Shown one piece after another: positions 1 to 64,000 of a stretch of 64,000 bases of DNA. A program made the translations under genes and the position numbers. Source of the DNA: Pseudovirgaria hyperparasitica (lineage: Eukaryota). Positions within the stretch are counted from its first letter, which is position 1. Each line of letters starts with the position of its first letter. The stretch lies in the NCBI GenBank assembly GCA_010093815.1, contig ML996571.1; one strand, given 5' to 3'. Under the pieces are notes generated by a model that worked only from the letters and a program-made list of their open reading frames with translations, was not told the DNA's origin and ran no database searches.

Positions 1-1018
1 CTAGTAGTAATCTATACTAATATAAGTAAATCTACGTAAAGTTCTTCGAACTTACTTAAATACCTATAAGTAATAATACTTCTTAGTTATATAAGTGCTA
101 TATATTATAGATTTAGTACTACTATAAGTAATATATAACGGAAAGCGATAACTATAATAATATATAGCTAGATTATTAGAGCCCGGCCTAGGTCGGGGTA
201 GATTAATAGCTTTTAATATATCGGTAATATATACGAGATAGGGATTATTCGAAAGCGTCTATTTCTATACTAATTACTTTAGAGTATTAAGATTTTAGGA
301 AACTATATTATAATTATTATTAATTTATATAGATTATTACGAATTATATTATTACTAGCTAAGGATAGTATAAAAATTAGTAAATTACGTAAATCGTACT
401 AAATTATAGTAAATCTATATAAATCTATATCTATAAGAATCGGGTAATATACCTAATAATCTAAAAAACTCTATAAAGAGTTAAGAAGTTTTTTAAAGAA
501 AGGAATATTTCTAAGAAAAGATTTTAATATAGGTAGTACCTAGGCTTACCTAATTATATTACGTAATACGCTAGGCCTAATTAGATAATCTTACCTATAT
601 AAGAAGTTAAGATAGATAAAATCTAGTTAATTAGGAAAACGCTTATATAAATCTTAGATTAGTAAATATTAGTAAGTATCTAAGACGAAGCGTAGAGAAT
701 AACTAAGGTCTTATAAGACTTAGAATAGGGATATAGAGATAGGTAATAATCTAGGTTACTAAGGGCAGCTTCCTAGAGAGAAGGGATAATTATTAGAACT
801 TAGCCTTAGATAGGACCCGACCTATACGTACCTTAGCTAATAGGGTTAGAAGGTAATATAAAGGGCGGTAAATAGTCACGTGCTAGATAGATTAGCGTCT
901 CTTTATATATATACTCTCGGATTCCTACTAAAAGGGTTCGGTAGTAATTCGTTCTATAATAGAATACACCCTATTATTCTATCTAACTATACTACTATCT
1001 AATAACCCTATTCTTACA
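1..1018 (+). mobile_element. 3' end of a RIP-degraded Ty3/gypsy LTR retrotransposon (family B), incl. PPT and 3' LTR 791-1018
   Basis: 1-1018 is the reverse complement of ~30904-31921. The purine tract agagagaagggataat precedes a 228-bp LTR ending ...TTCTTACA. Element continues off the window to the left. Confidence 0.9.
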
Positions 1019-2015
1019 TTAGATCTATAGGCGATAATACTAGACTAGTAGAAACTATACTAGTAAGTAGTAATAGCGTAGGAGACTTTAGATTAGATAC
1101 TATAGCCTTCTTACGTCCTAGTAGCTAATAAGACTTATAGATAATAGTATTCTCGAAGGTAAGGAATATAGCCTCTAGTAAATCCTTTCTTACTAGACTA
1201 TAGATCTTATTAAGGAAGGTAAGAAGCTTATTCTAGTTATCTAGACTCTAGTCTAGAAGTATTAACTATTTCCTAGTATGACTAGATATTCCGAGCTTTA
1301 TAGTAAAGTCTTAAGTCTTAAATAGCTAGTTATTAGTACCGAGAGCCTTATTAATTAACTACTAAATCTCCTCCTTATATAACTCCTTCTTAAACTTATA
1401 CTAGGCTTCCGTCTTTAGTAATATAGCCTTAATAATCTTTCTAAAACTATCTACTCTAAGTTACTAATTTATATAGATAGACTATATTATCTTATTAAGA
1501 GCCGCGTTATTATTCTATAGATTCTTCTTCTTCTCCTCCTTAACTATATCTCTATAAACTAAAGTAGAGTTATTAGTATTATTAGATATATTATCTAGTA
1601 AGGCTAGAGGATCGCTTAATAAGGGTATATTAGAGGGCGCTAGTAGTATATTTTTACGCCTCGCCGCTATCTTCATAGCCCTTAATACCTTATCTATACT
1701 ATACTAGAGCGCCTTTAATATAGATATATATAGCTATAGCCTAGAAGATAGTAGTAGAGGTTCTATTAAGTTATTCTATCTAAATTAAATATCTTTATAC
1801 TACTTAGGAGATATAATAGATAGTATAAAATAGTTAAAAAAATACTAATATATAGCTAATATCGTATAATACTAATATATAATAGGTATTTTAATAGGTA
1901 TATGAGTATTCGTTAACGATGCCGTAAAATGTTAATTATATATAAAAACGCGTGTTGGTGGCATAGACGTGCATCGGGCGCTAAGCTTTCCCATGTAACT
2001 ATGGACAAACGGATG
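1019..2015. mobile_element. RIP-degraded end of a TIR DNA transposon related to the MITE at 4592-5087
   Basis: AT/TpA-rich relic ending in ...catcgggcgctaagctttcccatgtaactatggacaaacggatg (2015), a diverged copy of the MITE right TIR with the same CGGATG terminus. Normal GC composition resumes immediately after. Confidence 0.75.
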
Positions 2016-2550
2016 GTCTCACGCGAGCTGGGTCGGGTGTCTAGGGGCTTTGAGCTCTGGAATGCTCAACAGGTCTTGTGCTCAGCCGTCGTCTTTCTTC
2101 TTTTCTTTGGAATGCTTTGGTGCTTGTGATGAAGCTTTTCTTTCAAACCACCTACAGGTGCTAAGAGAGCTCGGAATCTCCCATTCAATTTTGTTGGGAC
2201 TTCATCTGGTTGGCCGTTTCCTCTTTCGGTTTGCTGCCTGATGTGTGCCTCGGCTGCCCTAATTTACATCACGAGAGCTCAAGGTGCAGTGTGCACATGT
2301 ACAAGACACTTTGGTTCCGTCTAAGACTCTCGCCGTAGCATAACCTGCATGAACCTGCATGCTTCATGTCCGTGTGATATATATGTGTAGATATACTATG
2401 TACCTTTCATTACAGCGTGAAACCATCAAACCATACTTCACTCATATCGTGACCCAGGGGTATCCGTGCCGATTCACCAAGATGCGCCGAAAACTTCTCT
2501 TAACACAATCAAAAGTTCAAAACTTCTTCATCGCTGTACAATGCGTACGC

Positions 2551-4110
2551 TTAGTCGTCCCAAGGGAAATCAGCAGCTTCCACTTTGGTGCACGTCAGAT
2601 ACGGCAGGCCACCCCCTTCTCTCCCAAGATCCAGCTCCAGGTAATTACGCATCAGAGGTTTAACCACGTCGCGAGCCAGGTTCTTTACTTCATCCATTCT
2701 TCTCTCGAACCTCTTCAGGTTCTCTCTATTATAGGTCTCCGGATTTATCTTTAGAAACCTCTTCAATTCGTCGTGACCGAGATAGGCGGAGCCAGCGGAT
2801 CCTATTAGCCTGAATATCCTGCCGGTGCTGGAGCCCGTCGCAGGCACGGGTGGTAATGGCTGACTCATCGAGTTGTTTCTACCGTGTGATCGCGCTGGAT
2901 CCTTGAGTATTGGCGGAGGCATGGGCGTAGTATGCTCTGCCAGCCATTGTCGAAATAGAGACATGGCGAGCCAGTCCAGCCAGTGATTTGAGGGCGTCAC
3001 TCGCTCGCCTCTTGAAGTTGTTAGGGTCAGTCGAAACAGTTTGCCCTCTATCTTCGCCTTGATCTCGTCTAACTCATCGACTTTGTCCTCGATCAACTCC
3101 ATGACAACTTCCGGCGTTTGTCCGCGTAGTTGACTGGAACCTGTCGGCCACTGGCCCACAACATGAATCAATGCTTCCGAGAATATTACTTTCGATCTTG
3201 CCAGATAACCGAGCTTTAGATAGCTTGGTGGATATTTCGCAATCTGCTTGAAAAGGCGGCCCTGGAACCGAAGCAAGTGATGATCTACTCTGGGCCCTAT
3301 AACCTCCAGCGCATCGTACATATCGGCGAGTTGTAGGAGTGTCTTGCACTGAACGTAGGCAACCGCGATATTGACAGCATCAAGGGCAGGAGCGTAGTTG
3401 TAGAAGATGCGAAATAGATTGTCGTAGTCTTGCAGAAGGTCATTCATGGGATCTTGCGCGGCTTGTGCTTGCTGGACGTTCAGGGTGGAGAAGTTGGCCA
3501 TGGACCGGAAGAAGCCTGCATTCGAGGGTGGGGGTTTGTTTCGTACCGGAGGTGGCTGTGGAGTATGATCACCTCCAAACAGCGTCTGTGTTGCTTCCTG
3601 TCGCTGTGTTAGCACTCATCTTGTGCAACATGCCAGCAGGGCCGGCTGCTGTGGTTTGCTCACCTTTTGCACTAGGATGGGCAGATCATTTTCCTCCCCA
3701 TTTCCCCAGTCCAGTTCATACCTCCACCTCTTCTTCTGACCTAATTCTCCAGCTCCAGTCCTCACAAGCATGGCATCTTGCGAGCCTGGTCCTGAGGGCC
3801 CGTTGGACTCGGTCGTGCGTGACCATTCCTCGCTCGTTCCAGCCTCAAAGAAGCCGGAGCACTGCGACAATATCAAGCGATGCAACAAATATCTCTGATC
3901 TTTCCTTCCGTCCTGTGATTTCAGTATTATCTCGATATCGCCCGTGTGCGTAAAGACTGGGAATTCGTTCTGTGGCTGATATGCTGATCCACCATAGTGG
4001 GAGCGGTGCGGTCTATGCCGACGCACAGTTGAAGGTCGTGATGTCGCCGAAACGACTGAAGGAGTCCGCCGTGTGAGTGTCCGTTCTGCCGAGTCGGGAT
4101 AGGAGACCAT
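2551..4110 (-). CDS. Conserved fungal BTB/POZ-like domain protein, 2 exons (4110-3664, 3597-2551), ~497 aa
   Basis: GDIEIIL...YLLHRLILSQCSGFFEA is BTB-like. A phase-0 intron GTGAGC...GCTAAC...CAG joins ORFs 3616..4110 and 2551..3615 in frame. Confidence 0.85.
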
Positions 4111-4591
4111 AGTGTTGTCGCAACGCGCTGGAAGAGCAGCGATGCCTCACTATACCGGACTCGTGGTTGGCGACAAAACACAGCGCGCGAAGTGCATATA
4201 GAGATCAGACGTTCGAGCCGCCCGGCAAAAGGTCTTTGTGACTCTCCTCCGTGATCGAAGCTGAGGTGTCAATGCACTCACTGCAGGCTGATTGGATTTC
4301 GTCCCAAGGTCCGTACAAGGAACAGGTCCCTTGAGAATCACTGGACAGCGGGGCCGATGAGGTGAGGCTAGTATCCGACGCCAGGAACAGACGGGGATAG
4401 GTGGACAGCCGAAAATCACGGGAGTTTCTCAAAGGTGTTGCGATACATGGACAATGATTGTCTTCGCTGCTCAGTACGCAGAAAGTGTTTCAAAATCGAT
4501 TTACAAGTCGTAAAGCGAAAGGCGCGCTCGTCCGTGGCGAGTTGAGCCCTAACTCACCCGATGCATCTGTTGCATGTCTGCGGCTTCGGTT

Positions 4592-5087
4592 CATCCGTAT
4601 ATCCATAGTTGCATGGGAAAGCTTGGCGCCCGATGTTCGCCGTGTCACCAACACACACGATTTAGTATAATCGACATTTTTATCTATTACTACTATAGTA
4701 TACTTATATAGTATCTATAACTATATAGTATAGTATTAAAGAGGTAGTATAACTAATATATAGTACTATTAACCCCTAATACCTCCCCTATATCTATCTA
4801 GAGTACCTTTAAATATAGAGGTATATACCTAGCTAGACGTAAGAATATCTCTATATAACTACTCTTTTTTTATAGTTTTAGAGGTATTATAGATAATATA
4901 AAGTAATATAAAGGCTATAGAGATATAATAAGGATTATATAGAACTAATATTTAGTAATATTTAGTACTATATAAGTATTATACGGCGGTAATAGATAAA
5001 AATGTCGATTATACTAAATCGTGTGTGTTGGTGACACGGCGAACATCGGGCGCCAAGCTTTCCCATGCAACTATGGATATACGGATG
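4592..5087. mobile_element. MITE / non-autonomous TIR element, 496 bp, perfect 99-bp TIRs
   Basis: 4592-4690 is the exact reverse complement of 4989-5087 (CATCCGTATATCC...). The interior is AT/TpA-rich. No clean TSD (cggtt / cggat). Confidence 0.9.
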
Positions 5088-5292
5088 CGGATTGGTCACT
5101 GCTGTTCCGCCAATAGAAAAGTGTAGCCGCACCAAGACGATCCAAGTGTGGCGCAGTCACGCATCTACACAGCTGCCCATGAATATTTTGATTCAGCTTC
5201 GCTTCGATCCTACTCCAGTGAATATAATACTTCATACATATGTTTATACAGTCAATACCGTACATCCATGAATGTCATTCGACAGACGTGCA

Positions 5293-6798
5293 CTACCGAC
5301 GCTTGATAAATTCGGCGCCGTCCATCCATGGTCGGAGTACCTCCGGTATCCTCACACTCTTCTCTGCAGCATCCCAGTGGTTCTCGAGTAAGCAGGCGAG
5401 GACTCTAGGCACAGCTAGGGCTGTTCCATTCAATGTATACGGGAATTCTAGTCGTCCACCTTTATTCTCAATGCGAACTTGCGTAGCTAGGCGTCGTGTC
5501 TGATAGTCGGTACAATTCGACAGCGAAGAAACTTCTCCCCAACCTTCATGCTTCTGTTGCCGTGATGGAAAGTATGCTTCAATATCCTGTTTCCTTGTCG
5601 CGCTGGCTCCGAGATCGTTGGATGGCATCTCCAGAATACGGCAATGCAATCCCAACGATTCCAGAATTTCCTTCTGCATGTCGAGCATCTCTTCGAAAAT
5701 CTGTTGTGACTGTTGTGGCTTTGGCTCGCCAAAATGTTCACCGGAGCAGTTATCAGGAAGAGTCCAGGCAAACATCTCAACCTTTGTGAACTCATGGACC
5801 CTGTATAGACCTTTTGCGTCAACACCTCGTGCTCCTGCCTCAGCGCGATAACACCTGTTGACGCCAATAACCTTGAGCGGAAGATCCGCGTCTGGGATAG
5901 ATTGACTTGCTTTCATTGCAGCCAATGGTATCTCGGCGGTCCCAGCAAGTGCGAGACTAGGTCTTCCTTTGTCTTTCTCTAATTGTTCTAGAGTATAGAT
6001 CTGTTGCTCCTCGCCCTGGTCGCGAGGTTGGAATCCACAGGCAGCCGCCATATGAGTGTAGACAATCGATGGCGGAGATACTGCCATCCATCCTCGCTTC
6101 CTGGCCACGCTGAGTGCATACTGTATGAGAGCATACTCCAACATGGCACCTTCATTGATGAGGTAATACCAGCCCCATCCGGAGGTAGTCGCAGCAGCAG
6201 TGAAGTCCAATAGTTGCAGCTCTGTGCCAATATCGACGTGAGATATCCCGACACCTTCTGCTGGAGGTGGTGGCTCATTGATATAACCAACAGTGTGCGG
6301 TGTGGAACCAAGGGGTGTTGAGGTACTGGAAAGATTTGGGAGTCCCCAAGCTAAGTCCTCTATCTGCTGTTGTATTGACTTTTGCTCCTCCTCAAAGCCA
6401 CTCAATGGAACTTTCAAACTTTTTGCTTCTTTGATAATCGCTTCTTTGCTTAGGATCTCTGTTGTTGATGCGGCTTTACTTTTGCCTTTGGAGACCACCT
6501 GTTTCAGCATCGCTTGTAGATCATTGTTTCGAGTACGGAGCCGCCTAGCCTCATGCTCACAGGTTTGCCATCTACCAAACAGCTCAGCTATCTGCCATGA
6601 GTTTCCTTCTAAGCTAGCGTAGTTGCGCTCGACGCAGTTTTGGCTGTACAAGCCCGGATTCAGTCGTATGTGCTTTATGTCCAGGGTCGGCTTTGGTGCA
6701 ATTGAGGGCCTCACGTAGGACCTAGGATGCTCCGTAGTCCGTCCATTCCGAAATGCTTTCCTCCCGATGAATCGAGCAGGACAACACCTTTTCAGCAT
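5293..6798 (-). CDS. DIA4: Seryl-tRNA synthetase, probably mitochondrial
   Basis: Class II SerRS motifs LAGTAEIPL, CYRAEAGARG, GLYRVHEFTKVEMF, EVSSLSNCTDYQTRRL, TLNGTALAVPR. Arg-rich N-terminal presequence. Start is inferred at ATG 6798; 6825 is also possible. Confidence 0.92.
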   Translation of the reverse strand: MLKRCCPARFIGRKAFRNGRTTEHPRSYVRPSIAPKPTLDIKHIRLNPGLYSQNCVERNYASLEGNSWQIAELFGRWQTCEHEARRLRTRNNDLQAMLKQVVSKGKSKAASTTEILSKEAIIKEAKSLKVPLSGFEEEQKSIQQQIEDLAWGLPNLSSTSTPLGSTPHTVGYINEPPPPAEGVGISHVDIGTELQLLDFTAAATTSGWGWYYLINEGAMLEYALIQYALSVARKRGWMAVSPPSIVYTHMAAACGFQPRDQGEEQQIYTLEQLEKDKGRPSLALAGTAEIPLAAMKASQSIPDADLPLKVIGVNRCYRAEAGARGVDAKGLYRVHEFTKVEMFAWTLPDNCSGEHFGEPKPQQSQQIFEEMLDMQKEILESLGLHCRILEMPSNDLGASATRKQDIEAYFPSRQQKHEGWGEVSSLSNCTDYQTRRLATQVRIENKGGRLEFPYTLNGTALAVPRVLACLLENHWDAAEKSVRIPEVLRPWMDGAEFIKRR

Positions 6799-7080
6799 GA
6801 GTACCGATGTTAAAATCGTGGTCATGAATACAGAGTCACGAGATGTAACAATGTCAGTCAGGATTGAAACTGCCAAGACATCGGCGAAAATTCGGAATAG
6901 CTATCCAAGCAACGCGTCTCACGCCCAACGCGTCTTCATCGATTCACTGTAATTCACTGTCAACGGAAGTGTCCAATGGAAGTACGACCTCAATGGCAGA
7001 CCGTGTCGCTGAGGCACATGTCAATTTGAAAAGACGGGCAGAAGAACACTTGACAGCCTCCGCCCTGAAAGTCGCACGCC

Positions 7081-10000
7081 ATGAACCCAAACCACCAAAC
7101 CCCTGGATTTGCACTTCGAAAGAACGCTTGGCGGGTATGGGTACCCCGTATCGTGTATCCAGATCATCCTTTGAATGGGACCGACAATGAAGTCCATGTT
7201 CTTCCTTACCCCTTGACTCTGTTCCCAAAATCATCGTGGCGCAGATTTCATGACATCAACCCCTCCGGTACTACTGATTCTCACTACGTATGCCGCCATT
7301 GCAACAGAGACCGTGGCGAACCTCCTGCGCATAAGCGCAAACTCTTTCTTGTTGCTGAAAGACTGTGCTGGGGCTTTGGGGCTACATTGACTTTGAGTAA
7401 AGACATTAATGAGATGCTGTTATGGCAGGTCAACTACAGCCTTGGGCTCCTGGATCCATTCATTGAACCTCCAGGACAAAAGCCCGGTGGTACATATAGT
7501 CAGAACAACGAATGGTACCCGTTCGCTTCGGAATACGAGATGGAAGCGGCTATGACTCTGGTTAGTAAGCCGGATGCCTTTTCCAAACATTCATTCAAAA
7601 CATGGCTCGGAATTTTGGATGCATTCGACCCGCCTGCAAGCGACGTTCATGAGCCTAGGCAAAGCCCTTTGGCAGATACAGATGGGAATGCTCGACGCAA
7701 TGTTGAAGAGCTAGCTAAGGAGAGCATTACTCCAAATCAAAACAACGTCCTACAGCCAGCATCCTGTAGCAGAATATCACAAACAGACAGTCAGATCGGC
7801 TCATACAGAACACTTGTGAGCTTCTACGCGCTTCTAGATAAGATTGAAAGGACATCATACGTCGGATCACGCTTTCTGGAAGCTTATGCAGACCATGTCC
7901 GCAACGATATATGCCAGGACTGCTGGTTCACGCATCTCGTGAAACCCGATATGTCAGACGAAGATCATGCGTCACTTTTCATGCCAGAGCAATCGACAAG
8001 TGCGGCTTCCACATCAACACTTGCATCGCAAGCACAAGTACAAGAACAAACTGCATCACTAGCGTCGTCTTCCGCTTCAAGCTCTAACTTGGGAGCAGTC
8101 ATGCAGCAACCAAGTACGCAGCTACAACAACGGAGACATTCACCGCAGCCGCAACAACCCGATCAAACCGCAACGCCTGTTCAATCTGAAGCATTGTGTG
8201 TCAGTACAGGGTCGTTCGGTAATTTGTCACCAGCGCCAAATTCATTTTTGCCAAATAGGTCGCACGCTTTCTCACCTCGACAATACTTACCGCCCACCTC
8301 CTTAGGGACTGCGATCTCTAGCCGGCATGAGGCTCCTTGTGCCCGCGGCCCGGCCCTACCAAATAGTTCTTCCACTTCTGCCCTTTCAGTCGAAAGAAAC
8401 CAATCCATACGTCTTGCTTCAGTCTCTAGCTCATCGACTAAAACATCACAATTCCCACATGTTCCATCATCGGAACAAGCTACGCCTTCAATGCATGCAC
8501 AGCGATCATGTCCGACACGAGCAGCATATCCTGAGAATGTAGAAATAGAGGGATTAGCGCGGCCGACCGGAGGTGCAGCATCATCTGAACAACGAGCAAG
8601 CTCGCGAGGAGCAGCGTCACTCAATCAAGGAGCCATATTTTCACCATCTCAAGCGAAGTCTTCAACAAAAGCAGTGCAGTTATCTGTTGGAGACCATATA
8701 GGAAAGGATGCTTCTGACGGTCTGGGATCGCCGCAAATTCCGATATCCACTCATTGCCGCCGACTATGGAACCATGCTGGCTCAGCCGCCCAGATCAAGA
8801 ACGACTTCAAGGCCGGAAACCCGCTTCAGGTCTTGTTCAATATTTATAGGGTGCCAGGGTACGCTAGGGTCCGCGTGCAGGCATACTTGGAGAACTGTGC
8901 TCCGCGAGCTTACGAAGAAAAGATGACCCTTCAATGTGTATACGCTGCGCATATTCACTGTACTGCCTGCTCTCCTTCGTCCATATCAGAACGGAAAGAG
9001 ACGGAGCTCGCTGACAAGTCGACACAGCCAGTCAGTCGAAGGTCGAATGAAAATGGACATATAACAATCTCTGCAACCCTGCAATCGGCCTCGTCTGTTA
9101 TGACTGATCCAAGACCATTGAACTACTTTGTGGATACGGAGAACGCTGTCCTGCACTCTGCACTTGATCCTGCTCCTTCAACCCAGCCGCTCCAGAGCAT
9201 ACGTGGAGGCAGTTGTCATGTAGCCAGTAGAGCTGCTTGCTACACCATGGTACCGAAGAAGCCGGATACTCCAGCTCGTCCGCGTGGCCTCGGTTTGAGC
9301 ATCATTGCACCAACATCGATCACGTCGCTCCCGTCATCGAGGAATTGCCGGTCGCCAGGTGCCGATGGACGCATGACTGCCAGTGAAGGAGGATCGTTGA
9401 ACAAGATACAGGATACGAGGAAGAGCGAGAGTGCCCCTCAAATCGGATCGACAGGAAGATGGAATAGGACTCGTGCTAAGAATCAGAGTAGTGTCGATTC
9501 CAGTTCACGCGCTGTTGTCTCAACCTTGTTTTCTACTGGTCAATCAACTTGCCTTGCTAGCCTCGAATTCTTCTTTGCTGGATTATTGCCAACTTTGACA
9601 TTTTACGATGCCTACGGTCTTGTGGGGCGTCACGGTGGCAAAGTTACCGCTGTACCTAGCAAGAGGACAAACTACGCTGTCCTCGGCGCCGATGTCGATT
9701 CCATCATACACCAGGTGATAAAGCAGAATAACATAAAGAGCATCACTGAAAATGGTCTTTACGAGCTGATTCGTTGTTTATCTACGAATATCGAAGTCAG
9801 TAGTGCTGCGGGTTCTCGTGCAGAAATGCGGCATTCTGTCTCGTCACCACATCATATCAACGTAGACCCACGGCTTGAAACTGCTGGCAGAATAGCCAGG
9901 GAAACCTCGCAGCGCGTTGGGGTTTCGCAAGGTCCTATGACGAACATACAAACCACCTTGAATTCTGATATACCCACCATTCCAGTCCAACCCACTCACC

Positions 10001-11037
10001 GAGTTTCAACGGACTTCACGACTGGTATTCCGGAAGGAACTGTTCAAGCTGGAATAGGCTGTTCGAAACAGAATACCCATCCTGAGCCTGACACTTCGAG
10101 GGAGACTGTATCAATAGCGAGCATTGAACTGGTCCCATCGCCCAGACGGTCCACTAGTCAGCAGAAGACCATAGCACGCGTTCCCTCTCTCGCATCGCCT
10201 TCGATGTCACCCACACGTGAGCCCGACAGAACAAAGGAAACCGCGAATCCCTCATCAATGACTGCCCCTGCAGCACCGTCTACAAAAAGTCCGAAGACTC
10301 CAAGCAGTGGAAACTCAGCAACGAACCGCCGACACGATGAGTTGATCAAACGGTGGAAGAATAACCACCAAAGTATCGAGCGAGAACGTCTGGGAGGGCA
10401 CAAACCTGCACCAGGCAAAACTAGTGACAACAACCAAGCGGCCAAAATCGACAGCCCTCTACAGTCCACTCCAAGCCAGCGAGTACAACCATTCAGCTCC
10501 TCGGCCAAGGACAAAGCAGCATCAATCCGCACCCCCAGCTCCAAGCATATATTAACTCCCATCCCCAAATCTTCGCAACTCCCAAAACCGACCCCACCCT
10601 CATCCTCCCAACCAGCCCGAAACAGCGCCCTCGCTGCCAAATTCGCCTTCCTCACCACACCACTCCCTCCACTCCCAACCGCTGTACCCGCAAGAAACTC
10701 TCACTCCCTCTCCCGAACGGCCGCATCCCAAAAACCCCCATCTTACAGCCAGTTGCAGTCGACACTCAAATTCTCATCCAGCCCAGTCCCTAAATCCGAA
10801 CGCTCACCTTCCAGTCAAAACGCACGCCGCACCCCGCTTCGACCGACAACCTCGAATCGCGGCTCCAGCGCTTGTCCGATTATGTGTGACTCGCCGAGTC
10901 CGCCGCCCATGGTGCGGGGGAGACTGCATGGCACTTCGACTCCTAATGGAGCTTCTAGAGGAGGGAAGGCGGTGAGGAATCATGGGAGGAGTGCGAACGG
11001 GAATGATGTGCCACCGCCTTCGACCGCGGCATTTTGA
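7081..11037 (+). CDS. 1318-aa largely disordered Ser/Pro-rich protein with an RFC1-like BRCT domain (~9550-9775)
   Basis: Long uninterrupted ORF. CLASLEFFFAGLLPTL...LVGRHGGKVTAVPSKRTNYAVLG...ITENGLYELIR matches the RFC1/ligase BRCT pattern. No AAA+ domain, so not RFC1 itself. Confidence 0.75.
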   Translation: MNPNHQTPGFALRKNAWRVWVPRIVYPDHPLNGTDNEVHVLPYPLTLFPKSSWRRFHDINPSGTTDSHYVCRHCNRDRGEPPAHKRKLFLVAERLCWGFGATLTLSKDINEMLLWQVNYSLGLLDPFIEPPGQKPGGTYSQNNEWYPFASEYEMEAAMTLVSKPDAFSKHSFKTWLGILDAFDPPASDVHEPRQSPLADTDGNARRNVEELAKESITPNQNNVLQPASCSRISQTDSQIGSYRTLVSFYALLDKIERTSYVGSRFLEAYADHVRNDICQDCWFTHLVKPDMSDEDHASLFMPEQSTSAASTSTLASQAQVQEQTASLASSSASSSNLGAVMQQPSTQLQQRRHSPQPQQPDQTATPVQSEALCVSTGSFGNLSPAPNSFLPNRSHAFSPRQYLPPTSLGTAISSRHEAPCARGPALPNSSSTSALSVERNQSIRLASVSSSSTKTSQFPHVPSSEQATPSMHAQRSCPTRAAYPENVEIEGLARPTGGAASSEQRASSRGAASLNQGAIFSPSQAKSSTKAVQLSVGDHIGKDASDGLGSPQIPISTHCRRLWNHAGSAAQIKNDFKAGNPLQVLFNIYRVPGYARVRVQAYLENCAPRAYEEKMTLQCVYAAHIHCTACSPSSISERKETELADKSTQPVSRRSNENGHITISATLQSASSVMTDPRPLNYFVDTENAVLHSALDPAPSTQPLQSIRGGSCHVASRAACYTMVPKKPDTPARPRGLGLSIIAPTSITSLPSSRNCRSPGADGRMTASEGGSLNKIQDTRKSESAPQIGSTGRWNRTRAKNQSSVDSSSRAVVSTLFSTGQSTCLASLEFFFAGLLPTLTFYDAYGLVGRHGGKVTAVPSKRTNYAVLGADVDSIIHQVIKQNNIKSITENGLYELIRCLSTNIEVSSAAGSRAEMRHSVSSPHHINVDPRLETAGRIARETSQRVGVSQGPMTNIQTTLNSDIPTIPVQPTHRVSTDFTTGIPEGTVQAGIGCSKQNTHPEPDTSRETVSIASIELVPSPRRSTSQQKTIARVPSLASPSMSPTREPDRTKETANPSSMTAPAAPSTKSPKTPSSGNSATNRRHDELIKRWKNNHQSIERERLGGHKPAPGKTSDNNQAAKIDSPLQSTPSQRVQPFSSSAKDKAASIRTPSSKHILTPIPKSSQLPKPTPPSSSQPARNSALAAKFAFLTTPLPPLPTAVPARNSHSLSRTAASQKPPSYSQLQSTLKFSSSPVPKSERSPSSQNARRTPLRPTTSNRGSSACPIMCDSPSPPPMVRGRLHGTSTPNGASRGGKAVRNHGRSANGNDVPPPSTAAF

Positions 11038-11763
11038 GATTGATATGAGTTGTATGGCTGTAATCGTGATTGGATCGTGCAAAGCTTGATTTTGGTTGAT
11101 TTTGGCAACTCATCATGCCTTGGATAGTGCTCTGGAAATGGGCTTGCGTCTCCGGGACATTCTCGAAAAGGAGAGGTTCGGGGCTTTGTGGCAAAAGTCG
11201 ATTAGTATAGCATTCCTGGTAGCATGTGTTTGGAGATACCCCCTTTTGCACGGCCTAACATAGCGTAGCGTTACGTAGCATTGCGGAAGCAAGCATAGCA
11301 CACACATAGTAGTATAAAGCTGGCTTGATATCAAGATCTGGTTTTCGCAAAGTCGAATTTGCCAGTACCCAACAGCACTTTGGCCTCTCCCTCCCAAGGA
11401 GAAGTTAAGTCGAGAGCGACGCATATTTCGAACTGTGGATCTTTCAGAAAATGGATCAACCTGAATTGAGGTCTTCTCTATCGACCGCTCTATACCGCGA
11501 TCCGACACAGACACACAGACACACAGACATAAAACGAACAAGAAGAGCGGAGTCTGCAAATCCCATCCCACGCTCGCGTATACCGACCGCCCATGCATGC
11601 CCAAGTAGAAAGCCATCATCATGACACACAGAAGACGGACGTAAAAGAAAAATGCCCTCAAAAATGCCAGAACCGCTCGTAGGAAAGAAGATCGAAATCC
11701 GTCATAGCTCCCAATGGAATTGAGAAAAAAAATCGTATTCATGCTGCAAGACGTACTATTCCA

Positions 11764-13001
11764 TTATCCGTGGCCAAAAGTGCGCAAAAAGGCCCACAGA
11801 CCGGCCCCACACAGCACCGGAATGGTCACGTTGTCGTCCCAGCCAAACAGATCGATTGCCTCGCTCACGCTGCCCACGAGACCGGCCCAGATGCTCATGA
11901 CGCCGAGTGCGAGACCGCCTGAGATGGTGACCACCTCCTTGGACACACCGAGCAGCTCCCGGACCTGTCCTGGAAGCACGAGCGCGCCCTGAAATGCGAA
12001 CGCGTAGCGGCCGGTGTCGTACTCGGCGGGCGTGTAGTGCGAGATGACGCCCCAGAAGAGCCCTGCGGTGGCGATACCGGTGATGAAGGCCGCAATGCTA
12101 CCCGCGAGACTCTTTCCGCGGCGGACTTGCGGGGTGTATTTGCCCCATAGGCGGCCGAAGGTTGATGCGGCGGTGTCGCACCAGGAGAGAAGGAGGATGC
12201 TCATGACGCCGATGTCTTTGGGGAGGAGTAGGAGTACGAGGTATGCACCGAGGAGATAGGATATGGTGCCGTTCCAGCCATCGACTTCGGATTCGCGCAT
12301 TAGGGCGCCCAAGCAGCGGATGTAGAAGCGGTTCACCGAGGGGTAGTTGTGGCGGATGACGTCAGTTGCGGCGATGGGGATGAGCAGAGTGAGAAGGACA
12401 GGGTGAATTGAGGTGGGTTGGCGGCCGGTAGTGTAGAGATAGAGGGTTACGAAGCCAATGGAGACGTGGAGGATCTTTCGCGGGATCTCGTGTTTGTGGA
12501 TCTGTAGAATGGTCAGTTTGCACGACTATGGTAAGTCTTGTAGACCGAAGCACATACAAAGGTCCGCCATTTCTGGTGTATAGGAATGAGACCAAGAGGA
12601 CTTGGGCTGCGGCTCATTTGTCTCCAGTATCGCTTGTTTGCACTTTCGGGAGAGAGCAGACCGTTGGTAGTACCATTCGGAACAAGTGGTTCGGACTTTT
12701 TCACCTGATTACCGGCCCTTTTTGACGGCACTGAATTCCTCGCAGTGAGACCACTCATATTTCGCCTATTCCCATCTAACGCAGGACTCCTGCTGCGGGT
12801 TCTGGCCCTCTTCTCTGGGTCGCGGTCTGAGCCCGAACTGTCTTCATCAATAGGCGGAGGAGATTTTATTCTTGAACCGCGCATGGAGCGTGTAACAGGA
12901 CCAAAATATCCATCTTTGCCTCCTGTCTTAGACGGTGTCTCACTCGGGGTGGGAGAGGGTGATATGACGCGTGGCGTCTCTGGTATTCGCACACTTGCCA
13001 T
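11764..13001 (-). CDS. DGK1: CTP-dependent diacylglycerol kinase, 2 exons (13001-12558, 12501-11764)
   Basis: KHEIPRKILHVSIG, LMRESEVDGWNG, LLLSWCDTAASTFGR, GKSLAGS, WDDNVTIPV. Phase-0 intron GTATGT...CTGAC...CAG. Confidence 0.92.
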
Positions 13002-13594
13002 GGCGTGTTTCCAACAAAACTCGAAAGGAGGGAGACTTGGCGAATGCGCAAGACCGGAAATTCTGCTGCACAGCTGCGGCAAGAGGTATTCAAGAGGCGT
13101 GAAGGGACAGCTGGATATCGCGGAGGCGTCCTCTACAGCTGGTGTGATTGCTATTGTAATGGAATGCGCCCGGGCTGAATACCGCGACTGCGTTGCATGA
13201 TCTAGAGGCGTTTCGGATGCCACAGTTGGCACTGGGAGGGAGAAAGGCCCGTAGAGGACCTGTGGGCGACAGGGAGCGTAGGAGAGGTTAAGGTAGTGAG
13301 TTTGTGGGCGAAGACGAACAAGGCACGCGGACAAAGGACAGAAGAGGCATGTTGTCGTCTGTAACTTTCTAGCGACTCGCGGCAAACAGCGGGTCGCACC
13401 CATGTGATCCATCGGGCTTGGCGGCGGTGTTAGCTCCGACATCTAGGAAAAAAAGTTATCAGTTCGTGAACATGAGGCTCATGAGCATTTCGAACATGTG
13501 CAGCAAAGCGATATCAACTAATGATCTTCTACGACTGGCGTAATTCGTCTATCTGTACTCCAATAGCTGTCGCGGCTCAGCCAGACTTCCCAGA

Positions 13595-15505
13595 ATGGTG
13601 CCCAAGCAGACAGAAAAAGGCACATCAAGAGCTTGGGAGGCGTTGACACCAGCACTATCAGAATGGATCCTCGACTATGTATCGAGCAGAGGCTTCAAAC
13701 AGATGACTCCAGTACAGGCTAGCACAATTCCACTGTTCCAGCAAGGGAAAGATGTTGTGGTTCAGGCTGTCACAGGAAGTGGAAAAACGCTAGCGTTTCT
13801 GATACCTTTGGTGCAGCGACTGCTCCGTGTTGACGAGCCCACACGCAAGCATCATGTTGCGGCGATCATAATATCGCCGACCAGAGAGCTTGCGAAGCAG
13901 ATCCACACCGAGCTGATATCACTGCTGAGATTCCACGGACCCTCTGCTGCAGCCTTACGGACTCAGGATGACGACTCTGATGCTGAGATGGATGGGGACG
14001 TACCAGAACCCGCATATCCTGCATCAACGCCAAAGGTCGTTTCTCAATTACTATCTGGTGGCAAGAACACGAAGCCGGCCCAAGATTTGAGTGCATTTCT
14101 CAAGATCTCACCTAATGTCCTTGTTGCCACCCCAGGTCGCCTGCTTGAATTACTTTCATCGCCGTATGTGCACACGCCACAGTCCTCCTTTGAGGTCTTG
14201 ATCATGGACGAAGCAGATCGGTTATTGGATCTTGGCTTCAAGGATGATCTGCAGAAGATCTTGCAGCGGCTCCCCAAGCAGCGCAGGACCGGTCTATTCA
14301 GCGCTAGCGTAGAGAAAGCCGTTGACCAGCTCCTGAACGTTGGTCTCCGCAACACCATTCGTGTCACCGTCAGCGTTCGTGGAGAAACAGGGAAGCTGGA
14401 CAAAAAAACGCCTGCCAGCCTCCAAATGACCTATCTAGAACGTTCACCTTCACAAAAACTTCCCACCGTCATCAAACTTCTCAAGACCCTTAATCCAACA
14501 CCACAGAAAACGATAGTATACCTTTCTGCCTGTGCTGCTGTTGACTATTTTCATCATATGCTTCAAATCCTGCTCCCCAACTTCGCAATTCTTCCGTTAC
14601 ACGGTAAATTGAGTCAGCACATTCGCGAGAAGAATTATGCCAAGTTTGCCGACTCTCTCGCTCCCTCAATCCTTCTTACAACCGACGTCGCCGCACGTGG
14701 TCTTGACATTCACGCCCTCGATCTTGTCATACAATTAGATCCGCCGTCGGATCCAAAAACATTCATACACCGTTGCGGTCGCGCTGGACGTGCTGGACGT
14801 GCTGGGCTTGCCGTGCTGTTTCTCACACCACAAGAATGTATGCCTTACGTCGAGTATCTGGATGTTCAGCGCACACCCATCCGGCCATTGACGCACCCGG
14901 ACGTGTCCGTCACGGCGACCGACGCGGAGGATGTGACGTCGAAGATGCGCAAGGAAGTTTTGACCGATCGCGCGCTGCATGATAAAGCCCAACGAGGCTT
15001 TGTGAGTACAGTGCAAGCGTATAGCAAACATGTTGCAAAGAGCATATTTCGCGTTGGAGACCTTGATTGGACGGAGATGGGTGCAGCCTGGGGACTACTG
15101 CGCTTGCCTCGCATGCCGGAGCTGAAAGGATGGGAAGGTGACAAGACACTCGGCGTGGTCTGTGATTACGATACGTATGAATACAAAGACAAGCAACGAG
15201 AGAAGGCGCGTATCGTCGCTTTGGAAGCATGGAGAAATGGGGATGGCAAAGTTGGAGAGGGCAAGGAAGAGCGAGAGAAGCGGGAAAGGAGAAGGGGAGA
15301 AAGTGTGGCGTGGAGTGAGAAGAAAGGAAGGTTAGATATGCGACAGGAACGACGTGAGAAAAAGCATAAGCGGCGTGAGATGGAACAAATAGCGAAGATG
15401 ACACCAGAGCAGCGAGCAGAGCGCGAGAGACTCGAGAAGATGATTCAAGTTGTGAGGGAGGAAGTGAAAGGGGCTGAGAGCGAATTCGAGGGGTTCAGCG
15501 ACTAA
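13595..15505 (+). CDS. SPB4: DEAD-box rRNA helicase
   Basis: [39 protein letters not shown]-terminal [14 protein letters not shown]...SIFRV and [12 protein letters not shown] are typical of Spb4/DDX55. Confidence 0.92.
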
Positions 15506-15762
15506 AGAGTCATAGCTCTTCAGAATCTAGTTGCTTTCATGCCAAAACAGAAGATAGTATTGCGACGCGGCAACCATTGAGGAATGCCAAATGTCTGACT
15601 TCTAACTGTTTGGCTCACAACTCTCTTACACTTCGACTACTCATACTACACACGAATGATCTCGCCAAGCTTCAAGGCTGGTTCGCTGCCTCACGTTCGG
15701 CACAATGTCAGAAGAGCGAAAAAAAAAATTCAGGGGGTGAGATGGAATTCGGCAAAACAAAA

Positions 15763-15800
15763 CTGCACCCCTGGGTATTGAACCCAGGGCCTATCAAGAT
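15763..15800 (-). pseudogene. tRNA-like 3' half (T-arm/B-box), possible tRNA relic
   Basis: Minus strand ...ggccCTGGG-TTCAATA-CCCAG-gggtgca followed by T-rich tracts resembles a tRNA-Gly 3' half. No convincing D-arm or anticodon arm at the right spacing. Confidence 0.3.
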
Positions 15801-16291
15801 GCTGCAGAAACCGTTCCCCTTAGGATGGTTTTTTTCTTCCGAGTGCGCGTTGGAGGCCCTTAAGCCATCAGTGCCGCTGACTGAAAGCCTCCAACTTTTT
15901 AAAGAATATAAAGCATGAAAAGGCACCACAAACGTGTTTTGGGTGTGGCTTCCTCACTCGCGTGCAAACACGCCGTGCACAACATCTCGTTTGCATTCAC
16001 TTGCTATCACACGGGAGTGAAAATTCTTACTGGCAAAGCGGCCACAATGACGTGTTTGCTTGCACGATATTCAATATTGACATAGTTCACTGCGGCGACC
16101 AGTGTCCGCCCGCACGCGCCTAAGCTCTACCGTCCTCGCATTCACACTCTTCTTCGTGCTTGAGCTGCTCTAACACCCCAATACACACACTTTCGCATCA
16201 TCTCTATTTCAATCACGATTGTTCCATCACGCTCCCAATCTTCACACGACACTCCTTTTCATCTTTGCTCACCATCTCAGACCTGATCATC

Positions 16292-18827
16292 ATGGCTGGG
16301 TCCAAGCTTTGGATGAGCGTTGTCAGCAAGCTGTCAGCGAGGAAGCAGAAGATAGGATCTCAGCCCATCGTTGCCCAACAAACTACCAATGCTGCTCATA
16401 TTGAGTCTGAGCTAAAGCTTGAGGACCATCTCCATGTACGTGCTATATTCCAACCTATATATTGTTAACCATCGGACTGACGTGTTAAAGGACCAACACA
16501 CTGATGACAATCGTAAGAAGATCAGTCACTCTATCAAACGCTTCTGGGCCCGTCATGTCAAGCATGACGCAAACACGAAATTGGTCGATTGTGAAGAAGA
16601 AAGAGTTGAAGAAAGAGAAGAAGGCCTAGTCAACAGTGACAAGTATGGCTCCTTTGTAACCTCCGCACCTCCTGAGGATCTCACCTTCGTCGGAGAGTTG
16701 GCTGTGGAGGTCGTTAGCGAGGATCAGTCCGATATGCAGGATTCTGTCACATCTCCCGTCACTGACAACGTCGTTCGCCAAAACGAAAAGTCCAACGAGA
16801 GTATCGCAATCATGGATTCGATGGTAGTCAGACTGAACCAGGCCACGGACGACGGCGACAGACAAGTACGATTCATGGAATCTGATGACACACTCCGTGA
16901 TCCTGAAGCACCTACTCCCGGTGCAGTCGCAGTTATCTCACCGAGCCTGATCAATCTTCGCGGTATCGATGCACGCACTCCTCGATCTCCAGCATTGAAC
17001 TTTGCTGCGATAGCCAACGATAGCTTTCAAATGTATCTAAGATCTATGAGATCACCCCAACTCATGATTACGAACTGCGAACACGAAGCTGCAGCATCGC
17101 AGGAATGTGGTACGGGTGCTCAGGAGGGCTTAGTGGACTCAGAAAGTCTCCCTCATTGCATCACTGAGCAAGCATCTGAGGATACGCTTCGCGACGCTGG
17201 CTACACTACGTTTCCAACCCCTTACGACCGCTCTGTAACTGATACAGCCTACATCACGAAAGAGCCGAGCACGTCTGTCCTTCCGCCAATGATGTCCCCA
17301 CTCGCCGTGTCAGATCATATCAAACCGGATGAGCGATATGGAGAATCACTTGAACATGACGGTTCACTGCCACTTGAGCATGAACGTTCATTGCAATCGC
17401 TCGCCTCTCTCCATGAGTCAGGAGCTGCTGCTGAGATATATGTGAATGCGTACGATTCAATCATGGCACTAGAAAAGCTCATTAGCGAGATAGACAGGAT
17501 TGTGGGCGACTTCAAGTCACTCAGGGGTCTCAGAAATATCTCTCGAACTCAGACCAGGGTCAAGCACCATGAAAATCACCTTCCAACAATGCCGGGCCAT
17601 CCAACCGGCGCTGGAATCCAACCAGCTGAGCCGTCTCAGAGCGATCTATTGACTGATACATCTGACGCAAGTTCATATGCTCCAATCGACTGTAATCTCG
17701 ACTCTCTCGAAGAAGAAGACTATTGCAATACAGCGGTCGTGCATGAACAGGAATTGACTGCTCTGGAGGAGCTACACAAAGACTCTGTCTTGGTCAAACC
17801 TACATTCAACCTGAGTCAGATCTTGACAAACTGCGACATTGTTCCAAGAGCTAGTGCGACTGTTACAGACGCCACTCAAATCGACACTGTTAAAGAACCT
17901 CAATGCGCTGTACAGTTTCGATCGCAAGAGAAGCAGAGGGTGTCACCAAGTCTCTCCTGTGACTGTGGAGACGAGAATGAGGATAACAAGGGCAAGCATA
18001 CTGTCCTTATCGAGCACAGCCCAGCAACTGCATCTTTCTCTGACTCTGCGACAAACAAGGGCAACCTTTCCGATCGTGGTGCAAGCCACAATGCACATGG
18101 CGGCATCTTTCCAATGAATCAAGACCAGGACCAATCGCTGTCCTATCCAGACGTTGGTTTCTCAAAGTTGCCGCTACTATGCGACCTTAAATCAAAGCAT
18201 GAAATCACGAACAACCAAGAAACGAGCCCTCGCATTGACTTGTCTGAACAGACTCCCAATCTCCCACAAAAAGCCACAACCACAAAACCACATTGTCGAT
18301 CCCGGTTCTTCAACCAAGGCCAGCTAATTCAAAGGGGGCCCACGGGCATAACCCACCCTCCCATCAGAGCCATACCGACCAATAGACAACCTCCACTCCA
18401 ATTCCCCATCCCCCGCCGCCTCAGCCGCGAACACACGCCAATCCTCCTCGCCAAACTCGAAGCCGCAGCCCGGACCTACTCCACGCTCTCCACCACCCCA
18501 GCACCACAATACGCCCTCGTCACCCCGGCAGTCTCCCTCGCTCAGCAGGCGTACAACCTCGAGCCCCTTCTCCAGCACCAAGACGTCCCACCGGCGCACC
18601 GCGTCCGCGGCCATCGTGGCAGGGGTGTCCTCAGCGCGATTGTACACGCGGCTGCAGGTGCCGTTGTCCGTGGCCGGTCGCCGGTGGGTGAGGTGTGCGG
18701 CCTCATGTCGCTGCGAGAAGGGGTGGCGGAGGTGACTCCTATGGAGGTGTGGCTGGAGGGTGCGTTGGAGAGCGTGGGGCTAGTGAGGGGGTTTGTGGGC
18801 TTGAGTCCTGAGATGGCTGTTGTGTGA
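16292..18827 (+). CDS. Hypothetical acidic, low-complexity protein, 2 exons (16292-16435, 16491-18827), ~826 aa
   Basis: Intron GTACGT...CTGAC...AAG joins ATG 16292 in frame to the long ORF. No recognisable domain. Confidence 0.7.
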
Positions 18828-19202
18828 GGTGGCTAGGAGGGGATGGGAGGGTTAGGGGCGGGTGGGTAGGATGGAAATGGGAAGGGAGGGGGGATGGTGG
18901 GAGAGGTGAACAGGGCATACGAAATGTATTTTGCGTAGGAGAGGGAGCAGGGGAGGATTGTATAAGTATTACAGTAGCATATTCGGGCCAGTCTGGTGTA
19001 GCGTAAGAATGGAATGAATATGCTTGAAGTACGAATTTTGAAAGACAAACCAAGGCACAGTAGATCATCATGTCCGTGATAAGTCTAGAATCATATAGAG
19101 ACTAGACGTGATGTACAGTCTACTAGGTGGAAGCTATAAGAAATAATATTATCATGTAGGTATTACCTAGATTCTAAGTAGCAAGAGTAGAGTTATACTG
19201 TT

Positions 19203-19800
19203 AGAGAGAAGAGATGAAAGTAGTTTCTTATCTTAATATAATTCTATTATAGAAGAGATATTAGACTAGATAGAGAATCTACCAGACTAGAGAGTATACA
19301 AATACTACTACTATGTATCTATTAAGTGATTCTATAAAAGTATAAAAATAATATTTTGATAGAGAGAAGAGACGATAGTAGTTCCTCTATTTAATAGAAG
19401 ACTATTATAACATAGAGATTAGAGTATAAGAGAAGTATAAATGTTTAAAGAAGTAAGTAATATCATTCCTAATTAGATATTAAGTGTTTTTTTAGTAGTA
19501 ATAGTATAGTAATCCTACTAGAGAGAAGAGACTATAGTAGTTTCTCTAATGAGTAGAAGGCTATTATAGTATAGAGATTAGGAGACTAGAGAAATTTAGT
19601 TATGTAGAGAAGTAAGACATTATATACTTTTCTATATATCTAGTGGATCTTGAAGTATGATTCATAGTATCTCTAATAAAGAGAAGAGACTATATTAGCT
19701 TCTTGGTTTCATAGACGTCTATTTTGCTATAGAGATAGGAAAATAAGAGAGTTTTATCTAGATAGAGAAGTAGAAGATTCTGTAGGAATCAAAGATATCT
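19203..19800. repeat. ~4 degenerate tandem units of ~159 bp, RIP-like AT-rich island
   Basis: Motif agagaagaga..tagt(a/t)..tct recurs at ~19203, 19361, 19520 and 19679. Confidence 0.75.
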
Positions 19801-21400
19801 ATTTAACAGCATCAACTCCGGCTCTTTTGTTCATTCATTTATGATATCGAACACTTGGGGAAGACTCTCTAGCAAGCCGATGAGCGGATGGATATCATCC
19901 ATTATCATATACTTCTTATCGATGTGAACGGTCTCTTCTTGCCCGACGGTTCTGTCGTATATCTGCAGCTTGCGGCTCCACGACTGGGGTACCATTTCGA
20001 AAATTGCTCATACCTTCTCTCGACTTCATTGGAATATTTGAGGATTCCAATCCGTGAGCCGTCTCTATGATCGATGAAAGGCGGAATCTTGACTCTAAAC
20101 AACGCTGAATCTGGTATTTGTAGGGCTGCGCTCGAATTCGCAGCGCTGCTGAGTCGCAATTTGTACTTGTCCACGCCCAGCCCGGCACTGCGACATGGAA
20201 CTGTCTGTCTTGCATGTTTGCTGGGCCCCTTATCTGTGCCCGCCCGCAGTCAGGTGTGTGCCTAGCGAATTGAACGGCGATTAATATCATGCGACATTGT
20301 CTGACAGACCCTGTTATGTATTGGATGACGGAAAAACTTAATTTGCGATAAGGCGTATATATTAATGTGTTCCAGCCAGCAAGTACATTTATCAAACTAT
20401 TTCATAGCTAATGGCTCACACTCTGATTTCATAAGAAGTAAAGTAGATAGAGGAATACGACATATGAGTGTTACAGAAGCCGAATAAGTATCAAAGATAG
20501 CCTTGTATACAAGGAAGGAGTTATGCTTAAAAACCCTGGTCAGAGCAGGCAAGAATGTGTCCTTGATCTGAAGAGAGCGCCCGAATACTCATTCAGTAAG
20601 GGGTCGCTCACGACCATAGCGCATTTGCGTATATCAGTTCTTCTCGGACCATGGCGTCTGCTTCAAGGGATTGCAGTGGCACATGAATCGATCGAACTCT
20701 AGGCAAGCGAATTCCATACCGACAAGTTAAACTGCCATCGAGATACGATGTGTAGGAATTTTGCACATGCATCTTTTGACCTGTCAAACTCACCAAACCA
20801 TAAAAGATCTCTGAGAAGACATGCTTAACTGTGTGAAATGCTCGATCTCGATGACCATGACCATGAGGAGGTAGTCGTTAGACGGTTAATTCGCATCCAT
20901 CATGCTCTGAGTAACTGGATGCTGAGTTCCCGACTGGTAATCAGCGCAGAAATTCCCTGACAGACGAAGTTGAAAGTGATGCGTTGTTCAATTTCGCGTG
21001 ATCTTCCTTACTTCCTCAGGATGCAGGTCAACTTCAAGGACTTGAGAATACCTCTGAATTCTCGCCGTACTTTCGGATGAAGTGATCTATACCACTTTTT
21101 GCTTGAACTGGAGAAGTCTAGCAATTTCATGGAAGCTGTACCTTGTGGCCATGCATCTATGATCGGGTCAAGCGGGCCTCCTTTGACGACAGTGATCGTT
21201 GCAAGCACGAAGAATTTCTGAACCTGAATACCCTGGTCCAGTAGCCAAGGGTCATGACCGTCGGACGACTCAGATGTACGGGGACACGGATGAACCCCGA
21301 TCTGATTGACGATAGGACGCGTCCCTGCAATTTCTAGAGGTGGTCTTCAGGTGATTACGCAAGAAGCTGGAGACACCAATGACTTTTGCTTTTCCAGATC
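19800..21400 (-). pseudogene. Probable degenerate gene of unknown family
   Basis: Several protein-like minus-strand fragments (19905-20174, 20608-20796, 21008-21208) broken by stops and frameshifts. Boundaries are approximate. Confidence 0.35.
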
Positions 21401-22522
21401 ATCGAAACGCCCTCTATTGCTCAATATACGGCTCGGAGGTCCTTATCATTTCTAGCGAAGTAAGGACTGTGGATAAAATACCTGACTTGAGCATTAGGAA
21501 AGGTTTATGTTAGAAATGCTTTCGTTATGAACCCACATATCGGAATTTGAAGGCCAACAGGTTTAGACTCATACTGATAGCTCGAGTTATATCGTCGAGT
21601 GTCTCGAGGACTGTGATTGTGACACACAGCTCCTCTCGTTTCACGCCAGCCTCATTCATGACCTATTCATACCCCTTGCATCGCTTAATCACCCCTTGCT
21701 TTGTCGCATTATGATTGATATTGTAGTAAGCTCTATATATCACAAAGACTCTTCATCGCACTGTCGAGGTCAACATCTCTGGCTAGCTGCTGCGACGAAG
21801 AGGTCATTCAGACCCCAGCAGACAACGACGACTGTCGATACTCGGGTATTACAACGTGTAGACTTCGTTCTGTCAGCGTACAACCGACCCACACCAGCTT
21901 ACACTCTAGGAGCCACGGTGAGTGAGTAGTGGTAAATTCGAGGAATGGAGGTAGAGGGTAGACGGGTACTTTTACCGTATGCATCCAAGCGTTTGTGGTG
22001 GATATAGGCGAGTTTGTCGTAATAGCGGTCATCGTTTATCTCTAACCCAACAGTGACGGCGTCCGCAACCTCCGGCAGCAACCTGGCAGCGTGTAGGGTA
22101 GTGCACATCATTGCATGAGTGCGAGGTGGTGTTGGGGTTGAATATTGGATGATATATTATATTGAACAGTTCAAAGATCGGCGCGCCGAAGCCCGACCCG
22201 CCGATGGATTGCCGCGTGGGGTTCGCAACGCTAGCCGAGCACTAGAGACTGGCCCGTGCCGCTCGCTGTGATTGGGCGACTGGTGGCATTCTCGGGCCCG
22301 ATATTCCTTCTCGCATGCGAACGATGTGATGCCTTGCGAGCCTCATGCGACGTTGAATCTCCGTCGGACATTTTATGACTCCCGAGCATGGACTCTAACT
22401 CTCCAGTGTATTATAAGATGCTGGCTGCCTGCCCTCAATCCATCTCATCATGCTTGCCATCTGACTACCTTTCTGGACAACCATACAGTTCGCCAATCCA
22501 CTGATACTGTCTGCTTTTGAAG

Positions 22523-24340
22523 ATGGCGTTGGACAATAAACAAACAGGTTCCCCTACCATGCAGGACCAATCGTCCAGAGAAGCTTCCCCAGAACGACAC
22601 TCCATAGAGAAGCCCCAGTCGATTCACGAGAACTACGGGGTACAGCGAGCGTCTTCAGACATCGACGAGAAGAAATTAGCGCCCGTCCAGTCTGCTCAAC
22701 CAGTATACCCAGGATGGAAGACACTGCTGCCAATTATAGTCTCAATTTACATGACTTTCTTTCTCATCGCTTTAGACAAGACGATCATTGGTGTTGCTAT
22801 ACCCAAAATCACAGATCAATTCGATAGTTTGAACGACATCGGTTGGTATGGCAGCTCGTACCTATTGACCAGTCAGTTGATGCTCCTACGTTGCCCTTTC
22901 ATTGCTGATAATTGAGCAGCGGCTGCCACTCAACTGGTCTTCGGCAAGATCTACCAGTTCTACTCTCCCAAAACCGTATATCTCATCTGTATCGTCGTCT
23001 TCGAGCTTGGCTCGGCAATTTCTGGAGCCGCACCGAATTCAGGAGCTCTCATCGCCGGTAAAAGCTCTCTATCAAATATGCTGCTCTCACGCTGACAATG
23101 TACCAAAGGTCGAGCAATTTCAGGCCTGGGAGCCTCAGGCATGCAGAACGGGTCTGTTATCATTTTCATGCACATCGTACCGCTCCACCGTCAACCCATC
23201 TTCCAGGGCCTCATGGGCATGGTCTTCGGAATCTCGAGTGTCCTGGGCCCTCTCCTCGGTGGCGTCTTCACAGACCATTTGTCATGGCGATGGTGCTTCT
23301 ACATTAACCTTCCCATTGGTGGCGTTGCATTCGTCGTCATCTTCTTCATTATGAAGCTTGACATTCAACGCCCGGCAAAGCTCACCATTCCGCAGCAACT
23401 CCTCAAGCTCGACCCCATTGGCAACGCATTCTTCGTTCCCGGTATCGTCTGTCTCCTCCTCGCCCTACAATGGGGCGGTGGCTCATACCCGTGGTCCAAC
23501 CCACGCATCATCGCTTTACTTGTCCTTGCCCCGATCCTCCTCATCACTTTTATCGTCTCCCAATGCATCCTCGGCGAACGTGCCATGGTACCTCTACGCA
23601 TCGTTCGCCAACGTTCAATTGCCGCATCCACTCTCTTCGCATTCTGTGTTGGCGGTCTTATGATTGTCGTCATATACTACCTACCTCTCTGGTTCCAAGC
23701 CATTAAGGGCGCATCTGCTCAGAAGTCCGGCTTCATGCAAATCCCCACCATACTCTCCATGGTCGTGGCATCTGTTCTCGGTGGCGTCGCAATCAAGAAT
23801 ATCGGCTACTATGCGCCATTCATGATTGCAACATCCGTGCTTACAGCCATCGGTGCTGGGCTATTGTCAACGCTCAATCCCGCTTCGGGGCATCCGCAGT
23901 GGATCGGATACCAATTCATCTTCGGTTTTGGACTTGGCCTCGGTATGCAGCAGAGCGCGACCGCAGTGCGAGCCAGTCTATCCAAGAAGGATGTCAGTAT
24001 TGGCGTGGCGTGTGTATTCTTCTGCATGACGCTGGGACAAGCACTCTTCCTCGCAGTTGCACAGAGTATCTTCCAGTCTCAATTCAGATCAAAATTGAGT
24101 GCCATGACTGGTTTTGATGTCGCAGCAGTTATCGGCAGTGGAGCAACAGAATTCCGACAAATCGTGCCAGTGCAGAAATTGCCGGCAGTGCTTGAAGCGT
24201 ATAGCGAAAGTGTGACGAACACTTTTTATATTCCAGTAGCGGTGGCGTGTTTGAGTATTGTTGGGAGTGGGTGTGTGGAATGGAAGAATATCAAGCTAGC
24301 AGAGAAGCCGAAGGAGGCTAAGGGAATGGCGGAGGCTTGA
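22523..24340 (+). CDS. MFS drug/toxin efflux pump, DHA2 (14-TMS) family; exons 22523-22871, 22920-23057, 23109-24340
   Basis: [84 protein letters not shown]. Two canonical introns restore the frame. Confidence 0.92.
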
Positions 24341-25329
24341 TATGAACTAAAGGCTGCATTGTAGGCGTTGGCTGTAGCATATACTGACTCCACTCATTTG
24401 AGTAATATGCTGATATGCATTAATACATGATTGATGACCATTAACTGCTTTCGTTTTTTATTTGTCTCCGGCCTGAATTCATACCAAAGCATCCCCTGAA
24501 GACAAGTATTCCGCGTCAGGTCATGGAACTACTACGTGGTGTGCCACGCGGAGGGTTGCAAACATCCGGATGTCCGGGTCGAGGTTGCAGCTGCCACCTT
24601 ACCAGTTCCCTGGTTCAAGCATGATTCAGTAATTAGCTGCAACCTCATCTGTTTCTAGACAATAAATTGTGGGGGCATCCGCGAATATAAAACCTGGCGC
24701 GCTACCCCTTTCGCCACCTTATCCTAACAACCTCTTCCTATTTTAACTTCTGACCTCTTCTACCATAAGGCGATATGTACTCGTTAACAAAGAGCACACG
24801 CATCCTGCATTGATGTTTGGACACAACGAGATATCCTTCGTCCGCTTGAAGATGATACCACGTCGCTTCTTACAGCAGCTATGCGTTGACGTCGATTCCG
24901 ATGCGGTGAAGCAGAGGCTTACGAACTAATCATGATTGATCTACAGGCGTCAATGCAGAAGGCGTCATTGTACACTAAGAGCAGGGAGTTCATGGCGTCA
25001 GCAAGATGCAATCGAAAAGGCTGTTCTCAAATAGCAACATGAATATCCGAAGAAACCAAACACGAAAGATAACCTCTTGGGAACCAATTGTTGTGTTTAT
25101 AGCGTCCAGTGTCGGAACTTATTGCTTGTCAGCTACACTATGTCTTGATCCATCGGGGGGGGGGGGGGGGCATATCAATCATTCCCGCTCTTTTAACTTC
25201 CATATCATTCCTCAATTTCGCCTAGGTCCTCCAGATGAGCTCCAATGGCAATAAAGTCTGTTTCATCGGACAATTGCCAACCTTCATGGCCGTTCCAAGG
25301 CGCCTGAGGCGACAATGGAGATCGCTCCT

Positions 25330-28300
25330 CTAAAGGGTCATTGTGTGCCCAAGTCGACCCATCGTTGTCTTCGTCATCTTGATATAATTGTTATAGCCAC
25401 GAGGTATGTTGTAGTTGTGAAAGACCTTACCATTATCAACACTCTCAGCGTACTCAGGACTAGCCCCATCCGCGGCATTCTCGTTGCCCTCATCATCTTC
25501 CCGGTTGTCGTCATCGTTATCCGAACTGCTGTCATCCTCGTCCTCATTCTCATTGCCACCATTCTCTTCGTCGCTGTCTTCGTTGTTTGTATAACTTCCA
25601 CTATGGTTGCCCTCACTGTCGTCTGACTCTACACGCCGGCCATAATCTGTTATAGATAGTATTGTCAGCTCGTTAATGGCCAACGATCCACCAAGAGCAG
25701 GCTCACAGCCATTTTCATCGTTTTCGGGAGCCATGTATCCCCCTGGATAGCTACTGTTCGTTCGAGATCGATCGAGGATGTGACTAAGTCACTTTGAGTT
25801 GCTAAGGAGATCAAAGCTCCCTCTCTACCGAGTCTGAAGAGGAGGTTCATATATCGAAGGACTGTGCGAATTAAGAATTCAGTATAACTCAATGGTCGGA
25901 TAGAGATCACAATTTATCGGACTCACTTACAAGAACGCTGCATTCGCATCGCCCTGTCGAGACCAATGAGCACTGGAATCTACCAAACCACCCTGGGTCT
26001 TTGACACCAGCATCCGAATATACGGCTCCCTACTTGAACTGACCTCATTACCGCCTATTAGCGTGTGGAAACACGAGATGTGCAGAAGTTGCTTCGTGGT
26101 TGGCACGACTTTGAACGGTAGGGAGAAAGTTCGGTTGTCCCATTCAAGCTGGACCGAGAAGAGACCATGTCGGTATCCTTGTTTAATGAGGAGAAAGCGT
26201 GGGGTTATGCCTTTTGTCCCCTTGTTATCGTTGACTCAGGCAGCTCTAAATGCACTGCTGCCTGTCTCACGCGGCACAAAAGTGTACACTTAGGATATTT
26301 TCTCTGGGTTGAGAGGGTATCATGAAGCAACAGACAGACTGGCCGCGTGACTCATTTCAAGGCTGACCAGGTTCAAGAAAGACTGCCTACTACATTGGTT
26401 GCTTTGTCCAGCATTAGAGCCGTTTTGGCGAGTTCGGATGAGAACATCGAGAGCCAGTATTTCCACCAAACGGCTCTCAGATGCCACTCGTACAGATACT
26501 ACCATCATGGAAGCGCGCCATGGGTAGTAGCAACAGAGCCACTCCACCAAGTCACGATCTTCGGCAATGATGCGCTCTCCAGCCAGGGTCAGACTGGCCT
26601 TTCTCCAACACCATCCTTCTGTACCACAACCCGTGAGGAAGATAATGCTTCCAGTATGCAATAGCTCTGGCGCTTAGATGCGTCTACACTTCCAGGCAAT
26701 CTTGATCAGAAATACCTTCTCTCATTGCAGAAAATTCAGACTTCTTATACTGCCTTTGATTGCTCGAGTTTGCAATGTCAAAGATTTCACAACAAAGCAA
26801 GATGCGGGCCAGTCTGCTCTTCTGCTCTCAACCCTGCAAGAACTGGTGTTCGGATGCTATACTGTGGTCAGGGCAGTCCTCCAAGCATCGCTGGCAGCAA
26901 AGGCGTGCATGCATATGCGGAGAGCTCTTAGCTGCAGAGAGAGCCAGATGACCGCTACCTTCCACTACCACTCTACCAGCTACGCTCATGATAGTACAAC
27001 TGCAGAGCCTCATAAGATTTTCATTGCAATGCAAAAGCCAGCATACTGGTCATCTCACTGACTGTCGTCTCAGCTACCCGTTCAACTTTTTGCAGAACTG
27101 ATGCTAAGCACACTTGGCACGGCAGTTACGATGACTTCAATGAAGTTGCCCTCTATCGATCCTTGGAATGAGTCCGTTGACCGGTCGCCGCCTTTACTAC
27201 ATGAGACACCTCACATTTGCGATAGGGAACGCGACATCGGATCCCCGTCGTCTTCATGGAGTAATACACCAGTCCCCAACGAGTTCTCATAGACGTGCAG
27301 CATCTGCACAGGCGCTGCTACAGCTGACTGAAGTCCGCTGAGCGAGACTGGGGCTCTGGTCGCCCTGACAGTTTTCCCCCACGCGGGTACGATATGTGGC
27401 CTATGTTAAAGGCTATCACTACTTTGGAAAGAGGGTCGTAGTTTGCCTTCTAGACATCTTTCGGGACAATAGACCTTGCGATACTCCTCTTGCGCGATTT
27501 TTCAAGCCTTGAAACGTTGCTTCGAGGCCTTTTACCCTTTTGGTCTTACACGGACCTCAGTGACCACCTGTATCATCCCACATTAAGATGATCGTTTCCA
27601 TCCACATCAGGATTTCGACAGTCCATGCCTGCTAGTTCATCATTTTTTTAGAGAGTTGTGGAGACAACACCGTGGTCCTAATTTCCATCCTCGTGGTCAG
27701 ACCAATTGACGACCATATCCTCCGCATGCAAGTTGATAGAGTCAGCAGCAACGTGCGAACTACTGGGGACAGAAATCCGATTAATATGTTTTAGAAGTGG
27801 GCGTTCTTGCTACGCTATAACATATTGGTCAAGATGGGGATCTATGCCCTATACAAGGATATTATGGCCCAAGTCTCGGCCTGCGTCGTTTATGCTGTAG
27901 CACATGTCAATTGGTCGCATGGGATGATAGCAAGCGGCTCGATATCCTTGGTGCTGCTGCACTTACTTGCAACAATATGTGAACAGCTTCCGTGATTGGT
28001 CACTTGAACGGTAAGCTCGTCGAGGCTCTATATACTGGTGCTATGGCCTCCATCTTCTATCCAAGTTTTCCTGGGGCCGAAACGTATCCACGCAGACAGC
28101 AGCCATCACCCTATCTCTGGAATCTTGATATATGCCTTGCTACTGATACAATCTTGATGGGCCTATAGCCATCTTTACTAGAGATACCCATCATTTAGGG
28201 CAGAGCTCAGACAACAAGAGTGATGCGGTGAAACAATCCAGACGGACCGCCTGTAAGACTTCAAGCAATAATGTCCCTGTTGATGATATCCTTGTTAGAG

Positions 28301-29400
28301 TCACGGTGGTCGATGCAGCGAGAATGTTGATAACAGCTCGCCTTTCTTTGGCGTTAGTAGCATGATCTGCCGTCATAATTCTAGTTCTACGCGCTGAATC
28401 GCTCAGTGGGCAGCAGTGAGCCATGTAGATACCCACTTACCCTGTAGACATCGTTGACAGCATTTAGGGGCATCTGAAGTCCTCTCCACATCATTGCACG
28501 TCATCTGAGCGACGCTACTGCACCATCGCTGCGTATGCAGGCCTCAGCCCAGCCGCACCTAAGATCGCCCCCTCGCCGTTGGTCTCCGAGGCCATACAGT
28601 ATTCGACTTGCATGAAAGAGCTGCACGGAAGACTGTCAATGCTGCGAGATGGACTCAAGTCTGTCTGTCTGTGAGGAAAACCCTCAACCATATCGTCCAG
28701 CTTGGCAGCCATGTCATCTCGACTAGATCCTAAGATGGGATTGATATCCCGCACAGAGCTCAGCTGAATAACTGCTTCCCGGACAAAATTCGACGCGGCT
28801 ATGACCCATGAGCTTATCATCAAGAATGACATAGCAAGGCTTTGACACCAAGAGGTGGTACCGTCGAAGGTAATAAGGATTGTCGTTCCGTCCGGCATCG
28901 TTCCGAGATGTATCTGAGTGGGACCAGTGCTATAAGCAGGGTGGACAGGTTTCTGTACTATGTGCTAATAAAAAAGAGTGTGATCAGGAAATACAACACC
29001 CGGCAAGTGGTCTTTGAGCTGTATCGCAGTTCTAGCAGAAGGCTATGATCAAAAACCGGCGGCACTGAGTTCTAGACCTCCCACTAACAGCTCACATTTA
29101 ACGACTGGTCGCATGATGCTTCCTTCAATACTGTCGATCTCTTCCTCCATCTCACCATCCTTCTCATAACTGAACCAGCGCGTGCACCCCGAAGAAATGC
29201 GTTTCAATAGGATAGCCAACCGTCGCGATCAACAAAGTTTTGCTTTGCAGTCCGCCAATAGAAGCCCCAAAACATCAAGAGAGCCTCGTTTGGAGATAAA
29301 TTGATCTATTCATGGCCAGACGAATGACGTAGCGTCGATCCTCCTGACCTTATAGATCACACATCGTAGCTCATGATCACGAAAGGGAACGATATGTTAT
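25330..29400 (-). pseudogene. Large degenerate gene or element with an acidic C-terminal segment; family not recognised
   Basis: About 4 kb of protein-like minus-strand fragments with many stops and frameshifts, e.g. 28515-28898, 26320-26661 and the D/E/N-rich 25330-25734. Confidence 0.4.
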
Positions 29401-32400
29401 ATGCAATTACATATTCAGTGGCTCATGCGCAACCAGAGTTCCTATCAATCAGTCCAACTTCAATTCTGCCTCTCTAGAATTGACTTAGTCTAGTTCAACT
29501 AAGGCCTCTTGCTAAGGGTTAGATCTTCAGTCTAATTTAATTCTAGGGCAGGATTAAGTTACTAATAGTTAAGTTAAACTAAAGTTATATATAGTATATA
29601 TATATATAGAGTAGTGTTTTTAGGTGTTAAGTTTAGGGAGCTACCTACTAAGGATAGTCCGTTAGCTAATAGTAACCTATACTAGTCTCTCTACGTCTAG
29701 CCTATTCTAGCTATTATTCTAAGCCTTATATTTTTAAAGTATTTACTATCTCGACTTATAATTATTACGTCTACTACTACGCGTTAACACTATTAATATA
29801 GCTTCTTAGCGCCTAGTTTACGCGCCTAAAGTATACTCTCGTAATATATTTAAATAGTAATATTCCTAGGTCGAGTATATATAGAGAATCGCGCGTCCTA
29901 GGAAGTCCTAGAATATATTACCTCTTAATAAAGATAATAAAGATAATAATAATAATATAACTACCCGTAGGCTAATACTACTATCTCTATCTAGCGCTAG
30001 CCCTATACTATACTAGCCTATACCTAAAGATCTATATAGCTACCTAGTATAAGAGAGAGAGATAATAGAGATAGGTAGTACTAGAGGAGATAAAGATAAT
30101 AAAGATTCCTAGAGTTTTATAGGCCTAGACATAGAGTCTTTATATAAGGGTGTTATATAGTCCCGCCTTCTAGGCTTTATAAAATCTATAGCACTACTTA
30201 AGCGCGTAAACGCGTTTAGCTAGATCTAGAAGTATAGTTTCCGTCTAGAGTAAATTAGTAATAGAGATAAGTACTAGTAGTATTAAGTCTACTATAAAGA
30301 GAAACGTATAGGAGGGAGATTTAAGGTAGCCTTAACTACTAACGCCGTAGACTATCTCTATAATATATACTAGTAGTACCTAAGTAGTAAGAGGAAGTGT
30401 AAGGAGAGTAATATACTAAAGATAATAGTTAAGAAGGCTAGGATAGATTAGACTACGGTAAATCTACTTATCTAGACCTTTCATCCTAATAGATTTAACT
30501 AACTACTAGTAAAGTAGGTTATACTTAACTTATAGTCTCTTTACGTTATCGAAAACCCTTATCTCCATAAAGCTATCTTAAGAGTAAACCTAGAGGTAGA
30601 AGCCTTAATATAGGAGAGTACGGATACCCTTTAAAGCTATATCTTAAATACCTATAGACGTGGCTTAGCACGACTTTATAAGGTCCTTAGTACTACTATC
30701 TTAAAGATTTATATTATGTTTAATAGCTGGAGTTCACGGAACTACTATCTATCTCTATAATTCTATATAGCGCACTTTATAAATAAGAAGGGTATCTTTA
30801 TTAATATCTTCTTAGAATTACCTAAGGTTAGAGGTAGCTATACTAGTAAAAACTTTAGAGATTTAACTCTCGTAGTACTTAAGAGGTATAGGATTAAGGA
30901 TAATGTAAGAATAGGGTTATTAGATAGTAGTGTAGTTAGATAGAATAATAGGGTGTATTCTATTATAGAACGAATTACTACCGAACCCTTTTAGTAGGAA
31001 TCTAAGAGTATATATATAAAGGGACGCTAATCTATCTAGCACGTAACTATTTACCGCCCTTCACGTTACCTCCTAACCCTATTAGCTAAGGTATATATAG
31101 GTTAGGTCCTACCTAAGGCTAAGTCCTAATAATTATTCCTTCCCTCTAGGAAGCTACCCTTAGCGACCTAGATTATTATCTATCTCTATATCCCTATCCT
31201 AAGTCTCGTAAGACCTTAGTTATTCTCTACGCTTCGTCTTAGATACTTACCGATATTCGCTAATCTAAGATTTATATAAGCGTTTTCCTAATAAACTAGA
31301 TTTTATCTATCTTAACTTCTTATATAGGTGAGATTACCTAATTAGACCTAGCGTATCACGTAATATGATTAGGTAAGCCCGGGTACTACCTATATTAAAA
31401 TCTTTTCTTAGAAATATTCCTTTCTTTAAAAAACTTCTTAACTCTTTATAGAGTTTTTTAGATTATTAGATATATTACCCGATCCTTATAGATATAGATT
31501 TATATAGATTTACTATAATTTAGTACGATTTACGTAATTTACTAATTTTTATACCGTCCTTAGCTAGTAATAACATAATTCGTAATAATCTATATAAATT
31601 AATAATAATCGTAATATGGTTTCCTAAAATCTTAATACTCTAAAGCAATCGGCGCGGAAATAGGCGCCTTTAAATAATCTCTATCTTATATACGTCACTA
31701 ATATGTCGAAAGCCATTAATCTACCCCGACCTAGGCTAGGCTCTAATAATCTAGCTATATATTATTATAGTTATCGCTTTCCGTTATATATTACTCACGG
31801 TAGTACTAAATCTATAATATACGGTACTTACATAACTAAGAAGCGTTATTACTTATAGGTATTTAAGTAAGTTTAAAGAACTTTATATAGATTTACTTAT
31901 ATTAGTATAGATTACTACTAGGCCTCTAGTAACCCCTACTAATAAGGAGCGTAGTACTACCGATTATAACGCCTTAGAGAAGGCTTTCTATAAGCTATAT
32001 ATCTAAGGTAAGGGTTACGCCTAGGAGTACGATTCTAATAAGATCCGTAAGGATTTATCGGAATCTACTATAGCTATTATTACCACAATTACTAGATAAT
32101 ATCATTTTTCTTAAATCATTATAGATTCTTACTAATATATATTAATCTCTATAATAGTACTAAAATCTCTACCACTTCGGACTTCTTTCTATATACTAGC
32201 GATATTAAAATTCCTAGAAAAGGTTCTAGTAAAAAGGCTAAGGTTCCTTCCTCGCGCGTGCTAAAGAGCCGTAAATTTAGGGAAGATAGCTCTAATCTAG
32301 AAGTTTCTATACTAAAGGTATATAGTTCTATACCGATTATTAAATCTTTTCGCTAATTTATATAATTCTTAGCGTGCCCACGCCGGTCCGTCCCTCTCTA

Positions 32401-35250
32401 TCCCGGGTTCTACCGCTCCGTAGGTTTCTATAGAGAAGTTTATAGCTATAAGGCGCGCTATATAGAATTTATAGTATTGGAACGAAAGGCTAGAGACTTA
32501 TGTTATAAAGCTCTATACTATACTAAATAAGAACTAGCGGAAGGAATTAGATGTAACTGTTAGGGCTAACACTAGGATGGACTCAACTAGAACACTATGG
32601 TCTAGTACGGTCCGTGATAGGTGGACCCAGGGTAAGCTAGCTAGAATAAGCGAGACCACTATATAAGTAGGCCGTATATACTTAATTCCTACTCTTTAGG
32701 AATTAACCTTATTAAGAGAGTAGACTACCCTTTTAAATATATTCCCGAATCCTCCTATGACCTATTAGACTACTATCCTATATCTATAATCCTTATATTT
32801 TAATTCCTCTTTATATAGCACGACGGTAGTTTATAGAAATAGCTCTAACTACTCGTTATAACACCCGTCGCACCGCCTCTTATAGTAGACCTTCTCCTAA
32901 CCTAAACGAGGAGAATAGTCTACCTATAACTACCCCTACTAATAACTATATCTTATAGGCTATCGCACTAATAACTCGTACGATATTCCGTGTAACTATA
33001 GAAGATATTATAGAATATAAGGATAGAGTCTATTATACTCTATCTTAGTCTAGTTCGAACTATACTAGACCTAACCTTAACACAAGGCTAGACCTTATTA
33101 ATATTAATAAGTTAATCCGTTAGAGTCGCCTAATATTAACTATACCTTATAACGACGTGTATACTAGACTACACGAAGAGAGGTAATAATAGGTTTAACT
33201 TAAGTAATAACTATATAAACTCGACGAAGCTTAAGAACGTACTACGAGACTTAAAGCTATATTACGCGCTTTAGTTCTAGTAATGACTAATCTATATTTA
33301 TATAGACCTATACTAACTAAAACGATCTATCCTAGTCTACTACTATCCTAATTACTCTAACCTAAGAAACTACCTTACTTCAATAGTAAAAGTAGAAAGA
33401 GTTTCCACGTATAGACTTACTAATATAGCCGATTCTTCTATCTATTTACGAACGATAGCGATAAAATTAGATTCGCCTAGAACTACCTTAATCTAATGCC
33501 TTTAGAACGTTAGATGGTATACTAAATTAAATATCCTAAGGATGCCTATAACTAGGACACGTTCACCAAATTTCTCCTCTAATATTTTAGCGATAGAGCT
33601 AAACGACGCGACTAGGCCTAGGGCTATATCTTTAAGACTCGATAACGAGATAATTAGTTACCGTTATAACTTCTTAAATACCTTCGGCCCCTCTAGAGAG
33701 AAGCCGAAGAAGATTATATAATTTAATAGTACGACGACTTTAAACGGTCCCTCGCCCTAAATATAAAGGACCGTCTTAATCTTATAATAATAATCTCTAT
33801 AGACCTCTAAGCTCTTATAAACCTCGCGGAGCGATACTAGTATATAATAAATAATTAATACCGCGCTAGTGCACGACTATCCCTAATGATCTAATCTAAT
33901 ATAAAATCGTCTAACTAAAACCGATTTAGTAATAGATCTCGCGGGACGTTATAAGGCTACTACTATACCTTAAATTTAAAACCACGCGGATCGTATCGTG
34001 GATCTCCCTACTAATTAATATATTAAGATATAAGGACCGACTCGTATAAACGACCTAAAGTCACTTACTACACCTATAGTAGAATAGACTATATAGCACC
34101 TAAGTGCCGTTTAGGGAAGCTACCGAGTGCTAATATAACTAACTAACTAGTTATATACTATAAGTGCTAGTAGCTAGGACACATCGCGCCTAACTACCTA
34201 GTATAGAATATAAAAAACTAATAGCCTACGAGAAACCCTCGCGACTTATAGATATAACTATAATAGAGGGGTAATCCGCTAAATAGTATATTAAACTATA
34301 GGCTAGACCCATTAAGGTCCCTCGTGGATAATATTAGACTATAATACTCGATAGTAGATCGGCTACTAACGTCATGTCGACCTAACGAGCACGAGAACTT
34401 AACGCCGATATCCAAGCTCTAATAGATACTATGTTCCATGGTATCGACGGTCCTATTAAGTTATACGGCACCTATACTATTAAATACGGCATCTAGAATA
34501 GCGGAGGGAAATAGAAACTCTACTACTTAACCTTCATCGTGGTAGATAGTCTCTTTAATATGATTCTAGGTATACCGTAGCTTAAGAAATATAATCTAAA
34601 ACTAGACTTCCTTAAGAAGATAGCTAGCTAGCGTATAAACCCACCTTAATGGGAACTAGTATAGCTTATCGACGACGAATAATTCTAGAAAGATTATAAG
34701 AAGGCGATCTCTACTATCTACGTGCTCTTACTTACGTAAAATAGCGAGCTTAGTATTAAAGTGGACGAAAACCTACTATATTAGTATAAAATATACTAAT
34801 ATATCGTGTTAGCGATCGATTTCTCCGAACTACCTTAATACTAATCTACTAACCTTACTATTAATCTTAAAGACGGCTAGTAACCTCTATATAGACCTAT
34901 CTACCCTCTTTTAGAACCTAAGTTATAAGCCCTTCGAGAATATATCGAAAAGAACCTTACGCGAGGATAGATTAGGCCTAGTATATCCCTAGCCGGAGCT
35001 CTAATCCTCTTTATAAAGAAGAAGGATAGGAGCCTCCGTCTATATATCGACTACTATAGCCTAAATAATATCACGCAAAAGAATCGTTATCTACTACCTC
35101 TTATCTCCGAGTCTATCGATAGACTAGAACGCGTAAAGATCTTTACTAAGCTCGATCTATATAATATCTACTATCGCCTTCGTATTAAGGAAGGCGACGA
35201 ATAGAAAACGGCTTTTAGAACCCGTTATAGATACTTTAAGTATACCGTGG

Positions 35251-35390
35251 TATAAGAAGGCGGGCTCCACGTACCAACCAACTACACTAAAAGGACCGAA
35301 TCTTGAAGCTACTACTTTAAGGGTAGAGCACACTGCTTATATACGACTGCTATACACATGTATAATCAACTGGCAGGCACGTGCCTAACA
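35251..35390. mobile_element. 140-bp solo LTR of a third family inserted in the C1 RT
   Basis: T(A)TAAG...CCTAACA ends and 5-bp TSD CGTGG (35246-35250 / 35391-35395). Absent from C2, and accounts for the 145-bp length difference between C1 (8155) and C2 (8010). Confidence 0.88.
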
Positions 35391-38300
35391 CGTGGTCCCT
35401 TTTAGACTAACTAACGCGCTAGGTACCTTCTAAGCGTACATTAATAACGCGCTAGTAGGCCTACTTAACACGACATGTATCGTGTACCTAGATAATATCC
35501 TTATCTTCTTAGATAATAAGGAGGAGTATATCTAGCACGTACGTGTAGTCCTAGATAGGCTAGAAAAGTATAAGCTATATATTAAGCTATCCAAATGCGA
35601 GTTCCATTAGGACTATATTAACTTTCTTAGCTTCGTTATTACTAATTAAGGTATAACCATAGAGAGAGATAGAGTTACTACTATTATAGACTGGCCTAAA
35701 CTAAAATCCGTTCGAGATATACGTGTCTTTATTAGCTTTACTAACTACTACCGAAAATTTATTAAACACTTCTCCCGTTTAGCCGCACCACTTAATACGC
35801 GCACTACTACTACCGACTCGTCTATTACGGTCCATGGTAGATAGAAACAGCGTAATATTAAATTATAATCTATTAAATTAACTAAGGTCGAAAGAACATC
35901 CTTCGAGAAGATTAAAGAAGTATTTATAACCGCCCTATTACTAGTATACTTCGATCTAACCAAACCTATTTACGTCGAAACTAATATATTAGGATTTATA
36001 ATCTCGGGTATACTCTCCTAGCCTAGACTAATAGAGTCTAAAAAGGTCTAATAGTATCTAGTTACGTTCTTCTCGCGTAAGATAGCCGACGTTAAGACTA
36101 GATATACTATTTATAACTAAGAGCTACTAGTAATAGTAGAGTCGTTTAAGTAGTGGCGATATTATCTTAAAGGTACCATATATAATATTAAGTTACTAAT
36201 TAATTACTATAACTTAAAGGGGTTTATAAGCACGATAGTTTTAAATCGTCGATAGGTTCGATAGGCTAAGTAGCTTATAAATTTCTACTTTATAATCTAC
36301 TATCGATCTAGAAGTATAAACCTAGCTAATAGAATATTAAGAAGACCTAACTATAAAGAAGGCGCCTAGGATTATAGTAGCCATAGGGTCCTAGAGTAGC
36401 TATAGGCCTAACTCTTAAGGACGAGGTTAGATAATAAGTTATCTAATAATTAGCGAGATGCTAACGCCGATGCCAGTAATTAAATTTATAAGACTAAAGC
36501 CGGTAACTAAAGACGCGGTACCGAAGTCTCTAGCGAGCCATTTATCGGCGCTGTTAGGGAGGGTAATAGTATCCAGCGTGTATATTAAGTAGACCTTGCC
36601 TAGTTAATTATAGATCTATAAAAGATAGACCCGATAGTTTTAAAGTTACGTAAAATATAGTAAGATAGGTTATTATAGACCGAAGTAGACTATAAGTGGA
36701 CCTTCGTGGACGGCTTACTCTACTATAATAGAAAGTACTATATACCGATAGGTAACGCACGATTTACCGTAGTTAGCCGATACCATAACGCTAACCTAGT
36801 AGAATATTTCGGGTATATACGCACCCTAAGCTCGATTTATTAGTACTATTTTTAGGAAGATATATCTAAGTACGTCGAAGAATAGATAGCTACTTATCCG
36901 ATTTATTAAAGAATAAAGGTACCTAGGCATAAGCCATATCGGAACTTATAGCCTCTACTAGTCCCCCTCTTTATATAGAAAGATATTACTATAGATTTTA
37001 TAGTTAACTTACCTCTAAGCGAGATACTTAGAATAAGTTATAATTTAATTCTTATTATCGTGGATAGACTTATAAAGATATCTAGGTACATCCCTATATA
37101 GAAGACAATCACATTAAAAGAACTAGCATAAGTATTCTAGAATAAGATTATTAAGGTCCATAGTATACTAAAAAGGATCATTACGAACCGAGGGAGTATA
37201 TTCACGTCTAAATTCTAGACGTTATTCTACAAAATAGCCAGTATAAATAGAAACATATTAATAGCATTCCATCTATAAACAGATAGTTAGATAGAGCGAT
37301 AGAACCAAACACTCGAGGCCTACCTTCATACATTCTATAATTTCGAATAAGACAACTAGGCCTCTCTACTAAGTATAGTAGAATTCGCGTATAATAATAG
37401 TCGTTATAGTATAATAGGTGTTACGCCCTTCTAGGCGAACCTAGGACGTAGTCTAAGGATAGGTTTCGAACCTTATACGGTCTAGTTCGACCGAACGATA
37501 GATGTTAACGTCTATACGTAGGAACTAGCGATTAAAATCTTTAAAACCGTACATAACTATCGCGCAATAATCCAGCAAGCGAATAAGTCGTATATAAAGT
37601 ACTATAATAGATTAGTTAAAGATTAAGCGTACGAGGAGGGAGACGAAGTCCTCCTTAATATCTATAATATATAAATATCGCGAGTAAATAAAAAGCTCGA
37701 TTATAAAATGGCTGGTCCCTTCCGAATTAAACGTCGCATTAGTATAAGAGCCTATAAGCTCGACCTAGGAAACGATATAAAAGTCTATAACGTATTCCAC
37801 GTCTTATTACTTAAAAGGTTTCGACCTAACGTGTATAAACGCACGAACGTGTAATTACACTCTATTATACTCTAAGATAGACTAGACGTGTACGAAGTGG
37901 ACTATATTATTAAATATAGGCTTAATAAGAACGGTGTCTAAAAGTATTAAATCCGTTAGAAGAACTACACCGAGGATAAGAACACCTAGGAACCTATAGT
38001 ATATATCTTAAGTACCGCGATAGCTATATATAAATAGAGGTTATAGGATAATACGTTACTACCGTAAACCTAGCGCCGTCGGGGCCGTCGTAAAAAGAAG
38101 AAGGATACCGTGGAGAACGAAGTGTCGAATTACGAATCCCAAACGCACACTAGGAAAACTCTATAAGGCAGCCCTATAATTTAAGCGATACACGGTTACT
38201 AAACGCGAAGAAAACGTAAATAACCATTATAGGCACGCGACGCGATATATTATAATAGAATAACATAGAGAAGTCTAGAATAGACTAATATAGACTATTA

Positions 38301-38681
38301 TACACGAGAAGAACATAGGACTAAGAAACTAAAAAGGTACTCTACTACGGAATTAAACTCGTTATATATAATATAAAAGGTTAGAGTACCCGAACTAATA
38401 ACTACTAGGCTACTAGTTCGGGTGCTCTAATATAATTTAGAGAGATAAACTAATTTATATACGATGCCTATACTTAAGTAACTTAAAGGAAATTAGAACC
38501 TAAAATTTAATAGTTATAGAATAAATAAGAACGTATATAATATTATTAAGTTAAGAATTAAATTACTAGAAAACTAGTAGATGGGTATCTAAACGGTCTA
38601 AAAAGGACCAAAACGGATAGAAACTAGGTAGATAGAGCTAATACACACCACATAGAAACCCTAGTAAACAGAGCTATAGAG

Positions 38682-39985
38682 CTACTCCTCTATCTTATTA
38701 TTACTCTTAGAGCGTAGTAAACGAACTAACCGAGTAATAGAGCGACGGAGGTTAGAGACTTATTCTCTAGAGTAACCACGCGCTCGGTTAGAGCCTAGTA
38801 AGACGATGACTAAGCGCTAGAGCGGAGCGACTAGACCTAAAGTTAGCTAACGCGGTCTAGAATAATCTAGAATAGAATATATACCCTCTTATAAGGTAAC
38901 TTAGAAGGAGAACTAGTAGATCTCTTACGAGACCCGTTAGTAGTATAAGGTAGGCGGGAAGAAATAGCACGAATCTCTTCTACGGCCTTAGTAGCTAAAA
39001 CCGACTCCCTAGAATAGGTAGCCTAAGCGCTAGGAATCTCGCAGCGACTAAAAATTATAAGCTAAGGTTAATAATAATTAACGGTTTCTAAACTTACACT
39101 TTAATAACCTCTAGAAAGAGCTTATAGCGCTCCCTAAACTCCCTACGTATAGAAGCTAGATAACTACTAGAACCGCCGAGAGTCTCACGGACGCAAAGAT
39201 CGTTATATATATCTTATATATAAATAGGAACCTAAAAACGCATTAGTATAGACGACTTTAGATTACCCTAGACTAAAATAGCCTAATAGACTTACCTAAA
39301 GATAAACTTTACCGAGGACGGTATAGCGGCGGTAGCGGGTAGGGAGCTTAAAGATTAGGCGTATAGGCCTATCGCGGTTAGTAGAGTAGTAGCTAATACT
39401 AGAGTTAGAGCGGAAGAGATATTTAGAGCTAGTAGCGTGAGCCTTAATATACTTAAAGTATATTAAACCGTAGTTTACCGTTTTTCTATAGCGTAAACCG
39501 CGACTACGTTTAGTATCTTCAGCGACCTAGGCCTTATTATTACTAGGGCTAGGTTTAGAGCGAATATTAAGGTCCTAAAAGAATCTAGAGCGACTAAGTT
39601 AGTCTATATTAGACCGAAAAGAGGAACGGCGTTTAGAGCGAGGCGGCGAAGGCGTGAACTCTCGATTATCGTCTATAACGAGATCTTCTTTATTCTCTAA
39701 AGGAGATAGAGTAGATAGGCGGCGCGAGTAGGTATAGATAGGCTTTATAGCCACCTCTTCCGTAACACTAGTACTAGGATTACCTAGATTAGAGCGACTA
39801 GTGGCCACGTTAGTAGTAATAGTAGTAGTAGCCTTAGCTACCTTCTTCTCTAACTTAGAGCGCGCCTTTATACTACTATAATAAGTGGATTTTTTAGCCG
39901 GTATGGCCGGGGTAGAGGTAATCTCTTTAGAGCGAGTCTTATAAGAGAAGGAGATAGACTTAGAAATAGGACTAGTATTAGATAT
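38682..39985 (-). pseudogene. Antisense spliced accessory gene of C1 (~380 aa); exons 39985-39296, 39231-39098, 39047-38885, 38836-38682
   Basis: GTAAGT/GTAAGT/GTATAT donors and TAG acceptors, with CTAAT/CTAAC branch points in introns 1 and 3. De-RIP CFKC-x18-C-x17-CRRC-x6-CLQ|VP. C-terminal heptads. Exon 4 has a 1-nt deletion relative to C2. Confidence 0.75.
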
Positions 39986-41418
39986 CTATATATATACGTT
40001 AGCTAGAGATCTAAGAGTAGAATACTCGTTTAGCCTTAAAGGCGATTAAAGAAGCTAAATTAGTAACCATAATAACGCGAATAGATTATATAGGACCAGC
40101 TCTAATAAAAATAGACTACTCTAGACCCGAATAGATCTAAACTAAAGGAGATAGTATACGAATTAACGACTTACCTTAAGAGTAAGATAGATATACTAGA
40201 GAAGAAAATTCAGAATAAGAGAACTAAATATAAGCTTAGTTAATATAGCGGTTATATAACCCGCGGAGCTATCTCTAAGGTAGTAGCTATAAAGTAAGGG
40301 ATAAGCGCGTATATAAATAAAAGTAAACTAGAGCTTAAGTTTACTAATATAAAGACTATTAATAACGTTATATAGATTTAATTAGATGCGCGTATAAATA
40401 TAACGCTTATAGAATTATAGATTTATATATAGCTAAGTACTTCGGGGCGAAGCATAAAAAGAAGAAGAATATTATTAGGGCTAACACTAGGATAGACTTA
40501 ACTAGAATACTATAGTCTAGTACGGTCCGTAATAGGTGGACCTAGGGTAAGCCAGCTAGAATAAGCGAGACCACTATATAAGTAGGCCGTATATACTTAA
40601 TTCCTACTCTTTAGGAATCAACCTTATTAAGAGAGTAGACTACCCTTTTAAATATATTCCCGAATCCTCCTATGACCTGTTAGACTACTATCCTACGTCT
40701 ATAATCCTTATAGTAACTATCGCGGTAATTAGTACTTCTACTCCTACTCCGACTTAATTAGTTTAGATCTATACTAATTAGTACTAATATATCTCTTTTA
40801 TCTAGCGTTTTTAGTTTTTTAGTTTTAATTTTAAAGCGATCTTACTTCTTCTAGATAGATTAGTACGAGTTTATATAGATCTATATAGATCTTTATATTT
40901 TCTTTTAGCTTTCTTAATTTTATCTTTCTTTAATAATAACTTCTTTAATCTCTTTAGTAATCTATACCGATCTATACCAATCAGCACCGATTTTCGATGT
41001 CCATTTCTCTTAGTAAATCATTTTTCTAAGTCTCTTTTTTAGTTAAATTTTTTAAAGTTCTAAGTTCGAACTTTCTAAGGAAGTTCCTTAATTCCTTAGA
41101 ATATTTTAAAGATCTATATCTCTTTTACCTTCTTCCTTTTAGGTAGCCGTCCTCGGTACCAAACTATACTAAAAAACGTTGAATTACCGTACTTTAGTAT
41201 AATTCTCTACGATTCCACGGCTTCCTTTACTAATCGCTACTTATATACTAATATCGCTACTTTACTAATGTTTATTATAGGTTCCCAAGTATCTTTATTA
41301 GAATTATATTCTTTCTAATAAATTTTATATAGCTACGTGCTATCTTCGGCGTGTTACTAGCTAAGTATCTACTTAACTTCGTAGATATCTATACCTTCTT
41401 ACATAACTACTTTATATA

Positions 41419-44400
41419 ATAATAATAATAATATTGTATAACTAGGTAGAGTAGTACTCTACAGGCCTATGCCTCCTCTAGTCTAAGCCACTATATAAGA
41501 AGAAACCCCATAGGGAAAAACTTCCTTATATCTATAACTATATCTCGTTAAACCTCTATTTCGTCTTAAGTATATAGCTATAGAGTACGCCTATTAGCCT
41601 ATAGCCTATATTACCGTTATTTTACCCTTAGGTAGCACGTGTAGGTGCGGAGGTTATTAGTTAAGGGCTGCCCTTAACTAATAATCGGGGTTCTCCCGGG
41701 GTTCTTCCGGTATATATTAGGTTACTACCGGCGTATACCGGGTCTCTTCCGGCATATATTTCTAGGTCCACTAGTACTAGAGGAGTAGTAGATGTATAAG
41801 CATCCATTAGGAGACGTCCTTAGGATACTTATTAAGCTATCGTACGATATCTAAAGTCTTTATAACATAGATAAGCTATTACCGTTATATATGGAGGTTA
41901 GGGTATATAGCTAGATAGTAGTGTATTATACCTCTCCGGCCGTACGCCTTATACCATAGGGAGGTATTAGGAACGCCTCTCTTATAGATATAGTATAGAA
42001 GTCCCATGGCGCCCGTTCGGGCTTAGATAAGTATAGATGCTTAGGCTTTCGTTAGCCCTTTATATATCTATTTACTCGGTTCCTTCTATGGCCCTCGAAT
42101 CTACTCTAGGTACCTATCCTACTAGGAGGTCTAGTGGGTACGGAGTGCCTCTTTCTACTTATCTTAAGTCCACGACCGTATATTTTTCACGAGTTCTAGA
42201 AGGCTCTACCGGTCTAGGAGAGCGTCCGGGTTATCTCGGACTTCTTATACTACTTAGCTAGAGTCGGCTTCTATTAAGCACCTATACCATATTCGATTCC
42301 GGCCTATATATAGGAGTGCGCGGTAATATATACTAATTCGTGCTCGTAGCGCGGCGAAAGTATGTTCTGCGTTTCCTATACGTTCCTATGCTTATTATTT
42401 AGTGAAGTATACCACCCTCTATATCTAGTAGAAGTTATGTATACTTATAACGTCTGTCTCGCGTCGTAGTAGCACCATGTTAGTAGCTTTATATACGCCT
42501 AATATAAGACGGAGTATACGGTTCTATATAGATTCGAGCTTCATTCGCCTAGTCTATATAAGGGCCGTATACTAGTACTCGTGTCCGTACATGAAGGCGG
42601 GTCGTGCTATAGATATATATAGCTGGCGTGCCTTATCCCGGGCGGTTCCCTATATAGAGGCTATAATCCGTCGTATAGCGGCTTCTACCCGGAGGGCCCT
42701 AGAGACGGCGTATACCACTTATAGTCCCTATTTAAGCTTACTATCTAGTATGACTCCGAGCGCGCGCATGCTTTATACTAGTAGTTTATTAAATGCGTCG
42801 ATTCGGGGGCGTCGTTCGCCTTCCCTAGTTACCTATTTCCCTTAACGATTAATAAAGTGCATGAGTTAGTATTTCTCCGGGGCGAACTTTACTCCGTGGC
42901 GTTTTACCTACTAGAGATACCTCTCGTGGTTCTATTCTAGTCGTCTACACGTTCTATTAGTATTATTATCGATGGCTAGGAGGTATATATTATCGGCGTA
43001 TCCGACTACCTCTATATACTTTATTCCTTAAAGAAGGTCTACTATAAAGAAGAGGAATAGGATCGGAGAGATGGTGCTCCCTTATAGGATGCCGCATGCC
43101 GTCTCTTTATATTCGCTCTGGTACCTAGGGATATATATCTAAGTTATTCTTCCTGTAAGGAATGACTATATAAAGCGTGTAATCCATTCTAGTATTCGTC
43201 TTATCCGGAGGTTATAAATAAGTCTTATATGGTTTACCTTGTTAAACGCTCCGGCCATATCGAGGGAGAGGAGCGATACTACCCGTCCCTATTTCTATAC
43301 GGCCTAGACGACTTCGATAATATATTAGATAGCTATTATTAGGGAGCTATCTACCTTTACCTTCTAGTTCGGAGGGAGGAGATTATATTCCTATACCGCG
43401 GTACTTATCTTCTTCGCTATCGTAGCCTCTAGTATCTTATCTAGGTAGGAGAGAAGGGCGATTAGTCTCCATCCCTTTAGGGAGTTAGGGCTCTTTCCTA
43501 GCTTCGGGAGCATGATAGTATAGGCGACTTAGAAGCTCTAGGGGTGGTACCCCTACGTGACGCATACTTAGAATATATAAGTAATAAGTGGTAGGGTCGC
43601 TTTTATAGTGCTTTTTAGGCATCGATTTAGAATTCCATCTAGTCCGGGTGCTTTATCATTTAGGAGTGTCTTAATAATATTAAGTATGTCCTCCTCCGTA
43701 ACTTCTTTAGGGATATCTACCGCGTATAGATATTCGGCGCCGTGAACGTCTAATAGGTCTACTAGTTCCGGGAGAGGGAACATGGCCTCCCATAGGGCCT
43801 TAGTTTTCTTAAGGCCCGTGGAGTATGTTCTCCCCTAATATATTAGGGGAGGTATAAGTGGCGGGGGTGTCGGAGTGTCTACGCCCTTGGCCCATTTCGC
43901 CATGCGCTATAGCCCTATTACGTGTCGTGTCTATTAACTAGTAATTATACGCTACTATTTACGCCTTTCGTTACGGAGGACTTTATCGCGTTATCGTATC
44001 GCTTCCTTCTATTCTTCCCACGACTCGGGTATTCTCGTACGGTATACGCGTCTATATAGCCTTCGGGCGTCTTATCTACTTTCCTATACTTAAGGAATCC
44101 CCTTTACTTCCGGGGGCCGGTATATTTAGTATAGTACATGTTTATTTCTCGCATTCTAGTATATTTATAGGAGTATCTATACGGCCTAGTCTATGGCTAG
44201 GTCGTTAGATACATCGACTATAGAGGGATCTAGAATCGCCGATTCCAGGTCCTTCAGGTACTTTTCCTAGTCGGTATCCTTCTATATCCATCGTCCCCGT
44301 TATTTATTCGGGGTATACACGTTTATTATAGTTTCTATATATTCGTGGTCGGAATCCGTCTATACCTAGCCTAGGCGGTAGTATTAGATCCGGTGACTAA

Positions 44401-46700
44401 TATGCTCCGTGGTAAAGGTAAGGTCAAGCGTAGACCCGTCTTTATCCTATTTATGTTTTTTCTATATAACTTATTCTATAGGTGTAAGTAGGTATAGGAA
44501 GTCGTGGTAGTAGGTGCGTAGTTCCCTTACTCTAAGTTCTTCCCTAACCACGGCTAGGCCTCCCTACCATCGGTAGTAGAGGTTAAAGTCTCCTAGGAGG
44601 ATGTGTTACTCTAGTTCCGTGGTACCCTCGAGCATCTCGTCTAGTGTAAGTACACGTTATTAGTTATATATGTTATATATATATAGGGGGCCTATATCTA
44701 TTTATAGGTATAGTGTTATCCTAAGGTTATCGCGCTCGGTATATAACCATAATAAGAGTAGTATTAACCTATAAATATGGAAGAGGACTCGTCTTTCTAG
44801 TCCTAGAGGGTATATAGTATAGTATCCGGGGTGTGTGGTTGGTTTGCTCGTCTAGTAGTATTTATAGGGTTCCTAGATGGCGAGTATTATGGCCCCGGTC
44901 TCTTCGAGGAGCGTCGCCTGGTTCTCTCTTTTATATTATATGTTTACCTATATAATTCGGAGTATATTCTAGTCCCTCATTAGGTACTAGGGAGTATATA
45001 TACCTATATACTTATTCCTTAGAGGCGCGACTGTCCTCGCGCGGCAGCGGCTTTAACTATGCCTTTTAGTCATCCCATCGTCTTCGGAATAGTCTACTAT
45101 CCCGCCTAACTACCTTCCGGAGGGGAGGTTAGGGGTGTTATAAAGGAAGGGCTCGTGGTAGGTGTTATATTCTATAACTATCTCGCGTCTCTCGCTTTTA
45201 TCGTGCGAATGTATTCTATAACCTATTTGCGTTTTATGCACGTTGACGACCACGACGGGTGTTTCCCATCGCAGTTTAAACACTATACTATATCCCTATT
45301 TCTTAGTCCGTCTCCTCGCGGTTCATAAGGGCACTCCTAGATAGCGTGGTCCCCACGGTACTATCCGCACTTAGTCTTCTATAAGTACCTTTGTATAGTA
45401 TGTCCATACCCTTAACAGTTAAAGCACTATATTATTACCTATGCCCTATCCTATGGCTCGGCCATAAGGAGCTCTTCTTCTATTAGGAATCCCTCCTATA
45501 TAATGCGTTATACGAGGGCGGGGTCTCGGAGCTCTATAATTATAGTAGAGTGTTTTTTCGCCGTCGTCTTAATCGCCTATAGGTTCTTCTACCACGCTTT
45601 CACGATCTTAATCCCTAGGTATTTTCGCGTATTAGATTGTTCTATACGCGTAATATCCTCCGCTCCGATAGCCTATCCCCGCATAGGTACTACGTATACT
45701 ATAATCGGGTATATAGCTACCCTAATAGACGCGCTGGGGAAGATACTACCTATCGCGTTCGGATCTCGTGAGATGTTTTACTATATAGTATTCGTTATAG
45801 TAGTAAGTACTACCCTACCTAGCGTAACTTTAGTAGCCACGACGCTTAACTACATTCCTTTCTATTCGTTAATCTTATTTATAATTTCCTTTAGGGATGC
45901 CCGTTAGACCTATGCCAGCGTGTCCTTATCCTAGATTATGATACGTATACTATATACTCTATCTATGGTCCTAGTAGTCCTTAGTACGGTGGCTCCGGGT
46001 GTTACTATAATCTAAGCCCACGTGTTAGGGCGCTTACCTTAGAATAGCTCTTCCTAGATTCTCCGTAGGCTAGCTTCCATTCGGTCGAGCCTACTACTAG
46101 GTTCCTCTTATGGCGACTTCCTTTCTTCCTCCGTAATTCCTCTTAGGTTCCGGATAAGGTCCCGGAATATATAAAGAAGGGTCTTCTTTCCCTCCTCGGC
46201 GTCCCTCTCTATACATATTACCTAGTATTTAATTTTATCTAGGAGGGTCTCCCCTCTCGGGGTCCCCTCGGTCTAGGTTATCTATAGCGCTTCGCACCCT
46301 TAGTTAGTTCCTATATTTTAGATAGGTGTCTAGCTATCCACATTAATATCGCTATATAGCCGTTTCTACTATACTAGTAGGGGCATATCCGGCGTATGCC
46401 GGGGTATTATAATGCCTAAGGCCGCCATGGTTATTAGTTAAGGGTAGCCCTTAACTAATAAAAGGGGGTCGGCGTGTCGGCGTTTATTAGATATGGTCTA
46501 TACTCGTGTTATTAAAGAGTCTTCGAGCGTATATATATAGTATCTCTATACGTCCGTATCGTCGTGTATTATATACTATACGTACGCACGTGTGTCGGAG
46601 GTTGTTATACTCGGTATACTCTATCGTTTAATGTATATAAATCGCTGTTTTACCCCGAATTGACCAGTTTAGTCCGTTGGGGTGTAAGAAGTTTTTTTTA
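41419..46700 (-). mobile_element. Tad/CgT1-like LINE (RIP-inactivated): ORF1 ~46428-44980, ORF2 (EN-RT) ~44980-41790
   Basis: TSD AACTACTTTATATA (41405-41418 / 46701-46714; the boundary blends with the tail). (ATT)n 3' tail. De-RIP ORF1 QCFNCQGYGH (~45400-45430). RT KAPGLDGI.NRCLK in ORF 43568-43783. Confidence 0.9.
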
Positions 46701-47221
46701 AACTACTTTATATAGTATCTATTTAGAATAATCCGGTAATAATAAGGTATGAAATAGCTCGAGAAGCGTAATATAGAATATATTATATATCTTTAACATA
46801 GGAGGGAGTTATAACTCGTACGCCTAGTTATTAATTACACGAGTAATCTTATATAGACCTATTATCATATAGTTAAGCTTCTTCTTTAGCCTAATACTAC
46901 AAATATTCTTACTATTTAGTAAAACTTTATCCCTAACATTAAAGATTATAGGTTTTCTACCCTTATTATAGTGCGATTTACTATAATTCGTAGTATCTTA
47001 TAGTAACTTTATAACGCTTCTTTACGTTTAGAATAGTTCTATAGTAATTTCTATTACTTTAATGTTAGGTCGTTCTACTTTAAACTAAGTCCCTAAGAAC
47101 TATATATTATAGTTCCGACCGAAGTTTACTCCGAATAGACTTACGTAGGTTAACGTATATCGGCTGTTATTATACGCGAATTCCGTAACATAGACTAACC
47201 TTACCTAGTTATCCTACTTAT

Positions 47222-50200
47222 TGTCAGGGCTGACACTAGGATAGACTCAACTAGAATACTATGGTCTAGTACGGTCCGTGACAGGTAGACCTAGGGTAAG
47301 TTAGCTAGAATAAGCGAGACTACTATATAAGTAGGCCGTATATACTTGATTTCTACTCTTTAGAAATTAACCTCGTTAGGAGAGTAGACTACCCTTTTAA
47401 ATATATTCCCGAATCCTCCTATAACCTATTAGACTACTATCCTACGTCTATAATTCTTATATTTTAATTCCTCTTTATATAGCACGACGGTAGTTTATAG
47501 AAATGGCTCTAACTACTCGTTATAATACTCGTGGTACCGCCTCTTATAGTAGACCTTCTCCTAACCTAAACGAGGAGAATAGTCTACCTATAACTACCCC
47601 TACTAATAACTATACCTTATAGGCTATCGCACTAATAACTCGTACGATATTCCGTGTAACTATAGAAGATATTATAGAACACGAGGATAGAGTCTATTAT
47701 ACTCTATCTTGGTCTAGTTCGAACTATATTAGACCTAACCTTAATATAAGGCTAGACCTTATTAATGTTAACGAGTTAATCCGTTAGAATCGCCTAACGT
47801 TAACCACACCTTATAATAATATATATACTAGACTACACGAAGAGAGGTAATGATAGGTTTAACTTAAGTAATAACTACACGAACTCGACAAAGCTTAAGA
47901 ACGCACTACGAGACTTAAAGCTATATTACACGCTTTAGTTCTAGTAACGACTAATCTATATTTATATAGACCTATACTAACTAAAACGATCTATCCTAGT
48001 CTACTACTATCCTAATTACCCCGATCTAAGAAACTATCTTACTTCGATGGTAAAAGTAGAAAGAGTTTCCACGTATAGGCTTACTAATATAGCTAATTCT
48101 TCTATCTATTCACGAACGATAGCGATAAAATTAGATTCGCCTAGAACTACCTCGACCCGACGCCTTTAGAACGTTAGATGGTATACTAAATCGAACATCC
48201 TAAGGATGCCTATAACTAGGACACGTTCACCGAATTTCTCCTCTAATATTTTAGCGATAGGGCTAAACGACGCGACTAGGCCTAGGGCTATATCTTCGAG
48301 ACTTGATAACGAGATAATTAGTTACCGTTATAACTTCTTAAATACCTTTAGCCCCTCTAGAGAGAAGCCGAAGAAGATTATATAATTCGATAGTACGACG
48401 ACTTTAAACGGTCCCTTACCCTAAATATAAAGGACTATCTCGACCTTATAACGATAATCTCTATAGATCTCTAAGCTCTTATAAACCTCGTAGAGCGATA
48501 CTAGCGTATAATAAATAATTAACGCCGCGCTAGTATACGACTATCCCTAATAATCTAATCTAATGTAAAATCGTCTAACTAAAACCGATTTAGTAATAGA
48601 TCTCGCGGGACGTTATAAGGCTACTACCACGTCTCGAATTCAAAACCACACGGATCGTATCGTGGATCTCCCTACTAATCGATATATTAAGATATAAGGA
48701 CCGACTCGCATAAATAACCTAAAGTCACTTACTATACCTATAGTAGAATAGACTATATAGCACCTAAGTACCGTTCGGGGAAGCTACTAAGTGCTAATAT
48801 AACTAACTAACTAGTCATATACTATAAGTACTAGTAGCTAGGATACATCGCGCCTAACTACCTAGCATAGAATATAAAAAACTAATAGTCTATAAGAAAC
48901 CCTCGCGACTTATAGGCGCGACTATAATAGAGGGGTAATCCGTTAAATAGTATATCGAACTATAGGCTAGACCTATCGAGGTCTCTCGTGGATAACATTA
49001 GACCGTAATACTTAATAGCGGTTTAGCTACTAACGTTATATTAACTTAATAAGTATAAGAACTTAACGTCGACATTCAAGTACTAATAGATGCCACCTTC
49101 TATAGTATCGATAGTCCTATTAAATCATAGGGTACCTATACTATTAAATATAGCATCTAGGACAGCGGGGGGAAGTGGAAACCCTACTACTTAACCTTTA
49201 TCGTGGTAGATAGTCCCTTTAATATGATCCTCGGTATACTATAGCTCGAAAAATATAACCCGAAACTAGACTTCATCTAGAAAACAGCTGGCTAGCGTAT
49301 ATACCTACTATAATAGAACCTAGTATAGCTAGTTAACGACGAATAATTCTAGAAGGACTACGAAAAGGTAATCTCCGCTATCTACGTTCTCTTACTTACT
49401 TAAAATAGAGAGCTTAGTATTAAAGTAGATGAAAACCTACTATATTAGTATAAAATATACTAATATATCGCGTTAGTGATTAACTCGTCCGAATTACCTT
49501 AATACTAACCTACTAACCTTACTATTAACCTCGAAGACGGTTAATAACCCCTATACGGACCTATCTACCCTCTATTAGAACCCGAGCTATAGGTCCTCCG
49601 AGAATACATCGAAAAGAACCTTATATAAGGATAGATTAGGCCTAGTATATCCCTAGCCGGAGCTCTAATCCTCTTTATAAAGAAGAAGGATAGGAGTCTC
49701 TATCTATATATCGACTACCGTAGCCTAAATAATATCACGCGAAAGAATCGTTACCTACTATCTCTTATCTCCGAGTCTATTAATAGACTAGGGCGCGCGA
49801 AGATCTTTACTAAGCTCGATCTATGTAACGCCTACTACCGCCTACGTATTAAGAAGGGCGATAAGTAGAAAACGGCGTTTAGGACCCGTTATAGATACTT
49901 CGAGTATATAGTAGTCCCTTATAGACTAACTAACGCGCTAGGAACCTTCTAAGCGTACATTAATAACGCGCTAGTAGGCCTACTTGACACGACGTGCATC
50001 GTATACCTTAATAACATCCTTATCTTCTCTAATAATAAAGAAGAATACATCTAGCACGTACGCGCAGTCCTAGATAGGCTAGAAAAATATAAGCTATATA
50101 TTAAGCTATCTAAATACGAGTTCCACTAGGACCACGTTAACTTCCTTAGCTTTATTATTACTAATTAAGGTATAACCATAGAAAGGGATAGGGTCGCTAC

Positions 50201-53200
50201 TATTATAGACTGGCCTGAACTAAAATCAGTTCGAGATATACGTGTCTTTATTAGATTCGCCAATTACTACCGAAAATTCGTTAAGTACTTCTCCCGTTTA
50301 GCCGCACTACTTAATACGCGTACTACTACTACCGACTCGTCTATTACGGTCCGTGGTAGATAGAAACAGCGTAATATTAAATTATAACCTATTAAATTAA
50401 CTAAGGTCGAAAGAACATCCTTTAAGAAAATTAAAGAGGCATTTATAACTACTCTATTACTAGTGTACTTCGACCTAACTAAACCTATCCGCGTTAAAAC
50501 CGACGCGTTAGAATTTATAATCTTAGGCATTCTCTCCTAGCCTAGACTAACTAAGTCTAAAAAGGTCTAATGGTATCTAGTTACGTTCTTCTCACGTAAA
50601 ATAGTCGATATTAAGACTAGATATACTATCTATGACTAAGAGCTACTAGTAATAGTAGAGTCGTTTAAATAGTAGCGATATTATCTTAAAGGTACCATGT
50701 ATAACGTCGAGTTACTAACTAATTACTATAACTTAAAGGGGTTTATAAGCACGACGGTTTTAAACCGTCGATAGGTCTAATAGGCTAAGTAGCTTACGAA
50801 CTTTCACTTTATAATCTACTATTAACCTAGAAGTATAAACCTAGCTAATAGGATATTAAGAAGACCTAACTATAAAGAAGGCGCCTAGAATTATAGTAGC
50901 TATAGGGTCCTAGAGTAGCTATAGACCCAACTCTTAAGGACGAGGTTGGATTTTAAGTTATTAGGTGATTAGCGAGATACTAACGTCGATACTAGTAATT
51001 AAATCTCTAAGACCGAAGCCGGTAACTAAAGACGCGGTACTAAAGTCCCTAGTAGGCCGTTTATTAGCGCTATCGAGAAGGGCGATAATGCCTAGCATAA
51101 ATATCTAATTAACCTCGCCTAGTTAATCATAGATCTATAGAAGATAGACCCGATAGTTTTAAAGTTATATAAAATATAGTAAGATAAGTTATTACGGACT
51201 AAAGTAGACTATAAGTAGACCTTCATAGACGGCTTACTTTACTATAATAGAAAGTACTATATACCGACGGGTAACGCGCGATTTAACGTAGTTAGCCGAT
51301 ACTATAACGCTAACCTAGTAGGACACTTTAGGTATATACGTACCCTAAGCTTAATTCGTTAGTACTATTTTTAGAAAGATATACCTAAGTACATTAAAGA
51401 ATAGATAGCTACTTATCCGATTTATTAAAGAACGAAGGCCCCTAGGCATAAGCCATATAGGAATTTATAGCCTCTTTCAGCCCCCCTCTTTATATAGGAA
51501 GACGTTACTATAGACTTTATAGTTAACTTACCTCTAAGCGAGATGCTTAGAATAAGTTATAATTCTATTCTTATTATCGTAGATAGACTTATAAAGATAT
51601 CTAGGTATATCCTAGTGTGGAAGACGATTATATCTAAAGAACTAGCGTAGGTGTTCTAGAACGAGATTATTAAGGTCCATAGTATACTAAAAAGGATCGT
51701 TACGGACCGAGGAAGTACCTTCACGTCTAAATTCTAGACGTTATTCTACGAAATAGTAAGTATAAATAGAAACATGTCTATAGTATTTTATCCTTAGACG
51801 GATAGCTAGATAGAGCGATAGAACTAGACGCTTAAGGCCTACCTACGCGCATTCTATAATTTTAAGTAGGATAACTAGGCCTCCCTACTAAGCATAGTAG
51901 AGTTCGTATATAATAATAGTCGTTATAGTACGATAGGTATTATACCTTTCTAGGCGAACCTCGGACGCAGTCTAAGGATAGGTTTTAAGCCTTAGACGGT
52001 CTAATTTAATCGAATAACAGACGTGAACGTCCACGCTTAGAAATTAGCGATTAAAATCTTCGAAACCGCACGCAACTATCGCGCTATAATCTAATAAGTA
52101 AACGACTCGTATATAAAGTACTATAATAGGTTAGCTAAGGATTAGACGTACGAGGAGGGCGACGAGGTTCTTCTTAATATTCATAATATATAAACGTCGC
52201 GAGTAAATAAGAAGCTCGATTATAAAATGGCTGGTCCCTTCTAAATTAAACGTCGTATCGGTATAAGAGTCTACGAGCTCGACTTAGGAAGCGACATAAG
52301 AATCTATAACGTGTTCCACGTCTTACTACTCGAAAGATTTCGATCTAACATGTATGGCCGCACGAACGTGTAGTTACACTCTATTATACTCTAAGATAGA
52401 CTAGACGTGTTCGAAGTGGACCATATTATCGAACATAGAATTAATAAAGACGGTGTTTAGAAATATAGAATCCGTTAGAAGGACTACACTAAGGATGAGA
52501 ATACCTGGGAACTAGTAGTATATATCTTAAGTTCTATAATGGCTGCGTATAAGCAAAAGATATAGAATAGCGTATTATTAATATAAGTATAGCGACGTTA
52601 CGGTTATTATAAAAAGAAGAAGGATACCATAGAGAACGAAGTGTCGAATCACGAATCCCAAACGTATACTAGGAAAACTCTATAAGGTAGCCCTATAATT
52701 CAAGCGATATACGGTTACTAAACGCGAAGAAAACGTAAATAACCGTTATAGGCACGCGACGCGATATATTATAATAGAATAACATAGAGAAGTCTAGAAT
52801 GGACTAACATGGACCATTATACATGAGAAGAATATGGGACTAAGAAACTAAAAAGGTACCCTACTACGGAATTAAACTCGTGATATATAATATAAAAGGT
52901 TAGAGTACCCGAACTAATGACCACTAGGCCACTGGTTCGGGTGCTCTAATATAATTTAGAGAGATAAACTAATTTATATACGATGCCTACACTTAAGTAA
53001 CTTAAAGGAAATTAGAACCTAAAATTTAATAGTTATAGAATAAATAAGAACGTATATAATATTATTAAGTTAAGAATTAAATTACTAGAAAACTAGTAGA
53101 CGGGTATCTAAACGGTCTAAAAAGGACCAAAACGGATAGAAACTAGGTAGATAGAGCCAACACACACTATATAAAAACCCTAGCAAACAGAGCCATAGAG

Positions 53201-55231
53201 CTACTCCTCTATCTTATTATTACTCTTAGAGTATAGTAAACGAACCAACCGAGTAATAGAGCGACGGAGGTTAGAGACCTTATCCTCTAGAGTAACTACG
53301 TGCTTAGTTAGAGTCTAGTAAGACGACGACTAAGCGCTAGAGTAGAGTAACTAGACCTAAAGTTAGCTAACACGGTCTAGAATAATCTAGAATAGAATAT
53401 ATACTCTCTTACGAGGCGACTTAGAGGGAGAAATAGTAGACCTCTTATAAGATCCGTTAGTAGCGCGAGACGGACAGGGGGGGATAGAGTGAATCCTCTC
53501 TACGGCCTCTATAGCTAGGATAGACTCCCTAGAATAGGTAGTCTAGGCGCTAGGGATCTCGCGGCGGCTAGAAAAATCAATAGGTGTTAAAAATAATTAA
53601 CGTACTCGTAACTTATACTTTAATAACCTCTAGGAAGAGCTTATAGCGCTCCCTAAACTCCCTCTATATAGTAGGCAGGCGGCTATAAGGACCCCCGAGG
53701 GTCTCACGGACGCGAAGGTCGTTATATATATCTTATATATATATAGGAACCTAAGAATGTATTAGCGCGGACCACTTTAGATTACACTAGATTAAGATAG
53801 CCTATTATACTTACCTATAGATAAGTCTTACTAGTTACGGTATAGCGGCGGCAGCGGGTAGGGAGCTTAAAGATTAGGCGTATAGGCCCATCGCGGTTAG
53901 TAGAGTAGTAGCTAATACTAGAGTTAGAGCGGAAGAGATATTTAGAGCCGGTGGCGTAAGCCTTAATATACTTAAAGTATATTAAACTGTAGTTCGCCGT
54001 TTTCCTATGGCGTAAACCGCGACCACGTTTAGTATCTTTAGCGACCTAGGCCTTATTATTACTAGGGCTAGGTTTAGAGCGAATATTAAGGTCCTAAAAG
54101 AACCTAGAGCGACTAAGTCGGTCTATATTAGACCGAAAAGAGGAACGGTGTTTAGAGCGAGGCGGCGAAGGCGTAAACTCTCGATTATCGTCTACGATAA
54201 GATCTTCTTTATCCTCTAAAGGAGGTAGAGTAGATAGACGGCGCGAGTAGGTGTAGATAGGCTTTATAGCTATCTCTTCCGTAACACTAGTACTAGAATC
54301 ACCTAGATTAGAGCGACTAGTGGCCACGTTAGTAATAATAGTAGTAGTAGCCTTAGCTACCTTCTTCTCTAACTTAGAGCGCGCCTTTACACTACTACGA
54401 TAAGTGGATTTTTTAGCCGGTATAGCTAGGGTAGAGATAATTCCTTTAGAGCGAGTCTTACGAGAGGAGGAGGCAGGCTTAGAAATAGAACTAGTATTAG
54501 ATATCTATACATACACGTTAGCTAGAGATCTAAGAGTAGAATACTCGTTTAGCCTTAAAGGCGATTAAAGAAGCTAAATTAGTGACCGTAATAACGCGAA
54601 TGGATTATATAGGACTAGCTCTAACGAAAATGGACCACTCTAGACCCGAACGGATCTAAACTAAAGGAGATAGTATATAAATTAACGACTTACCTTAAGA
54701 GTAAGGTGGATATACTAGAGAAGAAAATTTAGAATAAGAGAACTAAATATAAGCTTAGTTAATATAGTAGTCATATAACCCACGGAGCTATCTCTAAGGC
54801 AGTAGCTATAAAGTAAGGGATGAGCGCGTGTATAAATAAAAGTAAACTAGTACTTAAGTTTACCGATATAAAGACTATTAATAACATTATATAGATTTAA
54901 TTAGATACGCGTATAAATATAACGCTTATAGAATTACGGATTTATATATAGCTAAGTGCTTTAGGGCGAAGCATAAAAAGAAAAAGGATATTATTAGGGC
55001 TAATACTAGGATAGACTTAACTAGAATACTATGGTCTAGTACGGTCCGTGATAGGTGGACCTAGGGTAAGTTAGCTAGAATAAGCGAGACCACTATATAA
55101 GTAGGCCGTATATACTTGATTCCTACTCTTTAGGAATTAACCTCGTTAGGAGAGTAGACTACCCTTTTAAATATATTCCCGAATCCTCCTATGACCTATT
55201 AGACTACTATCCTACGTCTATAATTCTTATA
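47222..55231 (+). mobile_element. Ty3/gypsy chromovirus family C, copy C2; LTRs 47222-47461 and 54992-55231
   Basis: LTR begins TGTCAGGGCTGACAC, TSD CTTAT (47217-47221 / 55232-55236). Colinear with C1. Inserted in the B integrase. Confidence 0.95.
53201..54504 (-). pseudogene. Antisense spliced accessory gene of C2
   Basis: Colinear with 38682-39985. Retains a TGC Cys codon at ~53851-53853 and an in-frame last exon (VVTLEDKVS.LRRS..RLVRLL). Confidence 0.75.
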
Positions 55232-55871
55232 CTTATAGTTATAATATACGCGTAAATACGCCTTAACTATCTAATTCTACCGCTCCGTCTATCTATCTAT
55301 TTATAGATAGAACGTAGTACTAAGTTTCCACTTAATTCCTAGTATATAGTAGAAATCCTTCTAAAATTTAGACGTTATCTACGGACCTCTATCCGAAACT
55401 ATACCATTCGGTATACTATAGAGCCGGACTACGTCACGGAGTAGTATATCTATAAGATCCGGTGCTTAGATTATCTTTCTTATAGGGATATAGTATAATA
55501 TCTTCGTAAATCTATCTAGAACTATAAGTAAACTATTATAAATATATCTAGAATACTTACTTAGGGGTAGATCTATAATGAAATCTATCGATAATTCCTT
55601 CTATGCCTCCTTTAGCATAGGTAATAGCCTTAATTCACTATATGGTAAGTGTCTATATACTTTTATATACTAGTAAACGTTATACGTTTTTACGTAGTCT
55701 TTTATATATTTATAAAGACCCGGCTAGTCATACGTCCTTCGGATTAAATTAACCGTCCTTATAACGCTGAAGTACTCTACTAACGCGTAATCGTGCTATT
55801 CCCTTAAAATATTAATTTATAAGCCGCCTTCCGGCACGTAGAGTCGGCCTTAGAAGTAGATCGCGTCTAAT

Positions 55872-56096
55872 NNNNNNNNNNNNNNNNNNNNNNNNNNNNN
55901 NNNNNNNNNNNNNNNNNNNNNNNNNNNNNNNNNNNNNNNNNNNNNNNNNNNNNNNNNNNNNNNNNNNNNNNNNNNNNNNNNNNNNNNNNNNNNNNNNNNN
56001 NNNNNNNNNNNNNNNNNNNNNNNNNNNNNNNNNNNNNNNNNNNNNNNNNNNNNNNNNNNNNNNNNNNNNNNNNNNNNNNNNNNNNNNNNNNNNNNN
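55872..56096. other. Assembly gap (225 N) within family B pol
   Basis: Run of N between RNase H and the integrase N-terminus. Confidence 1.
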
Positions 56097-59000
56097 CGTG
56101 ATCCGATAATAATTTAATCTAATATATAGAGCCTTCTAAATAATATTACTATTACTTAAAACTCTTAACGATTATAAGTAGTTCCTAGTCGTACGTGTTA
56201 TAACGCGTCTCTATATCCGCTATTTTATAGAAAAAGAAAGCGACCGGGTATTATTACACCTTATCTTTCGTATCTTTATATGGTTAACTAATAATTCTAG
56301 TAATTATAAATTCTAACGCGTTAGTTTCGACCTAAATATACTTCTTAGGATTAAAATACCTAAGAATTAGCGTAGTTATAAAGTAATTCTTTAACGATTG
56401 GAACGTATCTTACGCTTCCGGCGTTAACTATATCTCGACCGACTTAGCTTTACGCTATGCTCGCCTACCTATAGAGATTTTACCGCTATTCTCTATAAGT
56501 TTATTAAGCGGCGCCGTAATTCGTAAGAAGCCTATAATAAATTTATAATAATAGTTTATAAAACCTATAAATATTCTAATTTAACGTATAGTAGTAGATT
56601 CTAGCCATTCTATGATAGTCTTTACACGCTCCAGCTCCATTTTTAGGCCGCTATATATTATAATAAAGCCGAGAAACCCAACTTCTTATTAGTGAAACTC
56701 GTATTTAGATAATTTTATGTAGAGTTTATACTACCTTAGACGATTTAGTACTAATTTTATATATTCTTTATAATTCTATATGCTATCGGAGTAAATTAGT
56801 ATATTATTAAGATAAACTACGTAAATTACGTTAAGTAATCCTACGAGTGTAGTATTAATATATCCTTAAAACGCTCCTAGCGTATTTATTAGCCTAAATG
56901 GTATAATAGTATACTTAAAATAACCATATCTAGTCTAAAATGCGGTTTTCTACTTATCTCCGCGATAAATTCGAAGCCGGTAATATATATCTTATAAATC
57001 TAGCTTCGTAAAGTACTTTACCTTCATTAATTAGTCTAAAGATTTACTAACTAGCGGTAATAGGTAACGATTCTTCTTAGTTACCGTATTTAGTATCTAA
57101 TAGTCGACGTATAGATATAAACTTCCGTCTTTCTTCTTTATAAAGAGAATAGATACGCTAGCCGATAACGTACTACGACGTATCTAGCCTCTTTCGAGGT
57201 ATTCTTTAATATATTTATAAAGAACTTCGAGTTCTAGTCTCGAAAGTAGGTAAAGTAGACTATAAGAGATGTCTACTCTCTCTTTAAGCTCGATCTTTAG
57301 CTTATATAGCCCGTGATTAGGGAGAAGTAACGTATCTCCTACCGAAAACACATCCGTATACTATGAATATATGTTAGATAGCGTGTCTTCGCCCCGATTA
57401 TTACTATTATCCTCGTCTTTATTAATAATTAATAAGGATATAAGATAGATTAGTAATGATCGGGTCCACACGGCGAGGTTCTATGCCTCCTTACTAATAG
57501 TTACGACTTACTAGTATAATTTACTACGGTATTATTGGAACGTTAATATCTCCTTCTAAAAATTAAGGATAGGGTTTAGACGTCTAAGCTAAGGCATCCC
57601 TAGAATCATATTCTATTAGCTAATATTAGCCACGATAAATTTATTAGATATCTACTATTTTATTATCTTCGAGTCATGAACTTCGTAATTCGTTATAGCT
57701 TTATCTAAAGTTCTAACTTTATATCTATTAACTACGATAGTTCGGCTAACTTTACCGAGATTATACGATAATCTATACTCCTTTACAAGAATTAATAAAA
57801 TATAGTTATCTTCTATACTAGTATCTACGAGGGCCTATATAGTTTTATTACTATTTACTATAGGTAATAATACTTTTAGTAATATTAGGTCTTTACTCGC
57901 CGGAAGGCGCTACGGCTCCTCCTAAGTATATATAATTTAGCTAAGAACGCGGTTAGGTCTCGTGTACTAGCCTATTCTTTTTTCGGATTCTTATAGTTAG
58001 GTGAAATATATTCTATTTCTCTATACTTATAGTAACGAAGTGCGCTATAATTCTACTATTTTACGATAGGCGTTATATTTAAGCCTATACCTTATCCTTT
58101 TCCGTATTAAGAAGTACCGCCTTAATTATTTTAGTATCCTCTTAACGCGTTTCTACCCCGATTTACGCTCTTCTAGTACTAATCGCGGTAAGGTTACTCT
58201 TAATTAAACGTATTTAATTAACCTCGTTTCTAACCCGTATAGGGTTCGTCGGTTTTACCTAGAGAGCCACGTTCCTTAAGGATGTGGTAGTATTTATTAG
58301 CTTTCTTCTCTAATTTGTATAGATAGTTAAAACTTAATAATACTATTTCTAGTCTTTCGCGGATTAACGGAAGTAGTACTTCGCGAAACTAGAATATATA
58401 AATATTTTCCTATAGCGTAGGGATATTATTCTATAGGTTTTAGAGGTATTATAGTAGTTAAGTAGATGTCTAGTTCGGTCGTTATACCACGCTTCTTAAC
58501 TTAGATAGTATCTTTCTTTCACGTTCTCTATCCGTTCCGAGGGTATTTAGTATAAATATAGCTAAATATTCCTAGGTTATCATAGATAGTAGCTATACTT
58601 CCTTCTATCTATCCTATTAATCACGGGATTATAAGTCTAGGTATCGTTCTCCGAACGAAATACGTTATACTTTAGTAGAAAAGAGTAGAGGGTTATCGAG
58701 GAAGTACTTTTCGTAGTCTCTCTTCTAGTCTTTCTACTCCTTTTAGTTCTTCCCTATAAATATAGTCGGGTCTTTAGATTTTAGTATACCTAGGGAAGGA
58801 GTAGAGTAAATCGGTAACGAAGCGGCCGGGTATACGGTAGATTATTATAACTCTAATAGTAGGTGAACTAATTCCGCCTAAATTAGTATAGGAAGTCGTC
58901 TACCTACTATTATTCAGCGTAGTTCTTTAAGAGACTCCTTAAGTTCTTATCTCTTTACAAGGAGTTTCGCGCGTTCTATCTATTCTTTAAGGGTTTAAAT

Positions 59001-61008
59001 CTCTCGAGCCTAATTCGCGACGTATTTCTAAAGTTTAGCGATAGTTTATTATAATACCTCGCGTAGCTCCGCCACGACTCGTTATCTAGCTTTATATTAT
59101 TAGAAGTTACTTAGCGTATCTACTATTTCTTCGTCTAAAAGCTCCGTGATTTAGTCTAATATTTCTACTTCTCGGTTAGAAACGGCTAGGATTAATACTA
59201 ATTATAGAGGATCCCTATTATTTAATATAGTATTACTTATCCCTATAGTAGATCGTGTCGACCTTCTTGGTTCTAGTTAGACTATCTTAACTATAGTACT
59301 ATATAGGGAGTAATTTAAATATAAGAATAGGGTTATTAGATAGTAGTATAGTTAGATAGAATAATAGAGTATATTCTATTATAGAACGAATTACTACCGA
59401 ACCCTTTCGGTAGGAATCCGAGAGTATATATATAAAGGGACGCCGATCTATCTAGCACGTGACTATTTACCGCCCTTCACGTCACCTTCTAACCCTGTTA
59501 GCTAAGATATATATAGGTCGGGTCCTACCTAAGGCTAAGTCCTAATAGATAAGGTTAGTTACTTTATCCTTAACGGAGTAAGTAATAATACTAGGGCCGT
59601 AGAACTCCTCTCTTAAGCTCTTCCTAGAGTAAGTAAGTTCTTATAGCTTTACTACTTCCTATACACTCTTAATCTTATTGCCTAGTCTCTACTTTTTAGT
59701 AAAGATAAGGACACCTTTAATAACCTATCTAAGGACCTTATTACGGAGCTTACCTTCCTATAAGAGTGGCGGAAAATAGGACTAATTATGGTACTATAGT
59801 TAATTATTACGTTTATCTATCGCTTAGCTAAGAGACGATAGAAATTTATTACTATATAGAAGCGATAGTATAATAAGAACGCGATTACTTTAGGTACGAA
59901 CTTTACTCCTACTAAGCTTATTAAGCTAGTTAAGATATACTAGAATAGCTACTACGACTTTATAGAGCGTGGCCTTAAGCTCCGAGCCGCGATTAATAAG
60001 TATATAGAGAAATTCCTCTTCTAGTAGACGTATTGGAGTAGCACCCGGATAGTAGTTAATATAGATATCTTTATAGATAATAGAGACGGAGATTCCGATA
60101 ATAAAGACGTTAATTTAATAAATAAGACTCTATTATTTATTACGGAAAGTGGACTTAACGGCTACGACTAGAGTATTATCCGGATATATACTAATACCTT
60201 ATTACTAATTAAAGAGGTATTACTATAAAGCGAGGGACGAGGCTATAAAACTAATTTTAGAGTAATCTAGTAAGTACTTCCTTTAATATGTTACCTAGAG
60301 AACTACTTTAATAACCTTAAGGTTTCTAAATCCACGCCTTATATACTAGCTAATAAGGTTTAACTAAATCCACCACTTAAGGACTACTTATAGATAGTAA
60401 TTAATAACGCGAAGGTAAAGCTAGCGAAGTATTATAACTTAGTAAAGCTAAACCCGCTATATTATAGTAGAACTTATCTCTATCCTTTATAGAAGAACTT
60501 CTTTAAATAGGATAAGGAGAAGTTTACTAGATTATATCTATAGAAGACTATTAACTAGCTAGAACTCGACTTCCTAGCCCTTTAGTAGACGTATAAATCT
60601 CCGAGACCCTCCTCACCGTTATATATACCTCTATCTTATATATAATCTCTAAAAATACCTCTCTTGAGCTCTCTAATAGGCGAATACCTAAATAAAATAA
60701 AGTTAATTAGCTAAAGAAGATAAGAGAAGGATAAACTTAGCCGCTATTGTCGACTCGATAGTAAGTTTAACTATAATAACCCTATTAAGTAGTGGTTAGA
60801 TCGGAAATTATAGTTTCTACGGCTTTATAAGATAGTAATTAATATTCTATCTATACTAGCCTTAACCTATAACGACGAGTGAACGTTTAGCGAGGCTAGA
60901 GATATAATTATACTAAGAAGAAGTAAGATAAGCCCGATTCTAATTAGATAACTATAGGATCTTAAGAGTTAGTAGAGATATAACCTTATTACGGACTAGG
61001 AGATTATA

Positions 61009-61320
61009 TAAGGCTAACGTAAAAGTATACTCGTAAGTTTCTCTACGGATTTAAACGATTTAGCTAATATAGAGATAGACTATATAGATATATAGACGTG
61101 GACGTGGTAAAATTTAATATATTAACTTAAATAGGCGAAAATCGAGTATATATATAACCTTATTATGGACGGCGTACTTACGTAAGGCTAACGTAAAAGT
61201 ATACTCGTGAGTTTCTCTACGGATTCGAACGATTTAGCTAATATAGAGATAGGCTATATAGATATACGGACGTGGACATGGTAAAATTTAATATATTAAC
61301 TTAAATAGGCGAAAATCGAG
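61009..61320 (+). repeat. Direct duplication (~138 bp, period 174 bp) in the hAT 3' region
   Basis: taaggctaacgtaaaagtatactcg...ggcgaaaatcgag at 61009-61146 and 61183-61320. Confidence 0.9.
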
Positions 61321-61792
61321 CAAATTATACCTATTTTTAAGACTTTTAGCTACTTCTACGGATATACTTTAGTCTAGTCTAGTTTAACTTTAATTCTACT
61401 ACTAGGATTAATAGTTTAATCTAATTCTACGACGGCTAGGATTGAAGTACTTTAGTCTAGTTTAACTAGAGGCCCAAAGTTGAACTGAACTAATTGATAG
61501 GAAGTCTGTGCGCAACTAAGAAGCTAATCTATTAATCGTGTAGGGATGAATGGGACTCGAAGATCCATACCCTTTTAAGTAGTTCTAAAAAAGCGAAAGG
61601 TCTATTTTTAAACTACGGTTCACAAGGTTAAAACACGCTTAGACCAAGGATGTCTACTGCTAGATTTTACTGGTTTAGAGAGTTTGAAAATCCCTTACTC
61701 GTGCTTCTAACTATTTAATTTATCCCTAATATATAGAACTATTAACACTTTCTCCGAGTGCTGTTTCTCTATAGCTATTATTCTACTGTAAC

Positions 61793-62910
61793 ATGGTTTC
61801 TCTAGTACTATTCACTCTCTTTACTTGCCTCCTTCGCCTTCCTCTAATTACAGCGCTAAAATATCATATCGACTCCTCATGTACCCATAGGACAGGTGTC
61901 AGACCGTCTGTAAACGAAGCAATATACGCAGCACAGCGAACCTGGTCTCGTATGGAAGGCTACACTGAGGATGATGACATCAAACATATTCTATGGCGTC
62001 TTTTCGGAATTGAAACTCCAGACCATCCTCTTTTTCTGCATATATTAAGCGTAATGCGCCGCATGGGAGAGGCAACAGAAATTGTAAATGAGCCATCTCA
62101 AGAAGATCTAGTGACGCGCATCTTCTGTGATGATGACAACCGCTGGAAAAAATCGTCCGTTACAACAAAAAAATACTACTTTTGGCAAACGACCTCAGAC
62201 ATATGGATAGATATGACACCACAATTCAGATCCGTAAGAGGGGGTATTACGAATTACCTGTTCAGCCGTAGTACACCGCCGGACTGCACTAATAAGGACA
62301 AAAGAGCTGTTGTCACCCTATATAATAGTACGGATGAGATGTACAACAGCATGACCATCTGCGAGCCGTACAGTAGAATGTCTGGTTTGACGTTAGAAAG
62401 GCTCGCAGAGGATTACCCTGATGAAATACCACTTAGGGACAATCGCGCCCCGAGTCCAAAGACAGTCTTTAGCATGATAATACTCTACCATTTACTGAAC
62501 ACGGCGGAGTTCAAAAGTAAGTCTGACATTTCTAAAGCAGAATCACATCTAATAGTAATAGATTTAATACAGCCTCTGCCAAGTGTCTATCTTGATTGGG
62601 AGCCATGTGTGATTATGCCAGAGCGGATGGCGGCAAGAAATGTACAGAACTATGGTAAGTGTTAGAAAATTATCCCTGTATTTTTTTGAACTGATGATTG
62701 ACGTGTTACATAGCGTACCTTGCCATGCTTGCATTGTTAGGGGACTATGGGCTAACGCTTCATTATCGTCCAGATGAAGATGAAGATGAGAGTGAGTTCG
62801 ATAGTCCAGAAGAGTATGACGACTATCAAGATCGAGGAACGCCCACGTTCGGATATTTAGTTAGAACCCCATATTATGAACCGGGGGCCCCTTGGCCACC
62901 AAGGGACTGA
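61793..62910 (+). CDS. Secreted M35/aspzincin metalloprotease-like protein with degenerate zinc motif; candidate effector (exons 61793-62516, 62562-62654, 62714-62910)
   Basis: Hydrophobic signal peptide followed by YHIDSSC. RIFCDDDNRW, MTICEP, SMIILYHLLN (position of HExxH), AARNVQNYAYLA. GTAAGT introns; the first is 45 nt and in frame, so less certain. Confidence 0.72.
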
Positions 62911-64000
62911 TAGCATCAAGAGAAATCCTTTATACCGGAGCGCCAGGCAGTAACACAGAAAAGAAGCACTCCACAAACTATTTAGATTATTTTCCTTATC
63001 AGTATAATGTATGTTCTTATCGTACACTTATAAGAAATAGTATACCCGACCATTACTACTTAGAATTAGAGTTGTACATGAGTATGATATTCTTCTAGGT
63101 TAATGGTATTGATTCTTGAGGTAGCTGTATGAGACCTGTGCATATTCAGAGCTGCTCTCTTCTTATAGATGATATAGTAGAGTGACTTAGGGTTCCTAAT
63201 TCTTAGTCGATACAATATAATATAACAATGTCCCATAGTCATATTATAACACAGTTGAGGCTAGCAGCCAGCCAATTGTGCAACGATGGATTGCGTGTAA
63301 ATGGAAGGGAATATCATTGTTATGACGGTTCTGGTGCACGGATGCGGAGCGTTGTTGCTCCCTGGGACCTTGTTGCGGACATATATGATAATATATAGCT
63401 TCAGATACAAACAAAAGGTAGGCTGTATGTATCGTGTCGTCGTATATGCCCTTGGTCCGAACTACAAATACTTCTCACAGATCCCTGATATACCCCGTCT
63501 GATAACTTCCATACTAATCCCCTTCCAGCCATAAATCCACTCCCCTCCCTCCTTGAATACCATCTCTCCCTCACCAAAGCCAGTCAGCCCTGCACAATGA
63601 CGTTACAAACATACAGCCGGCCTCTTCCCACACTCACAGATATCACATACAGCGTGGCATACCGTTGCCGCCTCTCCATCGGGTCCAAATATCCACATGA
63701 CCGAATCACGATATCGTATTGGAAGCATAGCGTGCACGCATGGGTGCAAACCTACAGTGCAGCATAAGTGCATGGTGAGCTGGGGTGGCTGCCTAGAACA
63801 AGAACAGAGATCTCTCGGTTGACTGCTGTTAAGTGGGTTCAGCAGCGAACGTGGGATGGCTTGGAGAGGTGATACAGACGAGTGCCGGAGGGTGGTGGAT
63901 GATGGACGTGCATGCTCGTCCGTGGTAGAGGGCGAGTATGAGGACAAGTGTTCGTGAGGGTTTATATTGATGCTGAACCAAAATTTGCGGTATGTGTATG

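Follow-up and report, generated by a model that had tools for sequence, protein, structure and literature searches.

Does a second family of chromoviruses in this degraded stretch of DNA carry the same kind of spliced antisense gene as its neighbor, and if so, did the two genes descend from a common ancestor? The window, that is, the whole stretch of 64,000 nt from Pseudovirgaria hyperparasitica that was analyzed, includes an AT-rich, RIP-degraded block of retroelements nested in one another, in which two families, here called B and C, had been predicted to share an antisense third gene. Genes with this layout have been described before. brtn, reported in 2011 (Virology 417:248, as summarized in PMC7264820, PMC8365987, and PMC4227169), is an antisense gene of Boty-like elements, in which it lies between pol and the 3′ LTR. 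Going by these summaries, fungal chromoviruses with an antisense third gene have been seen before, the layout being known from Botrytis (brtn of Boty; PMC7264820, PMC8365987). The account in PMC7264820 also lists antisense extra ORFs in the pol-3′ LTR interval of the plant gypsy elements Grande, RIRE2, Retand, and PvRetro13, and describes them as being of unknown function and retained by most copies of a family.

Nested chromoviruses in a RIP-degraded block

On the minus strand, family B forms a complete chromovirus (30904-59547) with 228-bp LTRs and the target-site duplication GATAA, which is split by two plus-strand family C copies and one LINE. The layout of the window is as follows.

1..1021, minus strand: second copy of family B, partial and inverted, with an LTR at 791-1020 and 790 nt of 3′ spacer leaving the window
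30904..31131, minus strand: family B 3′ LTR, 228 bp, with GATAA at 30899-30903; ends and flanks read from the sequence
31136..31147, minus strand: family B polypurine tract, a plus-strand pyrimidine run just inside the 3′ LTR, read from the sequence
32558..40712, plus strand: family C copy 1, nested in B, with 240-bp LTRs at 32558-32797 and 40473-40712 and the target-site duplication GTAAC
41257..41390, minus strand: family B chromodomain, with the pol end just downstream
41500..46700 (approximate limits), minus strand: LINE (non-LTR), inserted into B with the integrase SH3 domain on one side and the chromodomain on the other
47222..55234, plus strand: family C copy 2, inside the B integrase, target-site duplication CTTAT
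55240..59319, minus strand: family B gag-protease-RT-RNase H-integrase (Pfam), with an N-run at 55872-56096
59320..59547, minus strand: family B 5′ LTR, with the GATAA target-site duplication at 59548-59552

The two B LTRs are 92.6% identical (self-BLAST, 30902-31131 against 59318-59547). Pfam matches to B pol on the minus strand include RVT_1 (1.4e-14), RT_RNaseH_2 (1.5e-12), Integrase_H2C2 (3.3e-06), and SH3_Tf2-1 (1.2e-10). The Chromo match (E 0.0038, 17.6 bits) and the rve match (23 bits) fall under their cut-offs of 25.1 and 32.6, as expected after RIP. Family B thus combines the LTRs with a 5-bp target duplication, the polypurine tract, the protease-RT-RNase H-integrase order, and the C-terminal chromodomain of a chromovirus. 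The translation of C copy 1 likewise carries RT, integrase, and a chromodomain (about 37900-38000), and its polypurine tract lies at 40456-40469. The LINE was recognized by RVT_1 (2.9e-18) and by Exo_endo_phos_2 (6.4e-06, 26.5 bits against a cut-off of 27.4).

These data bear out the 228-bp LTRs of family B and its orientation opposite to C, with B pol on the minus strand and C pol on the plus strand. The range 31564-40757, given in the original prediction, is not an element; it joins part of the B 3′ spacer to the whole nested C copy. The second B copy, said to span 1-360, extends over 1-1021. It is 92% complementary to 30901-31921, transitions account for 81 of the 82 differences, and it did allow several codons to be restored, as had been claimed. 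The LTRs of the two families had been called unrelated, which holds for the LTR bodies (z 1.1) and fails at the termini, which begin TGTTAGG and TATTAGG.

Judged by their sequences, B and C are related chromoviruses. The RT regions are 66 to 70% identical at the nucleotide level and gave z 22.9 in a RIP-invariant test, and the chromodomains gave z 12.7 in a purine/pyrimidine codon alignment. A further homologous stretch lies next to the polypurine tract.

31154..31565, strand not assigned: polypurine-tract-side block of about 410 nt, homologous in B and C (40058-40464 in C copy 1)

In a purine/pyrimidine-only alignment of this block, 295 of 414 columns agree (score 89.5). This score was reached by none of 930 real control windows, by 0, 0, 0, and 1 of 500 local shuffles, and by a single one of 6424 windows taken from unrelated metagenome loci. 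Indels in the block measure 1 to 3 nt, and stops in 31132-31615 amount to 5.6 to 13.7% in the plus-strand frames and 8 to 14% in the minus-strand frames. The block is a candidate antisense promoter or leader, or else a candidate sense-strand cis element.

A putative spliced antisense gene in family C

In family C, the predicted gene sits between the chromodomain and the polypurine tract, opposite to the plus-strand pol.

38682..39985, minus strand: C copy 1 antisense gene, four exons and three introns
39985-39296, 39231-39098, 39047-38885 (163 nt), and 38836-38682, minus strand: C copy 1 exons
39295-39232, minus strand: C copy 1 intron 1, GTAAGT, 64 nt, phase 0
39097-39048, minus strand: C copy 1 intron 2, GTAAGT, 50 nt, phase 2
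38884-38837, minus strand: C copy 1 intron 3, GTATAT, branch GCTAAC, 48 nt, phase 0
53201..54504, minus strand: C copy 2 antisense gene, exons 54504-53815, 53750-53617, 53567-53405, and 53356-53201
53814-53751, 53616-53568 (donor mutated to ATAAGT), and 53404-53357, minus strand: C copy 2 introns

Exon 1 contains an open frame of 128 codons in copy 1 and 136 codons in copy 2, in a region where stops make up 9 to 10% of codons. It ends in the motif C/Y-R-R-Y-x6-Y-L-stop, with the TAG stop directly abutting a GTAAGT donor. The three introns fall exactly at frame changes. Stops occupy 11 of 379 codons of the model frame in copy 1 and 10 of 380 in copy 2, compared with 5.5 to 18.6% in the other frames of copy 1; exon 4 of copy 1 has a 1-nt deletion relative to copy 2. 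Introns were judged by a GTRNGT-type donor, a CTRAY-like branch, a YAG acceptor, a length of 45 to 75 nt, and restoration of the frame. All three C introns have good donors and two pass the strict donor, branch, and acceptor filter; of the 13 minus-strand donors that pass it in the 32.5-kb block, 6 lie inside the two C spacers. A purine/pyrimidine coding score for exon 1 favored the complementary strand (22.5 versus 7.1 bits), probably through strand composition. The motif followed by GTAAGT, the phase-2 intron, the 163-nt exon, and the phase-0 GTATAT intron were all found in the sequence as predicted for this family, and the case that family C carries an antisense gene appears fairly convincing.

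These features weigh against the improbable alternative that neither spacer encodes a protein, both being long 3′ untranslated regions with a conserved cis block and perhaps a regulatory noncoding antisense RNA, in which frames arose by chance or composition. From the stop density, we estimate that a frame of 128 to 136 codons would occur about 0.01 times by chance in the block, and this one ends exactly at a splice donor; introns 2 and 3, both of consensus type, then restore the frame each time. In favor of noncoding spacers, B-C homology within the spacer is demonstrable only in the noncoding-looking block beside the polypurine tract and in neither gene body.

The corresponding interval of family B

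Between the B polypurine tract and the first C insertion lies a putative plus-strand frame (31616-32537) that is antisense to B pol; the nested C copy separates it from the B chromodomain at 41257-41390.

31616..31858, plus strand: putative exon 1, ATG at 31616, ending Y-G-T-Y-x6-Y-L-stop, 3 stops in 81 codons
31859..31910, plus strand: putative intron 1, GTATTT...TATAG, 52 nt, phase 0
31911..32095, plus strand: putative exon 2, 185 nt, 2 stops in 61 codons
32096..32157, plus strand: putative intron 2, 62 nt, phase 2, starting with AT, with a TACTAAT branch-like site and an AATAG acceptor
32158..32317, plus strand: putative exon 3, 160 nt, 0 stops in 53 codons
32318..32372, plus strand: putative intron 3, GTATAT...CGCTAAT...CTTAG, 55 nt, phase 0
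32373..32537, plus strand: putative exon 4, stop TAG at 32535-32537, end 20 nt short of the nested C insertion

The frames are present as described in the original prediction, and so are the 160-nt exon, the GTATAT...CTTAG intron, and the Y-G-T-Y-x6-Y-L-stop motif with GT behind it at 31859, but its claim that intron architecture is identical in B and C was overstated, as sound signals were found in only one of the three B introns. Intron 3 is that one, and it passes the filter, which 11 plus-strand donors pass in the 32.5-kb block. For intron 1, the GT at the motif is there, but its GTATTT donor is poor, and a perfect GTAAGT at 31867, 8 nt downstream, pairs with an acceptor at 31921 (55 nt, phase 2) to give a rival that is equally in frame; both versions fail the filter, the former with no branch match. 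The predicted phase-2 intron at 32096-32157 could not be upheld: it begins with AT, and the sequence across 32000-32157 offers no GT in the correct phase. GTAAGG donors at 32008 and 32047 were considered for this intron and rejected, their phase fitting no acceptor. Among the 40 of 102 variant places listed for the family contigs, A>G was found neither at 32096 nor at the putative Cys codons.

The model frame as a whole holds 9 stops in 250 codons, compared with 7.6 to 13.8% in the other five frames. A purine/pyrimidine codon-usage score ranked it best of six (9.8 bits), a value biased by stop avoidance and strand composition that we did not count. The predicted final exon has its frame, but the exon 3 frame, read straight through, has fewer stops over the same stretch (1 in 54 codons versus 4 in 55) and continues across intron 3, its roughly 147 codons containing 2 stops. 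The B copy is too degraded to prove an antisense gene. An alternative, rated unlikely, is that the gene is real in C only and that the B model over-reads a RIP-scrambled spacer, its frames, GT...AG pairs, and Tyr motifs being strung together from the very common TAG, GTA, and TAY. Besides the missing signals in two of three introns, this alternative draws on the absence from B of a long open frame like that of C (the longest has 78 codons) and on frame f2, whose 6.1% stops over the whole 1426 nt point to a composition effect.

RIP damage and the proposed Cys residues

All B and C copies in the window are dead. CpA sites are saturated with RIP, through which stops have replaced Gln, Trp, and some Arg codons, Ile has replaced Met, and Tyr has replaced Cys, His, and some Arg. 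RIP can also remove splice donors, as shown by intron 2 of family C, whose donor G is destroyed in copy 2 (ATAAGT) where copy 1 keeps GTAAGT. An antisense frame is seen in all four copies, two of C and two of B. Four sequencing runs were listed, none of them RNA, and the stretch is present in two; contigs served to gauge variants by family depth and yielded no joints. In B exon 1, about 45% of family depth has CGA in place of the in-frame TAA at 31625, and about 98% has TAA in place of the CAA at 31646. Thousands of B contigs covering the gene differ by transitions only, with no indels; this variation is all RIP and is uninformative on selection.

The original prediction had read the stretch before intron 1 as a Cys skeleton, a reading that the codons do not sustain. 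B exon 1 has no Cys codon in either B copy, every supposed Cys being TAY, and at the supposed ligand positions C has a single TGC, at one site in one copy; elsewhere, in exon 2, a TGC in one C copy is CGC in the other. In B exon 2, the codon at 31965-31967 is TAT here and CGY in about 60 to 65% of family depth. Since TAY thus also derives from CGY and TGC and CGC alternate in C, the supposed Cys residues may be Arg. Each TAY could be a former Tyr, Cys, His, or Arg, so that any one restoration is arbitrary. A Cys-rich zinc-binding module is accordingly not borne out: Cys codons are absent from B exon 1, TAY codons also come from Arg CGY, and Pfam returned nothing.

Likeness between the putative B and C genes

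In both families, the frame lies on the strand opposite gag-pol, between the pol end and the polypurine tract and 3′ LTR, which are the strand and position of the antisense extra ORF type (brtn/aORF-3R). The distance from the ORF start to the LTR edge is 484 nt in B and 487 nt in C, and the third exon (160 versus 163 nt) is followed in each by a phase-0 GTATAT intron. The motif [Y/C/H]x2[Y/C/H]x6[Y/C/H]-L-stop occurs five times in about 65,000 codons; one occurrence is that of B, two are those of the C copies, and two are chance sites. Apart from B and the two C copies, only three places in 65 kb of strand hold an exon-3-like unit, defined as AG, 1 nt plus 51 to 56 codons with at most one stop, and then a donor. 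When the fourth exons were anchored at their stops, 14 of 52 purine/pyrimidine codon classes agreed (shuffle p 0.0054), a likeness matched by 0.40% of 54,108 real windows; this value is uncorrected and is the sole positive of about 14 anchored tests. The distance from the motif to the intron 3 donor (459 nt in B versus 411 nt in C) and that from the donor to the stop (219 versus 203 nt) are similar. Exon 1 differs greatly in length (243 versus 690 nt).

Protein similarity between B and C was not detected. tblastn gave no match in the C gene, a best-case alignment with RIP reverted (score 75.5) did no better than its null (76.0 ± 10.8), and the purine/pyrimidine codon alignment was equaled by 18 of 200 shuffles, its best local match not being colinear with the exon correspondence. 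Gapped tests exon by exon gave p 0.03 to 0.94, and in nucleotide-level tests of the gene body, 53 to 730 of about 850 control windows scored at or above the observed value. Tyr-class positions overlapped at 6 of 14 and 16 (hypergeometric 0.11), and a one-codon shift gave equal overlap. The RIP-invariant protein test is low in power, missing gag as well.

The undetectable protein similarity, together with single parallels of p about 0.004 to 0.07 that were spotted after the fact, favors a gene in C only. Running counter to this are the motif, the exon-3-like unit, the GTATAT intron, and the stop-anchored likeness, which stand in B in the order of C and at similar spacing, as well as the homologous flanks on either side. 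The low sequence similarity and the difference in exon 1 length would also suit independent captures of host genes by B and C with a coincidentally common layout. We regard this as very improbable, given the equal place and strand, the near-equal distance to the LTR, the homologous DNA on both sides, and the fact that tblastn and protein searches found no host paralogue.

Database and metagenome searches

No homologue of the antisense genes was found among 5.8 and 1.84 billion proteins with RIP-mutated queries. Pfam gave no family for nine exon translations, the best match being an irrelevant holin (E 0.21). Word-indexed protein searches returned 369 candidates for C exon 1, none at E ≤ 0.01, and 21 among longer proteins for B exon 1, none of which was accepted. 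A HMMER search of 1.84 billion proteins with the Tyr/Cys-rich stretch of both C copies matched two tandem-repeat proteins, rejected as spurious. A PDB sequence search and an Rfam scan of the whole window each gave 0 matches, and the best ESM Atlas score was 0.86, with recognition under the usual level; a DUF3716 cluster at 0.75 is a lead only.

A metagenome scan with an integrase-chromodomain alignment yielded 80 loci at 25 to 40% identity, none of them containing the motif with GT directly after it. When all 12 exon peptides were compared with these loci by tblastn, one match resulted (E 0.67), and clustering of 157 downstream ORFs from 41 loci grouped just neighboring pol pieces and low-complexity frames. 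In a single locus (L065), pol is followed by an antisense frame of the form C-x2-C-x37-C-x2-C, for which neither a Pfam family nor homologues were found. Viral contigs gave 174 pattern matches, 0 of them related. The lack of homologues and of a Pfam family is what noncoding spacers would predict; because the queries are RIP-mutated, however, blank searches say little.

Possible origin and role of the putative antisense genes

We give about even weight to the reading that both families carry a small gene opposite gag-pol, between the pol end and the polypurine tract, inherited together with a homologous 3′ spacer. As the flanks are homologous and place, strand, and part of the layout are common, descent of the whole spacer from a common ancestor is the simplest explanation, and capture of a host gene is unneeded. 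The original prediction of an old, vertically inherited third gene is supported to this extent by place, strand, partial layout, and flanks, and weakened by the overstated architecture, the unverifiable Cys skeleton, and the lack of detectable B-C protein similarity. The antisense proteins themselves would then be homologous.

Under common descent, an internal promoter in the conserved polypurine-side block of about 410 nt may drive an antisense transcript, from which host splicing would remove three short introns. Being antisense to the genomic RNA, the introns would never be spliced there, would survive reverse transcription, and would be copied with the element. The predicted product, of about 250 amino acids in B and about 380 in C, would be basic and rich in Ser, Thr, Lys, and Arg, with a heptad-like C terminus and, immediately ahead of intron 1, a region in which Tyr/Cys/His/Arg-class codons abound. 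Our best guess is a nuclear, nucleic-acid-binding, self-associating protein that would act in trans on expression or replication of the element.

The B and C genes are plausible further cases of brtn-like antisense genes, as yet unproven. Compared by published description, they share with brtn an extra gene in the pol-3′ LTR interval, on the strand opposite gag-pol, of a fungal, chromodomain-bearing gypsy element; they differ from the brtn elements in having LTRs of 228 and 240 bp and in that all copies are RIP-dead. The plant antisense ORFs, compared by their reported layout alone, are alike in position and orientation but belong to plant hosts and mostly to non-chromovirus lineages, and a sequence relation is not expected.

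A broader proposal, which is possible though on the doubtful side, is that an entire clade within the ascomycete chromoviruses, brtn of Boty included, has as its ancestral third gene a spliced antisense gene whose product is basic and ends in a coiled-coil tail. Its introns would persist as antisense to genomic RNA, the polypurine-side block would be its promoter, and its exon-intron skeleton would have outlasted sequence likeness, making it a fungal counterpart of HBZ-type genes. HBZ of HTLV-1, a vertebrate retrovirus gene, is a spliced antisense gene expressed from the 3′ end through a promoter within the 3′ LTR, and it encodes a basic protein with a coiled-coil/leucine-zipper C terminus. 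The likeness is an analogy only.

The claim as it stands rests on layout, read from dead copies. If it is real, brtn would cease to be the only fungal case described, other chromovirus families joining it, and it would follow that an intron-bearing antisense gene can ride in a retroelement for a long time. This would also offer a handle on the roles of such accessory genes, for example, in regulating the element or in how the element interacts with host silencing and RIP.

RIP-mutated elements around the antisense frames

The AT-rich block at about 29.5-62 kb of the window (GC 0.27-0.44) carries classical RIP signatures, with CpA and TpG depleted to 0.13-0.38 of the expected level and TpA raised to 1.6-1.9; dinucleotide ratios are normal in the gene-rich part. 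The nest of elements within it was worked out from self-comparison and junction sequences.

Elements of the nest and the block conserved between families B and C
30904-59547, minus strand: complete family B element; 228-bp LTRs 92.6% alike, target-site duplication GATAA on both sides
31136-31147: B polypurine tract, directly inside the 3' LTR
32558-40712, plus strand: family C copy 1, nested in B; duplication GTAAC
41500-46700 (limits approximate), minus strand: LINE-type non-LTR retrotransposon (endonuclease and RT), in B
47222-55234, plus strand: family C copy 2, nested in B; duplication CTTAT
1-1021: second B piece, inverted; differs from the first copy at 82 sites, 81 by transition
31154-31565 (B), 40058-40464 (C copy 1), 54575-54981 (C copy 2): conserved block, from transition-blind alignment

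The minus strand of B encodes RT, RNase H, integrase, a Tf2-type SH3 domain and a weak chromodomain, and the LINE is inserted between the integrase SH3 domain and the chromodomain. Family C is an 8.1-kb chromovirus whose two copies are 87-89% alike. The range 31564-40757 given in the original prediction is not an element; it consists of the tail of the B 3' spacer plus the nested C copy. The prediction's placing of the B frame at 31616-32537 (plus strand), antisense and between the B pol and 3' LTR, was correct.

RIP has mutated the LINE (GC 0.41-0.44) less than the elements around it. A 225-N run (55872-56096) lies within the B RNase H-integrase region, and a 174-nt unit is present in two tandem copies, 90% alike, just outside the B 5' LTR (60971-61318). 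Elsewhere, a tandem array of about four units (19189-19784; 158-159-nt period, units 61-74% alike) lies in a short AT-rich island (GC 0.32) with gene-like regions on either side. The GC-normal part contains a 122-nt inverted repeat (4592-4713 / 4966-5087; 95% complementary, arms 252 nt apart), to one arm of which 1808-2015 is weakly similar.

A very probable spliced antisense gene in family C

The minus strand of the C spacer is a much better candidate for an antisense gene than its B equivalent. Its frame is open for 128 codons in copy 1 and 136 in copy 2, and, if 3-4 stops are passed over, it extends to about 230 codons. The first frame ends in R-C/Y-R-R-Y-x6-Y-L-stop, followed by GTAAGT.

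Parts of the C antisense model after the first frame, in order
64-nt phase-0 intron
134-nt exon
50-nt phase-2 GTAAGT intron
163-nt exon
48-nt phase-0 GTATAT intron with GCTAAC branch
52-codon last exon with heptad-like tail

When a donor, branch and acceptor filter was applied to the whole 32.5-kb block, 11 plus-strand and 13 minus-strand donors passed, and the two C spacers hold 6 of these 13. We consider it very probable that family C carried a spliced antisense gene.

RIP blurs the identity of codons and splice sites

Because CpA is saturated in all copies, copy comparison cannot restore CpA sites. The remaining differences are mostly in CpG context (50 of 81 between the B copies); between the C copies, this context accounts for 370 of 931 differences, 838 of which are transitions. 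Aligning the contigs of two DNA runs to B (31132-32557) gave 5421 and 1629 contigs, which vary by transitions only, without indels. The source organism thus contains B in extreme abundance, and differences are often paired CG<->TA changes.

The predicted cysteine skeleton was overstated. No Cys codon occurs in B exon 1, and Tyr codons in these families are of mixed possible origin: about 60-65% of family depth has CGY in place of the TAT at 31965, and one C copy has TGC where the other has CGC, so that a Tyr codon here may derive from Tyr, Cys, His or Arg. In family C, C-R-R-C lies within a run of CGC codons and could equally have been an Arg run. A zinc-finger reading thus lacks support.

Family B may have carried a degraded counterpart

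Several parts of the B model are in the sequence as predicted: the frames, Y-G-T-Y-x6-Y-L-stop as a motif with GT next to it at 31859, a 160-nt exon without stops, a GTATAT intron at 32318-32372 and a final frame. Splicing from the ATG at 31616 yields a model of 250 codons, 9 of which are stops; stop frequencies are 7.6-13.8% in the other five B frames and 9-10% in the background. Some support for the frame comes from the abundant-family contigs, in which about 45% of depth has CGA for the in-frame TAA at 31625 and about 98% has TAA for the CAA at 31646.

Three observations weaken the model. Intron 2, predicted to have a GT donor, starts with AT, and no GT of the required phase occurs in 32000-32157. 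The donor of intron 1 is GTATTT, with a perfect GTAAGT 8 nt downstream; a rival intron from this GTAAGT to an acceptor at 31921 is equally in frame and has phase 2, so the claim that intron 1 follows the same codon as in C would fall. The exon 3 frame also continues across intron 3, with 2 stops in about 147 codons, whereas the 55 codons of the predicted last exon include 4 stops. Intron 3 alone among the B introns passes the splice-site filter.

Loss of the intron 2 donor to RIP had been proposed. The second C intron has GTAAGT in copy 1 and ATAAGT in copy 2; RIP can thus erase a donor G here, which makes this a possible explanation of the AT at 32096; A>G at 32096 does not occur among the 40 of 102 variant places listed for the family contigs. 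The context there (G before G) is the least favoured, with CpC contexts accounting for 14 of the 81 differences between the B copies. On balance, we lean slightly towards family B having carried a degraded counterpart of the C gene.

B and C share a layout and a conserved block

The intron architecture had been called identical in B and C. The phase-0 GTATAT intron 3 is indeed common to both; the rest was overstated, intron 2 of B having no GT and intron 1 an ambiguous donor. The motif, an exon-3-like unit, the GTATAT intron and the last exon follow in the same order with similar spacing, and the distance from ORF start to LTR edge is 484 and 487 nt in the two families. Among about 65,000 codons the motif was counted five times, twice at chance sites and otherwise in B and the two C copies; the exon-3-like unit, over 65 kb of strand, is found in the same three copies and at 3 other places. 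The stop-anchored last exons have 14 of 52 codon classes in common (p = 0.0054 by shuffling, one among about 14 anchored tests), a likeness equalled by 0.40% of 54,108 real windows. Tyr-class positions show a marginal overlap (6 of 14 and 16; hypergeometric 0.11), which a one-codon shift leaves unchanged.

The spacer is best conserved outside its putative coding part. Over about 410 nt, from the polypurine tract to the ORF start, a transition-blind alignment shows B and C to be homologous, with agreement at 295 of 414 columns, whereas the remaining spacer is not conserved. The block score is reached by none of 930 real control windows and by 0, 0, 0 and 1 of 500 local shuffles; one of 6424 windows of unrelated metagenome loci also attains it, making the homology signal moderate. 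The block may act as a promoter for antisense transcription or as a cis element of the sense strand. With homologous DNA flanking the spacer on both sides, common descent of the intervening part is favoured.

Direct comparisons of B with C were negative: tblastn of the B frames against the C gene gave no match, the best-case de-RIP alignment was at null level (75.5 versus 76.0 +/- 10.8), per-exon gapped tests gave p values of 0.03-0.94, and nucleotide-level tests of the gene body were unremarkable. A RIP-invariant alignment of codons recoded as purine/pyrimidine classes was not colinear, and its score was reached in 18 of 200 shuffles. As a control, this method was applied to several regions: RT scored z 22.9, the chromodomain 12.7 and the protease region 5.2, whereas gag (1.5) and the antisense region (1.4) scored low. 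Since gag is also missed, absent similarity is no evidence against homology at this distance. We rate the chances as even that the two antisense genes share descent and at least the third intron.

Antisense frames in other LTR retrotransposons

Searches of Pfam, two protein collections, PDB, Rfam, the ESM Atlas, metagenome contigs, viral contigs and RNA runs were blank or uninformative, which says little because the queries are RIP-mutated. A short GC-rich metagenome contig (L065), whose gypsy integrase is a distant relative, has an open C-x2-C-x37-C-x2-C frame at 1419-1775 (minus strand), behind pol and antisense to it. Several frames are open in this low-complexity region, and the C-x2-C-x37-C-x2-C frame has no Pfam family and no homologues.

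The word "antisense" is absent from PMC3248453, and in the literature available to us we found no fungal precedent other than brtn. In Boty-like elements of Botrytis and Sclerotinia, brtn lies antisense between pol and the 3' LTR (PMC7264820, PMC8365987, PMC4227169), the same placing as that of the B and C frames. Antisense extra ORFs of LTR retrotransposons are a kind already known, of which B and C are likely additional cases.

Follow-up and report, generated by a model that had tools for sequence, protein, structure and literature searches.

The window, the whole 64,000-nucleotide stretch of DNA analyzed here, contains two copies of a Ty3/gypsy chromovirus, designated C1 and C2, that have been heavily mutated by RIP (Table 1). 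The two are independent insertions, each with its own 5-bp target duplication. C1 has the paired LTRs and target duplication, polypurine tract, RT-RNase H-integrase order and C-terminal chromodomain of this group, and its pol region matches the Pfam families RT_RNaseH_2 (E value 1.3e-16), SH3_Tf2-1 (2.1e-13), RVT_1 (1.1e-10) and Chromo (7.9e-4), with Integrase_H2C2 also matched on the plus strand. Between pol and the 3' LTR lies an accessory module, which in C1 is flanked on either side by a copy of the polypurine 17-mer; given the separate target duplications of C1 and C2, this module has travelled by retrotransposition. A 15-nt perfect inverted repeat (38021-38035 and 40421-40435) was considered as a pair of transposon ends and rejected; it is absent from C2 and is therefore taken to be a coincidence of RIP.

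Table 1. Coordinates of the two chromovirus copies and of their antisense accessory genes within the window.
Feature	Position	Strand	Remarks
Element C1	32558-40712	+	8155 bp; full-length RIP-degraded Ty3/gypsy chromovirus
C1 target duplication	32553-32557 and 40713-40717		5 bp, GTAAC
C1 LTR pair	32558-32797 / 40473-40712	+	
C1 pol	34302-38100	+	RT, RNase H, integrase, SH3, chromodomain; X at stops
Second polypurine 17-mer	38091-38107		End of pol; 94% identical to C1 polypurine tract
C1 exon 4	38682-38836	-	Heptad-repeat, coiled-coil-like end
C1 intron 3	38837-38884	-	48 nt, phase 0; GTATAT...GCTAAC TTTAG
C1 exon 3	38885-39047	-	163 nt; basic K/R patch at end
C1 intron 2	39048-39097	-	50 nt, phase 2; 49 nt in C2
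C1 exon 2	39098-39231	-	134 nt
C1 intron 1	39232-39295	-	64 nt, phase 0; GTAAGT...ACTAAT...TTTTTAG
C1 exon 1	39296-39985	-	230 codons; S/T/K/R-rich N-terminal part, then six-Cys module
C1 six-Cys module	39302-39460	-	Y-x2-Y-x19(or 18)-Y-x17(or 18)-Y-x2-Y-x6-Y
Upstream GTAAGT	40169-40174	-	In both copies
C1 polypurine tract	40455-40471	+	Adjoins 3' LTR
Element C2	47222-55231	+	8010 bp
C2 target duplication	47217-47221 and 55232-55236		CTTAT
C2 LTRs	47222-47461 / 54992-55231	+	
C2 accessory gene	53201-54504	-	Exons 54504-53815, 53750-53617, 53567-53405, 53356-53201
Sole surviving TGC	53851-53853	-	Cys codon 218, C2

In both elements the minus strand from pol to the polypurine tract reads as four exons separated by introns of 64, 50 and 48 nt in phases 0/2/0. 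An earlier note, made from the sequence alone, had proposed this structure for C1 and C2, and its coordinates are confirmed in both. The placement is that of the antisense additional ORFs termed aORF-3R, with the exons spanning 38682-39985 on the minus strand, pol ending at ~38100 and the polypurine tract beginning at 40455. Exon 1 of C1 opens with ATA, possibly a RIPed ATG (no start codon survives in the accessory gene), and closes with CTT TAG immediately before the GTAAGT donor; intron 1 is placed exactly two codons past the sixth Cys codon of the module described below. Reading through intron 3 meets three stops in 16 codons. The further GTAAGT upstream of exon 1, also pointed out in the earlier note, is possibly the donor of a 5'-UTR intron. 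The spliced C2 gene is 1143 nt long, or 381 codons (380 plus a terminal TAG), and keeps its frame throughout; exon 4 of C1 is one base shorter and C1 is frameshifted there.

Introns 1 and 2 differ strongly between the two copies, as had been claimed, with 13 transversions in 114 nt and a 1-nt length difference, compared with 13 transversions in 1142 nt for all exons. Two caveats apply: every transversion between C1 and C2 is confined to 38913-39317, and the donor G of intron 2 is replaced by A in C2 and in the majority of genomic copies.

Both window copies are dead, with Gln and Trp codons converted to stops and Met codons to Ile. M, W and Q are wholly absent from both translations because saturating RIP hits ATG, TGG and CAR codons, and Cys has become Tyr at five of six positions in C2 and at all six in C1. 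The spliced C2 frame contains nine internal stops, all of them TAA or TAG, and undoing these yields the protein of ~380 residues that had been predicted. In spite of this decay few frames anywhere in the RIP zone are as open as exon 1, which lies beyond chance expectation: it has three stops in C1 and two in C2, while the median is 20 among 66,805 segments of 229 codons from the six frames of 29000-64000, and the best such segment of pol has five. A codon-usage score trained on pol chooses the model frame in both copies, for exon 1 only, and a test for in-frame TGA does not discriminate between frames because TGA is rare in all of them after RIP. That the open frame and its introns arose by chance from RIP-mutated sequence rich in pyrimidines is scarcely credible. 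The minus strand is indeed T- and C-rich here, the in-register plus-strand frame is fairly open (8-9 stops per 229 codons), and the minus strand of the 35-kb RIP zone contains 18 GTAAGT sites; however, the frame is an extreme outlier, the combination of motif and donor is unique to the two copies, and relatives carry intact orthologous genes (see below).

The six Cys positions are codons 176, 179, 199 or 200, 218, 221 and 228. All are TAT or TAC in C1, and C2 differs in the single TGC at codon 218, whose survival the earlier note had reported; the other five are TAT or TAC in both copies, the sixth Cys codon being TAT, the RIP product of TGT, in each. The 380-codon translation has just two [YC]xx[YC] pairs, which both fall inside the module, and of the 98 half-motifs in the RIP zone only those at the two real sites show [YC]xx[YC]x5-6[YC] with a GT donor two codons further on. 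The interpretation of these TAT and TAC triplets as former Cys codons is borne out by four relatives (L003, L066, L026 and L006), in which the corresponding positions are Cys. The Zn2Cys6 spacing rule is C-x2-C-x6-C-x5-12-C-x2-C-x6-8-C, and the window module departs from it (x2, x19 or 18, x17 or 18, x2, x6), with spacers between Cys2 and Cys3 and between Cys3 and Cys4 that are far above the family range.

Searches with the window's own translations, with X at stops, gave no matches. No exon of either copy matches any Pfam family at E<=10, and this includes the bZIP HMMs for exons 3 and 4; a bZIP reading of these two exons, defined by an N-x7-R basic region and leucine zipper with an HMM match, was rejected as it has no Pfam support. 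A phmmer search of C2 exon 1 against 1.84 billion representatives returned nothing, as did a word-indexed search for longer proteins using exons 3-4. Scanning of metagenomes with the exon-1 alignment produced 595 pattern matches, none of which was confirmed, and a stop-free 76-residue part gave scores of only 0.75-0.86 in the ESM Atlas, too low to count as a lead, and was given no weight. Nothing relevant on a zinc-cluster gene in fungal LTR retrotransposons was found in the literature searched.

Relatives were sought among 75 un-RIPed chromovirus loci from metagenome contigs. The six-Cys motif is present within 2.6 kb in antisense orientation at 10 of the 51 pol ends that have at least 1000 nt downstream, and in sense orientation at none; extending the count to whole loci gives 22 antisense and 2 sense. 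The two loci closest by pol, L003 and L066 (36% identity; clade support 0.996), have intact four-exon antisense ORFs of 286 and 257 aa at the same location and with the same phases, 0/2/0, according to gene models drawn by eye. Their motif, C-x2-C...C...C-x2-C-x5/6-C, has a GT donor two codons past its end. This arrangement of sixth Cys, two codons and GT donor is seen in all four intron-bearing relatives examined, and the phase of intron 2 is identical in the window, L003 and L066. Spacers in the window's clade are of 16-19 and 17-31 residues; those of L006 are intermediate, at x11 and x8.

The protein sequences themselves have diverged beyond detection. BLASTP finds no similarity between the window translation and either L003 or L066 (best E 0.35-0.7) or between L003 and L066 (E 0.49), and tblastn with both spliced translations against the 75 loci gives a best E of 0.06. 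The case for homology is therefore built on location and strand, on where the introns fall and in which phases, on the pattern of Cys residues and on the pol phylogeny. The gene structure is conserved in the intact relatives and is co-inherited with pol; at least three chromovirus clades, all well supported (0.982-1.0), have retained the accessory gene, and sister clades have it in the same place and on the same strand. The core of the earlier reading, a spliced antisense accessory gene with a RIP-converted Cys cluster and a coiled coil, is thus supported by relatives that carry it intact. We have little doubt that this is a real element gene, and the window features are likely to be RIP-inactivated copies of a genuine antisense accessory gene of this chromovirus lineage.

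More distant chromovirus clades contain intronless versions of the gene with canonical Zn2Cys6 spacing and a long helix. The canonical rule describes L016, L018, L020, L013, L034, L008, L056, L029 and L038, and the spacing forms a series from canonical (L016, L018, L020, L013, L034) through the intermediate L006 to the expanded form. The antisense ORF has a dN/dS of 0.07-0.11 among L016, L018 and L020, compared with 0.14-5.11 in five control frames, showing that intronless versions in other chromovirus clades are under purifying selection. Searching with the intronless type yields 282 database proteins at E<=0.001; many of the best 120 are on contigs of retrotransposon size (about 6-8 kb), and the named members among these are from Dothideomycetes (Sporormia, Hortaea).

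Within the DNA runs of the same organism, contig pieces cover all 30 of the bins across 38000-40500 (6903 pieces from X1 and 2481 from X2, contig depth not being equal to copy number). Coverage of every bin, the presence of the gene in both window copies and the dN/dS of its relatives agree with the description of aORF-3R as occurring in most copies and being conserved like other element proteins. Contigs with the extra exon 4 base make up 2110 of a summed depth of 15660 in X1, and in X2 they make up 1212 of 7741; the frameshifted C1-type exon 4 is thus commoner than the C2 type among genomic contigs, and many copies may therefore have had a broken gene before RIP. Two contigs join the end of pol (38076 or 38085) to 40454 and skip the module, with a shorter side of 20-22 letters. 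Two runs from another sample with the same species label contain next to nothing of the stretch.

These skipping contigs, the polypurine 17-mers on both sides of the module, and the presence of only a part resembling a DNA-binding domain, without the large middle domain of host factors, are what would be expected if a fragment of a host Zn2Cys6 gene had been captured and then carried along neutrally, serving no purpose for the element. Such a passenger is very improbable given that the gene is kept in at least three clades under a dN/dS of about 0.1, and that intron positions are kept despite sequence divergence past recognition. An ancient capture is possible, though the gene is hardly a neutral passenger.

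The resemblance of the relatives to Zn2Cys6 proteins is below threshold in every score seen, whether from Pfam, PDB or Foldseek, and is a likeness only. Five of the 20 ORFs scanned score 11.9-17 bits against PF00172, below its gathering score of 21 bits, 19 of 127 members match it at E<=1 (best 1.7e-4), and exon 1 of L003 or L066 has no HMM match. An AF2 model of L034 (mean pLDDT 81) has two short helices starting at the C-x2-C pairs and an 80-residue helix, and the first ten PDB rows returned by Foldseek are all Zn2Cys6-DNA complexes, all with E>=0.47. A homodimer model of L034 residues 25-150 scores 0.44, with 0.00 for the best of three controls, and its runs have at least 88% contact agreement and a partner pLDDT of at least 74; this mark is reached by 21 of 30 proteins solved as one-chain pairs and by none of 23 solved single chains, although coiled-coil dimers abound among solved structures and the pass may thus come from likeness. 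Zn2Cys6 DNA-binding domains are the only recurring neighbors of the canonical members in both sequence and fold, albeit weakly. The description 'Zn2Cys6-like' in the earlier note holds as a resemblance, the window module having neither the family spacing nor an HMM match.

Spacers of 16-19 and 17-31 residues are not tolerated by a canonical binuclear cluster, which raises the alternative that the gene is real and that its zinc module is a ribbon or knuckle binding RNA or protein, the product assisting the particle, integration or the evasion of silencing as a cofactor rather than acting as a transcription factor. The missing HMM match for the window and for exon 1 of L003 and L066 is in keeping with this, as are the strongly basic composition of the protein (K+R 18-20%) and its long low-complexity region, both features of nucleic-acid chaperones. 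We nonetheless consider it unlikely, as the spacing is graded from canonical through L006 to expanded, sister chromovirus clades keep the place and strand of the gene, and the structural neighbors of canonical members, weak as they are, are solely Zn2Cys6 DNA-binding domains.

In the preferred reading, that of a RIP-inactivated antisense gene, the encoded basic protein of ~380 residues would consist of an S/T/K/R-rich N-terminal region, the six-Cys module, a basic patch and a C-terminal amphipathic heptad helix. It probably bound zinc through the six Cys residues, and it was quite possibly a DNA-binding transcriptional regulator. The gene would be transcribed from a promoter of its own, at the 3' LTR or a short way inside it, and its introns would outlast retrotransposition, the genomic RNA being of the opposite strand. 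The protein may enter the nucleus, dimerize via its helix and bind DNA via the zinc module as a minimal Gal4-type factor, and could then regulate its own LTR or host genes. More tentatively, we propose that minimal antisense Gal4-type factors are encoded by a large, ancient group of fungal chromoviruses, in some clades with introns that could be preserved solely through antisense placement, and that the dimer binds element LTRs or host promoters; the family may be undescribed as such.

The usual view is that LTR retrotransposons rely on transcription factors of the host. If the proposal is true, an element with its own sequence-specific, dimeric DNA-binding factor of the dominant fungal class could govern when it bursts, detect conditions, vie with host silencing, and spread binding sites and factor together, acting as a self-contained regulatory switch or rewiring host genes at landing sites. 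The locus also offers a clean natural case of retroelement introns kept by antisense placement, and of a real gene recoverable from RIP wreckage by synteny and intron phase after sequence similarity is lost. No Pfam domain covers the family, and its members stand in databases as hypothetical proteins, several hundred of which could be annotated as retrotransposon rather than host genes.

There is a published precedent for an antisense gene in a fungal chromovirus, and the statement in the earlier note that fungal Ty3/gypsy elements encode only gag-pol was too strong. Boty-like elements of Botrytis and Sclerotinia have an additional antisense gene, brtn (Zhao et al. 2011, Virology 417:248; cited in PMC8365987, PMC7264820 and PMC4227169), which is grouped with antisense ORFs between pol and the 3' LTR (PMC7264820) and whose host element is fungal, with a gag-pol that includes a chromodomain (PMC4227169). 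As far as the accessible passages of these papers go, brtn and the window gene share a fungal chromodomain Ty3/gypsy host and an antisense location between pol and the 3' LTR, and the window gene could be only a RIPed copy of a member of this described family. This is possible, if doubtful: no protein among the best 120 of the 282 matches is named BRTN, the phmmer search with exon 1 was empty, and those passages do not mention a zinc cluster, an intron or a coiled coil in connection with brtn, the word 'zinc' occurring 0 times in the accessible text of PMC8365987. The two are set apart by their descriptions. Whereas brtn is found in Boty, the window gene's family spans several chromovirus clades with named members in Dothideomycetes.

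The plant elements with an aORF-3R belong mostly to non-chromovirus lineages, and we know of no sequence relation between these ORFs and the window gene. Examples are maize Grande, rice RIRE2, Silene Retand (a non-chromovirus lineage; PMC11963269) and Phaseolus PvRetro13, in which the aORF-3R is present in most copies of the family, is of unknown function and is thought to be important for the element (PMC7264820). They share the place and orientation of the window gene; their hosts are plants, and the accessible parts of these accounts report no Zn2Cys6-type module.

Gal4-type factors (PF00172; GAL4, PPR1, HAP1, LEU3, PUT3, Pho7) and the intronless relatives have a common layout of two C-x2-C-x6-C halves, a linker and a dimerizing helix. 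The relatives differ in their sub-threshold scores and in being tiny proteins of 165-290 aa without the middle homology domain, and the spacers in the window's clade are 2-3 times too long. The predicted L034 dimer is antiparallel (contact pairs sum to about 194), whereas the Gal4 coiled coil is parallel. HTLV-1 HBZ is a bZIP protein with a dimerizing zipper, made from an antisense spliced transcript starting in the 3' LTR, and VANC of plant VANDAL elements is an anti-silencing protein of a DNA transposon. Both are element-encoded nuclear factors, as we propose for the protein described here, and they belong to unrelated hosts and families, so that the analogy is one of logic only.

A genuine gene of a chromovirus family, encoded antisense between pol and the 3′ LTR, is present in the window as two dead copies. 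The 29-64 kb stretch is AT-rich (GC 0.29-0.44) and full of TA, like RIP-mutated fungal repeats, and contains two copies, C1 and C2, of the LTR retrotransposon family C. Each copy has its own target duplication, and they are therefore independent insertions and not a segmental duplicate. Translated with stops coded as X, the plus strand of the element matches RVT_1, RT_RNaseH_2, RT_RNaseH, Integrase_H2C2, SH3_Tf2-1 and Chromo, and the element is a Ty3/gypsy chromovirus with the plus strand as sense strand. In C1 about 2.37 kb separates the end of pol (near 38100) from the 3′ LTR. A comparison of C1 with C2 across 38000-40480 shows 231 transitions, 34 transversions and 2 one-base indels. C1 alone has 145 bases at 35230-35380, inside the RT region, that look GC-richer and less RIPed than their flanks. 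The 6.5-kb spacer between the copies (40713-47221) is less AT-rich (GC 0.41-0.44), has few-stop plus-strand frames at 42432-43118, 43581-44267 and 45110-45796, and probably represents a further mobile element or gene with fewer mutations. A 174-bp unit is present as two tandem copies, 90% identical, at 60971-61318, and 225 consecutive N follow shortly after C2 (55872-56096).

Coordinates of the family C elements, of their antisense gene, and of antisense genes and motifs in related un-RIPed metagenome loci (L numbers; positions within each locus)
Feature	Coordinates	Strand	Details
C1	32558-40712	+	240-bp LTRs 32558-32797 / 40473-40712; 5-bp target duplication GTAAC
C2	47222-55231	+	LTRs 47222-47461 / 54992-55231; target duplication CTTAT
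Antisense gene, C1	38682-39985	-	
Antisense gene, C2	53201-54504	-	
Polypurine tract	40455-40471	+	adjoins C1 3′ LTR
L066 antisense gene	6844-6551, 6479-6343, 6295-6154, 6102-5902		257 aa; introns 71, 47, 51 nt
L003 antisense gene	4748-4482, 4402-4206, 4133-3923, 3864-3679		286 aa; introns 79, 72, 58 nt
Split-motif locus L017, third clade	4744-5718		
Split-motif locus L019, third clade	3822-4250		
Split-motif locus L041, third clade	5949-6356		
Split-motif locus L023, third clade			
Split-motif locus L009, third clade			

The observation made in the earlier note is confirmed, in that the minus strand has exactly the four exons and three introns it describes, the introns being 64, 50 and 48 nt long (intron 2 is 49 nt in C2) and in phases 0/2/0. 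Their donors are of fungal type, two being GTAAGT and one GTATAT, the RIP product of GTATGT; the introns also have YAG acceptors and branch-like ACTAAT and GCTAAC. When spliced, the C2 gene is 1143 nt or 381 codons long, agreeing with the frame of about 380 residues that had been claimed, and its 9 internal stops are all TAA or TAG, as is the terminal TAG; exon 4 of C1 is one base shorter. Neither translation contains any Met, Trp or Gln. RIP converts ATG to ATA, TGG to TAG and CAR to TAR, so that the 9-11 stops are the expected remains of a normal Gln and Trp content. Codon 129 is a TAA stop in C1 and CGA in C2, codon 165 is Tyr in C1 and CAT in C2, and codon 218 is Tyr in C1 and, as had been noted, a single surviving TGC in C2. 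A hairpin at 38381-38430 (20-nt arms, 90% complementary, 10-nt loop), whose arms are kept and less RIPed in C2, sits where the 3′ ends of pol and the antisense gene converge and could be a shared terminator. Just beyond the stop of the gene, at 38640-38660, the C1 minus strand retains un-RIPed TG dinucleotides (ATG TGG TGT), several of which read A in C2 and other genomic copies; this is a small low-RIP pocket in C1.

Exon 1 contains 3 (C1) and 2 (C2) stops per 229 codons, against a median of 20 over 66,805 RIP-zone windows and 5 in the best pol window. The plus-strand frame in register with exon 1 has 8-9, and the choice of strand therefore requires further evidence. When codon usage is scored on a pol training set, the minus-strand model frame comes out first for exon 1 of C1 and of C2, and the score does not separate the frames of the short exons. 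The only two [YC]xx[YC] pairs in the 380-codon translation are both inside the proposed cluster, and of the 98 half-motifs that the RIP zone contains in its six frames, only the two real sites are followed by two codons and a GT donor. Transversions, which are not produced by RIP, bear out the strong divergence claimed for introns 1 and 2, with 13 in 114 nt versus 13 in 1142 nt of exons, but all of these lie within 38913-39317 and a recombinant segment may confound the contrast. By codon position, the exonic transversions number 7 at third, 5 at first and 1 at second positions, as counted from their coordinates.

Relatives were sought with pol: 64 homologues were found, 15 were aligned, and a scan of JGI metagenome contigs with this alignment gave 624 confirmed stretches, from which 75 un-RIPed loci were retained. 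In these loci 22 matches to the six-Cys pattern C-x2-C-x5-25-C-x5-45-C-x2-C-x5-8-C lie antisense to pol and 2 lie sense, although several of the 24 overlap and are in Cys-rich junk frames (L009, L051, L060); in 12 loci the pattern is 281-1245 nt past the pol end. Downstream sequence of 1000 nt or more is available for 51 pol ends (17 others with too little sequence were left out), of which 10 have the full motif antisense and none have it sense. In three more (L009, L017, L023), two half-motifs in different frames are separated by about 110 nt. The spacing is canonical for Zn2Cys6 in nine loci, among them L016, L018 and L020 (C-x2-C-x6-C-x9-C-x2-C-x6-C), and is wider in L003, L066, L026 and L006. 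A third chromovirus clade carries the six Cys as two separate C-x2-C-x6-C halves, also some 110 nt apart and in different frames, a layout suggesting that an intron parts them at a position unlike that in the window clade.

A FastTree phylogeny from a query-anchored pol alignment (68 of 77 sequences; nine with <60% coverage were dropped) groups C1 and C2 with L003 and L066 (support 0.996), their nearest relatives at 36% pol identity despite RIP, and L001, L004, L006 and L026 join at 0.982. The canonical intronless types form one clade (0.999), and the third type with its split-motif kin another (1.0). Gene models read by eye in L003 and L066 are intact from ATG to stop, with GT..AG introns, CTGAC or CTAAT branches, and the same 0/2/0 phases as the window gene. 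In L003, L066, L026 and L006 exactly two codons and then a GT donor follow the sixth Cys codon (TGT TTG GCC GTAAGT in L003), and the corresponding sites are TAT CTT TAG GTAAGT in C1 and TAT CTA TAG GTAAGT in C2. This arrangement is the strongest single argument that Cys codons once stood where the window gene now has Tyr codons, in line with the proposed TGY to TAY conversion, and that the gene is an orthologue of the relatives' genes. The window gene has 175 codons before the first Cys, versus 22-100 in relatives; in L003 the ATG at 4748 is about 650 nt short of the next gag ORF (from 5394), leaving room only for an LTR and leader.

Searches with the window protein (Pfam, phmmer, word-indexed, metagenome scan, and tblastn against the 75 loci) gave no confirmed match, and no protein similarity is detected to L003 or L066 (E 0.35-0.7) or between those two (E 0.49). 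Because pol of the same RIPed element is still recognized at E 1e-16, either this protein is evolving rapidly or RIP has erased exactly the residues, Cys, that would identify it. Coding evidence comes from the intronless ORFs of L016, L018 and L020, among which dN/dS is 0.10, 0.11 and 0.07; in the remaining five frames of this DNA the ratio is 0.14-5.11, with its minimum, as expected, in the in-register opposite frame. A profile of seven intronless ORFs, scored against 8000 candidate proteins, matches 282 at E<=0.001. None of the best 120 has a precomputed Pfam domain and many are on ~6-8 kb contigs; those with a name are 'hypothetical protein' entries of Sporormia fimetaria and Hortaea werneckii, and five JGI entries are labelled galactokinase. 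Groups A and B both terminate in ...GSS.

Zn_clus (PF00172) is the only recurring DNA-binding family, at 11.9-17 bits in 5 of 20 relatives' ORFs scanned and at E<=1 in 19 of 127 family members (best 1.7e-4); every hit for which a score was given fell below the 21-bit cut-off. A profile search of PDB sequences gave 21 entries at E<=10, none significant, of which seven are Zn2Cys6 domains (three of GAL4, and LAC9, LEU3, Pho7 and SPAC27B12.11c) aligned over the Cys region. Residues 25-150 of the protein of L034, an intronless-type relative, are predicted to form a homodimer with a score of 0.44, versus 0.00 for the best of three controls; among proteins of solved structure, 21 of 30 that are pairs of one chain attain this score and none of 23 that are single chains does. 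At least 88% of contacts agree between runs and partner pLDDT is at least 74, although resemblance to coiled coils of known structure may account for the score. The predicted contacts follow a heptad pattern in which residue i pairs with ~194-i, meaning an antiparallel helix pair. The predicted dimer of the L034 protein (locus positions 5377-5952) is centered near residue 97, and its antiparallel arrangement differs from the Gal4 coiled coil, which is parallel. The expanded-type protein is modeled with low confidence (pLDDT 42). The structural interpretation is supported, and the most fitting description is of a small zinc-cluster-plus-coiled-coil protein with a layout related to Gal4-type DNA-binding domains. 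The window clade's version differs in its larger loops, its three introns and a basic N-terminal region that is much extended. From this layout and the position beside the 3′ LTR, we infer that the protein would regulate transcription, and a promoter for its gene is postulated on the same two grounds.

In DNA contigs of two runs from one sample of the organism (X1 and X2), all 30 bins of 38000-40500 are covered, by 6903 and 2481 pieces respectively. Differences from the window are nearly all transitions (148 transition and 4 transversion places in X1), and the module thus belongs to a high-copy family. The extra exon-4 base that keeps C2 in frame is in a minority of summed depth (2110/15660 in X1, 1212/7741 in X2). 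A second copy of the polypurine 17-mer, 94% identical, lies at the pol end (38091-38107), so that the two flank the 2.36-kb module. Two contigs fuse 38076 or 38085 to 40454, skipping the module at joints that coincide with the 17-mers, with only 20-22 letters on the shorter side; this hints at a module-less form, or at gain or loss of the module by recombination or template switching at the tract.

High interest attaches to the family rather than to the two dead window copies. No Zn2Cys6, zinc-cluster or binuclear-cluster gene in a retrotransposon was described in the full-text literature searched, which includes few subscription journals and is weak evidence of absence. An antisense gene between pol and the 3′ LTR is itself already known: such extra genes are reported for the plant elements Grande, RIRE2, Retand and PvRetro13, and for the fungal element Boty, as brtn (PMC7264820, PMC8365987, PMC4227169, PMC5987419). 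As described there, brtn occupies the same place and strand as the gene of the window's family.
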